Shown: one piece after another, positions 1 through 64,000 of the stretch
How the letters are laid out: each line of letters begins with the position of its first letter
How positions within the stretch are numbered: the first letter of the stretch is position 1
Source: an uncultured bacterium
GTDB taxonomy: Bacteria; Patescibacteriota; Microgenomatia; Levybacterales; UBA12049
Direction of reading: 5' to 3'
DNA: 64,000 nucleotides
Assembly (NCBI GenBank): GCA_963826535.1
Contig: CAWGXL010000002.1
Span: 30,503 to 94,502, forward strand
Made by a program: the position numbers and the translations under genes
The notes under the pieces: generated by a model
Seen by the model: only the letters and a program-made list of their open reading frames with translations
What the model was told of the DNA's origin: nothing
The model's database searches: none

Positions 1-1
1 G

Positions 2-415
2 TGGGAAGAGGCGCGCAGGCGTGGTTCACTTCGTTCAACGATTAGGAGGCTTGAAAAACAATCACTTGTCTCTTGGAAAGAAGTAGACGGAGAAACTCTG
101 CTTCGACTAACAGAAAATGGTAAAAAGAAAACGCTTCAGTTTACAATAGATAGCCTTCAGATTAAAAAGTCCAATAAATGGGACGGTTGGTGGAGGCTTG
201 TCATTTTTGATATTCCTGAAAATAAAAAGCTCAATCGTGAAATCTTTCGTAGAAAGTTGAAAGATCTTGAGTTCACACAACTTCAGAAAAGCGTTTTTGT
301 TTGTCGTTATGAATGTAAGGATGAGATTGATTTTTTGCGCCATGCACTGGAAGTCTCACCTTTTGTCCATTATATTCTCGCCAAAGAGATATCTGGATTT
401 GTGAAGAGTAGTTGA
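2..415 (+). CDS. PaaX-family transcriptional regulator-like protein, C-terminal part (5' end lies outside the window)
   Basis: Frame 2 is open from the window edge to TGA at 413-415. It is missing from the ORF track because it has no in-window start. The translation ...KWDGWWRLVIFDIPENKKLNREIFRRKLKDLEFTQLQKSVFVC... matches the conserved WDGKWLLLL...K..L...GFG core of the E. coli PaaX middle domain. Confidence 0.55.
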   Translation, partial: WEEARRRGSLRSTIRRLEKQSLVSWKEVDGETLLRLTENGKKKTLQFTIDSLQIKKSNKWDGWWRLVIFDIPENKKLNREIFRRKLKDLEFTQLQKSVFVCRYECKDEIDFLRHALEVSPFVHYILAKEISGFVKSS

Positions 416-490
416 ATTAAAGAGTGACATTTTTCTAAAGCGATCGCTTCTAAAAAATGTCAATGCTTGTGGAATAGAAGAGAACAAGGG

Positions 491-1213
491 CTATCTTGCA
501 TGATTGATTCTCCAAACCACTAAATCTGTAAGAGCCGCATTGTTCTCAAGTTGTCGCATAAGTCCAATAATGCTGCGTGGAGATAAAGTTATTGCAGGAG
601 GAACATCTACTCCTTTATGGAACCTTCTAAACTCCTTATCCCATCTTCCACCTAAACCATTTTCTATTGCTTGATTCCTACCTGGTTGATTATCTGGTTT
701 TGGAGCCTGAATATAATCTATTACCTTTCGAGATTTAGATCCTGGAATTGTTGCGTTTGTACCTATCTCAAGAGCTTTTCTTATCCATTTGTTATCAAAA
801 CGATCATCAGCATCATGTAAATCTATAAACATAGTTAAATACCCACCTGGTTCTGCAGCATCAGTTAAGAAGCCAGGAGCTACAGGAGTTAGCTTTGTTC
901 CCCATACTGCGCCTTGAAATGGATGTACATTAAAATAGCCGCCGCTACTTTGTCTTGTTTGTTGCCCTAAAGCTATAAGCGCATCTTGAGCTTGCTGTTC
1001 TGACCCTTTGCTTAAAAAGGATTGTCTTTGTTCAGTATCAATTCTGATATAAGGACCATTAACAGGATGATCAAAAATAAATCCAAAACCGTATGTGTAT
1101 CCACTTGCTGAATTTCTTCCTTCTATAGAAACAACACTAAGTCTGGCTTCAGGTGATACCCGATCAGGTTCTTCATATTTTTGTGGGTTTGGTCCAAATC
1201 TTTCACCGCTCAT
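491..1213 (-). CDS. hypothetical protein (240 aa), no recognisable motif
   Basis: Long uninterrupted ORF. It is Gly/Pro-rich with no signal peptide or TM segment, and I saw no family signature. Confidence 0.5.
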   Translation of the reverse strand: MSGERFGPNPQKYEEPDRVSPEARLSVVSIEGRNSASGYTYGFGFIFDHPVNGPYIRIDTEQRQSFLSKGSEQQAQDALIALGQQTRQSSGGYFNVHPFQGAVWGTKLTPVAPGFLTDAAEPGGYLTMFIDLHDADDRFDNKWIRKALEIGTNATIPGSKSRKVIDYIQAPKPDNQPGRNQAIENGLGGRWDKEFRRFHKGVDVPPAITLSPRSIIGLMRQLENNAALTDLVVWRINHAR

Positions 1214-1319
1214 AGTTGTTATTTCCTTATATATAGTTGATTATCGAACAATGCATATTGTATCATACCATATCAAATATATCCACCGTTTGAATTTTTA
1301 ATATGCTACCATTAAATAT

Positions 1320-2411
1320 ATGGATGATCGTCTATATTGGTTAGGTTTTTCGGCTTTTCCGGGAATTGGACCGGCTCGATTTCAGAAACTACTTGCGGCT
1401 TTTGGGCAAGCTCAATCTGCATGGAAAGCAGATGTTTCCGAACTAAAGAAGTCCGGAGTTGGAGAAATTCTGGCGCATAAACTGGTTGAATTTAGAGAAA
1501 ATTTTTCTACAGATGAGTATTTACAGAAGTTAAATAACGCGAAAGTAAAATTTTTAACTTTACGTGATCCTGAATATCCCGCCCCTTTATCACGAATAAA
1601 AAACCCGCCATTTGTTTTATATGTTAAAGGAGATTTTGATTTTCACCACGCAGAAAATCAAAAAACAATTGCTTTTGTTGGATCCAGAAAAATAACTTCT
1701 TATGGTACTCAAGTCACAGAGCTTTTGGTTGGTGATTTGGCGGAGGCCGGTTGTGTTATTGTATCTGGTCTGGCAATTGGGGTTGATAGCGTAGCGCATC
1801 GAAAGACAATTCAAAGCGGAGGAAAAACAATTGCAGTGCTAGGTAGCGGTGTCGATTGTTGTTATCCTGCGCAAAATATATCTTTGTACCGAAAAATATT
1901 AGAAACCGGTGGAGCCATTGTTTCGGAGTATCCATTGGGACAAGAACCGACAAAAGGATCATTCCCTTCTCGCAATCGGATAATTGCGGGACTTTCTATC
2001 GGCGTAGTAGTGACAGAAGGCGCAGCAGATAGCGGAGCGCTTATTACCGCTGAGGACGCCTTTTTAAACAAGCGAAAGGTCTTTGCAATTCCGGGACCAA
2101 TTACCTCCAATTACTCTAAAGGACCTAATGCGCTTTTAGCCCGCGGAGCAATTCCGGTCACTCAATCTGGAGATATATTGCAAGCGCTTGCAATACCACA
2201 GCGCCCGTCCACCAGGAAAATTTTCACAGGCACCGCTGAGGAACAAAAGATTATTGTTTTATTGCAAAATACAGAAATGCATATCGATGAATTAATAAAA
2301 CGTATGAATATCCCGGCAAGCAAAATTGGCACGACCCTTTCAATTATGGAAATGAAAGGCTTATTGCGAAACTTAGGATCAGGAATTTTCGCCTTAGCAG
2401 ATATTTCGTGA
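1320..2411 (+). CDS. dprA: DNA processing protein DprA (Smf)
   Basis: 363-aa ORF with the Rossmann-like DprA core (...FVGSRKITSYG..., GLAIGVDSVAHRKTIQSGGKTIAVLGSGVDCCYP, SEYPLGQEPTKGSFPSRNRIIAGLS, AADSGALITAEDA) and a C-terminal winged-helix-like tail. Confidence 0.85.
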   Translation: MDDRLYWLGFSAFPGIGPARFQKLLAAFGQAQSAWKADVSELKKSGVGEILAHKLVEFRENFSTDEYLQKLNNAKVKFLTLRDPEYPAPLSRIKNPPFVLYVKGDFDFHHAENQKTIAFVGSRKITSYGTQVTELLVGDLAEAGCVIVSGLAIGVDSVAHRKTIQSGGKTIAVLGSGVDCCYPAQNISLYRKILETGGAIVSEYPLGQEPTKGSFPSRNRIIAGLSIGVVVTEGAADSGALITAEDAFLNKRKVFAIPGPITSNYSKGPNALLARGAIPVTQSGDILQALAIPQRPSTRKIFTGTAEEQKIIVLLQNTEMHIDELIKRMNIPASKIGTTLSIMEMKGLLRNLGSGIFALADIS

Positions 2412-2447
2412 ACATTAGACCCGCTGAGCAGACCAAAAAGCAACTGA

Positions 2448-3071
2448 CTATTTTTGAATGAACACAACTGCTGATACAGCACCAGCACGAGGAATGCCAT
2501 CCGCAGAATGCCGCCAAACTACCCGCAGTGGATTGCCAGGACGATCTCGACCAATGCTTACAGGGTAGTCATCCGACGTATTATCTAATACCCGGCCAAA
2601 CTGACGCATTAAAAGCTCATTTCCTGTTTTTGCCTTGCAAGCTTTATCTAATTGAGACAAACCTGAGGCTGGCAACATGACTGATCTTGCATAAGGATTT
2701 ATTGCTTCTATTAGTCCCCTGGAATGATTTTGAGTCATAACAAGTTGTAGAGGACGATCCTCATCAAAACTTCCCATAACAAAAACTCTAGTCGGATCTA
2801 TTGCAACTAGCATTGAGTTTGGTAAAGCAAAATCACGTAGACTAGGAATCGCATTTACATAATTCAGCTGATCGCGTCTGAAATAACTTGGATCTTCCTG
2901 AATAACCTCAGGCAATGTTTTTGGCTCGATCCTAAGAAAAATAAATCCACGACTTGCAAATTCTATCTGCTCTTCAATTGACGGCTTACGAACTCTGTAC
3001 AATAAATCATAGGATTCCTGACGAAGATTCTTTTCCGGAACTACTGCTTTTCTCTCTGGACCCAGCCCCAT
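2448..3071 (-). CDS. hypothetical protein (207 aa)
   Basis: Long ORF with no signal peptide and no family motif I can name. Confidence 0.45.
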   Translation of the reverse strand: MGLGPERKAVVPEKNLRQESYDLLYRVRKPSIEEQIEFASRGFIFLRIEPKTLPEVIQEDPSYFRRDQLNYVNAIPSLRDFALPNSMLVAIDPTRVFVMGSFDEDRPLQLVMTQNHSRGLIEAINPYARSVMLPASGLSQLDKACKAKTGNELLMRQFGRVLDNTSDDYPVSIGRDRPGNPLRVVWRHSADGIPRAGAVSAVVFIQK

Positions 3072-3170
3072 ATGACGAGAACCATATCATACTATGAGAT
3101 GTCTGTCAAATATTAAATTGACAACAGTTTATTTTAAAATTTAATTCCGCTCTGATTGAAATACATAAGC

Positions 3171-3275
3171 TTGTCATCCCTACCGAAGCGATAGCCTAGT
3201 TGAGGGATCTCACACAAATGAGTAGCTAAGGCGGTATGAGATTCCTCGACTCCCGTCGGTCGCTCGGAATGACAA
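3171..3275. repeat. Structured palindromic element, copy A: TTGTCATCCC...GGAATGACAA termini enclosing two hairpins closed by ATyCC/GGrAT stems
   Basis: Terminal inverted repeat TTGTCATCCC (3171-3180) / GGAATGACAA (3266-3275). Internal arms are ATCCC(3175-3179)...GGGAT(3204-3208) and ATTCC(3241-3245)...CGACtcccGTCG...GGAAT(3266-3270). It sits in the 3' intergenic region after the 3303..4850 gene. The architecture is shared with copy B at 52156..52271. Confidence 0.5.
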
Positions 3276-3302
3276 TACCAAGTCAACTTATTGCGGCGTA
3301 GT

Positions 3303-4850
3303 TTATTTGTCAACAACTGGTTGGTCAGGTGGCACAGCGCCTCTTTCCATCAATGCTCCCCCTGAACTGACTGGATAAGGATATGGTGGAGTTTGTCTGT
3401 CTTGGAAAAATATAAAGAAAATTAGAGCAAACACAATTCCATAAAACACGAGCCAGAAAATTGTCAGAATGAGAGTTGCCGATCCGGCAATAATCCCTTT
3501 TTTTATACCCACAATAATCCCGGGAGCGAATAAAAACATCGCATAAATACATAAAGAAATAACTGCAAAAAGGAGAATTAAAAGAGAATAGAAAAAGTTA
3601 TAACTGTAATATTGGAAAACCTGTACGAAGTAATAACTTAAAATGTACAAACCGATTGTATATAATAGTATAAGAAGTGACGCGCCGAAACTTGCCCCTA
3701 AAACCACCATGTAAGAAAGAGTTCTGAGGTTACTTGGTTGGTCAGGAGGAGTATCTTTTTTACCAAAAACCTTTTTTACAGCTATAAATAGCGATCCAAA
3801 TGCCAGCACCAGAACGAGAACAAAGATTCCGATTCCAACTCCTATTTCCCGGCCGTATAATTTCCATCTACTATCAGCATACACGCCATGAACTGTATAA
3901 GATTCATTTGGCTGGAGATTAGAAGCTGATTTTACTATTGTACCCTGACCAATTGAATTGTAAAATTGATCAAATTGAGCATTACCCGCGCTTCTCCCTT
4001 CATCAACCGCAGCACTCATAGGAGCGATTGATGTTTCTTTTGCCTGGTAATTAATATCTCCTTTTGCGTCTTTAAGGTAGTAATCAGGATCAACTATGAC
4101 TCCAACCTGCAGGCTTTGAATTGTATCCGCAACTTTAACCGTATCAACAGAAAAATTATATGCTCCAAGCATATCTTTATTCGTAACACCACTCATGGAA
4201 AAGGAAAGAAGCAAGCTTCCGCTGCCATTAGGCTTTACTTCTTTCGGTAATTGAACTGTCAGCTCGCTGCCATTAAGTACAAATTTTGCTTTATGATATG
4301 TTGTAGCCCCCCATCCATATGAATAGTCAGGCTCCTGATACTGATCGCATTTTTGTGTAGGTGGGGGATAATTGTAAATCATAGAATCACTTTCAGAAGT
4401 TAGCGGCATTGGTTGGTATGAAATACACTGCGGCTCCCGGTACACTTGATACACGCTGAGATTTTGCGGATCTTTTTGAAAAGTGAATTTAATTGCCGAC
4501 ACCGAAGCCTCTTCTCTATTTGAAAAAACTGTTTTCAAGGAGAACAAAGCGTCCCCATTGCCCCGTAAAGTTATAGTATAAAAATGATTTTGTCCAAAAG
4601 GGAGACTAGTTTCGGGATTAGGCACCGGGGGCATTATCTTCACCGGCTCGGCAACGCCTGGCATTGTCATTGGTTCCGCATCACGCATCCGATCTTCTGT
4701 CCAATATCCCTCACTCCCTGTAGATTCTGTAGTTGAAGATATGGGTGAAGAGACAGAAACGCTCGCTTTAGTATTATCTTGAGCGAAGGAAGTTATAGGA
4801 AGACAAAGGGTCAATAAAAACACAAACAATACAACCCAGCCTTTTTTCAT
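3303..4850 (-). CDS. secreted/membrane protein: N-terminal signal peptide, ~330-aa extracytoplasmic domain, C-terminal polytopic membrane domain
   Basis: The N-terminus MKKGWVVLFVFLLTLCLPITSFAQD is signal-peptide-like. The C-terminal ~170 aa form several hydrophobic helices (GIGIFVLVLVLAFGSLFIAV..., ...LILLYTIGLYILSYYF..., ...ILTIFWLVFYGIVFALIFFIFF). Confidence 0.6.
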   Translation of the reverse strand: MKKGWVVLFVFLLTLCLPITSFAQDNTKASVSVSSPISSTTESTGSEGYWTEDRMRDAEPMTMPGVAEPVKIMPPVPNPETSLPFGQNHFYTITLRGNGDALFSLKTVFSNREEASVSAIKFTFQKDPQNLSVYQVYREPQCISYQPMPLTSESDSMIYNYPPPTQKCDQYQEPDYSYGWGATTYHKAKFVLNGSELTVQLPKEVKPNGSGSLLLSFSMSGVTNKDMLGAYNFSVDTVKVADTIQSLQVGVIVDPDYYLKDAKGDINYQAKETSIAPMSAAVDEGRSAGNAQFDQFYNSIGQGTIVKSASNLQPNESYTVHGVYADSRWKLYGREIGVGIGIFVLVLVLAFGSLFIAVKKVFGKKDTPPDQPSNLRTLSYMVVLGASFGASLLILLYTIGLYILSYYFVQVFQYYSYNFFYSLLILLFAVISLCIYAMFLFAPGIIVGIKKGIIAGSATLILTIFWLVFYGIVFALIFFIFFQDRQTPPYPYPVSSGGALMERGAVPPDQPVVDK

Positions 4851-4889
4851 ATCTGTTCAAGTACACCATATTCTTTTATCTATGTCAAT

Positions 4890-5807
4890 TCAAAACTTCC
4901 ACCCAAGCTCTTTTTTGATTTCTTTCACGGCTTTCTCGTATTGCTCTTTAGTTAGCTGATTATTTAGAACGCAGTATTTTTTGTTGGCTAAATCCACACA
5001 GCCGAAGCAATCAGAGCAGTTTTTAAGATAGGCGCTATAATAACAATTGGTGCAATATTGACAAAAGTATAAAAAAGCACAGTTATAAAGAGAACGAGAA
5101 AGTGCTAGCTCATAACATCGCTCGGCAACAAGACTTCTGTCCGCGCTACCTGAGTAATATAAATCCCAACAGCTTTTTGCGTTTACGCTAATGAAAATAT
5201 AGCCTGAATTTTCACCATAAAAAGTATTAAAACACCAATAATTATTTTTTGAATTATAAATGTAATTACCATAAAGACAATTCTCATTATCCAACTGTTG
5301 GTTTGCGGGATGAGGAATTTGTCGTTTTAAATCAAACATTTGCTTGAGAAGCTTTTCAGGGTTTTGTTTTCTTAGCTCTTCAACTTTTTTAAAATATTCC
5401 TCTTTGGTATATTGTTTATTAAATATACAATATTTCTTATGAGTTAAACCTACACATCCGAAGCAATCTGCACAGGCATTTAACATCGCGGAAAAATGAC
5501 AGCCTGTACAACTGTTGCAATCCATCAGATACGTACAATTATGACATTTAGTGGAATCAATACATTGATAGCACTTTTCAGATTCTGCAACAAAAGTACA
5601 ATCTACGACTTTGTTACTCCAAAATCCATTCGAAGTATATATCCCGTCTTCCAAGTAGCTTGAAATAAAACAGTGATAGCAATTTTTGCTGTTATAAAGG
5701 ATATCTCCATATTCACAATCAACAGATTGGAAAGTTATAGTTGCCGGAACAGGAATAGATTTTTTCAGAAGCTCATATTTTTCCAGAAAGGTCATAATAA
5801 ATATCAA
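4890..5807 (-). CDS. Cys-rich repeat protein (about 30 Cys, internal two-fold duplication), paralog 1
   Basis: 305-aa ORF with repeated ~11-12-aa units carrying C-x2-C (CYHCF, CYQCI, CHNCT, CNSCTGC, CADCFGCVGL...KKYCIFNKQ). The second half repeats this pattern (...CQYCTNCYYSAYLKNCSDCFGCVDLANKKYCVLNNQ). It is about 65% identical to the ORF at 17309..18217, and the N-termini MTFLEK(Y/F)ELLKKSIPVPA are nearly identical. The likely true start is the second Met at 5795. Confidence 0.6.
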   Translation of the reverse strand: MIFIMTFLEKYELLKKSIPVPATITFQSVDCEYGDILYNSKNCYHCFISSYLEDGIYTSNGFWSNKVVDCTFVAESEKCYQCIDSTKCHNCTYLMDCNSCTGCHFSAMLNACADCFGCVGLTHKKYCIFNKQYTKEEYFKKVEELRKQNPEKLLKQMFDLKRQIPHPANQQLDNENCLYGNYIYNSKNNYWCFNTFYGENSGYIFISVNAKSCWDLYYSGSADRSLVAERCYELALSRSLYNCAFLYFCQYCTNCYYSAYLKNCSDCFGCVDLANKKYCVLNNQLTKEQYEKAVKEIKKELGWKF

Positions 5808-5849
5808 AAATTATTATAGCATAATTTATAATACCGTCTTGACAGCCCC

Positions 5850-5857
5850 TGTATAAT
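5850..5857 (+). promoter_or_regulatory. extended -10 element (TGTATAAT) upstream of topA
   Basis: TGTATAAT lies 46 nt upstream of the topA ATG. No well-spaced -35 hexamer is present. Confidence 0.3.
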
Positions 5858-5902
5858 GTAGACTACAATTATTTAAGTCCTGAAAGATGGACTAAATTTT
5901 TT

Positions 5903-8032
5903 ATGAGAAACCTTGTTATAGTTGAATCGCCTACAAAAGCAAGAACTATTGGTAAATTCTTAGGAAATGATTATGAGATTAAGTTCTCAATGGGACATAT
6001 TATTGATTTGCCCAAAAGTAAACTCGGGGTTGCGGTTGAAGATGGATTCACCCCGCAGTATGAAGTTATCGCGGATAAGAAAAAGATAATTGCGGATCTG
6101 CGCGCTTCAGCGAAAAAAGCGGACACAATCATTCTCGCGACAGACCCTGATCGTGAAGGAGAAGCGATCGCGTCCAATATTAAAGATGTTCTCTCTAAAA
6201 AAATTTTGGGCAAAGGCAAATCCCCCTCTGGTGAAAAAAACGAAAAATTTAAAAGGATTGTATTCCATGAAATCACAGAGGCTGCAATAAAAGAAGCACT
6301 TGCGAGTCCTAGGGATGTTGATGTTAATTTAGTTAATGCACAGACTGCAAGACGGGTTCTGGATCGGTTAGTCGGTTATCAATTATCACCGGTTTTGTGG
6401 AAGAAAGTTCGGCGGGGATTGTCAGCCGGTAGAGTGCAAAGTGTTACCTTGCGTCTTATTGTAGAGCGCGAGCGGGAAATTGAAAAATTCGCTAAGGAGC
6501 CATATTGGACAGTTCATGCGTTGTTTACAAAATTAGAAAATGACGCGGTAGAATTTACTTTATTAGAAATTAATGGTGAGAAAATAGAAACTTCTCAAAC
6601 ATTTACTCTTTACGATGGAGAATATAAAACAACAAAAACTATTATTGACAGTCAAAACAGAGCAGAGGAGATTGCCAAAGATATTACAGGGAAGAATTTT
6701 ACTGTCGCGGATGTGATCAAGCGGCAGATAAAACGTAGCCCCTATGCGCCTTTCACAACATCTACTATGCAGCAGGATGCATCCCGGCGATACGGATTTT
6801 CAGGAAAAAGGACTATGAGGTTAGCGCAAAAACTATACGAAGAAGGATTTATTACTTATCATAGAACCGATTCGGTAATTTTGTCCCGTCCCTCAATCAC
6901 ACAAATACGGACATTTATTCAAAAAGAATATGGTGAGAAATACGTGCCTGAAAAACCCCGGATTTATTCAGCCAAACAAAAACTTGCTCAGGAAGCTCAT
7001 GAAGGAATCAGGCCGACAAAAATCCAAAAAGTAAGCCTACAGGCAAATGGAGAAATAACAAATGATCATACTAAACTATATGAATTAATTTGGAAGCGGA
7101 CAGCCGCATCACAAATGAGTGATGCATTAATTGAATCAACAACTGTGTACGCAGATTCTACTGTTGTCATTGCGAGCGGTAGCGAATCAATCTCTAATAA
7201 TAATCTTTACAGATTTAAATCAACAGGCTCAGTACTTCTTTTCGATGGGTTCTTGAAATTGACTCCACTGGCTTTGCAGGATAGACAGCTACCACAATTT
7301 ATATCAGGGGAATCTTTGACACTAAGCAAATGTTTTAACACAGCGCATGAAACCCAACCGCCTCCAAGGTACAACGAGGCATCGCTGATCGCGGCTTTGG
7401 AAGAAAAAGGAATCGGCCGTCCATCAACATATGCTTCGATCGTCGCGACACTTATAGATCGCGGATATGCTGAACGAATTGAAAAGCGATTTGAACCAAC
7501 AGTTGTTGGGAAAGCGGTTAATGATTTTCTTGTCACTAATTTTTCAGCAATTGATGATATTCCGTTTACAGCGGAGATGGAAGATAAATTGGATAGCATT
7601 GCTCAAGGAAAAAAAGAATGGGTAGATATGATGCGCGACTTCTATACTCCTTTTGAAAAAAAGATAAGCGAGGTAGAAAGTGCAAGTAGAGTAAAGATAG
7701 AAACTCAGCCAACAAGTGAGATTTGTCCTCTATGCGGAGCAAATGTAGTGATAAGGTATGGAAAATTTGGAAAATTTCTTTCCTGTAGTAAATTTCCCGA
7801 ATGTAAGTTCACTAAATCTTATGCCGAGGAAACCAATTTAACCTGCCCAAAAGATAATGGAAACATTATTGTAAAGAAAACCCGCAAAGGCCGTAAATTT
7901 TTCGGTTGTTCCAATTATCCCGCCTGCGACTTCGCGGCGTGGAAGTTAGAAGACATTAAAAATTATGATCCAAACGCACCTGCAAAAAATAAAACTGAAA
8001 CGAAAATGATCTCTATCGGGAAGGAGAAGTAA
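5903..8032 (+). CDS. topA: DNA topoisomerase I with C-terminal zinc-ribbon repeats
   Basis: A 709-aa TOPRIM start (MRNLVIVESPTKARTIGKFLG...) is followed by the topoisomerase IA core (...GFITYHRTDS... with an active-site Tyr context). The C-terminus carries CxxC...CxxC ribbons (CPLCGANVVIRYGKFGKFLSCSKFPECKF; CPKDNG...FFGCSNYPACDF). Confidence 0.9.
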   Translation: MRNLVIVESPTKARTIGKFLGNDYEIKFSMGHIIDLPKSKLGVAVEDGFTPQYEVIADKKKIIADLRASAKKADTIILATDPDREGEAIASNIKDVLSKKILGKGKSPSGEKNEKFKRIVFHEITEAAIKEALASPRDVDVNLVNAQTARRVLDRLVGYQLSPVLWKKVRRGLSAGRVQSVTLRLIVEREREIEKFAKEPYWTVHALFTKLENDAVEFTLLEINGEKIETSQTFTLYDGEYKTTKTIIDSQNRAEEIAKDITGKNFTVADVIKRQIKRSPYAPFTTSTMQQDASRRYGFSGKRTMRLAQKLYEEGFITYHRTDSVILSRPSITQIRTFIQKEYGEKYVPEKPRIYSAKQKLAQEAHEGIRPTKIQKVSLQANGEITNDHTKLYELIWKRTAASQMSDALIESTTVYADSTVVIASGSESISNNNLYRFKSTGSVLLFDGFLKLTPLALQDRQLPQFISGESLTLSKCFNTAHETQPPPRYNEASLIAALEEKGIGRPSTYASIVATLIDRGYAERIEKRFEPTVVGKAVNDFLVTNFSAIDDIPFTAEMEDKLDSIAQGKKEWVDMMRDFYTPFEKKISEVESASRVKIETQPTSEICPLCGANVVIRYGKFGKFLSCSKFPECKFTKSYAEETNLTCPKDNGNIIVKKTRKGRKFFGCSNYPACDFAAWKLEDIKNYDPNAPAKNKTETKMISIGKEK

Positions 8033-8036
8033 AACT

Positions 8037-8834
8037 TTATTCCCCGGGCGAAGCGGGACAAACAAATTCACAATTAGGTCCGGTTCTCCCCACAAACGAT
8101 CCATCAGGACACTGCCTCGCATCCTCCGTGCAAAATGTTAGTTTCTGTGTAGGAGGTGGAATCGATACCTGCGCTTGGTCGAGGAATTTGAAGGTGGAGA
8201 TGATTTGGCCAAAAACCCTGGATGCATTTTCATCATAATATTGTATTTGTAGTTCGATTAATGGTTCCATATTGGTTTTAATTATATCGCTGCTTTCACC
8301 ATTTATTTCAACTAATTCAAAACCTTTTCCGGGAACACCTCCTAGAATAATTTGTCCTGAACGATTTCCGTTAATGCATTTTTTGACAATTTGACTACTT
8401 GAACATTCAGGATATGCTAGAAAATTTATAAATGATTTCGGATCATCAGACACAGTAATTCCTATCGCAGGGGTTCCATTTTGGTAATACAATATTATTT
8501 TAGTGTCTTTCTCTTCAATTTTGTCAATTTGCTGTGGATATTGAAAGGCAAAAGAATATCGATTATTAATATATGTTTTCATTTTACTCGGATCGGAAGT
8601 TGGAGAAGCAGAAAAAGAATTCGGAGATGTTGTCGGTTGTAATATAGCTAATTGTTTTTGTTTATAATTTGACGAAACATATTTAATTCCGAATACAACT
8701 ATTATAAAAATAAGTGAAAAAAGCAAAAAGTATTTGCCATATTTATCCAGGAACGAAGCATTAGGGTCATTCAACAATTTTTTATAGACCTCCGGAAGCT
8801 CTTGCTCTGGAGCAGGACGTTCAGAATTATCCAT
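8037..8834 (-). CDS. membrane-anchored hypothetical protein with a C-terminal 4-Cys module
   Basis: A single TM segment (FLLFSLIFIIVVFGIKYV) follows a ~35-aa cytoplasmic N-terminus. The extracytoplasmic C-terminus ends ...FCTEDARQCPDGSFVGRTGPNCEFVCPASPGE. Confidence 0.55.
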   Translation of the reverse strand: MDNSERPAPEQELPEVYKKLLNDPNASFLDKYGKYFLLFSLIFIIVVFGIKYVSSNYKQKQLAILQPTTSPNSFSASPTSDPSKMKTYINNRYSFAFQYPQQIDKIEEKDTKIILYYQNGTPAIGITVSDDPKSFINFLAYPECSSSQIVKKCINGNRSGQIILGGVPGKGFELVEINGESSDIIKTNMEPLIELQIQYYDENASRVFGQIISTFKFLDQAQVSIPPPTQKLTFCTEDARQCPDGSFVGRTGPNCEFVCPASPGE

Positions 8835-8967
8835 TAAGCTCAGTATTTCATATTACACAAACGAGTGTCAACAAAACATTTCCAGTTCCTGAATCTCCTT
8901 TTCAATACTTTTTAATTTCATTCAAATCAAATTAGGCGGATTTTGCACTATTTGCTATAATGGGTAT

Positions 8968-9852
8968 ATGGAAAAAGATTATTATAAAGCACTAGGTGTT
9001 TCTAAAAGTGCAACTCACGATGAAATAAAACGTGCCTACCGTAAGCTTGCTCTTGAATTTCATCCGGACCGTAATAAAACCAAAGAAGCAGGTGATAAGT
9101 TTAAAGAAATAACCAAAGCTTATGAAGTACTGTCCAATGATGAAAAAAGAAAAATGTACGACCAGGTAGGCCATGCAGCCTTCGAACAAGGAGCAGGTCA
9201 GGGTCCCTTTGGAGGCGGGGGCGGGCAATCTTCCGGACAATATGGACCTTTCACATATAGTTATCAAACGAATGGAGGAGGAGCTGACTTTGATTTCGGA
9301 GGCTACTCTGACCCATTTGAAATTTTCGAACAATTCTTCGGCGGCGGTTCACCATTCGGGCAACGACAGCGGCGCCCTATATACTCAGCAGCAATCAGTT
9401 TTATGGACGCAGCGCTCGGTACAGAGAAGGAGTTAATAATTAATGGAGAAAAACAGAAAATTAAAATTCCCGCAGGAGTTGATAGCGGTTCTAGAATCCG
9501 ATTTGAGAAGTATGACATTGTGCTTGATGTCAAGCCGGACGCACGCTTTGCGCGCGAAGGATCTGATGTTGTATCGGAAAAAGAAATCTCTTTCACACAA
9601 GCCGCAATAGGCGCGGAAATATCAGTCGCAACTGTTGATGGAGATATTAAAATACGCATACCCGAAGGAACACAACCTGGTACCTTGATCCGCCTTCAAG
9701 GACGAGGCATCCCTCATCTCAGAGGCAGCGGACGGGGAAGTCACTATGTACGCATCAAAGTCGTCGTCCCCAAAAAACTTTCAAAACAACAAAGAGATCT
9801 CCTTGAAGAATTTCAGAAAGAAGAGCTACAAGCAAAAAAACGCTGGTTCTAA
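8968..9852 (+). CDS. DnaJ-family J-domain protein (CbpA-like class II: J domain, G/F region, DnaJ C-terminal domains, no CxxCxGxG zinc finger)
   Basis: J domain [34 protein letters not shown] with the HPD motif, then a Gly/Phe-rich linker ([21 protein letters not shown]...[20 protein letters not shown]) and a C-terminal substrate-binding region. There are no Cys repeats. Confidence 0.8.
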
Positions 9853-9879
9853 AATTTGTTAAAAGTTAATTAATATTAT

Positions 9880-12800
9880 ATGGGAGAAACCTCACTTGCC
9901 GAGTCAATCGACCCAAAATTGGTAAATTTTCAAAAAGACGTACCTACTCAGAAAAAACCAAATTTGTATCTAGTTAACCCTCCGCAGCATCTAGAATCTT
10001 CCGCTAAAAAGAAAAATGGCGAAGTTCCTCATCCACCGGAAAAATCAAAATTTATATTTGACAGATCAAAAATTGAAGATGAATCAAAAAACTTTGATAA
10101 AGCAATACTAGATCCACTTACCGGAGTTGACCCTGCTTTTGAAGCAGGAACAAAAAACAATTTAGATTACCTTTGCCGCACCGGCGATCTTGAATTTAAC
10201 ACCCCAAGAACACAGATTCTTCAGAATATTGTCGATAAAATGACAGGACAAGACGGTATTCATGAAAAACTTATGACCGTATCTTCAAAAAAAGCAGTTG
10301 AAGCACGAATTGTAATAAAAAACAAAGGCGAGGCAGATGACGCCTTTGTACTTCCGGACGGGACGATTGTTTTATCTCAATCACTTATTGATAAGCTTAC
10401 TTTGGATGAGGTTGGCGGAGTCATGGCTCATGAGATTAACCACATCAGAACCGAAACAGCGGCAAAAAAAGAAGCAGCCGGAGGTCATGCATTTGGAGTT
10501 TGCTGGGCGCATGAAACCGCGGAAGACGCACTCGCTCCTGACCTATTGGTAAAAGCCGACCTTAATAGTTTAGGATTCTCTTCAGCAATCATCAAAGTTT
10601 CGGGCGCGGAAAGAGGAAGTATACATCAAAGTGGACTTTCCCGTGGTTCACAAAGCGTAGGACAGCACTTCGGACTGGATTTCGGCACAAGCAGCCAAGA
10701 ACAGACGCCACTTCCGGAACTACTAAAAACAAAAGAACCAATAAAAAAAACCAATCTGGAAGTAATGGGACAGCTTATCCGCCAGCAGGAACCTGAAAAT
10801 GTAGAACAAACGCTCTCTCTTTTGCACCCGCATGACTTAAAAGACGCTTATCAACATATAATCAATCAGGAGCGAGGAGGTGAATATTGGTCTCCAAAGG
10901 CGCTAACCGAGGAACAGAAAAAAATTATTGAGCTTGGCAGCGCGTATTTAAATAATCGATTGGAAGAAGCAGGCTATTCGCAAACTGAAAGGAATCTATT
11001 TTTTATCTTTATGCAAAGTTATAGTGCACGTACCCCCAGCTTCAGCATGATAAAAACACCTGAAATGGTGCTTGAAGCGACACGCGCTTTACCGGACTAC
11101 ATTAACTTTGGCGGACATGGCGACATTCATAGATCTCTTTTTGATAAAGAAATTACCGGCAGTACGGTGGAATCTTTCCTAAACATAATAAGTGCTAGAA
11201 TGCATGATACCGGTATCTCTCCTCAAGGTCAGAATGAAATACCCATCACAAAAGAGATTCTATTAAAAACACTGACTGAGATAAATTCGTGGGAAAATAT
11301 CGCCAACGGTTTAAAAGTTAAAGGTAAAGCAGGAGTATTTACCCAGGTCATAGAAAGTTATATAAGTAAAACCTACATCAGTACAGATAATGCCTATAAA
11401 AAGTTGCTTGATGAAACAAAAACAAGAGAATTACTTCAGGAAGTAAAAGATTTAAATATCCCAATAAATCTGGATACCCTTCATACAAGAATGAGTGCCT
11501 CTCCGGAAGAAAGAAAAGTTTATGAATTATTTAAAGAATTTTTTGTAGAAAAGAGCCCTAAAACAACTGAGCAAAGTATAGACGATTTTCTTGACTCATA
11601 TATAGGTCTACCGGAAAATGAAAAAGGAGGGGAACTTGATTATTTCATGAAAATAATCCGCAAAGATTTCGATGAAAAAGAACTAACAGACGCTCAAAGA
11701 ATAAATTATGTCAAGTATTTCGGGTCAAAAGTAAAAGAGCTCGATCTCTCATCAAATATTGACCTAAACAAGGAACTCAATCTGAATATTAAAGAAATTC
11801 CAGACAAAGAGCTATTCCAAAGAAACTTATTGGAATTTAATATGCAATCAAATGCTGCACTCGCCCTGCTGCAAAAAGACGGTGAAGAATTTTATGATTA
11901 TATTAAAGTACTTATGGATAAATCAGGCATTGATATACAAAACTGTTCTCCGGCAGGAATATACAATCTCAGCGCGAGCTTAATTAATATAGACAAAGGT
12001 CACTTTTACAACTTTGACGAGAAAAGTGTTAAAGAGAAAGATTATGTCTTCTTATTAAACCAAATAAAAATTGAAAACATAAATAAGTATCTTCAATTGC
12101 CGTTTCTCCAAAAACTCATGGAAGAATCTGAAAAAAAATTATCTTTTACAACATTAAAAGATTTAAACAAGTATATTGATACTGAAATATTCCAAAAAAG
12201 GCTTGATAGTAGAAGCAGCAGTCATTTATTTGAAGACACACTAAGCTCAATAATTACCCTAAAACCGGTTAGGGAAAATTTCTTGGAATTACTACAACGC
12301 GGTGTCCCTGAAGATGAATACCCACAGTTGTATAAATTTATAAAATTAGAATATCCATCAGGTCCGCGTGAAAAAGAATTTCTCAGAGCATTAAATGTCA
12401 GGTATTTGGACAAACCAATTGGTTCCCAAAACGAATTACATGAGAGAATTGATTATCTTAAGCAAAATTTTAATTCCGTCGGACCGGAGGGGATGGCACT
12501 ACTTGCCAATCATATCAATACATTGCCTCAATATCTGCATTTCAGGAAAGAAATGGCAGAGCTATTGGCCACTTATTTGGATGGGTCAGGTATAGTCAGC
12601 GCTGTCGCGATGGGAGACTTCGCAACCTCGTTTTTTACAAAACACTTTGCGGATCTATTAGAAAGCAGCAAAACAGACAAGCAGACAAAAAGTAAATTAT
12701 CAACAGACATGGCCAAGGAATGGTTCAAATTTTTCTTTATAGAAGGATCTAATCGTGATAAAAGAGTGAATTTTGACAAAGAAACAGGCAAAATAGAATT

Positions 12801-14574
12801 AAACGGTACCACACGAGATATTTTCAAAACATTTGCTGATTTGGTAAAAGAAATAAAAGGTCTTTCTGAACTTAAGAGATTTGCTATCACCCACAAATCA
12901 CTGGTTGATACCGGAGGAGCATTAACAGACGACAACAACAGAAAGCAATTGGGAGAAATACTTAACGCATCTCTGGAAACAAAGTCAACTTTTATCAGTC
13001 ATGCTCTGCAAAAAGGCTGCGAGCTAGCACCGGCAGAATTTTTCAGCTTCCCAATCTCAAAAATGCTTGCTCCTTTATTATTTAGGAGCCTTGATACCAA
13101 TTATGTGGATCTTAAAAAAGTATCGAGGGAAGATTATGAGGATAAAGTTCCATATAAACAGCTTCCTGTATTATTCGGATCAGACACCAGAGACGTAACG
13201 CTTTTTGGCGCACATTACAAAGGGGAGACTAATACAAAAGTTGCCCAAATGGCCATAGAAAGCGATGATCAATACCACCTCGCAACCCAATTACTTGATC
13301 GAATACTTACAGAAGAACCTGTTATAGGGGCGCCACATAAAGAGCCTGACGAAAAAGTTAAAGTTGATCCCAATACTGAAGCGATTATTAGCGCTGTTGA
13401 AGCGAGCGGGCCACTTGGAAAAAGATGTCTTCAGCTCTCGCGCCAACTTCATGAATTTGCGCCGGCTACAGACAGACGTCTTGCGAATTCCTTTGATAGC
13501 ACACCCGGTCTGAATAAATTGTTTCTTTGGGAAAATCTGGTCAGACATATGGAAAATGGTCATGACCCCGAACTTTCGGATTTTATAAAAAATAACCTTG
13601 TGGAGCTTAATGATGTCATAGCTGGCGGCAGCCTAAATACTGTAGCCAGCGCTAAAGTCAAAGATGAAAAAGGTAATACACGAAGCGCAGTTCTTCGTTA
13701 TCTCAACCCCAACCCGGAAGTTTTTATCGCAAAAACCCATGAAACAGCGCAAAAAGTATTAGAAGCAATTGAACTGACGGGAAATTCGCAAGATAGAAAA
13801 TTTGCGCGTATGGGATTAGTTTTTACTGATCTCTCCCGGGAATGGTGTCTCCGCGATATCAATGACCCGACATATGAAAAAGATGATGATGAATTTCGGG
13901 AGACTATTAGGTCATTCAATGAGCAAAAAGCAACATCATTCTATGCACCGGAACGGCTATTTACCCATAGAAAATTGAAAGTTGAGGAAGAAGCAGAAGG
14001 CAGGACAATAAATAAACTATTAAATGATGCAAACATATCTGTTAATGAAAAAAAGGAAACGGTCAACCGCCTAATGAGCTTTTTTGACTTTCAATTAACA
14101 AACCTGGCAGGAACCTCAGAGACAGGAGAAAATTACTATCTCATCCATTCAGATCCTCATGTTGGCAATTACATGATGGAAAATGGAAACTTAACAGAAA
14201 ACGCCGTACTAGATAGAAACATGTATTTGAAAATTAACGGGCAAGAAGCAAATATGTTTCATAATTTATTAAATACAGGCGACTATAAAACTTTTATTGA
14301 TCCGTTTATAGATGCATTATTGGATAAGAATAAAGTAATAAATGAAACTACAAGAAACGAAAGTAAAAAAAGGATAATGCGCTCCATGAAAACCGAGTAT
14401 TTAAAACAACAAATGTATCGCATGGTAAAATTCCGTTCAACCGTTGATAATTTTTCATTGATACGTAGTCTTATGAATGAATGCGCGGAAGCTAAGTTGG
14501 ATATACCGCTTGAAATGCGCCTTATGATCAGAAATGTAGAAATATTCAGAAATTTGGCGCAAAAATATTCTTAA
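9880..14574 (+). CDS. giant multidomain protein (1564 aa): N-terminal soluble M48-like Zn-metallopeptidase domain and C-terminal UbiB/ABC1-like atypical kinase domain
   Basis: The N-terminal region ...ADDAFVLPDGTIVLSQSLIDKLTLDEVGGVMAHEINHIRTE...AHETAEDALA fits the M48 pattern (NAF..G..ivl..gLl..l...El.aVlaHElgH, followed by the E..AD..A third-ligand motif). The C-terminal region GGSLNTVASAKVKDEKGNTRSAVLRYLNPN...HSDPHVGNYMMENG...VLDRNMY matches ABC1/UbiB motifs (ASIGQVH...VAVKVQRP; HADPHPGN), with K->R in VAVK and DFG->DRN. There is no signal peptide or TM segment. The ~900-aa Lys/Glu-rich middle has no motif I can name. Confidence 0.6.
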   Translation: MGETSLAESIDPKLVNFQKDVPTQKKPNLYLVNPPQHLESSAKKKNGEVPHPPEKSKFIFDRSKIEDESKNFDKAILDPLTGVDPAFEAGTKNNLDYLCRTGDLEFNTPRTQILQNIVDKMTGQDGIHEKLMTVSSKKAVEARIVIKNKGEADDAFVLPDGTIVLSQSLIDKLTLDEVGGVMAHEINHIRTETAAKKEAAGGHAFGVCWAHETAEDALAPDLLVKADLNSLGFSSAIIKVSGAERGSIHQSGLSRGSQSVGQHFGLDFGTSSQEQTPLPELLKTKEPIKKTNLEVMGQLIRQQEPENVEQTLSLLHPHDLKDAYQHIINQERGGEYWSPKALTEEQKKIIELGSAYLNNRLEEAGYSQTERNLFFIFMQSYSARTPSFSMIKTPEMVLEATRALPDYINFGGHGDIHRSLFDKEITGSTVESFLNIISARMHDTGISPQGQNEIPITKEILLKTLTEINSWENIANGLKVKGKAGVFTQVIESYISKTYISTDNAYKKLLDETKTRELLQEVKDLNIPINLDTLHTRMSASPEERKVYELFKEFFVEKSPKTTEQSIDDFLDSYIGLPENEKGGELDYFMKIIRKDFDEKELTDAQRINYVKYFGSKVKELDLSSNIDLNKELNLNIKEIPDKELFQRNLLEFNMQSNAALALLQKDGEEFYDYIKVLMDKSGIDIQNCSPAGIYNLSASLINIDKGHFYNFDEKSVKEKDYVFLLNQIKIENINKYLQLPFLQKLMEESEKKLSFTTLKDLNKYIDTEIFQKRLDSRSSSHLFEDTLSSIITLKPVRENFLELLQRGVPEDEYPQLYKFIKLEYPSGPREKEFLRALNVRYLDKPIGSQNELHERIDYLKQNFNSVGPEGMALLANHINTLPQYLHFRKEMAELLATYLDGSGIVSAVAMGDFATSFFTKHFADLLESSKTDKQTKSKLSTDMAKEWFKFFFIEGSNRDKRVNFDKETGKIELNGTTRDIFKTFADLVKEIKGLSELKRFAITHKSLVDTGGALTDDNNRKQLGEILNASLETKSTFISHALQKGCELAPAEFFSFPISKMLAPLLFRSLDTNYVDLKKVSREDYEDKVPYKQLPVLFGSDTRDVTLFGAHYKGETNTKVAQMAIESDDQYHLATQLLDRILTEEPVIGAPHKEPDEKVKVDPNTEAIISAVEASGPLGKRCLQLSRQLHEFAPATDRRLANSFDSTPGLNKLFLWENLVRHMENGHDPELSDFIKNNLVELNDVIAGGSLNTVASAKVKDEKGNTRSAVLRYLNPNPEVFIAKTHETAQKVLEAIELTGNSQDRKFARMGLVFTDLSREWCLRDINDPTYEKDDDEFRETIRSFNEQKATSFYAPERLFTHRKLKVEEEAEGRTINKLLNDANISVNEKKETVNRLMSFFDFQLTNLAGTSETGENYYLIHSDPHVGNYMMENGNLTENAVLDRNMYLKINGQEANMFHNLLNTGDYKTFIDPFIDALLDKNKVINETTRNESKKRIMRSMKTEYLKQQMYRMVKFRSTVDNFSLIRSLMNECAEAKLDIPLEMRLMIRNVEIFRNLAQKYS

Positions 14575-14606
14575 CATCAGAGTTCTAAGTTGAATGTTCA
14601 TGTTAT

Positions 14607-14615
14607 AATATAATT
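14607..14615 (+). promoter_or_regulatory. extended -10 element TGTTATAAT upstream of the MGMT-domain gene
   Basis: TGnTATAAT match 26 nt upstream of the ATG at 14641. Confidence 0.3.
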
Positions 14616-14640
14616 GTCAGTGCAGAAAAGTTTGTAATTT

Positions 14641-14949
14641 ATGAAAAAATCTTTTCGCGATAAAGTTTATGAAATTACAAAAAAAATTCCGAAAGGGAAA
14701 GTTGCGACCTACGGCCAAATCGCCGCAATGGCCGGTAGCCCAAGAGCAGCACGGGCTGTCGGGATGTTAATGAAAAATAATCCTGATATGCCAAGAACTC
14801 CTTGTCATCGCGTAGTTGCATCCGATGGCCGCTTGACAGGTTATTCAGCCAAAGATGGTATCAAAACAAAAAAGGAGATGCTTGTCGATGAAGGCGTGGT
14901 TTTTATTGGAGATAGAGTAAATTTGGTTAAGTCACAATGGAAGCCGTAG
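14641..14949 (+). CDS. stand-alone methylated-DNA-[protein]-cysteine S-methyltransferase DNA-binding domain protein (Ogt/MGMT C-terminal domain only)
   Basis: 102-aa ORF with the ...TYGQIA...AARAVG...NP...PCHRVV... signature. The PCHR active-site Cys is present and the N-terminal domain is absent. Confidence 0.75.
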   Translation: MKKSFRDKVYEITKKIPKGKVATYGQIAAMAGSPRAARAVGMLMKNNPDMPRTPCHRVVASDGRLTGYSAKDGIKTKKEMLVDEGVVFIGDRVNLVKSQWKP

Positions 14950-14959
14950 AGAATTCTGC

Positions 14960-14990
14960 TTGACTTATTTACTCTTTTTTAATATATAAT
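14960..14990 (+). promoter_or_regulatory. sigma70-like promoter candidate for the purF-purN gene (TTGACT ... TATAAT)
   Basis: TTGACT at 14960-14965 and TATAAT at 14985-14990, with a 19-bp spacer. It lies about 115 nt upstream of the 15106 start in an AT-rich leader. Confidence 0.35.
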
Positions 14991-15105
14991 ATAAGTAATA
15001 TGCGTCACCATTATTGCAAAAGAGCTGCCAAGACTGGGTAGAATATCCATAACTGAACCTCGCTTAGCGGGGTTTTTTAATTTTAGAACTTATTTTGTAT
15101 TAATT

Positions 15106-17274
15106 ATGATAAACCGAAAGGCGTTCGGTAATTTAGTTGTTTTGAAAGAGCAATTAAAAGAGAAGTGCGGAGTCATTGGGGTTTGGTCTGGAGAAAAAAT
15201 TGCGCCTTATTATGTACGAAAAGGTTTGTCCACACTGCAGCATCGAGGTCAAGAAAGTGCCGGAATTAGCATTTACACTCCTCAAGACAAAATAAAAACT
15301 TATTCAGGCATGGGTCTTGTTCTCGGTGTGCTGACAGCCGAAGTTCTTAAGCAGCTGGGAGAAAGTATGGCTGCTATTGGACATAATAGATATTCTACCA
15401 GCGGCAGTACCAGTTTAAGTAATGCCCAACCTATTACGCTCAAAAAGGGAAAATTTGAATTGAGCATAGGACATAATGGCAATATCCCTGATTGCGAGTA
15501 CCTTGGAGAACAAATAGAAGAAAAACAAAAAGAAGGAGAAACCAGCGATACTCATCTAGTCGCAAAGCTCCTATTGCAAGAACGGCCAAACTATTCAGAT
15601 TGGGACGAAACCCTAAAACAAGTATTACCGCGAATTCGCGGAGCTTTTTGTTTTGTAATTTTAACTGAAGACGGCAACATTTACGGCGCCCGCGATACAT
15701 ATGGTATACGGCCCTTTTGTTTAGGAAAATTTGAGAATGGGTGGATTATTGCCTCAGAATCTGTTGCTGTTGATTTAACAGGTGCCGAATTTTTGCGCGA
15801 TATTAAACCGGGAGAGATTATTAAGATCAGCTTTGATGGGAAGCTTACCTCTTTCTTTTTCGGTGCGCCATCAAGAGAACAGAATTGTATTTTTGAATAT
15901 ATTTATTTTTCCCGCCCGGATAGTTTTGAAAATGGCATTAGGATAAGAAAAGGGCGTGAAGAATCAGGCAGACTGTTGGGACAGCGAATTCTGAAAAAGG
16001 CAATCTTGGCAGATGTCGTGGTCCCTGTCTTTGACTCCGGATATCCGGCGGCGAAAGGAGTGGCGCATGTTCTTGGATTGCCTCTTGTGGACGCTATTAC
16101 TGTAAGTCATTATATCGGCCGAACTTTTATCCAACCGGGGCATGAAAATAGAAAGGCAGCAGTGAATGGCAAGCATAATATTATACCCGATGATATTAAG
16201 GGTATGCGAATTATTGTGGTTGATGATTCAGCAGTACGATTAACAACGAGCAAGCGGTTGACTCGTGAATTAAATGCAGCAGGTGCAAAGAGTGTATTTA
16301 TGGCTATTGCCAGCCCTCCAGTTGTTAACCACTGCGATATGGGCATTGATATGAAAAGTAAAAAAGAACTGCCGGCTTCTCTTTGGGAACATGAACCATT
16401 TGAGCTGATTGAAGAAAATGTTGCCAAGTTTATAGGCTCAAATGCAGCCGTGTATTTGCCAATTGAAGATTTAACCCGCGCTTTAGGAGGCGCAAAAGAG
16501 GATTTCTATCACTATCCGTTTGGTGGACCGCATCCTATACGCGATGCACAGCATAAATTTCCCAAGAGGAAGAAAACTATAAATCCTAAACCAAGAATAG
16601 CAATTTTAATTTCCGGAACTGGCACAAATCTTCAGGCAATTATCGATGGTGTAAAAACTCATGATATTGAGGCAGAAATCGTTTCAGTGGTATCGAACAA
16701 AAAGGACGCCTATGGTCTCAAAAGAGCCAAAGAGAATAATATTCCAACCCTCGTTCTTCCTATGACAGGAAAACTGAATGATAAAGTCGCGAGAAAAGAA
16801 TTTGAGTTGAAGCTTCTTGCTCATATCAAAAAGACCGCCGCCGACCTTATTGTTTTGGCTGGCTGGATGTTGGTTTTGGGGGATGAGTTCCTATCTGCTT
16901 TAGCAAAATTGGAAGTGCCTGTTATTAATCTTCATCCCGCGTTATTATCAAAAGGCAATGAAGATCATATCGCTACATCACGCGGGACTATCCCGGTTAT
17001 CCGTGGTATAGGTACACAAGCAATAAAATATGCTTTTGACAAAAACTTACTTGTTTCAGGAGTGACAGTCCATCAAATACTCCCCAAAAATAATTTTGAT
17101 ATCGGCCCGGTCATTTTAAAAGAGGAAGTAAGAAGAAGAAAAGAAGATACACTTGAAACATTTGAGAAACGAACTCATGAAGCGGAATATCGGGTTTTAC
17201 CAACAGCGATCAAAAGAGTTTTGCACGTCATGAAACAAGGAGTAGATGTAAGCCGCGGGGAGTTTTATTGGTAA
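15106..17274 (+). CDS. purF: fusion protein: amidophosphoribosyltransferase (PurF, with ~20-aa propeptide) fused to phosphoribosylglycinamide formyltransferase (PurN)
   Basis: The PurF part has the Ntn class-II amidotransferase start ...KEKCGVIGVW after a propeptide, and a PRTase motif ...GMRIIVVDDSAVRLTTSKRL.... The C-terminal ~200 aa read PRIAILISGTGTNLQAIIDG...VINLHPALLSK...GVTVHQI, the PurN formyltransferase signatures. Confidence 0.8.
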   Translation: MINRKAFGNLVVLKEQLKEKCGVIGVWSGEKIAPYYVRKGLSTLQHRGQESAGISIYTPQDKIKTYSGMGLVLGVLTAEVLKQLGESMAAIGHNRYSTSGSTSLSNAQPITLKKGKFELSIGHNGNIPDCEYLGEQIEEKQKEGETSDTHLVAKLLLQERPNYSDWDETLKQVLPRIRGAFCFVILTEDGNIYGARDTYGIRPFCLGKFENGWIIASESVAVDLTGAEFLRDIKPGEIIKISFDGKLTSFFFGAPSREQNCIFEYIYFSRPDSFENGIRIRKGREESGRLLGQRILKKAILADVVVPVFDSGYPAAKGVAHVLGLPLVDAITVSHYIGRTFIQPGHENRKAAVNGKHNIIPDDIKGMRIIVVDDSAVRLTTSKRLTRELNAAGAKSVFMAIASPPVVNHCDMGIDMKSKKELPASLWEHEPFELIEENVAKFIGSNAAVYLPIEDLTRALGGAKEDFYHYPFGGPHPIRDAQHKFPKRKKTINPKPRIAILISGTGTNLQAIIDGVKTHDIEAEIVSVVSNKKDAYGLKRAKENNIPTLVLPMTGKLNDKVARKEFELKLLAHIKKTAADLIVLAGWMLVLGDEFLSALAKLEVPVINLHPALLSKGNEDHIATSRGTIPVIRGIGTQAIKYAFDKNLLVSGVTVHQILPKNNFDIGPVILKEEVRRRKEDTLETFEKRTHEAEYRVLPTAIKRVLHVMKQGVDVSRGEFYW

Positions 17275-17308
17275 CCCGCCTTACGCATAACATGATAAAA
17301 TAAGAACG

Positions 17309-18217
17309 ATGACCTTTCTTGAAAAATTCGAACTCCTGAAAAAATCAATTCCTGTTCCGGCCATAACGATTGACAAATCTACAATTGATTGTGAATACGT
17401 AGATTATGCCTATGGAAGCAAAAATTGCTATTATTGTTTTACTAGCAATCTACTTAAAGACAGTATGTATTCAACAATGGGATGGGGCGATAAGTTAGTA
17501 GATTGTACTTATTTAGCAGAGTCGGAAAGATGTTTTCAATGCGTTGATTGCACTAAATGTTATAGCTCTACCTATTTAATGGATTGTAATAGCACTACTG
17601 ATTGCCATTTCTCGGCATTTTTAAACTCTTGCAACGATTGTTTTGGTTGTGTTGCATTAACTCATAAGAAATATTGTATTTTCAACAAACAATACACAAA
17701 AGATGAATATATGAAAAAAGTTGAAGAATTAAAAAAAGAAAAACCTGAAAAGATTCTAAAACAAATGCTGGAATTAAAAAAACAAATACCTCATCCCGCA
17801 AGCATACAATACAATAATGAAAAAAGCCCTTATGGTGATTATATATATGATTCAAAGAACGTTTATTGGGGTTTTAATTGTTGGTATGGAGAAAATTGTG
17901 GATATATCTATACAGGCGGTACGTCGAAAAACTCATGGGACACTTTTTTCTCAGGCGGATTCAAATCTAAAGGAACTATTTCTGAACGAGTTTATGAACA
18001 AGTAGATTCAGTCGTATGTTACGATTGTGCATTTCTTAACAATTGTAATAACTGCACTAATTGTTATTACAGCGCGGATATGAGAAACTGCTCAGACTGC
18101 TTCGGTTGCGTTGGGCTATCAAAGAAAAAATACTGTATCCTCAATAATCAACTAACCAAAGACCAATACGAAAAAGCTGTTAAAAATATCAGAAAAGAAC
18201 TTGGGTGGAAATCTTAG
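17309..18217 (+). CDS. Cys-rich repeat protein, paralog 2, embedded in the purine operon
   Basis: 302-aa ORF about 65% identical to 4890..5807 with the same C-x2-C repeat architecture and N-terminus (MTFLEKFELLKKSIPVPA). It starts 35 bp after purF-purN and overlaps the purD start. Confidence 0.6.
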   Translation: MTFLEKFELLKKSIPVPAITIDKSTIDCEYVDYAYGSKNCYYCFTSNLLKDSMYSTMGWGDKLVDCTYLAESERCFQCVDCTKCYSSTYLMDCNSTTDCHFSAFLNSCNDCFGCVALTHKKYCIFNKQYTKDEYMKKVEELKKEKPEKILKQMLELKKQIPHPASIQYNNEKSPYGDYIYDSKNVYWGFNCWYGENCGYIYTGGTSKNSWDTFFSGGFKSKGTISERVYEQVDSVVCYDCAFLNNCNNCTNCYYSADMRNCSDCFGCVGLSKKKYCILNNQLTKDQYEKAVKNIRKELGWKS

Positions 18218-18233
18218 TCTTGGAAAGATAGAT

Positions 18234-19535
18234 ATGGTAAAAAAGTCAGTCCTCATCATCGGCAACCTAGCCCGCGAACATGCCCTGGGTTGGAAACTTA
18301 AACAATCTGCCAAAGTAGGAAAAATTTATTTTGCTCCCGGAAATGTGGGCACTGGTCTAATTGGTGAGAATACAGGAATTGATGCCCTTGATATTAAGTC
18401 ATTAGTAAAATTTGCTAAAACGCATAATATTTATTTGACCGTTGCCGGCCCTGACGCATCGCTTGCTGCCGGAGTAGTTGACGAGTTTAAAAAAGCTAAA
18501 ATGAAAATTTTCGGACCCACTAAGAATGCGGCACAAATTGAATCATCAAAAGCCTTTTCGAAACAGTTGATGAAAGAAGAAAATATCCCGACAGCAGTTT
18601 TTAAAAAATTTACCGATCCCTCAAAAGCCAACAAATATGTCAAAACACTAAGCTTGCCGATTGTCATAAAAGCCAGTGGATTGGCATCGGGTAAAGGAGT
18701 AATTATCGCAAAAACCTTAGACGTAGCGCAAAGATTAATTGATGATATTTTAATTAAGAAAATCTTCGGAGAATCAGGCAATGAAATAATCATTGAAGAA
18801 TTTTTAGAAGGCCATGAAATTTCCATCCACGCTTTTTGTGACGGAAAAACCGTTTCAGTATTTCCTGTAAGTAAAGATCACAAGTCTATTTTTGAAAACA
18901 ACCTCGGGCCAAACACCGGCGGCATGGGAACGATTGCACCTGTGCCGGGTTTAAATAAATCTTTTTTGAAAGAAGTAAATCAAACAATTGTTCAACCGGC
19001 TCTCAATGGCATGAAGAAAAAAGGAATTACCTTTACCGGTTGTTTATATCCGGGATTAATTTTAACCAAACAAGGACCAAAAGTACTCGAATTTAATTCC
19101 CGTTTTGGCGACCCGGAAATGGAATCTTACATGAGGATTTTAGAGACCGATATTTTTGATATTTTAGAAGCATGTGTCAACAGTACACTTTCTCAACTGA
19201 ATATCAAATGGAAAAAACAATTCGCATGTTGTATAGTCCTTGCATCCGCTGGTTATCCAGGAACAGTAAAGACAGGAGAAATTATACATGGCCTTAAACT
19301 TACTCCTCCCTTGATAAAGGGAGGTCGGGAGGGATTTAATAATGACGTTGCAGTATTCCATTTCGGAACCAAAATTGAAAATGGGAACTTAGTCACAAAT
19401 GGCGGCAGGGTCCTCGGCATAACAGCAATCGGAAATACTTTGGATCAGGCTTTAGATAAAGCATATGCTATGATTGGAGAAAAAGGAATCCATTTTTCGG
19501 GAATGCAATATAGACGGGATATTGGAAGATCATGA
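18234..19535 (+). CDS. purD: phosphoribosylamine--glycine ligase (GAR synthetase)
   Basis: The PurD N-terminus reads MVKKSVLIIGNLAREHALGWKLKQSAKVGKIYFAPGNVGT. The ATP-grasp body is present. The C-terminus reads ...NGGRVLGITAIGNTLDQALDKAY. The track ORF begins at an upstream TTG (18201), and ATG 18234 is the more likely start. Confidence 0.85.
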   Translation: MVKKSVLIIGNLAREHALGWKLKQSAKVGKIYFAPGNVGTGLIGENTGIDALDIKSLVKFAKTHNIYLTVAGPDASLAAGVVDEFKKAKMKIFGPTKNAAQIESSKAFSKQLMKEENIPTAVFKKFTDPSKANKYVKTLSLPIVIKASGLASGKGVIIAKTLDVAQRLIDDILIKKIFGESGNEIIIEEFLEGHEISIHAFCDGKTVSVFPVSKDHKSIFENNLGPNTGGMGTIAPVPGLNKSFLKEVNQTIVQPALNGMKKKGITFTGCLYPGLILTKQGPKVLEFNSRFGDPEMESYMRILETDIFDILEACVNSTLSQLNIKWKKQFACCIVLASAGYPGTVKTGEIIHGLKLTPPLIKGGREGFNNDVAVFHFGTKIENGNLVTNGGRVLGITAIGNTLDQALDKAYAMIGEKGIHFSGMQYRRDIGRS

Positions 19536-22534
19536 AAAACCAAACAGCAAGAATAGAAATATTTTCAAAAGTATTTGATACGCGGGCTGTGACATCAAAG
19601 AACCGATTGATAAAACTGAGTTTAGTAACTGGAGATATTGATCTGTGGATTTCCGATGTCTATACGATTGATAAAACTTTTACCTCACCCCAACTTCAGA
19701 GGATTGCATCAATGCTCGCAAACCCTGTAATCCAAGACACAGTCATCCGTAAACAATTTGAAACTAAAACGTTTGACAATACTAAGCCATTTTCTTTCGC
19801 AATCGAGATCGGATTTCTTCCCGGTGTTACCGATAATGTAGCTAATACTGCGCGGGAAGGGATTGAAGATTTATTAAAAACAAAATTTAGTGAACAAGAA
19901 GGCGTTTATTCTTCACAACTATTTTTTCTGAAAGGAAAAATAACAGAACATGAAGCTTTAAAAATCGCCGAGAGTCTTTACAACCCACTTATCCAACGGG
20001 TTCATCTGAAAGACTTTAAAACATTTAAGAAAGATGGCGGTATGGAATTTATAGTGCCCCGCGTTATTATTACGCAAACCCCAAGTGTGACACAGGTTAA
20101 TCTTAAAGTTTCCGATAAAGAACTCCAGACAATCGGCAAATCAGGTATTGCCAACCCTGATGGAACTCGTCGCGGGCCGCTCGCCTTGAATTTGGCTTAT
20201 ATGAAAACCATACAAGCATTTTTTAAAAAGCTGGGAAGAAAACCAAACGATATAGAACTTGAATCCATTGCGCAGACCTGGTCTGAGCATTGTAAGCATA
20301 CGATTTTTGCCGATCCGATTGATGAACTCAAAGAGGGAATATTTAAAACATATATCAAAGGCGCAACCGAAAAGATTAGGAAGAAAAAGGGCAAGAGTGA
20401 TTTTTGCGTTTCCGTCTTTACCGATAATTCCGGAGCGATTGTTTTTGACGAAAAATATTTGGTAACACATAAAGTTGAAACACATAACAGTCCGTCAGCT
20501 CTTGATCCATTTGGTGGAGCAATTACAGGAATTGTTGGCGTAAACCGGGATACCATCGGATTTGGATTAGGAGCAAAGCCGGTTGCCAATTTTTATGGAT
20601 TTTGTTTTGCAGACCCCCGATTGGATATACCATTATATAAGGGAAAAAATAAAACGCAGAGAATGCTATCTAGTCAGCGTATTATGGATGGGGTTATCGC
20701 GGGCGTAAACAGCGGAGGCAACCAATCCGGAATTCCAACACCGCAGGGCTTCGTATATTTCAATGAGCGATTCCGGGGAAAACCACTCGTCATTGTAGGA
20801 ACAGTAGGGCTCATTCCCAGAAAAATAAAATCAAAATTTTCGCATGTAAAGAAGGCAAAACCCGGAGATTATATCGTCATGGTAGGTGGACGTGTTGGAA
20901 AAGACGGTGTTCATGGCGCGACATTCTCCTCAGAGGCTTTGGATTCCGGCAGTCCGGCAACATCTGTGCAGCTCGGTGATCCCATCACTCAAAAGAAATT
21001 AAGCGATGCAATAGTAAAAGAAGCGCGGGATATTCTTGCTTTTAACAGTATTACCGATAATGGCGCCGGCGGACTTTCCTGTTCGGTTGCAGAAATGGCC
21101 AAAGAGTCAGGCGGATGTCTGGTCGAACTTGAGAAAGTACCATTGAAATATCCTCATCTCGATCCATGGGAAATATGGGTTTCCGAGTCACAGGAACGAA
21201 TGACACTTGCAGTACCGAAAAAGAATTGGAAGAAGTTTTTTGATTTGATGAAAAGGCGGGGGGTTGAGGCAACAGTTATCGGAGAATTTACAGATAGCGG
21301 AAAGTGTATTGTAAAATTTAACTCAAAAACAATTATGAATATGGATTTGAACTTTTTGCATTACGGATTACCCAAGAGACCAATGAAAACGAACAAACCA
21401 CAAATCACGAATCACGAATCACGAATACCGGAAAATAAAGATTTAAATAAATCATTGCTACAAATGCTTTCAAGATTAAATATTGCGAGTTTCGAATTCA
21501 TCTCCCAACAATATGATCATATCGTGCAAGGCAATGCTGTACTTGGACCATTGCAAGGATGGGGAAAGGTTAATGGGGACACATCGGTAATAAGACCTGT
21601 TCTTTCATCTCAAAAAGGAGTGATTTTGTCTCAAGCTTTGTACCCAACATATAGCGAAATTGATCCGTATCGTATGGCAGGGGCGAATATTGATACGGCA
21701 ATTCGAAATGCAGTAGCAGCCGGCGCAAATCCTGACTATTTGTCACTTCTTGATAATTTTTGTTGGTGCAGCGCAAACGAGCCCGAGCGGCTTTATCAGT
21801 TAAAACTAGCAGCAAAAGCATGTTTCGATTTTGCCGTTGAGTATGGAACCCCATTCATTTCCGGCAAAGATAGCATGTTCAATGATTTTAATGGATTTGA
21901 TAAAGATGGTAAACCCATAAAAATTTCTGTCCTACCTACACTTCTTATTTCCTCATTCGGAGTTATTAATGACATAACCAAAGTTGTCTCACTGGATGCA
22001 AAATTGCCGGGAGATTTAGTCTATATTTTAGGCGAATCTTTTGATGAATTAGGCGGCTCTGAATATTTAGCAATGTTGAGTGAACGAGATAGAAAACAAT
22101 ATTTTAGTAAAAATATACCAAATGTTAATGCGCCGCGAAATAGGAAATTATATTCCGCATTGTATACCACAATCCAAAAGAATTTGGTTGCATCAAGCAT
22201 TAGTATAAGACATGGAGGATTGGGAGTAGCGCTGGCAAAAAAAGCGCTTGGCGGAATGCTCGGAATTACTGTTGATCTAAAACTAATTCCAGGAAACGTA
22301 AAGCGCGATGATAGTGTGTTGTATTCGGAAAGCCAAGGACGAATACTAGTTACTGTTGCGCCGGAAAATAAAACAGCATTTGAAAAGATATTTCGAGGGA
22401 ATTCATACTCGCTTGCTGGGAGGGTTACGAAAGAACCAAATATAATGATAAAAGGATTACAAGGAAATGAAATAATAAACCTTAGTTTAGCAAAAACATT
22501 GGAAGCATACAGAGAAACATTTAAAAATTTTTAA
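19532..22534 (+). CDS. purL: phosphoribosylformylglycinamidine synthase subunit PurL with an N-terminal PurS-like extension
   Basis: The 1000-aa body is PurL (FGAM synthase II), with AIRS/AIRS_C-like repeats (...VETHNSPSALDPFGGAITGIVGVNRD...) and overall co-linearity. The first ~150 aa (...LQRIASMLANPVIQDTVI...) resemble PurS (LLANTVIEDY). Confidence 0.75.
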   Translation: MKNQTARIEIFSKVFDTRAVTSKNRLIKLSLVTGDIDLWISDVYTIDKTFTSPQLQRIASMLANPVIQDTVIRKQFETKTFDNTKPFSFAIEIGFLPGVTDNVANTAREGIEDLLKTKFSEQEGVYSSQLFFLKGKITEHEALKIAESLYNPLIQRVHLKDFKTFKKDGGMEFIVPRVIITQTPSVTQVNLKVSDKELQTIGKSGIANPDGTRRGPLALNLAYMKTIQAFFKKLGRKPNDIELESIAQTWSEHCKHTIFADPIDELKEGIFKTYIKGATEKIRKKKGKSDFCVSVFTDNSGAIVFDEKYLVTHKVETHNSPSALDPFGGAITGIVGVNRDTIGFGLGAKPVANFYGFCFADPRLDIPLYKGKNKTQRMLSSQRIMDGVIAGVNSGGNQSGIPTPQGFVYFNERFRGKPLVIVGTVGLIPRKIKSKFSHVKKAKPGDYIVMVGGRVGKDGVHGATFSSEALDSGSPATSVQLGDPITQKKLSDAIVKEARDILAFNSITDNGAGGLSCSVAEMAKESGGCLVELEKVPLKYPHLDPWEIWVSESQERMTLAVPKKNWKKFFDLMKRRGVEATVIGEFTDSGKCIVKFNSKTIMNMDLNFLHYGLPKRPMKTNKPQITNHESRIPENKDLNKSLLQMLSRLNIASFEFISQQYDHIVQGNAVLGPLQGWGKVNGDTSVIRPVLSSQKGVILSQALYPTYSEIDPYRMAGANIDTAIRNAVAAGANPDYLSLLDNFCWCSANEPERLYQLKLAAKACFDFAVEYGTPFISGKDSMFNDFNGFDKDGKPIKISVLPTLLISSFGVINDITKVVSLDAKLPGDLVYILGESFDELGGSEYLAMLSERDRKQYFSKNIPNVNAPRNRKLYSALYTTIQKNLVASSISIRHGGLGVALAKKALGGMLGITVDLKLIPGNVKRDDSVLYSESQGRILVTVAPENKTAFEKIFRGNSYSLAGRVTKEPNIMIKGLQGNEIINLSLAKTLEAYRETFKNF
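21403..21423 (+). repeat. (AATCACG)x3 heptanucleotide tandem repeat inside the purL coding sequence
   Basis: aatcacg aatcacg aatcacg, encoding ...ITNHESRIP.... The 7-nt unit is not a multiple of 3. Confidence 0.8.
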
Positions 22535-22548
22535 TTGAAAATTATTTT

Positions 22549-23346
22549 ATGAAACCGAAAGTACTTGTTTTTTCAGGATACGGATTAAATTCAGAAGAAG
22601 AAACCTCTTATGGATTTGAATTGGCTGGAGCAATTGGAGATATTGTGCATGTTAATGATTTAGCTGATCGTTTATATGACCTTAATAATTATCAAATCTT
22701 AGCTTTTCCAGGTGGTTTTTCTTATGGCGATGACACAGGAGCCGGCAACGCTTATGCAAATAAACTTAGAAATCATTTGTGGGAAAAAGTTGAAAAATTT
22801 ATAAGTCAGGATAAATTGGTTATTGGAATTTGTAATGGCTGCCAAATTATTACCAATCTTGGAATTGTTCCCGCATTTTATAAAAGCTATGGAAAGCGAC
22901 AGGTCGCGCTTCTTCATAATGACTCCGCCCGCTTAGTTACACGCTGGACTGATATGAAAGTCGCGACAAAATCCCCTTGGCTTGAAGGAATAGAAATACT
23001 CTCACTCCCAATTGCACATGGAGAGGGAAAATTCTTTGCAGACAAAGAAAGCCTTAAACAGTTACATAATAAAAAACAAATAGCGCTACAATATATTCAC
23101 GGACCAATAAGTACATATCTCGATGTACCGGCTAATCCGAATGGATCGGTAGATGATATCGCAGGCATTATTGATGAAACTGGCCGTATTTTGGGACTTA
23201 TGCCACATCCCGAACGGGGGATGTTTTTCGTCCAGCGCCCGGATAGCGGTCTACTTAAAGAAAAATACAGACGGGAGAAAAAAGCGCTGCCTGAATTTTC
23301 GGATGGATTACAAATATTTAAAAATGCTGTAAACTATTTTAAATAG
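22549..23346 (+). CDS. purQ: phosphoribosylformylglycinamidine synthase glutaminase subunit PurQ
   Basis: Class-I glutamine amidotransferase with catalytic GICNGCQ and a ...MPHPER... His region. It lies immediately downstream of purL. Confidence 0.85.
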   Translation: MKPKVLVFSGYGLNSEEETSYGFELAGAIGDIVHVNDLADRLYDLNNYQILAFPGGFSYGDDTGAGNAYANKLRNHLWEKVEKFISQDKLVIGICNGCQIITNLGIVPAFYKSYGKRQVALLHNDSARLVTRWTDMKVATKSPWLEGIEILSLPIAHGEGKFFADKESLKQLHNKKQIALQYIHGPISTYLDVPANPNGSVDDIAGIIDETGRILGLMPHPERGMFFVQRPDSGLLKEKYRREKKALPEFSDGLQIFKNAVNYFK

Positions 23347-23386
23347 TACTGTTTGCAATATTGAGCTTATAGTGATATAATAATTT

Positions 23387-24400
23387 ATGGAGGCTAAAAA
23401 AGTAATCATTGGTACCCTTGGAAGCCATACAGCGCTGCAGATCCTCAAAGGCGCCAAAGATGAAGGCTTCTCCACGCTTCTAATAACTGTTCCCAAGCAT
23501 AAAGCTTTTTACTCAACATTTCCTTTTGTCGATAAGACTATTGTTATTCCTACTTTTGCAGATTTTCCATCAATAGAAAAAGAATTAATCAAAAAACAGG
23601 TAATCCTCATACCGCATGGTTCGTACGTGGCATATCTAGGATTTGAGAAAAATAAAAATATGCATGTCCCTTATTTCGGCAATAAAGACGTGTTGGATTG
23701 GGAGGAAAATAGAGACAAGCAACGTATGTGGTTGCTTTCAGCAGGCATTACTATGCCTGGACAATTTGACTTAAACGATAAAATTTTATATCCGGTTATT
23801 GTTAAGTCATTTGGAGCAGCAGGAGGAAGCGGATATTTTATGGCTAAGGATAAACCCGATTTAAAAAGCAAATTGGAAGATTTTGGACAAAAAAAATATA
23901 TTATACAGCAGTACATCGTTGGCGTTCCTCTTTACGTACACTATTTTTATTCTCCTTTGAGTGATAAGCTTGAAATAATGAGCATGGATAGAAGATATGA
24001 GACCAATGTGGATGCACTTGGCAGAGTTCCGTTTGGGATTCAAAAAGATATTGCATTAAATCCGTCTTTTGTCGTTGTCGGTAATAGCGAACTGGTGCTT
24101 CGGGAGGGAATGCTGTCAACAGCATATGATATGGGCCGAAAAGTAATTGACACCTCAAGAAAACTAATTGGCAAACGCGGAATTTTCGGCCCTTTTTGTT
24201 TGGAAACTATTATTACCCCTGACCGTAAATTTTCTGTAATTGAAATTTCCTGCAGAATAGTTGCAGGGACGAATCTATTTATTAACGGCTCCTCTTATTC
24301 TTGGTTATATTACAATGAGCCGATGAGTACTGGAAGAAGAATCGCAAGAGAAATTAAAAATGCTATTAAAGATTCTAAATTAGAATTATTGTTAGATTAA
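23387..24400 (+). CDS. purP: 5-formaminoimidazole-4-carboxamide ribonucleotide synthetase, archaeal type (PurP), copy 1
   Basis: Near co-linear with Methanocaldococcus PurP: IGTLGSHTALQILKGAKDEGFST, HYFYSPL, GPFCLE, GRRIAREIKNAI (compare TLGSHTSLHILKGAKLEGFST, HYFYSPL, GPFCLQ, GQRIAREIK). Confidence 0.8.
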   Translation: MEAKKVIIGTLGSHTALQILKGAKDEGFSTLLITVPKHKAFYSTFPFVDKTIVIPTFADFPSIEKELIKKQVILIPHGSYVAYLGFEKNKNMHVPYFGNKDVLDWEENRDKQRMWLLSAGITMPGQFDLNDKILYPVIVKSFGAAGGSGYFMAKDKPDLKSKLEDFGQKKYIIQQYIVGVPLYVHYFYSPLSDKLEIMSMDRRYETNVDALGRVPFGIQKDIALNPSFVVVGNSELVLREGMLSTAYDMGRKVIDTSRKLIGKRGIFGPFCLETIITPDRKFSVIEISCRIVAGTNLFINGSSYSWLYYNEPMSTGRRIAREIKNAIKDSKLELLLD

Positions 24401-24404
24401 CTTT

Positions 24405-25511
24405 ATGAAAAATTCTATATCAAAAAAAGATATAACAATAGCGACTCTTGGCAGTCATTCCGCTTTGGATGTGAGTAGGGGAGCCAAGGACGAAGGATTT
24501 CGTACAGTTGTCGTAGCTCAAAAAGGAAGAGAAAAAACCTACAGTCATTACTTTAAGACTTCTGGGAATACTGGTTGCGTAGACGAATGCATTGTTCTTG
24601 ATAAATTTTCAGACATTATGAATCAAGATATACAAAAACAACTTATTGACCGAAATGCAATTTTTGTCCCCAATCGTTCATTTGAAGTATATATAAATGA
24701 TTATAATGCAATAGAAAACAAATTTAATGTCCCAATGTTTGGAAATAAAAAATTGCTCAGAATTGAAGAAAGAGGTTTCAAGCCTAATCAATATGACTTG
24801 CTGGATTCTGCAAAAATTAATTACCCGAAACAGTTTAAAGATGCTATGGATATAGATCGCTTATGCATAGTTAAAGTTCTGGAAAAAGAACGAGGATTCG
24901 AAAGAGCATTCTTTCTTGCGAATAGTTATAAGGAGTATAAAAAGAAAGCTCAAAACAGAATCAAAAAGGGAGAGACTACTGAAGAATTGTTAAAAAAAGC
25001 CGTCATTGAGGAATTCGTTCCAGGTGTTCATGTTAACTTTAATTATTTCTATAGCCCACTTACTAAAACATTAGAACTACTTGGAACTGATACAAGAAGA
25101 CAAACTAATCATGAAGGAATTTACAAACTTTCTCCTGAGTATCAACAACAATACCAGAAGTTAGGCGGACGTATTAAATATGAAGAAGCAGGTCATACCG
25201 CTGTAACAGTACTTGAATCCATGCTTGAACAAGCCTTTGAAATGGGTGAGCGATTTGTTAAAGCAAGTAAAAAATTCGCTTCTCCAGGAATTATTGGACC
25301 GTTTGCATTGCAATCGATTATTATTCCCGGTCCACCAAAGAAAGATATTGTTGTTATTGACGTTTCTCCACGCATGCCTGGCTCTCCCGGTATCGCCGCA
25401 ACTCCATATAGTAAATATTTATTTGGAGAATCCATAAGCGTTGGTAGAAGAGTTGCCATGGAGATAAAAGAAGCTATAAAATTAAATAGACTAGAAGAAA
25501 TTGTAACTTAG
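24405..25511 (+). CDS. PurP-family ATP-grasp protein, paralog 2
   Basis: 368-aa ORF with IATLGSHSALDVSRGAKDEGFRT, NYFYSPL, GPFALQS and GRRVAMEIKEAI. It is more divergent than copy 1, in tandem 4 bp downstream. Confidence 0.7.
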   Translation: MKNSISKKDITIATLGSHSALDVSRGAKDEGFRTVVVAQKGREKTYSHYFKTSGNTGCVDECIVLDKFSDIMNQDIQKQLIDRNAIFVPNRSFEVYINDYNAIENKFNVPMFGNKKLLRIEERGFKPNQYDLLDSAKINYPKQFKDAMDIDRLCIVKVLEKERGFERAFFLANSYKEYKKKAQNRIKKGETTEELLKKAVIEEFVPGVHVNFNYFYSPLTKTLELLGTDTRRQTNHEGIYKLSPEYQQQYQKLGGRIKYEEAGHTAVTVLESMLEQAFEMGERFVKASKKFASPGIIGPFALQSIIIPGPPKKDIVVIDVSPRMPGSPGIAATPYSKYLFGESISVGRRVAMEIKEAIKLNRLEEIVT

Positions 25512-25520
25512 TTATTTATT

Positions 25521-26924
25521 ATGTCAAAACTTGATTTTTCAAATTATCTTTCACCATTCACCTGGCGTTACGGCTCTGAAGAAATGCGTCATATTTTTAG
25601 CGAAGAAAATAAATATAAAATCTGGCGAAAAATCTGGGTGGCTTTGGCAAGAGCAGAACATAAAGCTGGACTCTTATCCAAAGAGGAACTTGAAGATTTG
25701 GAAAAACATCAAGAAGATATTGATATTCAATCTATTCTTGAAAATGAAAAGGAAACCAAACACGATGTTGTGGCGGCAATACATGAATTTGCATATAAAG
25801 CAAAAACCGGCGGGGGGAAAATACACCTCGGAGCAACAAGCATGGATATAGTTGACAATACAGATGCTGTCCGGATAAAAGAAGCACTGGAATTAATTGA
25901 ACAAAAACTAAAGAAACTTCTCTCGCTTTTTAGTCAGAAAATTGAACAATATGCCTCGTTTCCTTGTATGGGATACACCCATCTGCAGCCAGCTGAGCCG
26001 ACCACTGTTGGATATCGGCTGAGTTTCTATGCTCAAGACTTATTAACTGACTTTCATTATTTACAATTCGTAAAAAATCAAATTAAGGGAAAAGGCATGA
26101 AAGGCGCGGTGGGTACTGCCGCAGCATATTCATCAGTGCTTGATGGGACAAGCGTTACCCCGGAAAATTTAGAGAAAGAAATTATGGAAGAATTGGGAAT
26201 TGATGCTGCACTTGTCTCTACACAAGTTTATCCAAGAAAATATGATTACCTTACGTTATCAGTATTGAGTAGTATTTCATCGAGTCTCGCAAAATTTGCC
26301 GGGGATATTCGAATCTTACAATCGCCCTCAATTGGAGAATGGTCAGAGCCTTTTGGAAAACAGCAAGTTGGATCATCAGCCATGCCATTTAAGAAAAACC
26401 CAATCAATTCGGAAAAAATTTGTTCACTCGCACGATTTATTGCAGCACTACCAAATGTGGCGTTAGAAAACGCAACTCTCTCTTATTTTGAGCGGACCCT
26501 GGATGACTCGGCGAATAAAAGAATTATAATCCCAGAAGCATTTTTAGCAGTTGATGAAATACTTAAGACATCTGAGAAACTTATTGATGGGTTGAGTTTA
26601 AATGAGAAAAAAATCGCATTTAACCTTTCACAATACGCGTCTTTCACAGCAACTGAAGGAATTTTAGTAGAAGCAGTTAAGAATGGAGCAAACAGACAAG
26701 AAATGCATGAGTTGCTTAGAACTATTTCATTAAAAGCATGGCAAGATGTGCAAGAAGGTAATGCAAATCCAATGATAAAGTTGCTAACTGAAAATATAAA
26801 AATTAAAAAATATGTGCCGGAAGAAAAAATACGTGGCCTATTGGATGTTAGCCAACATATTGGCAATGCACCCGATCGCGCAAAGCAATTAGTTAATAAA
26901 ATAAAACAAGAAGTACGCTTATGA
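25521..26924 (+). CDS. purB: adenylosuccinate lyase
   Basis: Fumarate-lyase superfamily signature GSSAMPFKKNP and PurB-like length (467 aa). Confidence 0.85.
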   Translation: MSKLDFSNYLSPFTWRYGSEEMRHIFSEENKYKIWRKIWVALARAEHKAGLLSKEELEDLEKHQEDIDIQSILENEKETKHDVVAAIHEFAYKAKTGGGKIHLGATSMDIVDNTDAVRIKEALELIEQKLKKLLSLFSQKIEQYASFPCMGYTHLQPAEPTTVGYRLSFYAQDLLTDFHYLQFVKNQIKGKGMKGAVGTAAAYSSVLDGTSVTPENLEKEIMEELGIDAALVSTQVYPRKYDYLTLSVLSSISSSLAKFAGDIRILQSPSIGEWSEPFGKQQVGSSAMPFKKNPINSEKICSLARFIAALPNVALENATLSYFERTLDDSANKRIIIPEAFLAVDEILKTSEKLIDGLSLNEKKIAFNLSQYASFTATEGILVEAVKNGANRQEMHELLRTISLKAWQDVQEGNANPMIKLLTENIKIKKYVPEEKIRGLLDVSQHIGNAPDRAKQLVNKIKQEVRL

Positions 26925-28048
26925 AAGATAGAATCGGCATAGTTGGAGGCGGGCAACTCGGACGAATGCTTTCATTTGCGGCAAAAAGGATGGGATTTAC
27001 AGTTACAATAATTGACCCAACCCCTCACTCACCAGCAGGACAAGTTGTAGATCGGGAAATCGTTGCAGGTTATAACGACGAAAAAGCTATTAGGGAACTA
27101 GCATCAGTTTCTGATTTTATTACCTTTGATATAGAGCTGGCAAACGCAAAACTTCTTGATGAACTTTCTGAAAATGGATTACAGGTAAACCCTTCCGCAA
27201 AAACATTGACTGTCATCAAAGATAAATTATCACAAAACAAATTTTTAAAAAAAGTTGGAATACCTGTTGCTAATTTTGCTGCAGTTGAAACTATGGAAGA
27301 TATTTTGGCTGCTATAAAACAATTCGGCTATCCAATAGTACTTAAAGCCCGCTTTGATGCCTATGACGGACGCGGGAATGCATTGATCAAAACAGAAAGT
27401 GATATAGAGCAAGGATTAAATAAACTGAAGAATAGAAAGTTATACGTAGAGAAATTTGTTCCCTTTGCCAAAGAATTAGCAATTGTGGTAGCACGAAATT
27501 TACAGGGCGAAATAGCAACATATCCTGTCGTAGAAACAGTCCATAGAAATAATATTTGTCATATAGTTTCTGCGCCCGCTCCTATTGATAAAAATATTGC
27601 CGGACAAGCGAAAGATTTGGCAATTCAGACAATGCGGCATTTAGAAGGAGCAGGTGTATTTGGTATAGAAATGTTTTTAACCAAAGACGGAAAAGTATTG
27701 GTAAACGAAATTGCGCCACGTGTTCATAATTCAGGACATTTTACTATAGAAGCCTGTGTTACTTCGCAATTCGAACAGCATATTAGAGCCATAACCGGCT
27801 TACCTCTTGGCTCTACAGATTTGATTGTTCCTTTTGCAGTGATGGTAAATATTTTGGGAGATAGAAGCGGAAAAGCAGAAATAAAGGGCTTAGAAAAAGC
27901 ATTAGCTATTACTAATGTAGCAGTACATATTTATGGAAAAACTGAAACCAGACCGGAACGCAAGATGGGGCATGTGACAGCGACTGGGAAAACACTGAAT
28001 GAAGCATTTGAAAAGGCAACTAGGGCGAGAAGTTATATAACAATATAA
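26921..28048 (+). CDS. purK: N5-carboxyaminoimidazole ribonucleotide synthetase
   Basis: ATP-grasp protein with IGIVGGGQLGRML and APRVHNSGH motifs. It is immediately upstream of purE. Confidence 0.8.
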   Translation: MKDRIGIVGGGQLGRMLSFAAKRMGFTVTIIDPTPHSPAGQVVDREIVAGYNDEKAIRELASVSDFITFDIELANAKLLDELSENGLQVNPSAKTLTVIKDKLSQNKFLKKVGIPVANFAAVETMEDILAAIKQFGYPIVLKARFDAYDGRGNALIKTESDIEQGLNKLKNRKLYVEKFVPFAKELAIVVARNLQGEIATYPVVETVHRNNICHIVSAPAPIDKNIAGQAKDLAIQTMRHLEGAGVFGIEMFLTKDGKVLVNEIAPRVHNSGHFTIEACVTSQFEQHIRAITGLPLGSTDLIVPFAVMVNILGDRSGKAEIKGLEKALAITNVAVHIYGKTETRPERKMGHVTATGKTLNEAFEKATRARSYITI

Positions 28049-28164
28049 AAAAAACGTTTTGGATTTTAGATTTTGGTCATTTGACATTGTTTCGGATTTG
28101 GCGCTTTGGTATTAGAATTTTAATTGATTTATAGAAATGTTATACTTTTAGTAGTTTTAATATT

Positions 28165-28698
28165 ATGGAAAACAAGAAACCTTTAGTCGGTATAATCATG
28201 GGTTCGGACTCGGATCTTCCGGTTATGCAGGAAGCAGCGAAAATTTTGGATGAATTTGGTGTGGCACATGAGATTACTATTGTATCCGCTCACCGGACTC
28301 CTGATCGACTTGTTGATTATGCAAAAGACGCAATACAAAAAGAATTAAAAGTTATAATCGCCGGAGCAGGTGGATCAGCACATCTACCGGGTATGGCTGC
28401 ATCTTTTACTTCATTGCCGGTTATCGGCGTACCAATTAAAACAAATAGCATGGACGGATTAGACTCCTTACTTTCTATTGTGCAAATGCCTCCGGGTATC
28501 CCGGTTGCTTCAGTTGCCGTTAATGGCGCGAAAAATGCTGCTCTTTTAGCGATTGAAATTCTCGGAACTTATGATAAGAATCTGCAAGAAAAAATCATGG
28601 CATATAAAAGAAATTTAAATGACACGGTCCTGGAAAAAGTAGAAAAATTGAAAACAAAAGGTTATAAAAAATATTTAGAATCATCTGATAAATCATGA
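28165..28698 (+). CDS. purE: N5-carboxyaminoimidazole ribonucleotide mutase
   Basis: The motifs [14 protein letters not shown] and [27 protein letters not shown] are classical PurE. Confidence 0.85.
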
Positions 28699-29666
28699 TA
28701 CCGGCGAAAACTATTCTTTCCGCTAGCCCAAATTTACTTAAAACAATCGACATTCCGGAACTCGGAAAAAAACATCAAGGAAAAGTTCGCGACTTTTATG
28801 TTCTTAATGATAAGCGCGTAATAATCACAACAGACCGAATATCTGCATTTGATGTTATCCTGGGCTTAATTCCTTATAAAGGGACTGTCCTGAATTCTTT
28901 GGCTGCTTTTTGGTTTGAAAAAACAAAAGACATTATCCCTAATCATATAATTTCCATCCCCGATCCAAATGTCTCAGTTGTAAATAATTGTAAAAATGTT
29001 CCGGTTGAAATGGTAGTTCGAGGATATCTATCAGGTGTTACAAAAACATCAGTTTGGTATTCATATCAAAAGGGTGAGCGAAATATTTACGGCATGAAAT
29101 TTCCGGATGGTATGAAAAAAAATCAAAAGCTACCTAAGCCGGTTATTACTCCCACTACTCATCCCGAAGCCGGAAGCGCAATTCATGATGAACGGTTGAC
29201 CAGGGATGAAATAATTGAGCAAAAAATCGTTGATAAAAAATCATACAAACAAATGGAAGAAGTCTCTCTGGAGCTTTTTGATTTTGGCAGTAAGTGGTGT
29301 CTAAAGCACGGACTTATTCTGGTTGATACAAAATATGAATTCGGACTGTATGACGGAAAATTAATCCTTATTGATGAAATTCATACACCTGACTCCTCCA
29401 GATTTTGGATTTCTAACACATATAAAGAAAAATTTGAAAAAGGCTTAGAACCTGAAAATTTTGACAAAGAATTTCTCAGGCTTTGGTATGCGAATAAGGG
29501 ATACAGAGGCGATGGAATACCACCAAAAATGTCTGAAGATTTAATTGAAGAAGTCGCGAATCGGTATATTGATGTATATGAAAAAATAACAGGAGAAAAG
29601 TTTGAAGTTTATAGTTATCCTATTGAAGATCGGATTAGAAAAAATATTGTAAATTATATTAAATGA
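28695..29666 (+). CDS. purC: phosphoribosylaminoimidazole-succinocarboxamide synthase (long form)
   Basis: SAICAR synthetase motifs GKVRDFY...[10 protein letters not shown] and 323 aa. Confidence 0.8.
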
Positions 29667-30772
29667 AAAGACAAAAAATCACATACTCAGAAGTAGGTGA
29701 TAATTACGACACAAAGGATCCAATAAAAATCCTCGCTCAAACTGCTGCTAAAAAAACAGCTGTAAATCTCAAGAAACATGGTTTTGAAGAAATTGCTGAA
29801 TCCCGCGGTGAGTCAGCATATGTTTGGCAACAGGGGAATATTTACATGGCGACAGTTACTGAACAATTGGGGACAAAAAATCTAGTTGCGGATGAAACAA
29901 GAAAATTAACAGGAAAAACTTATTACGATATCATCGGTCACGATACCATCGCCACCATCATCAATGACCTTGCAACAGTTGGAGCGCAGCCATTAGTTAT
30001 TTCTGCATACTGGGCAATAGAGAATAATGATTGGCTTGCCGATGAGAAACGCATGAAAGATCTTATTGCCGGTTGGAAATCTGCATGTGACCTATCAGGC
30101 GCGGCATGGGGTGGAGGAGAAACGCCAACTTTGAAAGGTATCATAGAGCCAAACACTGTTGCACTTGGAGGATCGGCGATTGGAATTATTACGTCTAAGA
30201 AGCGTTTATTAAATGATAAAAATTTAATAGAAGGTGACAGAGTCCTTCTTCTGAAAAGTTCCGGCATAAATGCAAACGGTCTATCCCTTGCTCGTGCAAT
30301 TGCCAAAAAACTCCCAAAAGGGTATGCCACAAAATTAAAAAACGGGCAGATGTATGGAGAAGCAATCCTCAAAAAAACAAACATTTACGCCTTGCTCATA
30401 CAAGATTTACTCAATGCAGGAGTAAGTATTCATTACATTTCCAATATTACAGGTCATGGATTTAGAAAATTAATGAGGGCAAGACAAAACTTCTCATATA
30501 TTGTTGAAAAGTTATTTGATCCGCAGGAACTATTTCTCTTCATGCAAAAACATGCTGGTCTTTCCGATTATGAAATGTATGATGAATTCAACATGGGTAT
30601 GGATTATGCGATTTTTCTTCCGGAAAAGGCTGTTAAAAAAGCGCAATCAATAGTTAATAAAAACGGATTTGAAAGTATTAACGCAGGATATGTTTCTAGC
30701 GGAAAAAGACAAGTTATAATTAAACCGAAGAATATTGTACTGGGAGGAGAGTCATTGCAGCTTAAGGCTTAG
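29663..30772 (+). CDS. purM: phosphoribosylformylglycinamidine cyclo-ligase (AIR synthetase)
   Basis: The region ...IGHDTIATIINDLATVGAQPLVISAYWA...AWGGGETPTLKGII aligns with the PurM AIRS domain ([29 protein letters not shown]...LVGGETAEMPGMY). An AIRS_C-like C-terminus is also present. Confidence 0.7.
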   Translation: MKRQKITYSEVGDNYDTKDPIKILAQTAAKKTAVNLKKHGFEEIAESRGESAYVWQQGNIYMATVTEQLGTKNLVADETRKLTGKTYYDIIGHDTIATIINDLATVGAQPLVISAYWAIENNDWLADEKRMKDLIAGWKSACDLSGAAWGGGETPTLKGIIEPNTVALGGSAIGIITSKKRLLNDKNLIEGDRVLLLKSSGINANGLSLARAIAKKLPKGYATKLKNGQMYGEAILKKTNIYALLIQDLLNAGVSIHYISNITGHGFRKLMRARQNFSYIVEKLFDPQELFLFMQKHAGLSDYEMYDEFNMGMDYAIFLPEKAVKKAQSIVNKNGFESINAGYVSSGKRQVIIKPKNIVLGGESLQLKA

Positions 30773-31788
30773 GCGACCATAGGTGCCAGGTGGGGAGCAA
30801 CATTATTAAAGACTTGATCAAGTATTTCTGCCTCTTCTGCTTCTTGAATTAATTTGTATGTTACCATTTCACCCTCTTTTGCTAAAATAGTATCATCCTG
30901 TCTTAAGATATTTTTCGTAAGATAGAGCCCGACAGCATCTCTTTTGCGTCTTTCTACAAACTTGTTTTTCACCTCAGTAGTGTTATCAGCCGGTTTTTTT
31001 TGTTCAATCTTTTGTTCAATTTTCGGAGTCTTTGAGGTTTCAATTGTTTCAGTTTGCAGCCCTTTTACAACCTCATCTTTTTTGCTCAATTCTACTTTTG
31101 TTATCTGCGGCTTAAGATTATCTTTCACTTCCTGGACTTTACTCTTTACTTCCTCTATTGGCTTTTTTGTTTCCTGTTGAATTTTGCTTGCATTTATTGG
31201 TTTGATGTCATATTCCCCACCAGCTCCGCTTTGATCGGAGCCAGCTGGCGGATTTTCGGCTCCCACTTTTTGTTTCTCTCGCAACAGCATTTCTTCTTGC
31301 TGCTTAGTTATTCTGACTATTGTCGCGTCTTGACCAACTGTAACAATATCTGAGATTTTTACTCTTTTTTTACCTTTCTTAAAATTCCGAATAGTTCCTT
31401 GAGAAACTTCAAATTCTTCAACACGACCTGTCGCGGAATTGAAATAAATATCGCTCACGCGGCCAAGCTCTAACCCGTCCTCTGTAATTATTTTGGTATT
31501 AGTGAGATAGGTATCGTTTTTCGCAATCATCTCAATGTGTTTCTCAACCTCCGATATTTTTTTAATTTGATTCGGCGAGGTAATAAGTGCGGCATCTTCA
31601 CCTATCCCTTCCAGGTCATCAAATAGTATAACTCTTGCTTCAGAAAACCATCCGCCTTTTTCTGTCAAAAGAGCCTCTATCCGGTTTTGTATAGGATCAT
31701 AGATAACATCTTCAATATTCTCTATTTTTCTTCCATCATTAATGGTGAAAACAGGCAACCCTATTACTTTTGATGCTTTAACTAACAT
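30769..31788 (-). CDS. PRC-barrel domain protein (two PRC-barrel-like modules plus a Lys/Glu-rich C-terminal half)
   Basis: Both ...VIGLPVFTINDGRKIENIEDVIYD... and ...ITEDGLELGRVSDIYFNSATGRVEEFEVS... fit PRC-barrel consensus. Confidence 0.5.
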   Translation of the reverse strand: MLVKASKVIGLPVFTINDGRKIENIEDVIYDPIQNRIEALLTEKGGWFSEARVILFDDLEGIGEDAALITSPNQIKKISEVEKHIEMIAKNDTYLTNTKIITEDGLELGRVSDIYFNSATGRVEEFEVSQGTIRNFKKGKKRVKISDIVTVGQDATIVRITKQQEEMLLREKQKVGAENPPAGSDQSGAGGEYDIKPINASKIQQETKKPIEEVKSKVQEVKDNLKPQITKVELSKKDEVVKGLQTETIETSKTPKIEQKIEQKKPADNTTEVKNKFVERRKRDAVGLYLTKNILRQDDTILAKEGEMVTYKLIQEAEEAEILDQVFNNVAPHLAPMVA

Positions 31789-32101
31789 ATTTTATCTCCC
31801 CTTTATGTATGTATCCCGTGTTTCTAAATGATGCTCTGTAAAATACTGCCAGGACAAGTGCGCTAATCAGTGCAGTTAAAAAACCTTCTATACTAAATCC
31901 AATTATTGCTTTTGCCAACAATAAGTTAGCCAGATATCCACCTATAACTGCTCCTAATACAGCAAAAAAACATGTTAAGATTACTCCCCCTATGGCTTTT
32001 CGATGGTCATGGACATGTGCAAATAAACCCATCATAAGCCCAAATATGATCCAGATAAGTAAATTTGCAGAAGAAATCCCTAATAATTCCAACATATTCA
32101 T
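31778..32101 (-). CDS. GlsB/YeaQ/YmgE-family small membrane protein
   Basis: 107 aa with about 3 TM helices and GxxxG-rich segments (IIFGLMMGLFA, GGVILTCFFAVLGAVIGGYLANLL). Confidence 0.5.
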   Translation of the reverse strand: MNMLELLGISSANLLIWIIFGLMMGLFAHVHDHRKAIGGVILTCFFAVLGAVIGGYLANLLLAKAIIGFSIEGFLTALISALVLAVFYRASFRNTGYIHKGEIKYVS

Positions 32102-32169
32102 TAAGGAATAACATACTCTACAAAGGTTAAATATTTGCTACAAAAAATGTAAGAAAAAAGGAAGAAATA

Positions 32170-32553
32170 TCAAAAGAATTCAACCAGCAGCTTTTTCTCA
32201 TCGAAAATAATCTTAAAACTTTCAAATATTGCCTGTCGCCCCAGGAGATTAAAGCTAACATTATATTCGTGAGAAAAAACTACCGGAGCCGCAATTTTTT
32301 TATCACCAATCTCTAGAGTGAGACTATGAATATAGCCTTTAATTCTCCCACCGACTCCTCCTAAATATATTTGTTTCCCGGTCATTATATCAATACGCAA
32401 AGATTGAGCAACTTCTAATCGAAAAATCGATATCGTTGCCCCTGAATCAACAAGGCAAGCTACTCTGGAAACATATTTGCTGTTATAAGCGAAGAGATCG
32501 ATTATTGGGAAGTGTTCTCCTAAGCTATTTTTCTTGTAAGGAAACTTAATCAT
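32170..32553 (-). CDS. retropepsin-like (clan AA) aspartic protease
   Basis: 127-aa ORF with the LVDSGAT active-site motif (D-S/T-G-A) in the expected N-terminal position, and length typical of single-lobe retropepsin-like proteases. Confidence 0.6.
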   Translation of the reverse strand: MIKFPYKKNSLGEHFPIIDLFAYNSKYVSRVACLVDSGATISIFRLEVAQSLRIDIMTGKQIYLGGVGGRIKGYIHSLTLEIGDKKIAAPVVFSHEYNVSFNLLGRQAIFESFKIIFDEKKLLVEFF

Positions 32554-32770
32554 TTATTGCAGGTAAGACATAAGGCCCCTCATCTTTACGAGGCACTTTA
32601 AAGGAGTAGGCTTTTATTTTGTTCTTGTCTTTTATTTTCCCACTCACTAATGGAGCAATATCTTCAAAAACTTCGCTTGCGCCGATAATTTTATCTTTTT
32701 TTGGATCAATTGCTACCCATTGTCCCTCAAATTTATCAATCTGTTTAGTTGAGACATTAATCTTTTTCAT
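32546..32770 (-). CDS. small DUF5678-like protein, translationally coupled to the aspartic protease
   Basis: 74-aa ORF (…FEGQWVAIDPKKDKIIGASEVFEDIAPLV…). It overlaps the protease start by 8 nt. The family assignment is from memory of the GxWVAi motif. Confidence 0.4.
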   Translation of the reverse strand: MKKINVSTKQIDKFEGQWVAIDPKKDKIIGASEVFEDIAPLVSGKIKDKNKIKAYSFKVPRKDEGPYVLPAIND

Positions 32771-32880
32771 ACATTGCTATACTACAAGAGCCAGTGCTGC
32801 TTGTCAAATTTTTGTTTCAAACGTAAGGTCGATGTTTCCAAAAAAGGAAGAAAACTAGCCCCCTCTATACTCTAATAAAT

Positions 32881-33573
32881 CTAATAAAGTAGTGGATCTT
32901 TACGTCCTGGATAAGTAGCAAATGCTGGAGTTGCAATAATACGCTCATCTAAAAAATTTGTTATAACAGTTCCTACACACCCTCCTAAGTCGTAGTTTTT
33001 AGCAATAGGTGGCCCCCATTCTCTTGCTTTTTGCCATGGAAAACGATTGGGATCGTAAAGCCGCAAGTAACTTCCACCTACTGTAACCCGTCGCAATCCA
33101 TTTGCCTTAAGCTGCTGATAAATACAATCATGCTTCTCGTCTGCTGGAGCAGGAGATCCAGCCCAAGTGGGTAAGACAAAAATATTGCCCTCTTGTACAC
33201 CCATTCGATTCAATATAGATTGCCAGTTTGATATTCGATATGCCTCTTCAAAAAGTATTAAAGGCAGGTCTATTTTTTTATATTCCCCTATTGAAGTCTT
33301 TAATCTCCTTTTATATTTCCTATACCTATTTTGTTCTTCTTTTGGCTCATAATAGTTCGATTTGTCATGCCAAAAAGGATGCACGATCACCGCCGCAGTG
33401 CCTCGCGAAGAGTCAATCGCTTCTTTAAATTTTTCCTTACCCTTCATGGTAGTTATGTCTAATATAGAGACCGGTGAGCTTGTCTCTTTTGCGCAAGAAG
33501 GATCCACGCCATCTTTATTCTGAATGTATGAATCTCGCAATCTTTCCATTTGTGGAGTATAGTATATAGCCAA
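32881..33573 (-). CDS. hypothetical protein (230 aa)
   Basis: Long ORF with no confident motif. The C-terminal LGGCVGTVITNF is vaguely Cys-hydrolase-like. Confidence 0.45.
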   Translation of the reverse strand: MAIYYTPQMERLRDSYIQNKDGVDPSCAKETSSPVSILDITTMKGKEKFKEAIDSSRGTAAVIVHPFWHDKSNYYEPKEEQNRYRKYKRRLKTSIGEYKKIDLPLILFEEAYRISNWQSILNRMGVQEGNIFVLPTWAGSPAPADEKHDCIYQQLKANGLRRVTVGGSYLRLYDPNRFPWQKAREWGPPIAKNYDLGGCVGTVITNFLDERIIATPAFATYPGRKDPLLY

Positions 33574-33603
33574 TTTATTCTCAACTCTACTATAAGTTAG
33601 AAA

Positions 33604-36072
33604 TTATTTTCCGAGGGAGTCTTCCAGTTGTTTTAATCTAATAGATGTTTTAAGTACGCTATCGGGCTGGAGACTTACGGAATCAATTCCTTCAGATACC
33701 AGAAACTCGGCAAAATCCGGAAAGTCAGACGGGCCTTGTCCACAAATACCGACAGGAACACCTAATTCATGGGCTTTTTTAATAAGGGTTCTTATTAAAC
33801 TTTTTACCGCATTGCTTTTCTCATTACCAATATGTGCGACAATTTTGGAGTCGCGGTCAAGACCAAGGGTAAGTTGTGTAAGATCATTTGAGCCAATAGA
33901 GAAACCGTCAAATAAAGCAGCGAACTCTTCAATTTGAAGAATATTTGAAGGTATTTCCGCCATACACCAGACGCGGAGTTTTTCATTTATTTCATCACTT
34001 GCCGCGATTTCCCTGGCATTCGGAAGTTTTTCGTGAACCAATCCATACTTAGCCATAACTTCCAGGACTTTTTTACCTTCTTCAGGTGTCCGGCAAAAGG
34101 GGATCATTACTTGCAAATTAAATAGTCCCATTTCTTCCCGTACCCGTTTTACCGCTTTGCATTCCAGCGCGAATGCAGCTTCAAAATTTGGATCATAATA
34201 ACGGCTTGCCCCGCGCCAGCCGATCATCGGGTTTTCTTCCTCCGGCTCATATTCGCGGCCGCCGAGTAATCCGGCATATTCATTGGTTTTAAAATCACTA
34301 AATCTTAGTATTACTTCTCGCGGATAAAATGCGCAGGCAATAATGCTGATTCCATAGGCGAGTTTCTCAACGTAATAATCAACTTTATTATGGTACCCGG
34401 AAGTCAGTTTATCAATTTGTTTCTTGACGGATTTATCGGTTAATTTGTCATAATTCAAGAGCGCATTAGGGTGAATTTTTATGAAATTAGTTATGACAAA
34501 CTCCTCACGCGCAAGTCCGACTCCCTTGTTAGGAATAAACGAATAACTGAATACCAAATCAGGATCGGCGACTATCATTTTGATCTTGGTTTTTGGGGGC
34601 TGGAAATCCTTTAGATCAGTTTTTTGAATTTCAAATTTTAGTAACCCTTCAAAGACTTTTCCCACTTCTCCTTCGGCGCAGCAAACTGTAATATCCGTTC
34701 CCGTCTTAATAACTTTAGTCGCATTGCCAGTACCGACAACAGCAGGGATACCAAGTTCACGTGATACGATCGCCGCATGGCTTGTCCTGCCGCCGGAATC
34801 TGTGACAATGGCCGATGCTTTTTTCATTATAGGTTCCCAATCAGGATCTGTGAGAGGCGCGACCAATACCTCTCCCGGTTTAAATTCATCTAATTGATTT
34901 GCGTCGTGGATATTTCGCGCTGTCCCGTGTCCGATCCTCGCGCCAACCGCAGCGCCCTGTACAAGAATTTTACTATGATCCAATAATTTATATTCTTCAA
35001 GAGTGTTTAAATTTTTCCGGGCTACTACTGTCTCGGGACGTGCCTGTACGATAAACAACTCTTTAGAATGTCCGTCATATGCCCATTCGATATCCATGGG
35101 TTTACCATAATGCTCTTCAATGATCACACCCCACTTGGCGAGCTTGAGTATTTGATCATCATTAAGCACATATTTGTGGCGGTCTGCTTCATGAACAATC
35201 GCTTCCTTAGTCGGCTTAGTACCTTCATGAGAATAAATAAGCTTCTTTTCTTTGGTTCCTAATTTCTTATTCACCATAGCTTTAAAACCCTTCTTCAAGG
35301 TCGGCTTAAATACCATAAATTCATCCGGTGTCACGACCCCCTTTACTATATATTCTCCGAGTCCCCATGACCCATTGATCAGAACGACTTCGCGGAATCC
35401 GCTATCCGAATCAAGAGTGAACATTACTCCGCTACAACCCCTATCACTTCGCACCATTTTTTGTACAGCAACTGAAAGTTTTACTTTGAAATGATCAAAG
35501 TGCTGGTCTTGTCGGTATGATATAGCCCGGTTGGTAAAGAGTGAAGCGATAGCCAGCTTTATTGCCTCAAGCAAATTATGTCTTCCATGTACATTTAGAT
35601 AAGATTCCTGCTGACCTGCAAATGAAGCATCCGGTAAATCTTCCGCTGTTGCCGAGGAACGTACCGCAACATCCAGATCAGCAAGATCAAGATTCAGTTC
35701 GCGGGCCAGCTGAATATAAGCGTTCCAGATCGCATCATTCATCTCGTGGGGGAAATCCGCAGCCATAATAAATTCACGGACTGCTTTTCCTGCTTTTTCC
35801 AGCGCATGTATGTTGCTTGTATCAAGACCTTCAAGAACACTTCTTATTTTTTTGTCGAGTTGATTTTTATCAACAAAATATTTATAAGCATATGCCGTCA
35901 CAGCAAATCCGTAAGGTACCTGAATTTTCTCATCCGCAAAAATTGGGCTTTGAGCGTTAGTTAGATTCTGATACATTTCTCCGAGGTTTGCGTTTTTCCC
36001 TCCTACCAGCGGAATATCGTCTTTATTTATTTCATTGAACCAAAGTATAAATTTTTGTTCTTTTAAATCCAT
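33604..36072 (-). CDS. ppsA: phosphoenolpyruvate synthase (pyruvate, water dikinase)
   Basis: 822 aa with an N-terminal ATP-grasp-type PEP-utilizer domain (DIPLVGGKNANLGEM), a phospho-His domain (GGRTSHAAIVSRELGIPAVVG) and a C-terminal PEP-utilizing TIM barrel. The size fits PpsA rather than PPDK. Confidence 0.85.
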   Translation of the reverse strand: MDLKEQKFILWFNEINKDDIPLVGGKNANLGEMYQNLTNAQSPIFADEKIQVPYGFAVTAYAYKYFVDKNQLDKKIRSVLEGLDTSNIHALEKAGKAVREFIMAADFPHEMNDAIWNAYIQLARELNLDLADLDVAVRSSATAEDLPDASFAGQQESYLNVHGRHNLLEAIKLAIASLFTNRAISYRQDQHFDHFKVKLSVAVQKMVRSDRGCSGVMFTLDSDSGFREVVLINGSWGLGEYIVKGVVTPDEFMVFKPTLKKGFKAMVNKKLGTKEKKLIYSHEGTKPTKEAIVHEADRHKYVLNDDQILKLAKWGVIIEEHYGKPMDIEWAYDGHSKELFIVQARPETVVARKNLNTLEEYKLLDHSKILVQGAAVGARIGHGTARNIHDANQLDEFKPGEVLVAPLTDPDWEPIMKKASAIVTDSGGRTSHAAIVSRELGIPAVVGTGNATKVIKTGTDITVCCAEGEVGKVFEGLLKFEIQKTDLKDFQPPKTKIKMIVADPDLVFSYSFIPNKGVGLAREEFVITNFIKIHPNALLNYDKLTDKSVKKQIDKLTSGYHNKVDYYVEKLAYGISIIACAFYPREVILRFSDFKTNEYAGLLGGREYEPEEENPMIGWRGASRYYDPNFEAAFALECKAVKRVREEMGLFNLQVMIPFCRTPEEGKKVLEVMAKYGLVHEKLPNAREIAASDEINEKLRVWCMAEIPSNILQIEEFAALFDGFSIGSNDLTQLTLGLDRDSKIVAHIGNEKSNAVKSLIRTLIKKAHELGVPVGICGQGPSDFPDFAEFLVSEGIDSVSLQPDSVLKTSIRLKQLEDSLGK

Positions 36073-36102
36073 GTATTTAATTATGATAGCAATAAAATAA
36101 AT

Positions 36103-36123
36103 ATGAATACAAGGGGGTAAAAA
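36103..36123. promoter_or_regulatory. 21-nt motif ATGAATACAAGGGGGTAAAAA, copy 1 of 2
   Basis: It differs at one position from 37741..37761. It lies 31 nt upstream of the ppsA start on the opposite strand. The G5 run occurs in only these two non-coding places in the window. Confidence 0.4.
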
Positions 36124-36139
36124 TCAGAAATTACTGAAA

Positions 36140-37008
36140 TTAAGGATTACTGATCTTATTATCAAAAAGGATAAAGTCACCATAAGTTCTACTGCATTTA
36201 CTTCCGAAGGAGTAATTAGGATAGCCACCACTAAGCTGGCCGACAGCCTCACCCGTTGGAAATCCATTAGAATCCAAGACGAGTACTGAAGATCCGCTCT
36301 GACCGTGACAAACTCTACCGAGCCAAGCAGTCATGATTTTTCCAAAGCCCTCTTTTGTAGAACCAATATAGGAAAGCTTAGTCAATTTTCCATCAGCGTC
36401 GACGATACCTAGGGATTGGTATCTTTTAATATGCCCAGACTTAATTTTAATGGCTTAATTTTCCCTTCTCCTATGGACATATTAAGGTCAGCATTATAAT
36501 CATCTAATGGATGAGCAACAATTTTATCATAACCTATGATACTGCCGGTGTTATCATCGTTTATGAGAGTCGTTTTAGAAAATGTTGCGAATGCCTCATT
36601 GCCAGGTATCATTATTTTCAAAAAGCGCGATTTATTTATGCCCGGAAATATAGCAACCATAGTCTCATCTTTTTTTATCTCATTCTTAACATGTTCTACT
36701 GTAGCAAGCCATAGTCTTCCACCCTTTTCATAAATGCCCCCATGACCAATATAATTAAAATCTGGAACTTCTTGCTTAGAAGGGGAATACTTCCCTATAA
36801 TTACAGCTCCGGCTGCCATATATGGCTCCAGCTCGTTTAGACTTTTCATATAGTCCTTTAGCTCGGGATTATTATCACAGCCGGTAAGTGCTAAAGCAGC
36901 AGATAAGCCTAGAATCTTTAGCACTCCACGACGGGACATTTGTCGTCCAAAAGTTCTTATTTGCTCTGAATCTTTTTTAGATAGACAAGGTGATTTAACA
37001 GTTTCCAC
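36140..37008 (-). pseudogene. trypsin-like (S1-like) serine protease lipoprotein with Tat-like signal, disrupted by a frameshift
   Basis: Two adjacent ORFs (36409..37008 and 36140..36385) lie in different frames. The second frame stays open upstream to 36457 and overlaps the first. The N-terminal part carries SRRGVLKILGLSAALALTGC (RR motif plus lipobox) and a His context (LWLATVEHV). The C-terminal part carries CHGQSGSSVLV (compare CxGDSGGP). The shift falls in an A/T-rich run (ttaaaattaagt...attaaaag). Confidence 0.45.
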
Positions 37009-37097
37009 TCACCAATTATACTATGGGATTAATTTAGTGTCAAGACAAGCTTCATGCTAAACATATCCAAATTTTGCACATTTGATTAAACTTGAAT

Positions 37098-37454
37098 TCA
37101 TGTCTCGCCAGTGATGGTAACAAATTTCCCAAAAATATCATTTTGTTTACTTTTGATAAGAAATGCTGTTAGTTTTTTATCAATTTGATCATCTGATAAA
37201 TTCACAGACAGAGCAATGACGCCTGATTTATTGCTTAAAGCGGCTAATGGTTTAAAATCGTCACCATTAAACGTCACAATAATACGTTGCAATTTAACTG
37301 CTTCATCATAAACTACTTTATCACTTATACCGCTTTTCTTGAGATCAAGAGTTATGTGTTTTATGTTAAAATTAAGATTTAGACGGGGAAACAATTGTCT
37401 TGGATGCATGTTTTCATCCAGAAGCAATTTAAATTTATAAAATCTTTTTGGCAT
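37098..37454 (-). CDS. DUF5615-family (PIN-like, Mut7-C-like) putative toxin
   Basis: The sequence ...KFKLLLDENMHPRQL...ISDKVVYDEAVKLQRIIVTFNGDDF... fits DUF5615 consensus. It overlaps the upstream DUF433 gene by 20 nt. Confidence 0.65.
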   Translation of the reverse strand: MPKRFYKFKLLLDENMHPRQLFPRLNLNFNIKHITLDLKKSGISDKVVYDEAVKLQRIIVTFNGDDFKPLAALSNKSGVIALSVNLSDDQIDKKLTAFLIKSKQNDIFGKFVTITGET

Positions 37455-37698
37455 GAAATTTTTCAGTTACTATCTGATCAATTTCGCCAATAACTCCTTC
37501 AAGAGTCTTTATATCTACCCACGGATAATGAGCGTGGATAGCATCCATTGGATAACCTTCTTTTAATAAAAAAATAATTCGCGAAATAATAATGCGGGTT
37601 CCTTTAACAACAGGTTGACCTCCCATTATTTCCGGGTCTGATGTAATAAACTTTGTTTTCATCTTATTGATATTATCAAGCATAAAATAAAATGTCAA
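37435..37698 (-). CDS. DUF433-family putative antitoxin
   Basis: The sequence ...SDPEIMGGQPVVKGTRIIISRIIFLLKEGYPMDAIHAHYPWVDI... fits DUF433 consensus (dp.i.GkPvikGTRi). Confidence 0.65.
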   Translation of the reverse strand: MTFYFMLDNINKMKTKFITSDPEIMGGQPVVKGTRIIISRIIFLLKEGYPMDAIHAHYPWVDIKTLEGVIGEIDQIVTEKFHAKKIL

Positions 37699-37744
37699 TT
37701 TTTTTTCAGCCGGAGAAGATTACACATCTGTGCGGATTAAATGA

Positions 37745-37772
37745 TTACAAGGGGGTAAAAAAATGGTATAAT
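37745..37772 (+). promoter_or_regulatory. sigma70-type promoter with extended -10 (TTACAA-16 bp-TGGTATAAT) for the small gene at 37801; contains copy 2 of the 21-nt G5 motif
   Basis: -35 TTACAA at 37745-37750, 16-bp spacer, TGGTATAAT at 37764-37772. A strong RBS AAGGAGGTGG lies 6 nt before the ATG. Confidence 0.6.
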
Positions 37773-37800
37773 TTAAATTACATTTTAAGGAGGTGGTTTT

Positions 37801-38085
37801 ATGTCAAACGATAATAAGAAAAGTAATAATAAAAGTTCAAGTTTAGCAGTAGGCGCAGCTGGTGTTGTAGCCGGCGCAGCACTCGGCGCAGCAGCAGCAG
37901 CTCTTTCTGACAAGAAGACTCGCAAAAAAGTCATTGACACAGTTAAAACGCTGAAAAAACACGCGCTTGTTGGTGTTAACAAATTGAAGAAAAATGCTGA
38001 ACCTTTGAAAGAAAAAGCACTGAATAGGCTTAGTAATGGGAAGAAAGTAGCTCAAAAACAAGCAACTAAAACAACGAAAAAATAG
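37801..38085 (+). CDS. small Lys-rich protein with an N-terminal Gly/Ala-rich hydrophobic segment
   Basis: 94 aa with a strong SD and promoter. The segment AVGAAGVVAGAALGAAAAALS is followed by a K-rich helical tail. Confidence 0.6.
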   Translation: MSNDNKKSNNKSSSLAVGAAGVVAGAALGAAAAALSDKKTRKKVIDTVKTLKKHALVGVNKLKKNAEPLKEKALNRLSNGKKVAQKQATKTTKK

Positions 38086-38179
38086 AATTCTAAAAAAATT
38101 ATTCTCAGTTTTTGAATAGAATTACCTAAGTTTCCCTATTGCAAACTGTTTTGACCTTCTCATATACTTAAAGTACTAT

Positions 38180-38518
38180 ATGTTCACCCTTATCCTCTTT
38201 GTTATATTAGCTCTTATTTTTGGCTACTTTGCTTCTCAAAATACACAGAATATTACAATAACTCTTGCCAACTATGTCATTACCAGTATTCCACTTTATA
38301 TTGTTATTGGAGTCGCCTTACTTATTGGACTTTCACTATCATGGCTGTATAGCCTTTTAGATTCTTTTTCAGCTGCAATGAAACTAAGAGGAAAAGATAG
38401 CACAATTAAAGATTCAAAGAGGACAATTCATGATCTGACAAAACGGGTCAATCAGTTAGAAATTGAAAACGCTAAACTGAAAGGAAGAAAGGAACAAGCA
38501 GACGATGAATCTTTATGA
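38180..38518 (+). CDS. LapA/DUF1049-family inner-membrane protein
   Basis: 112 aa with two TM helices followed by a coiled-coil tail (…VNQLEIENAKLKGRKEQ…), the typical LapA-domain layout. Confidence 0.5.
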   Translation: MFTLILFVILALIFGYFASQNTQNITITLANYVITSIPLYIVIGVALLIGLSLSWLYSLLDSFSAAMKLRGKDSTIKDSKRTIHDLTKRVNQLEIENAKLKGRKEQADDESL

Positions 38519-39063
38519 AGCCTTTGCTTATCAAAATATGGCGCAAACTTTCTCTCACTAAACTCCTTCAGCTTGCCATAATGCGCTTCACCCAAGACGA
38601 ATTCCTCATTGGAGTTACCGGAGTCATCCTCAATACGAACAATGAGATTCTTGTCTGTAAACACAAATATAGACAACCACCTCATTGGAGTTTGCCCGGA
38701 GGTTACATTAAAGGCAAAGAACATCCGAAAGAAGGATTAGCGCGGGAAGTTGAAGAAGAAACCGGCTTTATTGTGCGTATTGATGAGGAGTTACGGATCA
38801 GAACTGACCGGGAAACAGCACGGCTAGATATTTCTCTTATCGGCAGATACATTGGTGGAGTATTCAGACAGAGTCACGAGGTATCGGAAGCCGGATTTTT
38901 CCCATTTGATAATCTACCGGTATTATCTCAAAATCAACTCATGCTTATAAAAGAAGTATTAGGCAGAAAAGCCAATACACAAGACAGGAAGATAAATCGA
39001 ATACCTAAAAATGACAAACTTTCATTTTGGGAAAAAGTGACTAAGATTATTGAGAGAAGGTAA
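38515..39063 (+). CDS. NUDIX hydrolase
   Basis: Nudix box LPGGYIKGKEHPKEGLAREVEEETGF (GX5EX7REUXEEXGU). Confidence 0.8.
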   Translation: MKPLLIKIWRKLSLTKLLQLAIMRFTQDEFLIGVTGVILNTNNEILVCKHKYRQPPHWSLPGGYIKGKEHPKEGLAREVEEETGFIVRIDEELRIRTDRETARLDISLIGRYIGGVFRQSHEVSEAGFFPFDNLPVLSQNQLMLIKEVLGRKANTQDRKINRIPKNDKLSFWEKVTKIIERR

Positions 39064-39065
39064 TT

Positions 39066-39770
39066 ATGGCTAGAAACTTACTCGATTTCTATAAAAGTTC
39101 TCCTACCGCCCGCCGCTTAGTTGCTGAAATATGCGTAGGAGTTGTCACCGTAACAGTTTGTCTTTTAATCTTTTTAAAATTAATGGGTCATGTCAATGAC
39201 AAAGAGATTATTTTTTTTGATAACTCTATAACTCATTTTATTCATTCGTTTAGTAGTCAAGCAACGCAGGTAATTATGACGACTCTCTCATTTCTTGGTA
39301 GTGAATTCCTTATTATAGCCACAATTATAGTCATGATACTGCTTATACTAAGAAATCACAAGAATGAAGCGCTCGTGTTTTGGACTTTAGTTTTTTTTGG
39401 AACAGTACTGAATCATCTTCTCAAAAACATATTCCAAAGACTTAGGCCAAATGAAGTGTCACTTTTGGAAATATCCTCTTACAGTTTCCCGTCAGGACAT
39501 AGTATGGTCTCTTTTGTTTTTTATATGAGCCTCGCATATATTATTTTCCGTAATACGAGAAACAAAAAAATAGGTATCATACTTTTATTTGTTTTTAGCT
39601 TATTAGTTTTTGGTATTGGCATTAGTAGGGTATATCTTGGAAAACATTACCCAAGTGATTGTATTGCCGGCTTCGCAGCAGGATTAGCATGGTTGTGCCT
39701 GATACTTTTGATTGAAAAAATAGCTATATTCCTGCGTCTTTTTGGCAGGTGGAAATTAAAGAAAAACTAA
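39066..39770 (+). CDS. PAP2-family phosphatase (undecaprenyl-diphosphatase-like)
   Basis: PAP2 motifs KNIFQRLRPNE, FPSGHS and SRVYLGKHYPSD in a 6-TM protein. Confidence 0.8.
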   Translation: MARNLLDFYKSSPTARRLVAEICVGVVTVTVCLLIFLKLMGHVNDKEIIFFDNSITHFIHSFSSQATQVIMTTLSFLGSEFLIIATIIVMILLILRNHKNEALVFWTLVFFGTVLNHLLKNIFQRLRPNEVSLLEISSYSFPSGHSMVSFVFYMSLAYIIFRNTRNKKIGIILLFVFSLLVFGIGISRVYLGKHYPSDCIAGFAAGLAWLCLILLIEKIAIFLRLFGRWKLKKN

Positions 39771-40753
39771 TTATTTGCAGTGTTGCTTCCAATTGTAATT
39801 ATTATATCGGCTTCGCTGGTCGCTCCTGTAGGCGTTTTAACATCTGCGCCCAGAGTATAAGTTTTATTCAACTTTTCTTTTAAATTAATTAAATACTCGG
39901 CGCTTACATTTTTCTTGGCGAAAATTATTGTGTCCGTATAATCGCTGCTATCCGCATTGCCTACGGTACTAACTTTGAATCCATCAGTCACTAGTAATTC
40001 TTTTAATTTCGTAGCTTCTCCGGTTATCCCGCTGCCATTGAGAATTTCTATGCTAAATTCGGCAAGATTTAATACTTTTGCTGTGGGCGAAGGCGTACTC
40101 GTGGGTTTAGGAGTGGGTGAGGCTGCAATTGGTTTGGAGAAGAAGAATATACCGGCCGACATTCCGGCATTTGGCAGGAAAAAGTTCAATGCAGCCATGC
40201 TTAATAATCCAACTACAAATGAAATTATTGCAATAAGCCAAAAATATCCCAACATATTTTTCTTTACTTCTTTTTCCACAATATATGTATCACCACCGAG
40301 TGTTGCATTTGTGGAGTCAGATGGTTGCTCTGAACCGGTAGGAATTACCTTTTGTTCTTCAATATTTTCTTCTTTCGTTGTTTCAGATACTGAGGGGGTA
40401 TCTGCTATTGTATCTGAATTCTGAGTTATTGGTATTAGTTGATCTTGACCTGCATTTGGCGTAGTCTTATTTTCTTTCTCACCTGTCTGTGCTGGATTTG
40501 GTGACTTACTAGTCGATTCATCTTTTTGTTCAGGGCCCTTTTCTTTTGAAGGTGAAGGATTTACTTGTACCTCTTCTGATTGTGTCTCTAGTATAATCTC
40601 TACAGAATTTTCGATCTTTTCTTCTTTTTCAACTTCTGGTTTCTTAGTTGGTGGTTTTACTCCTTGCCTGCCGGCAGGCAGGTTGGCTTCAGTTTTAGGC
40701 GGATCCAGTTTTCTACCAAATTTTACAGCCTTTGCTCTTTTTTTTATTTGCAT
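39767..40753 (-). CDS. membrane-anchored LytR_C (LytR/CpsA/Psr C-terminal) domain protein with long disordered Lys/Glu/Pro-rich N-terminus
   Basis: A TM segment (YFWLIAIISFVVGLLSMAALNFFL) precedes a C-terminal ...FSIEILNGSGITGEATKLKELLVTDGFKVSTVGNADSSDYTDTIIFAKKN module typical of LytR_C. Confidence 0.55.
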   Translation of the reverse strand: MQIKKRAKAVKFGRKLDPPKTEANLPAGRQGVKPPTKKPEVEKEEKIENSVEIILETQSEEVQVNPSPSKEKGPEQKDESTSKSPNPAQTGEKENKTTPNAGQDQLIPITQNSDTIADTPSVSETTKEENIEEQKVIPTGSEQPSDSTNATLGGDTYIVEKEVKKNMLGYFWLIAIISFVVGLLSMAALNFFLPNAGMSAGIFFFSKPIAASPTPKPTSTPSPTAKVLNLAEFSIEILNGSGITGEATKLKELLVTDGFKVSTVGNADSSDYTDTIIFAKKNVSAEYLINLKEKLNKTYTLGADVKTPTGATSEADIIITIGSNTANN

Positions 40754-40781
40754 ATGCTTCCTCCGGTATCCTTATTTAATG

Positions 40782-41348
40782 CTATATAGAGTGTTTTGTC
40801 AAATTTTTGAATATATATTTTACAGTCTGCTTCTTAAACAGGAAATATAGGAAATTTGCAAAAAGCCCGAATAATATTGTAAGAGATATCATCGATGGCG
40901 AAGTGAGTATTTCTATGGCAGCGCTGCCGACTTTTTCCAGGCTAACAATCATATCCCATGAATTCACACGATGCACACGGCCGAGAACTATACCAAAGCC
41001 AATAAGAAAATTAATGCCAATTATTAAACCAGGGTGTCTAAGCATTTTTTCAATCGGATAAAGCGAAAAAATATAGGTTATAAACCCTACTATAAAAAGT
41101 ACCGTATATTGGAATACTATAATTACAGCCAAAAATGGAGTTACCTTGTCTATTATTCTTATAAAATGCAGGATGTCTGTAAATACGTAAATTGTATTTG
41201 GCACAAAAAGCAACCAGGCAATAAAAATAAATATTTTCAGGATCTTGTTTTTTTCCGTGTAAAATAACCAACCAAGAAATACAGGTATAAGCGCAAGGAG
41301 TATATTGAACGTCATCCAAGTGAAATTATGGTTAAGAATCTCGTACAT
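40782..41348 (-). CDS. polytopic membrane protein (DUF1361-like?)
   Basis: 188 aa with about 5 TM helices. The N-terminus ...NILLALIPVFLGW... resembles the DUF1361 start. Assignment is weak. Confidence 0.4.
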   Translation of the reverse strand: MYEILNHNFTWMTFNILLALIPVFLGWLFYTEKNKILKIFIFIAWLLFVPNTIYVFTDILHFIRIIDKVTPFLAVIIVFQYTVLFIVGFITYIFSLYPIEKMLRHPGLIIGINFLIGFGIVLGRVHRVNSWDMIVSLEKVGSAAIEILTSPSMISLTILFGLFANFLYFLFKKQTVKYIFKNLTKHSI

Positions 41349-41425
41349 TTAATTAGTATACAGTATTATCTCAAAACTCAAAACTCTTGCGTAGATTCTA
41401 ATATTTAGACTATAATATCTGTCTC

Positions 41426-42358
41426 ATGCTGATTATTACAGGCACAGTTGCTTATGATTATATAATGAATTTTCCCGGAATGTTCTCCGATCATATCCTT
41501 GCAGGAAAAGAACATAAAATTAATTTATCATTTATCGTGAATACATTCGCAAAAAGACGCGGTGGTACTGCTGGAAATGTGTCTTATAGCCTGGGACTTT
41601 TAGAAACTGAACATTTATTATTCACAGCTGCCGGCCGCGATTTTGCGGAATATAAAAAGGCATTGCGCAGACAAGGTATTGACACAAAATATATTTTCAT
41701 AGATAAAAATAATTATACCTCTACAGGTTTTGCCTTAACCGATAAAACAGACAATCAAATTTGGGGGTATTTTTACGGTGCTGCAGATAGAATAGAGGAA
41801 TTGAAGCTAAAAAAAGTCGCAAAAAAAGGAGACTTTGTTCTAATCGGGCCTTCAGGCTCTAGCAGTACTATGTCAATTGTAAGACAGTGTATAGATCTAA
41901 GCCTTCAATACATGTTTGATCCGGGTTTCATATTGACCCAGATCAAAACACAAGATCTAAGGCTGGGAGTGAAGCATGCAACTTATATAATCGGGAATGA
42001 TTATGAAATAAATTCTATACAAAGCAGGCTTACAGACTTTAAGACCTTAGTGAAAGGGAAAACGGTTATCACGACTTTAGGCCAAAAAGGAGCCTTGATA
42101 GAGCGGGATGGTGAAAAAATTTCTATAGCTGCCGTTCAAGTCAAAGACGCACAAGACCCGACCGGAGCCGGAGACGCATGGCGGGCAGGTTTTTTGGCAG
42201 GACTTTCCCGAAATTTCGATTTGCGCACTTGCGGACAACTTGGATCAGTTACCTCAGCTTATGCAGTTGTTAACTATGGAACACAGGAGCATAAGTTTAG
42301 TAAAAGAACGTTTGCGCAAAGATATAAAGATACGTATAATACAGAGATTAAACTTTAA
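41426..42358 (+). CDS. PfkB-family carbohydrate/nucleoside kinase (possible adenosine kinase, given the adjacent ahcY)
   Basis: PfkB signature 2 DPTGAGDAWRAGFLAGL and a ribokinase-like fold of 310 aa. Confidence 0.65.
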   Translation: MLIITGTVAYDYIMNFPGMFSDHILAGKEHKINLSFIVNTFAKRRGGTAGNVSYSLGLLETEHLLFTAAGRDFAEYKKALRRQGIDTKYIFIDKNNYTSTGFALTDKTDNQIWGYFYGAADRIEELKLKKVAKKGDFVLIGPSGSSSTMSIVRQCIDLSLQYMFDPGFILTQIKTQDLRLGVKHATYIIGNDYEINSIQSRLTDFKTLVKGKTVITTLGQKGALIERDGEKISIAAVQVKDAQDPTGAGDAWRAGFLAGLSRNFDLRTCGQLGSVTSAYAVVNYGTQEHKFSKRTFAQRYKDTYNTEIKL

Positions 42359-42369
42359 TTATAGGTAAA

Positions 42370-43647
42370 ATGACTAAAAATATTGCGTGCGACATTAAAG
42401 ATATTAAACTTGCCGGAGAAGGCAAATTGAAAATCGAATGGGCTTCCCAGCAAATGCAGGTTCTGGAAACAATTAAGAAACGTTTCGCAATAGAGAAGCC
42501 ATTTCAAGGAATTACTATAGCCGCGTGTCTTCATATTACAAGTGAAACTGCTAATTTATTAATTACATTACAAGCAGGAGGAGCGAAAATAGTAGCCTGC
42601 GCTTCAAATCCACTTTCTACACAAGACAGCGTTGCAGCAGCGCTCGTCAAGCACAAAAATATACCTGTCTTTGCCGTTAAAGGCGAAGACAATCAAACAT
42701 ACTTCAAACACTTAAATCAGGTTTTGGATTATAAACCTAATATAACTATGGACGATGGCGGAGATCTCATTCACGCTTTACATACAGATAGAAAAGAATT
42801 ATTAATAAATATCATCGGCTCATCGGAGGAAACAACAACAGGCGTTATCCGCTTGAAGGCAATGGAGAAAAAAAACGCCTTGAAGGTACCGGTTATCGCA
42901 GTAAATGATTCGGAAACTAAGCATTTATTTGATAATCGTTATGGAACCGGACAGTCAACAATTGATGGCATTATACGCGCTACAAATGTATTGCTCGCAG
43001 GAAAGGTGTTTGTTGTATGTGGGTATGGATGGTGTGGCAGAGGTGTTGCATCCAGGGCCCGTGGTATGGGGGCGGATGTTATTGTCACCGAAGTTGATCC
43101 TATTAAAGCGTTGGAAGCAGCGATGGATGGGTTTACAGTGAAAACGCTTGAGTCGGCTGTCGCGCATGGCCGTGCGGATATTATTGTTACTGTAACCGGG
43201 AATAAACATGTTATTACTGTTGCGCTTATGGAAAAAATGAAAGACGGTACGATTATCGCAAATGCCGGCCATTTTGATGTTGAGATTGACATTGATGGAC
43301 TGGAAAAAATCAAAAAATCAAAGAGACACTTGCGGCTGTCCCTTCAAGAGTATGTTTTACCAAACGAGAATAAATTATATATTCTTGCTGAGGGAAGGCT
43401 TGTAAATTTATCAGCAGCAGAAGGTCATCCTGCTGAAGTTATGGATATGTCATTTGCAAACCAGGCACTTGCAGCTGAAATACTTATTAAAGAAAAAGGT
43501 ACACTTACAAATAGCGTATATGTCTTACCACAAGCTATTGACAGCATGGTCGCAGGCCTTAAACTGAAAGCAATGGGAATAAGCATAGATACATTAACAC
43601 AAGCACAAAAAACATACCTATCTTCCTGGACCGAGGGGACGAAATAA
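42370..43647 (+). CDS. ahcY: adenosylhomocysteinase (short, archaeal-type ~425 aa form)
   Basis: NAD-binding GYGWCGRGVA motif and SAHH N-terminal substrate domain motifs (…TAHLL…, …DDGGDL…). Confidence 0.85.
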   Translation: MTKNIACDIKDIKLAGEGKLKIEWASQQMQVLETIKKRFAIEKPFQGITIAACLHITSETANLLITLQAGGAKIVACASNPLSTQDSVAAALVKHKNIPVFAVKGEDNQTYFKHLNQVLDYKPNITMDDGGDLIHALHTDRKELLINIIGSSEETTTGVIRLKAMEKKNALKVPVIAVNDSETKHLFDNRYGTGQSTIDGIIRATNVLLAGKVFVVCGYGWCGRGVASRARGMGADVIVTEVDPIKALEAAMDGFTVKTLESAVAHGRADIIVTVTGNKHVITVALMEKMKDGTIIANAGHFDVEIDIDGLEKIKKSKRHLRLSLQEYVLPNENKLYILAEGRLVNLSAAEGHPAEVMDMSFANQALAAEILIKEKGTLTNSVYVLPQAIDSMVAGLKLKAMGISIDTLTQAQKTYLSSWTEGTK

Positions 43648-43750
43648 TCAAAACCTCAAGTTGCTCGTTTTATTCAATTTAAGTCAGAAACTCTTGCTTT
43701 TAATTCAGGCATACAGTATAATAACTATCCTATAATATTAGAGTTTATTT

Positions 43751-45313
43751 ATGACAAAACAAGAAGGACAGCCAACTCGTATAAGAGGAAACCGTATCGA
43801 GTCAGAAAGGAAACGACCACCAATATTGGCTCTATTTTCGAATCGTTTACCAAAAAAAATTGAACATGGAGTTGTAAAGGATGCTGATGGAGGACTTACT
43901 GTAGTAACCAAACCTGTATTGCACCAAAAAAGCATAGAAGGGTTCGATGTTCGATGGTACGGATGGGCAGGAACCTATGACCACACAGGAGTTCAGGATG
44001 CATTTGATAAGTATTCCAGTCAAGACTCTGCATATACAGGACAAAAAGGTTATATTAAATATTGTCCAATAGTTTTTAATTTAAAAGAACATAACATGAT
44101 GTATAAAATTGCAAGTGAAACGCTCTGGTCTTTGGCGCATGAGCCTATAAATCCTAGGCGGGAGGACCTAAAGAAAAGCAATTTAAATAATTTGAAATAC
44201 TACTTTGACTACTATGTTACTACAGGTGATACCGCAGCAATGGAAATGAATAAGGAAGTTGGAGGTTTTCAATCAGGTGATATGCTGAGAGTTGATGATT
44301 TTCATGCATATACGGTAGGCCGTTCATTGGACAAAGTACTTAAATCAAAGGGAGTAAATGTCTCCAAGAGCTTTCAGCATCATATACCATGGTACGAACC
44401 TGAAAATTTTAAATTATTAGGAGCAGCCGGAGTTGATATCTTAGAAGCGATGACCCATTATGATTTGGTTTCGCTACAAAGAAAAGGTGATGTAGATAAA
44501 TTTATTAATTGTTTAGTAAATTATCTTCCGGGAGTTAATATTGATATTAACAGAGAGGGTATGTTTGTTAAATATCAAGGCAGAAGAACTAAACTTGTTA
44601 ATCATTTGGTTGGTGTGGACATAGATGATATTAAGCGGCAGGCTACTGGCCATAAAGTCGAGAGGGCTTCTGAGATATTTATTAGGGAAAACAAGGATAA
44701 AAGGACTGGAATTAACTTAAGTAGGATGGATCATACAAAAAGAATTGAGAAAACATTGATAGCATATGACAGGGCTTTTGAATTAGACCCGGCATTAACA
44801 GATATGCGACATACTTTACATTTAGCCGCCTCAGAAAGCAGAGAAGGCCTACCTGCTATTAGAAAATTACGGAGCATCGTTGAGATGGAGGTCGAAAGAG
44901 TGAATAAGCGAGGAAGCGGAAACTGGAAGCCGGTGGTTTATCATTCAAAGGGGTTGCATGATGCTCGTAAGTGGGGATACTTTAAAGAAGCAGATGATAC
45001 TTTAATCTTTCCTTATGACGGCCGCAATGTCGTATATGATGAAAGAATTATTGTAGGAAAATTAACACAAGCCATAGGCATGAGCAGAACTGCAGGATCT
45101 GCTGATTTATATAGTGACAAGAGTGTTATAAAAGTAACCGATCCTGATGATATAGAAGAAGTTGCGCATGCAATAGTAAGAGTAGCAACAATGCCTGATA
45201 ATGAAAGGCTTGATAGGATGAAGAGAGCACGCGCAGAGCTTAAAGAATATACTGTTTTTGATTATTCTGATGCATTCTTTAACGATTGGAATTCAATGAG
45301 GCAGCAAAAATAA
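43751..45313 (+). CDS. GT20-family glycosyltransferase (trehalose-6-phosphate synthase OtsA-like)
   Basis: Co-linear with E. coli OtsA: ALFSNRLP...GGLTVV...WYGWAG vs VVVSNRIA...GGLAVG...WFGWSG. Also RVDDFHAYTVGRSL...GVNVSKSFQHHIPWYEPENF vs IWIHDYHLLPFAHELRKRGVNNRIGFFLHIPFPTPEIF, and HYDLVSLQRKGDVDKFINCL vs DYDLLGFQTENDRLAFLDCL. Confidence 0.6.
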   Translation: MTKQEGQPTRIRGNRIESERKRPPILALFSNRLPKKIEHGVVKDADGGLTVVTKPVLHQKSIEGFDVRWYGWAGTYDHTGVQDAFDKYSSQDSAYTGQKGYIKYCPIVFNLKEHNMMYKIASETLWSLAHEPINPRREDLKKSNLNNLKYYFDYYVTTGDTAAMEMNKEVGGFQSGDMLRVDDFHAYTVGRSLDKVLKSKGVNVSKSFQHHIPWYEPENFKLLGAAGVDILEAMTHYDLVSLQRKGDVDKFINCLVNYLPGVNIDINREGMFVKYQGRRTKLVNHLVGVDIDDIKRQATGHKVERASEIFIRENKDKRTGINLSRMDHTKRIEKTLIAYDRAFELDPALTDMRHTLHLAASESREGLPAIRKLRSIVEMEVERVNKRGSGNWKPVVYHSKGLHDARKWGYFKEADDTLIFPYDGRNVVYDERIIVGKLTQAIGMSRTAGSADLYSDKSVIKVTDPDDIEEVAHAIVRVATMPDNERLDRMKRARAELKEYTVFDYSDAFFNDWNSMRQQK

Positions 45314-45898
45314 AATGGGCAAAGAATTTTATCAGCACTCTTAAGACTTTGTAAAAAAAGAGGTTATCACTTTACTCCATTACTATGCACTCTAATTCTA
45401 TACCCTGTTGTATCAGTGGGTCCTTTAAATGAACGTCTAGTAGGTTTTCCATCCAAAATATAAATAGTTTCCCTACGCCCTCCTTCTACGCTTCTTCCAT
45501 CTACGCGTTGCTCCTCACCCCTAGTCCTGCTTTCCCGAACGACCCAATCTTCACGTTCCAGCATTGCCATATTAAAAGTTTAACACAACAATTAATTATC
45601 CGCTTGACATTTATATAACATTTTATGCTATTTTTACATACTTAAAGTTTTTGACATAAATCGTACTGCTATTATGTTCAGCAATTGATTGGCACCTAGA
45701 TTTACTGATAAATTGAATAGTTAAAAAATATATGAAGTAAATAAATCTCCATTTTCAATTTTAGCCTATGTCAGCAAGCTTATTATTGTTCGGTTTATGT
45801 CAGAAAACTGTATGAGGTAAGTCAAGCGTTGAATTTTGGGATTATAGATTTAGACGAAACCTAGTGCACTAAAATGTCCTTAGCGCAAAAAGTAAAAT

Positions 45899-46798
45899 TT
45901 ATTTGTTCTTAAAAATTCTATGTACTGTTTCTAGAAAGACAGCAACGCCATCATTTTTCATGCTTGGAGCAATAAAATCAGCTTGTTCTTCGAGTATCTT
46001 TACTACTGAACCATCATCTTTTCTTACTGCTACATTAACTCCACATGCTTCAAAAAGAGGTATATCGTTTGGCCCATCACCAATTCCTAGAAGTCTTTCT
46101 GGAGGAATATTAACAAGTTCTGAAATTTCCATTACGGCATGATATTTTGTTGCGTCGCGATGAGTGATATGTATACCTTCGCGATGATCTTGTCCGGGAG
46201 GGAGGATAACCCTATGGGCTGCAATATCATTATAAGCTTTAAGCTCTTCCATTAATGACTTGGCATATGCTTCCGGTATTGCATCAATGACAATAATATA
46301 CGGATATTGAGGTTTGTAATTAGGATCTAATGGGTCAAAATCCTCGCCATTATCCTGTATCCATAATTTTCCTCCACTTTCTGTTGTAGGTATTATTAGC
46401 TTTCTGCATAAATCCAGTGCCACTCCCTTATTAATCGGGTGATTGCTTATTATTTTCCCTGATTCGGCATCAACAATTTCTGCTCCGCCGCTATTTACTT
46501 GTGGGCCTTTCAGCCCTAAGAACCTAATCAAATGTTCTGTTTTATACCGTGGGCTATTTGTGATAATAGAAACAGCAGAATTTTCAGGTCCTCTTTCGCG
46601 CCTCCAAGTGTTAAATGCACCTCTTACACGATCAGATGGGGGGTTACTTGTTCCGCTTTCTCTTAATGTCCCGTCTACATCACTTATTATTCCTCGATTT
46701 GAGGCTAATTTCTTTAATACGTCACTTTCCAACGTCCCTCCAGCTTCTTTTGCGCTTTGTCGTATTACCCTTAATTTATCTGGCATCTCTCTTTCCAT
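45899..46798 (-). CDS. HAD-IIB (Cof/OtsB-type) sugar-phosphate phosphatase
   Basis: HAD motif I ISDVDGTL and motif IV GIGDGPNDIPLFEACG. It is divergently adjacent to the GT20 gene. Confidence 0.65.
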   Translation of the reverse strand: MEREMPDKLRVIRQSAKEAGGTLESDVLKKLASNRGIISDVDGTLRESGTSNPPSDRVRGAFNTWRRERGPENSAVSIITNSPRYKTEHLIRFLGLKGPQVNSGGAEIVDAESGKIISNHPINKGVALDLCRKLIIPTTESGGKLWIQDNGEDFDPLDPNYKPQYPYIIVIDAIPEAYAKSLMEELKAYNDIAAHRVILPPGQDHREGIHITHRDATKYHAVMEISELVNIPPERLLGIGDGPNDIPLFEACGVNVAVRKDDGSVVKILEEQADFIAPSMKNDGVAVFLETVHRIFKNK

Positions 46799-47181
46799 TG
46801 GCGAAGTATAACATAAAAGCGCATAGTCGTCAACAAACTATAGGTCTGTAATATTAAGTATATGTACGAATTGAGCTTGCAGGTGATTTTGTGTTTATTT
46901 GTGCTGTGTAAATATATTGGTACCATTAATTTGAACTATAAAATTGATAGACCTTCCCATATTACAAGATAATAAGTGAAAAGGTAAAAGTCAAATAAAT
47001 TTTTTTATAATATCAATTCTAAAGAAAAAAGATTTATTTTCTCCTGTACAGTTGAGCAAATCTAACGTTGAGGCTAAATGTCAGCTTCACGTCATAATAA
47101 GGATTAGGACAGAGTCATGCAATAAGCTTATGGCTATGATATTATCAATTCCGTAAAGTTAGTTTTACTAACTATTTATCT

Positions 47182-48564
47182 ATGGAAAATAAAAAACCTA
47201 TAGGAATAGAGGATCGAAATTTTCAAAGCCCACAAGGAATGTTAACCCGTCAAGGATCCGAAATTCAAAGCGGGCAAGATGTTGTTCCTAACAGAAGAGT
47301 GTCCGCTATTTTTCAAAATGGTTTTACCCCCCCTCCTGCTGAAAGAGAGACCTTACGTAGAAACGGAGAAGTAACAAGGCAAACTGTAAGAGCAGTATTC
47401 AGCGAGAAGCCACTTTCTAAGTTAAGAAAAATGTCACCTATTGAAAGAGCCGACTATGTTAAAGAAATTTCCGAGAGAGAACAGGAAAAAAGATGGGAGC
47501 TAACTACAGGTGTTAAGCCTGAAAACTCTCGTTATATTCTTGCATGTCCAATATATAATGAAACACGAATGGGTCCCTCTGTACTCCCTATTGCACATGC
47601 ACTTGCAGATGTTCCAAAAAGAGCTCGAGTAGATCACGTATATGTTACCAACAGATGTACCGATGGAAGTGAGGAAATGGTTAGGAGATTTATGGGTACA
47701 TTAGGTAAGGTCGAGCATGATCTTCCTGTTAACGACTTAGGGGGTTTTTCTTTTGATCCGCAACTAGATCCAACATTTAGCATGGTAGAGGTAGGAAATC
47801 AAAAACATATCCATCTCAATACAAAAACTGGAGGTAAAGCAAATGTATTAAGAATAATCACTGAAATGGCAGTTGATCAAAAAGTCCCAATTGTGATGTC
47901 TCATGACGGTAATGTTACACTTCTGCCTGATGGGCCAATGAAATTGTTTGCTCAAGCGCATAGATCATTTGTACGAAGAGAAAATGATGCAGTAGTCATG
48001 AGTCATAAAGCTCTCGACTACTTCAGTCCTAATGTAACTGATCCTCTTTTGAGAGGAACCGGCCTAACCCCAAGGGAAATTATGCCGTTTGGTTTTCTGA
48101 TTCCTAAAGAACATAAAACAGAAGGCAAGTTCTTTGCATGGGATCCGGAATTCTATTCTGACAGACTCGGACACGGCATTCCGCCTTCAAAATTAGACGA
48201 TGTGGTTATGGGAAAACAAGCAGAAAGATATGGAAAAAAATTTTTGCACTTGGACAGCGTTATGTCATATGCATGGGGTCCTCCTACAATAGAGGGTAGA
48301 AGGCAGTCATTGCAAAGATATACAGCAGGTTACCTCCAATTTGGAAATGGGCTGAATTTGAGAGGGCAAAGTCCTGAGTTACAGTTTTTTGAAGATGAAT
48401 CTTACAGAATAAGGGTTTTAACTGATTATATGACAAGAAATAAGCTTGAACATTTTTTACCTTTAACTTTAACAATGTGGGAAGATGCTATTGAAAAAGG
48501 TCATGCAGATTACACTGCAGATCCACATAATTCTGCATTTGAGGGCATTGAAGGGGCAAAATAG
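47182..48564 (+). CDS. GT-A fold glycosyltransferase (glucosyl/mannosyl-3-phosphoglycerate synthase-like)
   Basis: GT2-like order of motifs ILACPIYNE (PxYNE), TDGSEEMV (DxS/TxD-like), TKTGGKANVL (GKGxA-like) and SHDGN. It has a ~100-aa N-terminal extension with no TM. Confidence 0.4.
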   Translation: MENKKPIGIEDRNFQSPQGMLTRQGSEIQSGQDVVPNRRVSAIFQNGFTPPPAERETLRRNGEVTRQTVRAVFSEKPLSKLRKMSPIERADYVKEISEREQEKRWELTTGVKPENSRYILACPIYNETRMGPSVLPIAHALADVPKRARVDHVYVTNRCTDGSEEMVRRFMGTLGKVEHDLPVNDLGGFSFDPQLDPTFSMVEVGNQKHIHLNTKTGGKANVLRIITEMAVDQKVPIVMSHDGNVTLLPDGPMKLFAQAHRSFVRRENDAVVMSHKALDYFSPNVTDPLLRGTGLTPREIMPFGFLIPKEHKTEGKFFAWDPEFYSDRLGHGIPPSKLDDVVMGKQAERYGKKFLHLDSVMSYAWGPPTIEGRRQSLQRYTAGYLQFGNGLNLRGQSPELQFFEDESYRIRVLTDYMTRNKLEHFLPLTLTMWEDAIEKGHADYTADPHNSAFEGIEGAK

Positions 48565-48579
48565 AAAAACATAATTCCA

Positions 48580-49971
48580 TTGATAAGTATGAGTAAACAA
48601 TTCCCGGCTAATTTTAAATTTGGCATTGCAGACGCCGACCTTCAAGTAATTGGAGAAGACAATACTAAAAAACTGGAAGGCTCTGAAGAAACAATGTGGT
48701 ATAATTTTGCCGAACATTCAGGAAAAGTACATCAAAACCAAACTCCTGGTGCAGGGATTGATAGATATCACCTTTGGAAAACTGACATAGAGATCATGAA
48801 AAAAATGGGCATAAAACATTACCGGACTTCTATCTCTATGTCCCGAACTCTTGATCAAAACGGGACAGAAAATACAAAAGCTATTCAGTGGTATGAAAAA
48901 TATTTTAAAGCTATAAAAAGCGCAGGTATATCTATATATCCTACCCTATACCACTGGGAACTCCCACAGTATCTTTTAGAGGAAGGCGGATGGGAGAACG
49001 AGAAATCCGGTGAATATCTTGTTAAGCATGCAAAAATTGTCGCAAAATATTTGGGAGAATATATTACAGAATATTTTATTTTAAATGAACCATGGTGTTC
49101 ATCAATTTTGAGTTACTTTCATGGTAAACATGCACCGGGAAAAACGAGCCTAAAAAGCGCGCTTCTTGCAGCCCACAACCTCCTTATAGCCCAGGGGAAA
49201 GTATATAAAACACTTAGTTCTATTTCTAAAGAAAGTATTATCTCTACTGTTTTAAATGTTCAACCCAGCTACGCAAGAAGTACAGATGCTAAAGATCTTC
49301 TTGCAGCACAGTACTCTGATGGCAGTTTTAATAGATGGTTCTTTGATCCTATTTATAAGGGAAAATATCCCGAAGATATGGTAGAGCTATATGGAAAGAG
49401 TATGCCTTCTATTTCAGATGCTGACATGAAGGTTATAAAAATCGGGGATAAACTTCACACCATGGGAGTTAACTTTTATAAAGGAAGTATTGTAAATTAT
49501 AGAGCCGAAAATGAATTGAAATTTAGCGAACTGAACCTGCGAAAGGGGGGAAGAATAAATGGTCTTGGATGGCCAATTTTTTATCCACCTCTATACCCGG
49601 AAGGATTATCTGATATTCTAGGACAGCTATATTATTCTTATAGAGATTATGGACTAAAAAGACTATATATTACAGAAAATGGTATGGCATGGAAGGATAA
49701 ATGGGATGGAAAAAGTAAAATAGTAGAGGATCCTGAACGGGTTTCATATTATAAAGAGCATTTAAAGCAAGTGTATAACTCAATTCTTCGCGGAATTCCT
49801 ATTAAGGGATATTTTGCATGGACATTAATGGATAATTATGAATGGGCGGAAGGCTATTGTCAGGAATCCAGATTTGGTCTTATATACATAGATAGAAACA
49901 CGATGCAACGATTATGGAAAAAAAGCGCATATTGGTATAGAGGTCTTATTAAGAGTAATAACTTAAACTAA
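48580..49971 (+). CDS. glycoside hydrolase family 1 (beta-glucosidase/6-phospho-beta-glucosidase)
   Basis: GH1 N-terminal signature FKFGIADADLQVIG. The acid/base is LNEPW, the nucleophile is YITENG, and the end reads ...DNYEWAEGY. Confidence 0.85.
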   Translation: MISMSKQFPANFKFGIADADLQVIGEDNTKKLEGSEETMWYNFAEHSGKVHQNQTPGAGIDRYHLWKTDIEIMKKMGIKHYRTSISMSRTLDQNGTENTKAIQWYEKYFKAIKSAGISIYPTLYHWELPQYLLEEGGWENEKSGEYLVKHAKIVAKYLGEYITEYFILNEPWCSSILSYFHGKHAPGKTSLKSALLAAHNLLIAQGKVYKTLSSISKESIISTVLNVQPSYARSTDAKDLLAAQYSDGSFNRWFFDPIYKGKYPEDMVELYGKSMPSISDADMKVIKIGDKLHTMGVNFYKGSIVNYRAENELKFSELNLRKGGRINGLGWPIFYPPLYPEGLSDILGQLYYSYRDYGLKRLYITENGMAWKDKWDGKSKIVEDPERVSYYKEHLKQVYNSILRGIPIKGYFAWTLMDNYEWAEGYCQESRFGLIYIDRNTMQRLWKKSAYWYRGLIKSNNLN

Positions 49972-50065
49972 CATATTCACTAATTATGAAAATAACTATC
50001 TATTGGAAGAAAATATACTACATTATCAAGATGATCAACGGTCGATAAACATTGCGCATATATAT

Positions 50066-50093
50066 TTGACAACCTCAATTTTTATGATATAAT
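50066..50093 (+). promoter_or_regulatory. near-consensus sigma70 promoter (TTGACA-16 bp-TGaTATAAT) for the gene at 50109
   Basis: TTGACA at 50066-50071 and extended -10 TGATATAAT at 50085-50093. The ATG is 16 nt downstream. Confidence 0.6.
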
Positions 50094-50108
50094 CTAGACC
50101 TATAATAT

Positions 50109-50699
50109 ATGAAAATAGAAATTGAATCAGGAAGATTACCTATAGACACAGAGCCTATAAAAAAGCCTTTACCTGTTGAGACTTTGAGGCTTATCGAGCA
50201 TGTGAAAAAATCTGGAGGATACGCAGTCTATGAAATTCCACTTGAATCACCGAATTCTTTACAGGATCAAGAAAGGTCAATTTTGGCATTCAGACCTGAC
50301 CCTCTAAATATTTTCCTAAGAGGAAGTCAGGGGCTCCCATACGAGCAGCAACTTGAACGCCTCGAAGCAGAAAAAGCAGCAGTTGAGTTAAGATATCGTG
50401 ACAGCGGTATTATAGTCCGGGTTGGGAAACCTACAGAATGGAAAAGAGTAGCTAGTGAGCATTTTAAAGCAACGGAAGGAAGAGCTAGGATTTTCGGAGA
50501 TCAATATGGAGACACCTGTACCTGGGCAGATGCAAATATTGATATTGCAGCAAGTCATAGATCATCTCCTGGAGGTAGCCGCCGTGCTATTGTCGGTCCT
50601 TGGGAAGAGAATAGTGGGCTCAAGGTCTATTTTGGTATTCCTAATTCCACAGATTCGAGATTAGGATTGGCTCCAATTCTAGAAATTCCTCACAAATAG
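50109..50699 (+). CDS. hypothetical protein (196 aa)
   Basis: ORF with a strong promoter. I recognised no motif. Confidence 0.5.
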   Translation: MKIEIESGRLPIDTEPIKKPLPVETLRLIEHVKKSGGYAVYEIPLESPNSLQDQERSILAFRPDPLNIFLRGSQGLPYEQQLERLEAEKAAVELRYRDSGIIVRVGKPTEWKRVASEHFKATEGRARIFGDQYGDTCTWADANIDIAASHRSSPGGSRRAIVGPWEENSGLKVYFGIPNSTDSRLGLAPILEIPHK

Positions 50700-50959
50700 G
50701 TTTATATCAAATTTTGACTTATTGAAAAAATAGAAAATTATTTGGATTCACATTGGCTTCTTGGCTAGAATCACTTCTGTGTTACTGTTGAATTTTACTG
50801 AAAAAAACAAAAACTGTATCAATCTTTTAAGAAAGCTACAATGTTATCTAGTACTTTTCTTGACCAAAAAAACTGATCAAGATTTTGATTTATCACATTT
50901 TACTCCTCTCGCCTATGAGGGCTGTATATTCTCAGTATTGATGTTATAATTTAATCCTC

Positions 50960-52135
50960 ATGCGGATTAAATTTATTTTTGTTTTTCTTGTTGTTATTCT
51001 GGCTTTAGTTTGTGTCGCTGTTAAACCCGCCCATGCTGTCGAAAATCCGTTTGCCTCTTTTAACAATAAATTCGGCATACATATCCTTTTTCCTGAAGAA
51101 CTATACAACGCGGCGCAGCTGGTAAATAGTTCGGGCGGGGATTGGGGATATGTGACTATTCCGATTCAATCAGGAGATAAAGATATCGTAAAATGGCAGC
51201 AATTTATGAATAGGGCAAAAAAATTGCACATTATTCCAATTATCCGTCTGGCAACAGAAGGAGATTACTTCGATACAAAGGTTTGGAGGAAGCCAAATGA
51301 ATCTGACATTATTGATTTTGCCAACTTTCTTAGCTCAATAGAGTGGCCTGTTAAAAATAGGTACATAATTGTTTTTAATGAGGTTAATCGTGGTGATGAA
51401 TGGGGTGGGAGTACAAACTCCAGTGAGTACGCAAATCTTCTTGGCTATGCCGTAACACTATTTAAATCGAAAAACCAGGATTTTTTTATTATAAGCGCCG
51501 GACTTGATAACGCCGCTCCGGATTTACCTCCTCAATATAAGAATCAATATGATTATTTGAGAGAGATGAATGATGCGGTGCCCGGAATTTTCAATCAAAT
51601 AGATGGTTTATCCAGTCATTCCTATCCTAATCCCGCTTTTTCTCAACCACCAACAGGTTTGAGTAGAATGGGAATTAGAAGTTTTGACTATGAAAGAAAG
51701 TTGGTTAGAAGTATGAACACAAAAGATTTGCCTGTATTTATTACCGAAACAGGCTGGTCCACAAACGAAATATCAGATCTGGCTGCAGCTAATTATTATC
51801 AACATGCATTTAACAATGCTTGGTCTGATAACGGTATTGTGGCAGTTACGCCATTCTTACTTCGTGCAAACGGTTCATTTAATGAATTTTCGTTTATCGC
51901 TGATAATGGCGCCCCATCGGTACAATATCAAATGATAAAATCATTACCAAAAACGAGAGGGTTGCCAATTCTCACACGAAAACCCCCAATGCTTTTGCAA
52001 CTGCAAAAAAAAGTGTTGGGCGTAAGTGACACAACAACTAATTACCGGGATTTTTCAAAAAGTGAAGAGCAGCCAAAAAAGTTTTCACTAACAAACTTGA
52101 GCATGAACGCTTTACGCTGGCTGATTGGTAGTTAG
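50960..52135 (+). CDS. secreted clan GH-A glycoside hydrolase (TIM-barrel; NEVN acid/base and ITETGW nucleophile)
   Basis: Signal peptide MRIKFIFVFLVVILALVCVAVKPAHA, then ...IIVFNEVN... and ...VFITETGWS... motifs about 120 aa apart, as in GH5/GH-A enzymes. Confidence 0.55.
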   Translation: MRIKFIFVFLVVILALVCVAVKPAHAVENPFASFNNKFGIHILFPEELYNAAQLVNSSGGDWGYVTIPIQSGDKDIVKWQQFMNRAKKLHIIPIIRLATEGDYFDTKVWRKPNESDIIDFANFLSSIEWPVKNRYIIVFNEVNRGDEWGGSTNSSEYANLLGYAVTLFKSKNQDFFIISAGLDNAAPDLPPQYKNQYDYLREMNDAVPGIFNQIDGLSSHSYPNPAFSQPPTGLSRMGIRSFDYERKLVRSMNTKDLPVFITETGWSTNEISDLAAANYYQHAFNNAWSDNGIVAVTPFLLRANGSFNEFSFIADNGAPSVQYQMIKSLPKTRGLPILTRKPPMLLQLQKKVLGVSDTTTNYRDFSKSEEQPKKFSLTNLSMNALRWLIGS

Positions 52136-52155
52136 TTATTTATGTTACGCAAAAC

Positions 52156-52271
52156 AATTTGTCATTCCCGCGAACGCGGGAATCCAGTAGGTAAAATAAG
52201 CCTGTTCCATTTATCATTTAATAAGGAAAAGTTATTTATATCTTCTGGATTCCCCTGTCCAGGGGAATGAC
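52156..52271. repeat. Structured palindromic element, copy B: TTGTCATTCC...GGAATGACA termini with two perfect 9-bp hairpins and an additional GGAATCCAG/CTGGATTCC inverted repeat
   Basis: Left arm TTGTC-ATTCCCGCG-aa-CGCGGGAAT-CCAG (52156-52184). A 60-nt AT-rich spacer follows. Right arm CTGG-ATTCCCCTG-tcc-AGGGGAAT-GACA (52245-52271). The arms are reverse complements of each other except in the hairpin cores. Confidence 0.55.
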
Positions 52272-52306
52272 AGCAGTGTGTGTAATTTGGGTTAGGAATT
52301 TTATTT

Positions 52307-52711
52307 ATGGAATGGGATACAGCGGAAGATGTACAAAAAGACATAGAAAGAGTTTTAGCAGTACTTGATCTGCCTTATATTAAAAGTAACAGGATATTTT
52401 GTTATCGCACAAAAGGCTCGAAAGTACGCGCATATGCACGGACTTGGGCAATGCCCAAAATTTTCCAAAGGGCGTTAACCTTACAACCGGCATACGTCAT
52501 CGAAGTGCTTTCAAAGCATTATGATAATTTAGACGCAGACAACAGGACTAAGGTGCTTATTCATGAACTATTACATATACCCAGGAATTTTTCCGGAGCC
52601 TTACTTCCTCATAGGACAAGAAGTAGAAATTTGCACTCGGTTGCGAATCAGCTATTTAAGGAATACAAACTTAAAATAAATCTCAAATTCAAAGCACCAA
52701 ATTCCAAATAA
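52307..52711 (+). CDS. predicted zinc metallopeptidase (HExxH; SprT/DUF45-like small protein)
   Basis: 134 aa with ...TKVLIHELLHIPRNFSGALLPH..., an HExxH motif plus a downstream His, characteristic of minimal SprT/WLM/DUF45-like metallopeptidases. Confidence 0.4.
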   Translation: MEWDTAEDVQKDIERVLAVLDLPYIKSNRIFCYRTKGSKVRAYARTWAMPKIFQRALTLQPAYVIEVLSKHYDNLDADNRTKVLIHELLHIPRNFSGALLPHRTRSRNLHSVANQLFKEYKLKINLKFKAPNSK

Positions 52712-52805
52712 ATTCAAATATCAAAATTCTAAATATAAATAGTTTTGAATTTAATTATTTGGATTTTGATATTATTTAGGATTTGTAATTTTGGATTTGT
52801 AATTT

Positions 52806-53498
52806 ATGCTTACTATAGTTCATGGCTCAGACATTGTTGCATCAAGGAAATTTTTTCTTGCGGAGAAAGAACGATTTGTTGATGCTATCTTACTGAGGGA
52901 AGATGAAATTAATCTAACCCATTTGTCGCAATTGCTTGAAACAGGAGGATTGTTTGAGAAATTACAGACATTATTAATCGAACAATTTTTGACTGAAAGA
53001 AAAAAGAGTACTGAAAAAGAAGCTATTCTTTCCTATCTCGTAAAACAGGCTAAAACGCATACTATCATATTTTGGGAAGGAAAAGAATTAGCTAAAACTA
53101 CTTTTACTCCATTTAAAAATGCTAATATAAAGTCTTTTAAACTTTCATCAAGCCTTTTTGTTTTTCTGGATGCAATAAAACCGAAAAACGGCAGGCAGCT
53201 TGTGCAATTATTTCATAAATCTTTGGAAACAACAGAGCCGGAATTAGTTTTCTTTATGCTAATTAGGCAATTACGTATTCTTCTCTGTATGTCAGAAAAC
53301 CGGGGAGAAACAATATCTGAAGTGGTGCGTCTTGCATCATGGCAAAAAGGCAAAATTGAAAAACAAGCCAAATTATTTGAAAAAGATACTTTGAAAAAAT
53401 ACTACTCCCAACTTTTTGAAATAGAACGAGCACAAAAAACAGGAACGCTGTCTTCACCGCTTATTTCAGCTGTTGACTTTTTTTTGGTAGAGATTTAA
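52806..53498 (+). CDS. DNA polymerase III delta subunit-like protein (HolA-like, short)
   Basis: 230 aa with N-terminus MLTIVHGSDIVASRKFF (compare the delta lyllyGed start) and a lid-like ...ELVFFMLIRQLRILL... segment. Assignment is tentative. Confidence 0.4.
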   Translation: MLTIVHGSDIVASRKFFLAEKERFVDAILLREDEINLTHLSQLLETGGLFEKLQTLLIEQFLTERKKSTEKEAILSYLVKQAKTHTIIFWEGKELAKTTFTPFKNANIKSFKLSSSLFVFLDAIKPKNGRQLVQLFHKSLETTEPELVFFMLIRQLRILLCMSENRGETISEVVRLASWQKGKIEKQAKLFEKDTLKKYYSQLFEIERAQKTGTLSSPLISAVDFFLVEI

Positions 53499-53622
53499 GG
53501 TATAATTAAAAATACAACAGAAGTATCTTATCTAAAAAATGTAGTGGAGCGATTTATCGCTCAAAAATAAGTTAATTTAGAGAATGATAAATCATTCCAC
53601 AACATAATTTAAAAATTCTGAA

Positions 53623-55038
53623 ATGATTAATCCAAAAATTTTTAAAGCTTACGATATTCGTGGCATTTATCCTACCGAACTTGATGAGAAAGCCGCGTAT
53701 ACTATAGCAAAAGCATTTTACACGTTTTTTTCCAAACGACTTGCAAAAAAGAACTTAACAATTGTTGTAGGCGGAGACATGCGCTTATCGACCCCATCAC
53801 TTTTAGAAGCAGTTAATAAGGGGTTGACCGAGAGTGGGGCAGAAATAATTGATGTCGGTCTTGTGTCTACCCCGTCTGTTTATTTTGCAGTCCGGCATTA
53901 TGGCTACGATGCGGGAATCCAGGTTAGCGCTTCGCATAATCCTAAAGAGTATAACGGTCTGAAATCGGTTCTCAACACTCCTGAGGGACTGGTGAAAATT
54001 GGCCTTAATACAGGTATGGATGAAGTCAAGAAAATTGCTGATTCCGGCAATTTTGATCCGCCAGCTGGCGGAAAAGAAACTAACCTGTCCAGCGAAGCGA
54101 AAGCGAAGCGGGGTAAAATCACCAAAAAAGAAGTTCTTGAAGATGATGTCGCGAATGCTTTTGAAGTCATCAAACCTGGGCAAATTAAACCGCTTACAGT
54201 AGTTGCGGACGCGGCAAATGCAATGGGAGCAACTTATCTTGACGCATTGTTCGCAAAATTACCATGTAAACTTATCCGCATGAATTTCGAACTTGACGGC
54301 ACATTTCCCGCGCACCAGGCAGACCCGCTGCAATTTGATACGCTCAAGGATTTGCAAAAACGCGTAATTGACGAAAAAGCTGATCTCGGTATTGCCCCTG
54401 ACGGCGATGGAGACAGGGTATTTTTCATTGATAATAAAGGCGAGATCATACCGGCATCAATTTCTACCGCTATTATTATTCGTGAGATACTCAAAAAGTA
54501 CCCGGGAGTTAAAGTGGGTTTTGATACCAGGTATATTTGGTCGCCCCTTAAAGCTGCAAAGGATTATGGTGGAGTGCCTGTTATTACAAGGGTTGGCCAT
54601 GCTTTAATTACTGAAATCATGCATAAAGAGAATCTATTTTATGCAGGTGAGTCTTCCGGGCATAATTATTGGCGTTTCGCCGGAGGTGCCGAATCTTCAA
54701 TTGCAGTCGTACTTACAATTTTGGACACCCTTTCAAGGGAGAATAAAACTATTTCTGAAATAGTTAGCGAAGTTAGGGCGAGCTATGAATCAGGGGAAAT
54801 AAATTTTGAACTGGGTACTGCTGATAAGGCGAAAAAAAAGATTGAGTTATTTAAAGAGAAGTTCAAGGATGGAAATATTTCCTTGATTGACGGGTTATCG
54901 GTTAATTATGATGATTGGCGGTTTAATTTACGCGCGTCAAATACTGAGCCGCTCTTGCGTTTGAATGTAGAATCAAAAACAAAAGAACTGACAGAGGAGA
55001 AAAAATCAGAGCTTAGCAAACTTATTTTAACTGATTAA
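53623..55038 (+). CDS. phosphoglucomutase/phosphomannomutase
   Basis: Phosphoserine loop GIQVSASHNPKEYNGLK, metal loop APDGDGDR, and a four-domain PGM/PMM length of 471 aa. Confidence 0.85.
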   Translation: MINPKIFKAYDIRGIYPTELDEKAAYTIAKAFYTFFSKRLAKKNLTIVVGGDMRLSTPSLLEAVNKGLTESGAEIIDVGLVSTPSVYFAVRHYGYDAGIQVSASHNPKEYNGLKSVLNTPEGLVKIGLNTGMDEVKKIADSGNFDPPAGGKETNLSSEAKAKRGKITKKEVLEDDVANAFEVIKPGQIKPLTVVADAANAMGATYLDALFAKLPCKLIRMNFELDGTFPAHQADPLQFDTLKDLQKRVIDEKADLGIAPDGDGDRVFFIDNKGEIIPASISTAIIIREILKKYPGVKVGFDTRYIWSPLKAAKDYGGVPVITRVGHALITEIMHKENLFYAGESSGHNYWRFAGGAESSIAVVLTILDTLSRENKTISEIVSEVRASYESGEINFELGTADKAKKKIELFKEKFKDGNISLIDGLSVNYDDWRFNLRASNTEPLLRLNVESKTKELTEEKKSELSKLILTD

Positions 55039-55042
55039 AACA

Positions 55043-55483
55043 ATGATAGACTTTAGCCAAATTGATAAAAACACTTTTACTAATGACCCTTTTGTAAAAA
55101 AAGTAACCAAACCCTGGGGATATGAAATTATTTTTACAACTCCTGATTTGCCTTATACCGGGAAAATAATTCATGTAAATGCAGGAAAACGATTGAGTCT
55201 GCAAGTGCATGACAAAAAACAAGAAAGCTGGCAAATTTTACACGGCCGGGGAAAAGTTATCTGGGAAAATAGTTCCGGTGAACTTATAGAAACTGAACTT
55301 GAGGTAGGTCAAGGATATACCTGCAAAATCGGACAGAGGCATAGACTTGCCGGGATTACCGACTGTGACATTCTTGAAGTTTCGACTCCGGAACTTGGGA
55401 CCACTTATCGCCTTGAAGATGATTATAAAAGACCGGATGAGACAGAAGATATGCGTCAGGAAGAAAGAAAAAAGCTTGAATAA
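55043..55483 (+). CDS. cupin-domain protein (type II mannose-6-phosphate isomerase-like cupin)
   Basis: The sequence ...KPWGYEIIFT...GKRLSLQVHDKKQESWQILHGRGKV... is cupin_2-like with an HxH...E...H arrangement. Confidence 0.6.
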   Translation: MIDFSQIDKNTFTNDPFVKKVTKPWGYEIIFTTPDLPYTGKIIHVNAGKRLSLQVHDKKQESWQILHGRGKVIWENSSGELIETELEVGQGYTCKIGQRHRLAGITDCDILEVSTPELGTTYRLEDDYKRPDETEDMRQEERKKLE

Positions 55484-55486
55484 TTT

Positions 55487-56536
55487 ATGCTGGATTTAAA
55501 TAACATTGAAGAATTGAAAAAAATTGATCCGCAAAACACTTTGGGATCTACAGAACTGTTACCCAAGCAGTGCGAGACAGTTTGGGAGCAGGTCAATAAA
55601 ATTGATGTGCCTAAAAGTTATCGTGAGATAAACAAAATTGTTTTCTGTGGTATGGGGGCATCTATCTATGGAGCATTGGTATTCAAGGCACTGGAGGGTC
55701 GGGGAATGCCCTTCCCTACTGAAGTGGTGTCTGATTATTATTTACCCGAATATGTAGACAGCAATACCTTGGTTGTATTAACCAGCTATTCAGGAACAAC
55801 TGAAGAAGTCCTTTCCTGTGCTCAGGACGCGAAGGCTAAGAAAGCAAAAATGTTGGTACTTACCAAAGGAGGCCCGCTTGCGCAGTTCGCAAGCGATAAT
55901 TCAATACCTGCATATATTTTTGATGGTAAATTAAACCCGGCAGGAGTGCCCCGTCTCGGCAATGGGTACTCTATTCTGGGAATGATCGGTCTTTTAAATA
56001 AGATCGGCATTTTTGAGTTGGGTGAGCATGAAATAACCAACGCTATTACACGTTTGAAGGAAAAGTTCGAGGACATAAAATCTCAAGCACAACAAGATTA
56101 TCAACTATTCATTAATAAGATTCCGATTGTCTTTGCTGCTGAGCATCTCTCGGGTAATGGACAAATATTGCGTAATCAATTCAACGAAACAAGTAAAACC
56201 TTTTCCGCATTCTACCTTATCCCCGACCTTAACCATCATCTTATGGAAGGACTACAATACCCCCAAGGTGCCCCGCTCTATTTCCTTATAATGAATACAC
56301 CCAACTTCTCTGAGAAAATTGAAAAACGGATCGAGTTGACTGTTGATGTTATCAAACAGAATAAGCTTGATGTTTATGAATTTAAAACCAGCGGACAAAC
56401 AATTTATGATGATTTCCTTGAGACGCTACAATATGGGAGTTTCCTCACCTTATACCTCGCGCTTGAATACAAACAAAATCCCGCTATAAATCCCTGGGTG
56501 GATTATTTCAAAAAGAAACTGGCAGAGGACAAATAA
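55487..56536 (+). CDS. bifunctional phosphoglucose/phosphomannose isomerase (SIS domain, archaeal/bacterial PGI-PMI family)
   Basis: SIS-domain start ...IVFCGMGASIYGALVF..., a second SIS-like half, and about 350 aa as in PGI/PMI. Confidence 0.65.
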   Translation: MLDLNNIEELKKIDPQNTLGSTELLPKQCETVWEQVNKIDVPKSYREINKIVFCGMGASIYGALVFKALEGRGMPFPTEVVSDYYLPEYVDSNTLVVLTSYSGTTEEVLSCAQDAKAKKAKMLVLTKGGPLAQFASDNSIPAYIFDGKLNPAGVPRLGNGYSILGMIGLLNKIGIFELGEHEITNAITRLKEKFEDIKSQAQQDYQLFINKIPIVFAAEHLSGNGQILRNQFNETSKTFSAFYLIPDLNHHLMEGLQYPQGAPLYFLIMNTPNFSEKIEKRIELTVDVIKQNKLDVYEFKTSGQTIYDDFLETLQYGSFLTLYLALEYKQNPAINPWVDYFKKKLAEDK

Positions 56537-56554
56537 GCTGCTAATTTTTTAAAT

Positions 56555-57040
56555 TTATCTCGTGACAGAAATCTTATTTGTTAATGGAGATTGAGTATTT
56601 GGAGCAGCTACCATAATCCTTCCATCAGCAGAACTTACAGACACTGTGTACCCCGAATCATATCCCGCACCGCAATTTATATTCACTCCGCCATTCTCTG
56701 AAGTAGGATCTGATGGTAATCCTACTAGATATTTTGTTACCAATGAAGCACAAATATTCGCCCCTGACTCCGAAATGTTTTCAGCATCCGAACCCGGTTT
56801 TGGCATATCGGGAGGATATAACGCTTGATTGTCCGCTGCATATTGATGAATGGCATTTAAGATTTTAATTACGTCAGAATTCCTCTTGGCATTATTAGCC
56901 TCAGCAAATTGTTTGGCTGGATTTATTGCGGTAATTAATATTGCCAATAGAATAGATAGAATACCGATGAAAACTAGAAGTTTAATAAGCACAGATGCTT
57001 TTTTAAATTTTTTTAGTTTAAACAAGCGCGATCTTTTCAT
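56555..57040 (-). CDS. type IV pilin paralog with degenerate prepilin-peptidase site
   Basis: KLKKFKKASVLIKLLVFIGILSILLAILITAINPAKQFAEANNAKRN aligns residue by residue with the neighbouring pilin KLTKFQEGFTLIELLVVIGILAVLLAITLIAINPARQFAQANDTKRK. The cleavage motif G|FTLIE is changed to A-SVLIK. The track ORF starts at an upstream TTG (57100), and ATG 57040 is the more likely start. Confidence 0.55.
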   Translation of the reverse strand: MKRSRLFKLKKFKKASVLIKLLVFIGILSILLAILITAINPAKQFAEANNAKRNSDVIKILNAIHQYAADNQALYPPDMPKPGSDAENISESGANICASLVTKYLVGLPSDPTSENGGVNINCGAGYDSGYTVSVSSADGRIMVAAPNTQSPLTNKISVTR

Positions 57041-57140
57041 CAAAATTTTAAAAATTATATATCCAATAATAATAGTTTCATAATACTGTGGCCTTGTCAA
57101 TGCAATAATAGGGTACTAACACCAAAGCTTAAGTAAACAC

Positions 57141-57162
57141 AAAAAAAACCACCCTAAAGTGG
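57141..57162 (-). terminator. weak intrinsic terminator candidate downstream of the major pilin gene
   Basis: On the minus strand, CCACtttaggGTGG is followed by T8. The stem is only 4-5 bp. Confidence 0.3.
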
Positions 57163-57185
57163 CTTCTTATTTTGTCTTTATTATA

Positions 57186-57659
57186 TTATCTAGTAACAGT
57201 TATATCTGTATCAACATTTGGATTTACTTCACTATCTGCAGTTACTGTTACTCTTCCAAGATTTCTGGTTATAGTATAACCGCTATTATATGTTGTGCAG
57301 CTTGTTATATCTGCCCCATTATTATTTCTTGGATCCTGCGGTAATGCCGGCATATAATTTGGTACTAAATCAGCACATATATTAATTCCTGTATTACTTA
57401 CCTCTCCTGAAGAACTAGCTGTTAACGCTGCCGGATAATTCCCTCTATTATCTGCCATATATGCCCCAACTGCATTTAAGATTTGCGTTGCAGCGCTTTT
57501 TCTCTTTGTATCATTTGCCTGGGCAAACTGTCTTGCGGGATTGATGGCGATAAGTGTAATTGCCAAGAGTACTGCGAGGATTCCGATAACGACTAATAAT
57601 TCAATTAATGTGAAACCTTCCTGAAACTTAGTTAATTTGCGAGCAGATGTATTTTTCAT
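57186..57659 (-). CDS. type IV pilin (class III signal peptide, canonical G|FTLIELLVV)
   Basis: The N-terminus reads MKNTSARKLTKFQEGFTLIELLVVIGILAVLLAITLIAINPARQ. It has 157 aa and C-terminal Cys residues. Confidence 0.85.
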   Translation of the reverse strand: MKNTSARKLTKFQEGFTLIELLVVIGILAVLLAITLIAINPARQFAQANDTKRKSAATQILNAVGAYMADNRGNYPAALTASSSGEVSNTGINICADLVPNYMPALPQDPRNNNGADITSCTTYNSGYTITRNLGRVTVTADSEVNPNVDTDITVTR

Positions 57660-57868
57660 TAAATTTATTTAAGATTTATTTATCTTTATCAATAATTACA
57701 TAACGGATGAGCGCTTGTCAACTAGGAACAAATATATCAAAATAGACCAGTTTTGGTTATTTTAATGATTTTATGGTTGAGCCATTTTAATAATTAAAAT
57801 GAAAATATGTTTTGTTCGTATTTTCTTTCTATTGACATTTCATTTAAATTTCATCTATAACTATATAT

Positions 57869-58126
57869 ATGAGTAATTCCAATCATCCTGATTCAGCCAG
57901 AGCTGTAATTGCATTTTTAATAATTGGGCTAATGGCAGGAATATTTTTAGTTTTTTATCAAAATAGTGATTATATAATGAATTCCAATCAGTTTTATTAT
58001 TTTATGACTCTTGCGGTAGTTGGCGCAGGATTTATGATAGGCTTGCTATATTTAGCAAGTAAACCTGTACAGAAGCATAAGGCTGTTACGCATAAGACGC
58101 ACAAAAAGAAAAGATCCTCGAGATAA
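57869..58126 (+). CDS. small membrane protein (2 TM, basic C-terminus)
   Basis: 85-aa ORF with TM segments AVIAFLIIGLMAGIFLVF and MTLAVVGAGFMIGLLYL, and a KKKRSSR tail. Confidence 0.35.
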   Translation: MSNSNHPDSARAVIAFLIIGLMAGIFLVFYQNSDYIMNSNQFYYFMTLAVVGAGFMIGLLYLASKPVQKHKAVTHKTHKKKRSSR

Positions 58127-58187
58127 ACTTCCAAATTTATATTTTTTTCTAGACTTTTATTAAAGCAAATGAATTATACATCTTGCG

Positions 58188-59042
58188 CTATTGGGAAAGT
58201 GGAGGGTTGGTGATGGTTTGTACACTGGAAACCGGCTGTGTCGCGGTTGTTGTTGAAGCGGAGTTTGTATTAGAAGACATATACACAACTATAAGTACGA
58301 TAATAAGAATACCAAATACACCGCTCATTATAATAATTCTTTTTTTGTCTGTTTTTGGTTTTTGGACTTCTTGTGTTTCTGTTTCGTCTATTTCACTTTC
58401 GTTTTTCTCTGGTTCATGTGTTGACTGAACTAACAGATTATATTGTTTTAATGTAGGAGTTAATTGCAGGATTAAGTTTGCCGCTGCGGGAGTCAATACC
58501 GGCTGAGAGCTAATATTGCTTCCATATAATCCGCCCGGTATAACGAAATCAATTGAAAAGCCGTTTTTTTCAAATGTAGTTTTTATTGCATCTATCAATT
58601 CCTGATTGGTAGCAATTATCCGTTCTCCGTTTTGCAATTGAAACTCTTTGCTCGCCACTATTTCAAATGGAATATGATCCAGAAACTCTTCTTTTTGCTT
58701 CTTCAGCTCATTTTTAGATTCGTCTTCCTCTTTTTCTTGAGTTTGTTTTTGCACCTGTGACTCCTTGGTTGCAACAGCTAGCACAGGACGCCTATCCGGC
58801 TGCGCAAAGTCCTTTATAAAACAGACATTATCGGCTAAAGCTATTATAAAACTACAAGGCAGTATTTTATTGCTTTCTATAAAGATTTTGATAATATTTT
58901 CAAACAACTCTTTGTTAACTACATCCAGATCACGGACAATATCAGGCACAAAATGGAACTCAAGAACGTTAGGTTGCAAAGCAGTGTAGATCTGAAATTT
59001 ATCGCGTAGTAAATAAATCACCCCAGTTCCTTTGACCGGCAT
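58188..59042 (-). CDS. pilus-cluster protein with C-terminal membrane anchor (possible pilus assembly component)
   Basis: 284 aa. The soluble N-terminal ~220 aa are followed by a TM segment (RIIIMSGVFGILIIVLIVVYM) and a short Ser/Thr-rich tail. It is co-oriented and contiguous with the pseudopilin genes. Confidence 0.4.
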   Translation of the reverse strand: MPVKGTGVIYLLRDKFQIYTALQPNVLEFHFVPDIVRDLDVVNKELFENIIKIFIESNKILPCSFIIALADNVCFIKDFAQPDRRPVLAVATKESQVQKQTQEKEEDESKNELKKQKEEFLDHIPFEIVASKEFQLQNGERIIATNQELIDAIKTTFEKNGFSIDFVIPGGLYGSNISSQPVLTPAAANLILQLTPTLKQYNLLVQSTHEPEKNESEIDETETQEVQKPKTDKKRIIIMSGVFGILIIVLIVVYMSSNTNSASTTTATQPVSSVQTITNPPLSQ

Positions 59043-59044
59043 AT

Positions 59045-59419
59045 TTAAAATACCTCCTTTCTTGAGTCTATCACAAGAACATAATCAGAATTATAATGTG
59101 CTTTAATCTGTATTTTACGCGTATAATTACCTACTTTTCCACTTGCAGTTGCTATAAATGTACCTCCGGGACTGGTAACTTGTATATCTACTGTTCCATC
59201 ACCAATTGACATACTTTCGCCGGTATACGCAGGATTTCTTAATAATCGCAGCAAGGCATTTTCTGCTCCGCTTTGTGCCAACTCATAGGCGATGGTACCC
59301 TGCTGGAATTTCAATCCGCTTTGGGAATTAATTAAAACCAACATGGTTGCTCCAGTGGCTATGGTAATTCCGATAAGTGAAATAAAAAGCAATGAAATGA
59401 GCGCTTGTCCTTTATTCAT
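59045..59419 (-). CDS. pseudopilin-like protein (non-canonical N-terminus)
   Basis: MNKGQALISLLFISLIGITIATGATMLVLINSQ is a pilin-like N-terminal hydrophobic helix without the G-F motif. It has 124 aa and a 4-nt overlap with the upstream gene. Confidence 0.45.
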   Translation of the reverse strand: MNKGQALISLLFISLIGITIATGATMLVLINSQSGLKFQQGTIAYELAQSGAENALLRLLRNPAYTGESMSIGDGTVDIQVTSPGGTFIATASGKVGNYTRKIQIKAHYNSDYVLVIDSRKEVF

Positions 59420-59946
59420 GGCATGCTAAAAGTAGTCTTGAAATCTCTATATTCAGGTCCGTTACGGCGTATTATCTTACTGGTTAATCTGAAACTAACC
59501 CGGATTGTATCTTTGTTCCCTCCCGGACCGATTCTCTGAAATAAAAGAGCCGATATGCTTGAGTCAGTACTACTTAAATTATTCAGACTCGGAGTAACTA
59601 ATTGCAAGCTACCGCTACTGGACGCACTATAAGTATATAGCACAGAATTTATCTTAATTTTCAAAATCGGCCCGGCTGAACCGGTAGCAGGCGTATCAAT
59701 GTTATTGTTTAAGGGGTTAGCGCTATCCGCTGACTGAAAATCATGTGCCAATTTCGCCAAAATATACCTTCCATCCAGATCAACGCTAGAGTATGATTTC
59801 GACTCAAGCTGAACATCTATAATTGATCCAAAAACCGAACTTAATATCAGCAAAAGTGTAGAAAAAATACTTATAAACATAAGTAATTCTATAAGTGTAA
59901 AGCCCTTCGGCAAGCTCAGGGCATGGCCATGTGACGTAGTTTTCAT
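59416..59946 (-). CDS. type IV pseudopilin (canonical prepilin signal)
   Basis: MKTTSHGHALSLPKGFTLIELLMFISIFSTLLLIL contains the G|FTLIEL prepilin motif. It has 176 aa. Confidence 0.7.
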   Translation of the reverse strand: MKTTSHGHALSLPKGFTLIELLMFISIFSTLLLILSSVFGSIIDVQLESKSYSSVDLDGRYILAKLAHDFQSADSANPLNNNIDTPATGSAGPILKIKINSVLYTYSASSSGSLQLVTPSLNNLSSTDSSISALLFQRIGPGGNKDTIRVSFRLTSKIIRRNGPEYRDFKTTFSMP

Positions 59947-60927
59947 TTATTGAACATTGAAATCTAGCGAGCGCAGCATATGATCAAAAACATAAACAAA
60001 TACAGGATTGCTTGCACTACTGCCCAACGCGAAATAACCGTTTGCATATTGGAATACAGCCGAAATAGAACTCAAACCAAGGGGACCATTTGTGTAAATG
60101 GTGCCGGGAGTTCCACTAACTATAATTGGACCGGTATAGCTGGCTGACGAACTTAAATAGTCAGCTTTCCACCCCACAAAAGCGATAGACGGCTTGTCTA
60201 TATTGCCCGCATCACCGGGCATATATAGAGTAATTCCTTCATGTCCATTAAAGTTGGATTTCACCATTTGCCAATCAGAGGGATAATCAATAGCGTAATG
60301 ATCTTGATGATTTATATAACGCATCCAGATTACATCTACAGGAGGTATGGCCGGAGGTATATAGGTGAAATAATCACCTTCTTCATTTTTAAAAATAATT
60401 TGAACATCCGTCACAGGTGTGGGAGTTACAGAATTGGCGGGATTATTTAACTCGCTGCCTTGCTGATTGTCTGTTGATGATGAACCGGATCCGCCGCCGC
60501 TTCCTCCTGAATTTGCTGATTGATTTGATGAACCTGCGTTTGCATTTTGTTGGGTTGAAACATTTTGAGTACTTGTTTGTGATCCTGATTGAGAATATTG
60601 TCCGCCTGAATTACTGTATTGGTTCTGGGTTTGAATGGTATTTCTACCAGGACTAAAGAAGCCTCCTATAAAATAAAAAAATTTAGTCATTAGCGGGGGG
60701 TCTGTCGGAGTTGGCGCGTTTGCAGGTAATTGTGAAGCCTGTTGATAATCCTGCGTATTTAATTGACTTTGTGTTTTATCATTTACGGCTTTATACTTGG
60801 TGTTGCTACTTATAAATGACATGCTAACAACGCTCACAAGCATGACAAAGATAATCGCGCCAATGATAAACAGCATTTTTTGCTGCACAATTAATTGGAT
60901 TAATTTATCAGAATATTTATTTTTCAT
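59947..60927 (-). CDS. membrane-anchored protein with Ser/Gln/Gly-rich low-complexity linker and C-terminal globular domain
   Basis: N-terminal TM (LFIIGAIIFVMLVSVVSMSF), a long SQ/GS-rich region (...GSGGGSGSSSTDNQQGS...), then a ~150-aa C-terminal domain. Confidence 0.5.
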   Translation of the reverse strand: MKNKYSDKLIQLIVQQKMLFIIGAIIFVMLVSVVSMSFISSNTKYKAVNDKTQSQLNTQDYQQASQLPANAPTPTDPPLMTKFFYFIGGFFSPGRNTIQTQNQYSNSGGQYSQSGSQTSTQNVSTQQNANAGSSNQSANSGGSGGGSGSSSTDNQQGSELNNPANSVTPTPVTDVQIIFKNEEGDYFTYIPPAIPPVDVIWMRYINHQDHYAIDYPSDWQMVKSNFNGHEGITLYMPGDAGNIDKPSIAFVGWKADYLSSSASYTGPIIVSGTPGTIYTNGPLGLSSISAVFQYANGYFALGSSASNPVFVYVFDHMLRSLDFNVQ

Positions 60928-60987
60928 AGGTTCTAATTAAGATTATCGTTTTGAGGAGGTAGATGCAAGAGGATGACAAAAATATGG

Positions 60988-63900
60988 TTATGGAGCATGA
61001 TTGACTGTAACGTCTTTTAGCTGGGGTGAATAGTCATTATTTTCGGTTGTTAACCATGCTTTATAAAGGAAACAGCGATTTGGATTTTGGTAATTCGGGT
61101 TAATACTACCGTACCTGATAGCCCCTGATATGCTCGCGCCTATTGTGCTATAAAAATCAAGCGGCTTGCCATCGGCATCAAGAGCAGGATTACCGTTGGG
61201 TCCAATAAAAGTGTAATAATTTGGATCGGTCGAACAGGATGGCCCAACAATAGGTGCTACTGCAACTTGCATCGTAAGAGTTGTATTAGCAGGACTATCA
61301 ATATTGGCTACAAATCTATTAAAGATCGTTGATGTACTTGCTACTATCGGATTGGATACAAAGTTCCCCGCAGGCATATAAATGCCTTCATCAACCCCGC
61401 CTTGAATGATTTTCAACTCATTATTTGTCGTATTCGCAATTATATAAACAAAATTATCACCGTCTTTTTCTGACACAGAAGTCAGACCATTAAATCCTGT
61501 ACCGGAATTGTAAATTCCTCCACAATACCTGGGATTCGTTTCGCTGCTCGGAGGAGAAGCTGCAGGATCCATACTAATCACTTGATACTCCTGAGCGTTA
61601 TTACTGTTAGGAATACCGTCCTTTCCTACCAGAACTGCACGCTTACCATCAAGGACTGTCAATGAACTTCTCGTAAAAAGTTCTTCATTGTGATAGCTGG
61701 GACCACTTGGTGGGGGTGTAACTACCGCACCGTTATAGTAACCATTTGCTGGTTCTGGAGATCCTGATCCCGACAGGAATCGTACATCGCTTTTGTTTGA
61801 AGTATTAAGTATATAAAATTGTTTACTATCCGGTCCATTAGCTCCATCTGCATCAACGCCTCCATTTGACGATATATATGCACGAGTTCCGTCTGAGTTA
61901 CCGAATACCGAATTTGCCGCTTCTTCTGTATTATTATCATTATTAAAATCAATTGTATCGCTACGCCTCCATCCGCTATTAGGGTTATTAGATGTATCAG
62001 TAGCACCGCAATAAGCATTACTGATGGTAGGGGAAGTACTTCCCGTTGGCAACGTGGTGACATTAATAATCTCAAATTCTTCAGGAGTAACTCCGCCGAC
62101 AGCCACATAAACATAAGTATTAGCTCCAACTTTTATAGGAAAAACGTCATTAGTCGCGTAAAGTTCTATATTCCCTCCGTCCGAACAATCATTATGAATT
62201 GCGCTTGTATCATCGCCCCAGCTAGTCCCTGATTCTCCGGGATCATATTTTTCCACGGTTGCAGGAGAGCCCGGATTACAATCATAACCGTCAAGTTGGA
62301 TACGGCAGCCCAACATATCAAGACCGTTGCTCGGAGATTTACTATCAATATTGCTTAAATCAAATACATAAAGATACCCGCCTGAAGTCATGTACCCTTT
62401 ATTATCAAGTATTGCGAGCGATGTTGCCCCATAAGTATAAGGCGCTCTATCATAAGCGGTATCAGTAAGGCTGTAATAGACCTTCACTGCTGCCCAATCC
62501 AGAAAGAAATCACGCGTATTGTCAAGACCAACATTAGTTATACGCATTCGGAAATTCGCATTGGTGAAATCTCCGACGCTCCACGCGCGGCCCCAAGTAT
62601 TTGTTGAGCCGCCATAAGTCTCAGTAGCCTGACTTGTGCCAAGAGTACTGGAAATGGCTGATGTCCATGTATTACCTCCATCCCACGATAGCTCAACGCA
62701 CATAGTCGGATCCGGAGAGCCTGACGTACTGTTAACCCATGCATCCAAACGCACTTCTATGCCACCGATAGTTACCCCGGCCGGAATATTTATATTGTAG
62801 TCGTAATAGCGATGCCGGTCTTTACCTGCGCTTCCACAAGTAGTGCCTGTTGCTGTGCCACTGTCACGGTCTTCCGCATACGAGGTACTTCCGGAACCGT
62901 CAGCATATGCTCTTGTCGGATCCCGTTCAAAGCCGTTGCCATCCCCTCCGGTACTGGCTGCGTTGGCTGATGGACTTAAGAATCCCGTATCAAAGTTTTG
63001 AACAACAGGAGGAGAGCCTGAATAAATTCTGGTGTTAAAAAAAGTATGGTATTTATAAATCTTGTTTGTTATATCCTGATAGGCGTCCCCGCTACCGTCA
63101 TTTATCTGCGCAGCTACAATCTCTTTGTCCGGAAGATCTGTCGCAAGTAAGGCGTATACTTTGCCGTCAGATTTTTTATAAAATGCCACATCATTTGTCT
63201 TGAAACTATTTGTCAAATTTGGAATTGAAGGGGGATTCCCCAAAACAGATGGATAAGTTCCTCCCGTATATTGACTTGAATCTAAGGTAAATTTTCCCCG
63301 CATTGTTGCAGTAGGAGTTGCCTGATTGGCAGTCACATTTATATAAGCAAGTTTTACCGCACTTGTTGTATTCGGAGACGTTGCAACAAAAACATCATTC
63401 GGGATGGATGTAAATGCGCTGGCTGTCGCCGCCACTGCAACAGGAGGATCAGGTAAGGGTATATTAAAATCTGAGATCGATGGGGAGCACCATTTTGCTT
63501 TGTCATTATTAGACAGCTTGACCTCTCCGTCGCTAACAGTAGTTAATTGGACATGATCTTTATGCCCCGCGTTAAATTGATCATAGGTTGTCTGTTTTTG
63601 AGTGAGGTTATCCGTGCGAGTCAGATAAAATATTGAGTTGATCGAATTTGTGGTAGGTTGGGTCCAGGAGACTCTGATCTCTGCTTTTTTAGTTGACGGA
63701 TCGATTGTGCCTGACGGAGCAGCAACGATATTACCATTGTCATCTCTGTTCACGTCACTGATAAACACCTCCTGTGTGAGCCCGGCAGAAGTACTGGCCC
63801 CCGACACCAGAGTCCAAAGGTTTCCTGAAATTTCGGGATGATATGGGATGAGACTGCTTGGAGGCATAAACGACCATCCTGATTTTTGCACTGCCCTGAC

Positions 63901-64000
63901 CGCTTCTTCAGTTTCTTTGAGCAGCGAAACTGCCTGCGCTTGCTGTATTTGCCTGACTTTCCCGTCTCGCGATGCCATTAGGCCTATCATCAAAGTAGGA
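60988..64000 (-). CDS. giant pilin-like/pilus-associated protein, probable tip adhesin (5' end outside window)
   Basis: The ORF is open to the window edge, with no stop upstream of the annotated TTG at 63993. The N-terminal residues ...MIGLMASRDGKVRQIQQAQAV read like the end of a pilin N-terminal helix. It has more than 1000 aa and Thr/Ser/Gly/Asn-rich beta-type composition. Confidence 0.55.
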   Translation of the reverse strand, partial: PTLMIGLMASRDGKVRQIQQAQAVSLLKETEEAVRAVQKSGWSFMPPSSLIPYHPEISGNLWTLVSGASTSAGLTQEVFISDVNRDDNGNIVAAPSGTIDPSTKKAEIRVSWTQPTTNSINSIFYLTRTDNLTQKQTTYDQFNAGHKDHVQLTTVSDGEVKLSNNDKAKWCSPSISDFNIPLPDPPVAVAATASAFTSIPNDVFVATSPNTTSAVKLAYINVTANQATPTATMRGKFTLDSSQYTGGTYPSVLGNPPSIPNLTNSFKTNDVAFYKKSDGKVYALLATDLPDKEIVAAQINDGSGDAYQDITNKIYKYHTFFNTRIYSGSPPVVQNFDTGFLSPSANAASTGGDGNGFERDPTRAYADGSGSTSYAEDRDSGTATGTTCGSAGKDRHRYYDYNINIPAGVTIGGIEVRLDAWVNSTSGSPDPTMCVELSWDGGNTWTSAISSTLGTSQATETYGGSTNTWGRAWSVGDFTNANFRMRITNVGLDNTRDFFLDWAAVKVYYSLTDTAYDRAPYTYGATSLAILDNKGYMTSGGYLYVFDLSNIDSKSPSNGLDMLGCRIQLDGYDCNPGSPATVEKYDPGESGTSWGDDTSAIHNDCSDGGNIELYATNDVFPIKVGANTYVYVAVGGVTPEEFEIINVTTLPTGSTSPTISNAYCGATDTSNNPNSGWRRSDTIDFNNDNNTEEAANSVFGNSDGTRAYISSNGGVDADGANGPDSKQFYILNTSNKSDVRFLSGSGSPEPANGYYNGAVVTPPPSGPSYHNEELFTRSSLTVLDGKRAVLVGKDGIPNSNNAQEYQVISMDPAASPPSSETNPRYCGGIYNSGTGFNGLTSVSEKDGDNFVYIIANTTNNELKIIQGGVDEGIYMPAGNFVSNPIVASTSTIFNRFVANIDSPANTTLTMQVAVAPIVGPSCSTDPNYYTFIGPNGNPALDADGKPLDFYSTIGASISGAIRYGSINPNYQNPNRCFLYKAWLTTENNDYSPQLKDVTVNHAP

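Follow-up and report, generated by a model that had tools for sequence, protein, structure and literature searches.

Steps 9 and 10 of purine biosynthesis, in which AICAR is formylated to FAICAR and FAICAR is converted into IMP, are in bacteria usually carried out by PurH. A different enzyme, PurP, has been described in archaea, and the latest survey that we found, covering 1,403 complete genomes, reported it only there. The characterised PurP belongs to cluster Ia only and is represented by MJ0136 of M. jannaschii, a formate- and ATP-dependent FAICAR synthetase which is the single PurP of that organism, with no paralog, and which occurs alongside PurO. A second arrangement, composed of one cluster Ib protein (PurP II) and one cluster II protein (PurP III), is found in Thermococci, Crenarchaeota, Thaumarchaeota, Korarchaeota, Archaeoglobi, and Methanosarcinales; its two members from P. 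furiosus, PF1517 (Ib) and PF0421 (II), were assayed individually and FAICAR synthetase activity was undetected, PF1517 being able to bind ATP and AICAR. Many archaea with this pair have no PurH, PurO, or PurJ (Crenarchaeota and Pyrococci, for example, are without purH), while in Methanosarcinales purH is present together with both purP types. In extracts of S. solfataricus, where only this pair is present, formate was incorporated during the conversion of AICAR into IMP (Brown et al. 2011). The archaeal pair has been reported next to pur genes, as in the bacterial loci described below, and in Korarchaeum it lies outside any pur cluster (Brown et al. 2011). Our search of the literature on bacterial or CPR PurP and on DUF1297 yielded nothing relevant.

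The DNA analysed here, a 64 kb stretch of a Levybacteria-like Patescibacteria genome (hereafter, the window), carries two PurP genes, PurP-A and PurP-B, inside a pur operon of 12 genes on the plus strand; markers of a bacterial host in the same window are DprA, bacterial topoisomerase I, DnaJ, and LytR_C. The operon is composed as follows:

15106 to 17274, plus strand: purF-purN fusion, steps 1 and 3; GATase, PRTase, and Formyl_trans_N domains; TIGR00639 (PurN) at 160.8 bits, cut-off 150.1
17309 to 18217: Cys-rich ORF of 302 aa
18201 to 19535, plus strand: purD, step 2; GARS_N, GARS_A, and GARS_C
19532 to 22534, plus strand: purL, 1000 aa, step 4; FGAR-AT_linker, AIRS, and AIRS_C
22549 to 23346, plus strand: purQ, step 4, glutaminase subunit; GATase_5, E 3e-75
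23387 to 24400, plus strand: purP-A, 337 aa; PurP-family ATP-grasp of archaeal cluster Ib / PurP II type
24405 to 25511, plus strand: purP-B, 368 aa; PurP-family ATP-grasp of archaeal cluster II / PurP III type
25521 to 26924, plus strand: purB, step 8; TIGR00928 at 415.7 bits against a cut-off of 326
26921 to 28048, plus strand: purK, step 6a; ATP-grasp, PurK_C, and preATP-grasp
28165 to 28698, plus strand: purE, step 6b; TIGR01162 at 216.9 bits against a cut-off of 149.6
28695 to 29666, plus strand: purC, step 7; NF009251 at 428 bits against a cut-off of 371
29663 to 30772, plus strand: purM, step 5; AIRS and AIRS_C; TIGR00878 at 173.6 bits, under its cut-off of 236

The two purP genes are separated by a gap of 4 nt. 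As originally predicted, the cluster is otherwise complete, with purF-purN, D, L, Q, B, K, E, C, and M all found, and is devoid of purH: no PurH, MGS, or PurO domain was detected among the ORFs scanned in the 64 kb, and a PurH used as tblastn query gave no match anywhere in the window. The folate-dependent PurN domain is likewise retained on the PurF fusion, as had been noticed, both Formyl_trans_N and a TIGR00639 score over cut-off being present. The NCBIfam PurL models cover residues 228–999 of the purL product, and its N-terminal region of about 215 aa has no Pfam match; scans of the window for tRNA and Rfam families gave zero matches, and those for promoters and terminators nothing above chance. 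The Cys-rich ORF (AlphaFold2 pLDDT 33; no result in PHROGs) was considered as a candidate for the missing IMP cyclohydrolase and rejected, being absent from all related loci, other purH-less operons included.

Both purP genes are confirmed as full-length members of the PurP family. DUF1246, at the N-terminus, and DUF1297, at the C-terminus, score 137.9 bits (E 2e-40) and 215.6 bits (E 6e-64) in PurP-A and 150.7 bits (E 2e-44) and 207.5 bits (E 2e-61) in PurP-B, the Pfam gathering cut-offs being 25 and 23.8, respectively. PurP-A aligns over residues 5–336 with PF1517 (PDB 2R84; 332 bits, E 3e-98, 51% identity) and scores 278 bits with M. jannaschii PurP, while PurP-B aligns over residues 6–367 with M. 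jannaschii PurP (PDB 2R7K; 237 bits, E 3e-69) and scores 153 bits with PF1517; each of the two is 41% identical to MJ0136. The two PurP genes that had been placed at 23387–25511 are thus borne out, with exact coordinates, by matches to solved archaeal PurPs from end to end and by the comparison with the DUF1246 and DUF1297 models, which had been proposed as a check and which both ORFs exceed by far. The four hallmark blocks that had been attributed to both ORFs are all literally present in PurP-A, while PurP-B carries variants of them (TLGSHSALDVSRGAKDEGFRT, NYFYSPL, GPFALQ, and GRRVAMEIK). ATP-grasp chemistry through an acyl phosphate is shared with PurT and PurK, and PurT, a folate-independent alternative to PurN, also uses formate and ATP; these enzymes belong, however, to different Pfam families, and the possibility, raised at the outset, that one of them would be the top match is ruled out for both proteins by Pfam (DUF1246/DUF1297) and by NCBIfam, the window having a separate PurK of its own.

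Against the NCBIfam PurP equivalog models (formate--phosphoribosylaminoimidazolecarboxamide ligase), the best score of PurP-A is 370.6 bits, with a cut-off of 580, and that of PurP-B is 290.4 bits, with a cut-off of 556; every cut-off among these models is higher than the scores of both window proteins. The claim that both are FAICAR synthetases goes further than these scores allow, and further than the archaeal record, in which cluster Ia alone has been characterised and PF1517 and PF0421 were inactive.

The subfamily of each protein was assigned from the diagnostic features of Brown et al. 2011, with residue positions in M. jannaschii PurP numbering and conservation counted over bacterial sequences, 120 from each of the A and B clades. 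His27 and Arg314, reported to be 100% conserved in archaeal PurPs, contact the formyl group; Ser94 and Ser266 contact the phosphate of AICAR and Asn258 its carboxamide; the P-loop at 161–165 has the consensus (K/R)GG(K/R)G in clusters Ia and Ib, while cluster II is marked by His258, coupled with a loop at these positions that is two residues longer and Gly-poor (Brown et al. 2011). The window pair shares with MJ0136 the two-domain ATP-grasp architecture, His27, Ser94, Lys156, and Arg314 in both proteins, Asn258 in PurP-A, and Ser266 in PurP-B; PurP-A has Gly at 266 and PurP-B has His at 258. Unlike MJ0136, which is a single gene product found with PurO, the window has two divergent paralogs and no PurO in its 64 kb.

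Position 258 is Asn in 120/120 sequences of the A clade and His in 120/120 of the B clade; His27 is present in 120/120 and 119/120, respectively, and Arg314 in 120/120 of each, so that these two residues, together with Lys156 and Arg228, are invariant or nearly so in both clades, Ser94 being nearly so. Ser266 is invariant in the B clade and variable in the A clade (Gly 65, Ser 29, Ala 25). The loop of PurP-A, AGGSG, has the length of cluster I and keeps the three Gly, with no basic residue; in the A clade it reads A-G-G-(K80/R14/S9/G6)-G, the first position being Ala, and not Lys or Arg, in 115/120 sequences, and Ser occupying the second basic-residue slot, as in the window protein, in 9/120. 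In PurP-B the (K/R)GG(K/R)G loop is absent and the corresponding EKERGFERAFF is two residues longer and Gly-poor; the changes G93R, H210N, Y229R, E230Q, R264L, and E310D are invariant in the B clade. A tree of 63 full-length representatives is cleanly split into N258 and H258 sequences, with PurP-A among the former and PurP-B among the latter. Judged by these sequence features, PurP-A and PurP-B are orthologues of cluster Ib/PurP II and of cluster II/PurP III, two ancient archaeal paralog groups, and the combination of Asn258 with a short Gly-rich loop in the one and of His258 with a longer loop in the other is that of the PF1517/PF0421 pair. The two proteins are 33% identical, which, with their distinct subfamily signatures, refutes a recent tandem duplication; the description of the pair as duplicated has therefore to be abandoned, and the paralog that had been invoked for the Methanocaldococcus PurP disagrees with the single PurP that the literature gives to M. 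jannaschii.

The missing basic residues in the loop of PurP-A could be read as a sign that one or both genes are decaying, functionless relics, a reading which is hardly credible and which the observed conservation already contradicts: the two ORFs are uninterrupted and full-length, dozens of positions are invariant over the 120 homologues of each clade (overall identity 60–88%), the B-specific substitutions are fixed in 120/120, and synteny is kept over many MAGs.

The two genes are inherited as a unit. Each of the 22 related bacterial loci has PurP-B along with PurP-A, as does the archaeal locus L021, with zero, one, or two genes lying between them, and the A and B trees are broadly congruent; the window has exactly one cluster Ib and one cluster II gene. 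The pair is common in Patescibacteria MAGs and its synteny is kept over many MAGs, the pair being widespread in bacterial MAGs and located, in most loci, between purQ and purB. Constant co-occurrence, frequent adjacency, and the pur genes alongside are traits of the archaeal pair as well, whereas the bacterial host, an operon that also encodes the folate-dependent PurN, and, in many relatives, a purH between A and B distinguish the bacterial one, the last arrangement being undescribed for archaea in the literature surveyed. Two loci (L019 and L020) have the pair outside any pur cluster, which suggests that the two genes are a self-sufficient unit.

PurH, which combines AICARFT and IMPCH, acts at the same point of the pathway as the pair and, in the relatives, takes the same position in the operon; it differs from the pair in its unrelated fold, in its dependence on folate, and in being absent from the window. 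Of the 22 bacterial loci, 13 have a full-length purH at a distance of up to 10 kb from the pair, 11 of these with the gene placed between A and B, and these same-operon PurHs carry the KHxNPCG motif; that of L010 is intact (353 bits to a solved PurH, motif included). Since most relatives keep a full-length purH in the same operon, the pair is no mere substitute for PurH; the original prediction that it replaces purH is not a general property of the module and fits only the window's subclade, within the reach of its contigs, a few other loci also being without purH. The window and four relatives (L003, L004, L007, and L025; protein identity 60–82%) have intact operons with no purH within 10 kb. 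The PurH of the sister clade served as query in a search whose sensitivity reached down to 48% identity. It had no match on any of the six window-clade contigs of at least 10 kb, one of which is the window's own contig of 196,521 bp, while among 47 contigs from more distant relatives 27 were matched; no PurH from that lineage was seen on the L003 contig, which measures 155 kb. The purH of L001 is 38–41% identical to that of the clade with the order A-purH-B, the corresponding PurP-A being 66–71% identical, which implies that purH entered these operons more than once; the adjacency of A and B is probably the ancestral state. A deletion of purH from between A and B, considered and rejected, has against it both the divergence of these purH genes and the adjacency of the pair in outgroup loci and archaea.

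Since the operon is without purH in the window's lineage, the pair is there the sole in-cluster candidate for steps 9 and 10. None of purH, purV, purJ, and purO is found in the 64 kb; the genome may carry purH, purO, or purJ outside this stretch. Such a gene would be expected if the pair were an accessory formate-dependent bypass, like PurT beside PurN, with a purH or purO/purJ elsewhere in charge of steps 9 and 10, or at least of step 10. This is a possibility to be taken seriously, even if we lean against it: the full-length purH in 13 of 22 loci, the intact PurH of L010, the coexistence of purH and both purP types in Methanosarcinales, and the fact that the directly read sequence amounts to 64 kb of the genome are all compatible with it, while a single operon holds all the other pur genes of the organism, five related operons without purH are intact, the contigs of 196 kb and 155 kb are free of PurH of the sister-clade lineage, and many archaea manage with the same pair in the absence of PurH, PurO, and PurJ.

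The explanation that we prefer, and consider reasonably probable, is that the Ib and II proteins form a co-inherited two-protein module of the pur operon, acting together on AICAR. This module would depend on formate and ATP and would convert AICAR into FAICAR, and perhaps further into IMP, its substrates and its use of formate being presumed. PurP-A is the probable formylating subunit since it keeps most of the active-site signature of FAICAR synthetase (His27, Ser94, Lys156, Asn258, and Arg314), from which it departs in the replacement of Ser266 by Gly and in a P-loop without basic residues. PurP-B retains the core residues for the nucleotide phosphate, the formyl group, and ATP-grasp, with conserved changes in the surroundings of the carboxamide site and of the phosphate loop; a core retained together with a different, strictly conserved set of changes would fit either an obligate hetero-oligomer partner or a catalyst that turns FAICAR into IMP, the assignment of roles to A and B being putative. 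Counting against the two-protein module are the inactivity of PF1517 and PF0421, the sub-cut-off NCBIfam scores, the AGGSG loop, and the purH of most relatives; the retained PurN, moreover, implies that the cell has formyl-folate and thus no obvious need for a folate-independent step.

An extension of this proposal, to which we assign a rather low likelihood, is that PurP-B represents a third kind of IMP cyclohydrolase, maybe an ATP-assisted FAICAR cyclase, A and B alone leading from AICAR to IMP. His258 would then replace the Asn contacting the carboxamide nucleophile, PurH, PurO, and PurJ would be unneeded, and the purH-less operons and the stand-alone pairs of Saccharibacteria-like MAGs would be natural examples; a cyclohydrolase of this sort was raised earlier for archaea by Brown et al., without means of testing it. 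It appears improbable, on the other hand, that A and B are ATP-grasp ligases for another reaction or another formyl donor, with a role in nucleotide metabolism that is related yet separate. A role of this kind would agree with the lack of FAICAR synthetase activity in archaeal Ib and II proteins, of which PF1517 does bind ATP and AICAR, with scores under the equivalog cut-offs, with the apparently complete PurH-based pathway beside the pair in most relatives, and with the differences of PurP-B at several invariant positions of the active-site region; it is difficult to reconcile with the conservation in both clades of the formyl contacts His27 and Arg314 and of the phosphate contact Ser94, with Asn258 in A and with Ser266 in B (invariant there, but variable in A and Gly in the window PurP-A), as well as with the S. 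solfataricus extracts, in which formate enters the conversion of AICAR into IMP with only this pair at hand, and with the need of archaea having the pair alone to complete the pathway.

As to its origin, acquisition of the bacterial pair from archaea is plausible since the pair ranges widely among archaea and occurs in a narrow set of bacteria; the horizontal gain that had been proposed is supported to this extent, the trees, which include few labelled archaeal sequences, leaving the direction of transfer unpolarised. In the annotation of such genomes, these genes are not to be read as proven FAICAR synthetases, nor is folate independence to be inferred from them, since PurN is retained.

PurP has hitherto been treated as an archaeal signature enzyme, and a complete Ib and II pair is found here inside bacterial purine operons. 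The bacterial clusters offer a natural comparison between the pair with purH, the pair alone in a full operon, and the pair without an operon, and they bear on the archaeal question of what the Ib and II proteins do and of how the purine ring is closed in organisms with the pair alone; a mesophilic bacterial pair, suited to complementation in E. coli, would be a far easier system in which to address it.

Two neighbouring open reading frames of the forward-strand pur operon, 4 nt apart, coincide exactly with the interval 23387-25511, in which the original prediction had placed tandem archaeal-type PurP (FAICAR synthetase) genes replacing purH:

23387-24400, + strand, purP-A, 337 aa, Pfam DUF1246 + DUF1297
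24405-25511, + strand, purP-B, 368 aa, Pfam DUF1246 + DUF1297

DUF1246 and DUF1297 are the two halves of the PurP ATP-grasp enzyme; both proteins match them in Pfam with E-values from 1e-40 to 1e-64, and both align end to end with all three solved PurP-family structures (PurP-A: P. furiosus PF1517, 332 bits; M. jannaschii PurP, 278; T. kodakarensis 2pbz, 179; PurP-B: M. jannaschii PurP, 237; PF1517, 153; 2pbz, 101), which places both in the PurP family. Both fall far under the NCBIfam equivalog cut-offs, and the NCBI pipeline (PGAP) names bacterial homologues of A as ligase and those of B as 'DUF1297 domain-containing protein'. The surrounding pur cluster spans 15.7 kb on a single strand:

+ strand, in order: purF-purN fusion, 302-aa unannotated ORF, purD, purL (1000 aa), purQ, purP-A, purP-B, purB, purK, purE, purC, purM

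MGS, AICARFT and PurO domains were detected in none of the window ORFs scanned, and a tblastn search of the whole 64-kb window with a bona fide PurH gave a best E-value of 0.97; the observation itself, two PurP-family ORFs in a pur operon with no purH in the window, is thus confirmed by Pfam, structure alignments and tblastn.

The closest named relatives of both proteins are found in Patescibacteria MAGs, mostly of Candidatus Levyibacteriota, a phylum in the Microgenomates group; the window has a GC content of about 38%, and its other products include DprA, a bacterial topoisomerase I with zinc ribbons, DnaJ and a LytR_C protein, besides many ORFs without a family match. Among the latter, the 302-aa ORF (17309-18217, +), lying between purF-purN and purD and overlapping the purD start by 17 nt, carries 25 cysteines and seven CxxC motifs in two homologous halves of ~150 aa, each ending in CxDCFGCVxLxxKKYCIxNxQxTKDxY; it has no match in Pfam or NCBIfam, two weak matches of unknown function in PHROG (E ~1e-3 and 9e-3), no counterpart in any of the related loci, and an unusable single-sequence AlphaFold2 model (pLDDT 33). 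The purF-purN gene (15106-17274, +) encodes a single 722-aa fusion protein, kept in the Levybacteria-type operons (loci L003-L017 and L025); locus L001 has purF and purN as separate genes. The first ~215 residues of PurL (19532-20176) have no Pfam match even at E 0.01, are conserved in related PurL proteins (alignments start at residue 1-5), and are probably a fused PurS-like domain; a separate purS gene is not present. Upstream of the cluster, a 1564-aa ORF (9880-14574, +) shows as its sole family match a short Peptidase_M48 segment (residues 144-195). A 9-bp GC-rich hairpin followed by a T-run (15055-15085) just precedes purF, and a promoter-like TTTGCA-18-TATAAT with an extended -10 TG (23352-23381) ends 5 nt before the purP-A start codon; both come from scans whose overall yield was at or below chance.

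Sequence criteria parting archaeal PurP clusters Ia/Ib from cluster II (PurP I/II and PurP III, respectively, of Zhang and of Cruz) were described by Brown et al. 2011: cluster I has Asn258, touching the AICAR carboxamide, with (K/R)GG(K/R)G as the loop spanning residues 161-165 (M. jannaschii numbering), cluster II always has His258 and a glycine-poor loop two residues longer, and the formyl-contacting His27 and Arg314 are conserved in all clusters. In an alignment of 120 bacterial homologues each of A and B with the M. jannaschii and PF1517 sequences, all 120 members of the A clade carry Asn258, and the loop of this clade is as long as that of cluster I, reading A-G-G-(K/R/S)-G (AGGSG in the window); all 120 members of the B clade carry His258, and their loop, EKERGFERAFF, is longer by two residues. 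Both clades conserve His27, Ser94, Lys156, Arg228 and Arg314; Ser266 is invariant in B and variable in A, being Gly in the window PurP-A. Several changes (G93R, H210N, Y229R, E230Q, R264L, E310D, and VAGT316-319 to PGSP) are each shared by at least 118 of the 120 B sequences, and such fixation across the clade points to selection for a distinct function rather than decay. A distance tree built from 63 full-length representatives of the family is cleanly split into an N258 group (M. jannaschii PurP, PF1517 and PurP-A) and an H258 group containing PurP-B. On the strength of these signatures and of the tree, the window is assigned one cluster Ib-type and one cluster II-type gene, the same combination that is co-carried by 61 archaea in the survey of Cruz et al.; the duplication originally proposed is rejected on these distinct signatures and on the 33% identity between A and B.

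The pur genes were mapped on 22 bacterial loci and one archaeal locus (L021) carrying relatives of the pair, and PurP-B occurs together with PurP-A in all 23. Of the 22 bacterial loci, 13 have a full-length purH within the flanks retrieved: it stands inside the purP pair in 11 Levybacteria-type loci (L005, L006, L008-L011, L013-L017; e.g., L010 10001-14292), ordered purFN-purD-purL-purQ-purP-A-purH-(x)-purP-B-purB-purK-purE-purC-purM, downstream of the pair in L001 (A-B-HAD-purH), and upstream in L022 (purH-x-A-xx-B). L010 encodes an intact PurH (353 bits to a solved structure, KHxNPCG motif present). Some of the 11 have an extra gene before purP-B, which is purA in L016 and a histidine-phosphatase-like ORF in both L008 and L010. 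The other nine show no purH in these flanks: L003, L004 and L007, which are closest to the window (PurP-A identity 77-82%), and L025 (71%) have a window-type operon whose purP genes are neighbours or almost so, L018, L023 and L024 likewise lack purH there, and in L019 (2461-4603) and L020 (2664-4806), from Saccharibacteria-type MAGs, the pair is not accompanied by any further pur gene across the retrieved flanks, recalling Korarchaeum cryptofilum, and is flanked by AdoHcy hydrolase and PfkB kinase genes. The latter two genes also occur in the window (41426-43647), followed by a GT20 glycosyltransferase (43751-45313) with a counterpart in L020. Insertions were seen in L003 (11021-11820, a HEPN protein and an unknown ORF between the purP genes), in L004 (8001-9131, a PF04199 'Cyclase' and a DUF559 protein between purL and purQ) and in the high-GC bacterial pur cluster L023 (8853-10004), where the A-type and B-type genes are separated by one for a 383-aa protein that has no Pfam match and a signal-peptide-like N-terminus, and that overlaps its neighbours at the start and stop codons. 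L007, L017 and L018 come from MAGs labelled 'uncultured Gammaproteobacteria bacterium', yet their pur operons are of Levybacteria type, with PurP-A 62-77% identical to that of the window; these labels are probably wrong. With the sister clade's PurH as query, and among matches listed down to 48% identity, none of six window-clade contigs of at least 10 kb was matched, including those of 196,521 bp (the window's own) and 155,518 bp, against 27 of 47 contigs of more distant relatives (Fisher's exact p = 0.01, descriptive only, the sequences being related). The original interpretation is partly supported: it stands as to the PurP family and as a description of this operon, which has no purH; replacement of purH does not hold for the module as a whole.

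A distance tree from the concatenated A and B sequences unites the window with L003, L004 and L007; the sister group of these four is the A-purH-B clade, and L001, L018 and L019/L020 branch outside both. Identity between the purH of L001 and those of the A-purH-B clade is just 38-41%, compared with 66-71% for PurP-A, and the pair is adjacent in the outgroups, in the archaeal L021 and in Sulfolobales; purH has thus been gained by these operons on more than one occasion, and the adjacent arrangement is probably the older one, whereas a loss of purH from the interval separating the purP genes is not favoured. The nearest verified archaeal cluster II protein comes from L021, whose contig also bears DNA polymerase B, Pus10 and a split guaA. 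It shares 51% identity with PurP-B, a value similar to that of the most divergent bacterial members of the B clade. In small trees two archaeal sequences fall outside a group made up of the bacterial B sequences, and the bacterial A sequences are interleaved with PF1517; the two topologies are broadly congruent, which fits inheritance of A and B as a unit. Since the pair is broad in archaea and narrow in bacteria, transfer from archaea to bacteria is the economical inference; the trees, with few labelled archaea and no usable support values, do not polarise it.

Formate- and ATP-dependent FAICAR synthetase activity has been demonstrated only for the M. jannaschii enzyme (cluster Ia); PF1517 (Ib), which binds ATP and AICAR, and PF0421 (II) of P. 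furiosus were inactive in this assay. Archaea with the Ib+II pair only are generally devoid of PurH, PurV, PurJ and PurO, so that their formyltransferase and IMP cyclohydrolase are formally unassigned; it has been proposed that a II/III hetero-hexamer produces FAICAR, or that one paralog is the missing cyclohydrolase, and our literature search returned no later paper deciding the role of the pair. We consider it reasonably probable, and the likeliest reading, that the pair works on AICAR, closing the pathway with formate and ATP, PurP-A being the putative formylating subunit and PurP-B either its obligate partner or the catalyst of ring closure. Counted against this are the inactivity of the archaeal orthologues, the loop of the window PurP-A, lacking a basic residue, the purH alongside the pair in most relatives, and the retention of PurN; the main rival, in which a gene at another place in the genome accounts for steps 9 and 10 (AICAR to FAICAR to IMP), or for step 10 only, is less probable. 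In support of a catalytic, nucleotide-binding role, PurP-B retains Ser94 and Ser266 (AICAR phosphate), His27 and Arg314 (formyl), and Lys156 with an acidic residue at 310 (ATP-grasp core), and is altered at 258, the one residue touching the carboxamide, i.e., the nucleophile in cyclisation.

By its sequence signatures, the window pair is a bacterial member of the poorly understood archaeal PurP Ib+II pair. PurPs were described as confined to archaeal genomes by Cruz et al., and the literature searched gave no description of PurP, or of the pair, in bacteria; bacterial operons with and without purH offer a practical way to test its role.
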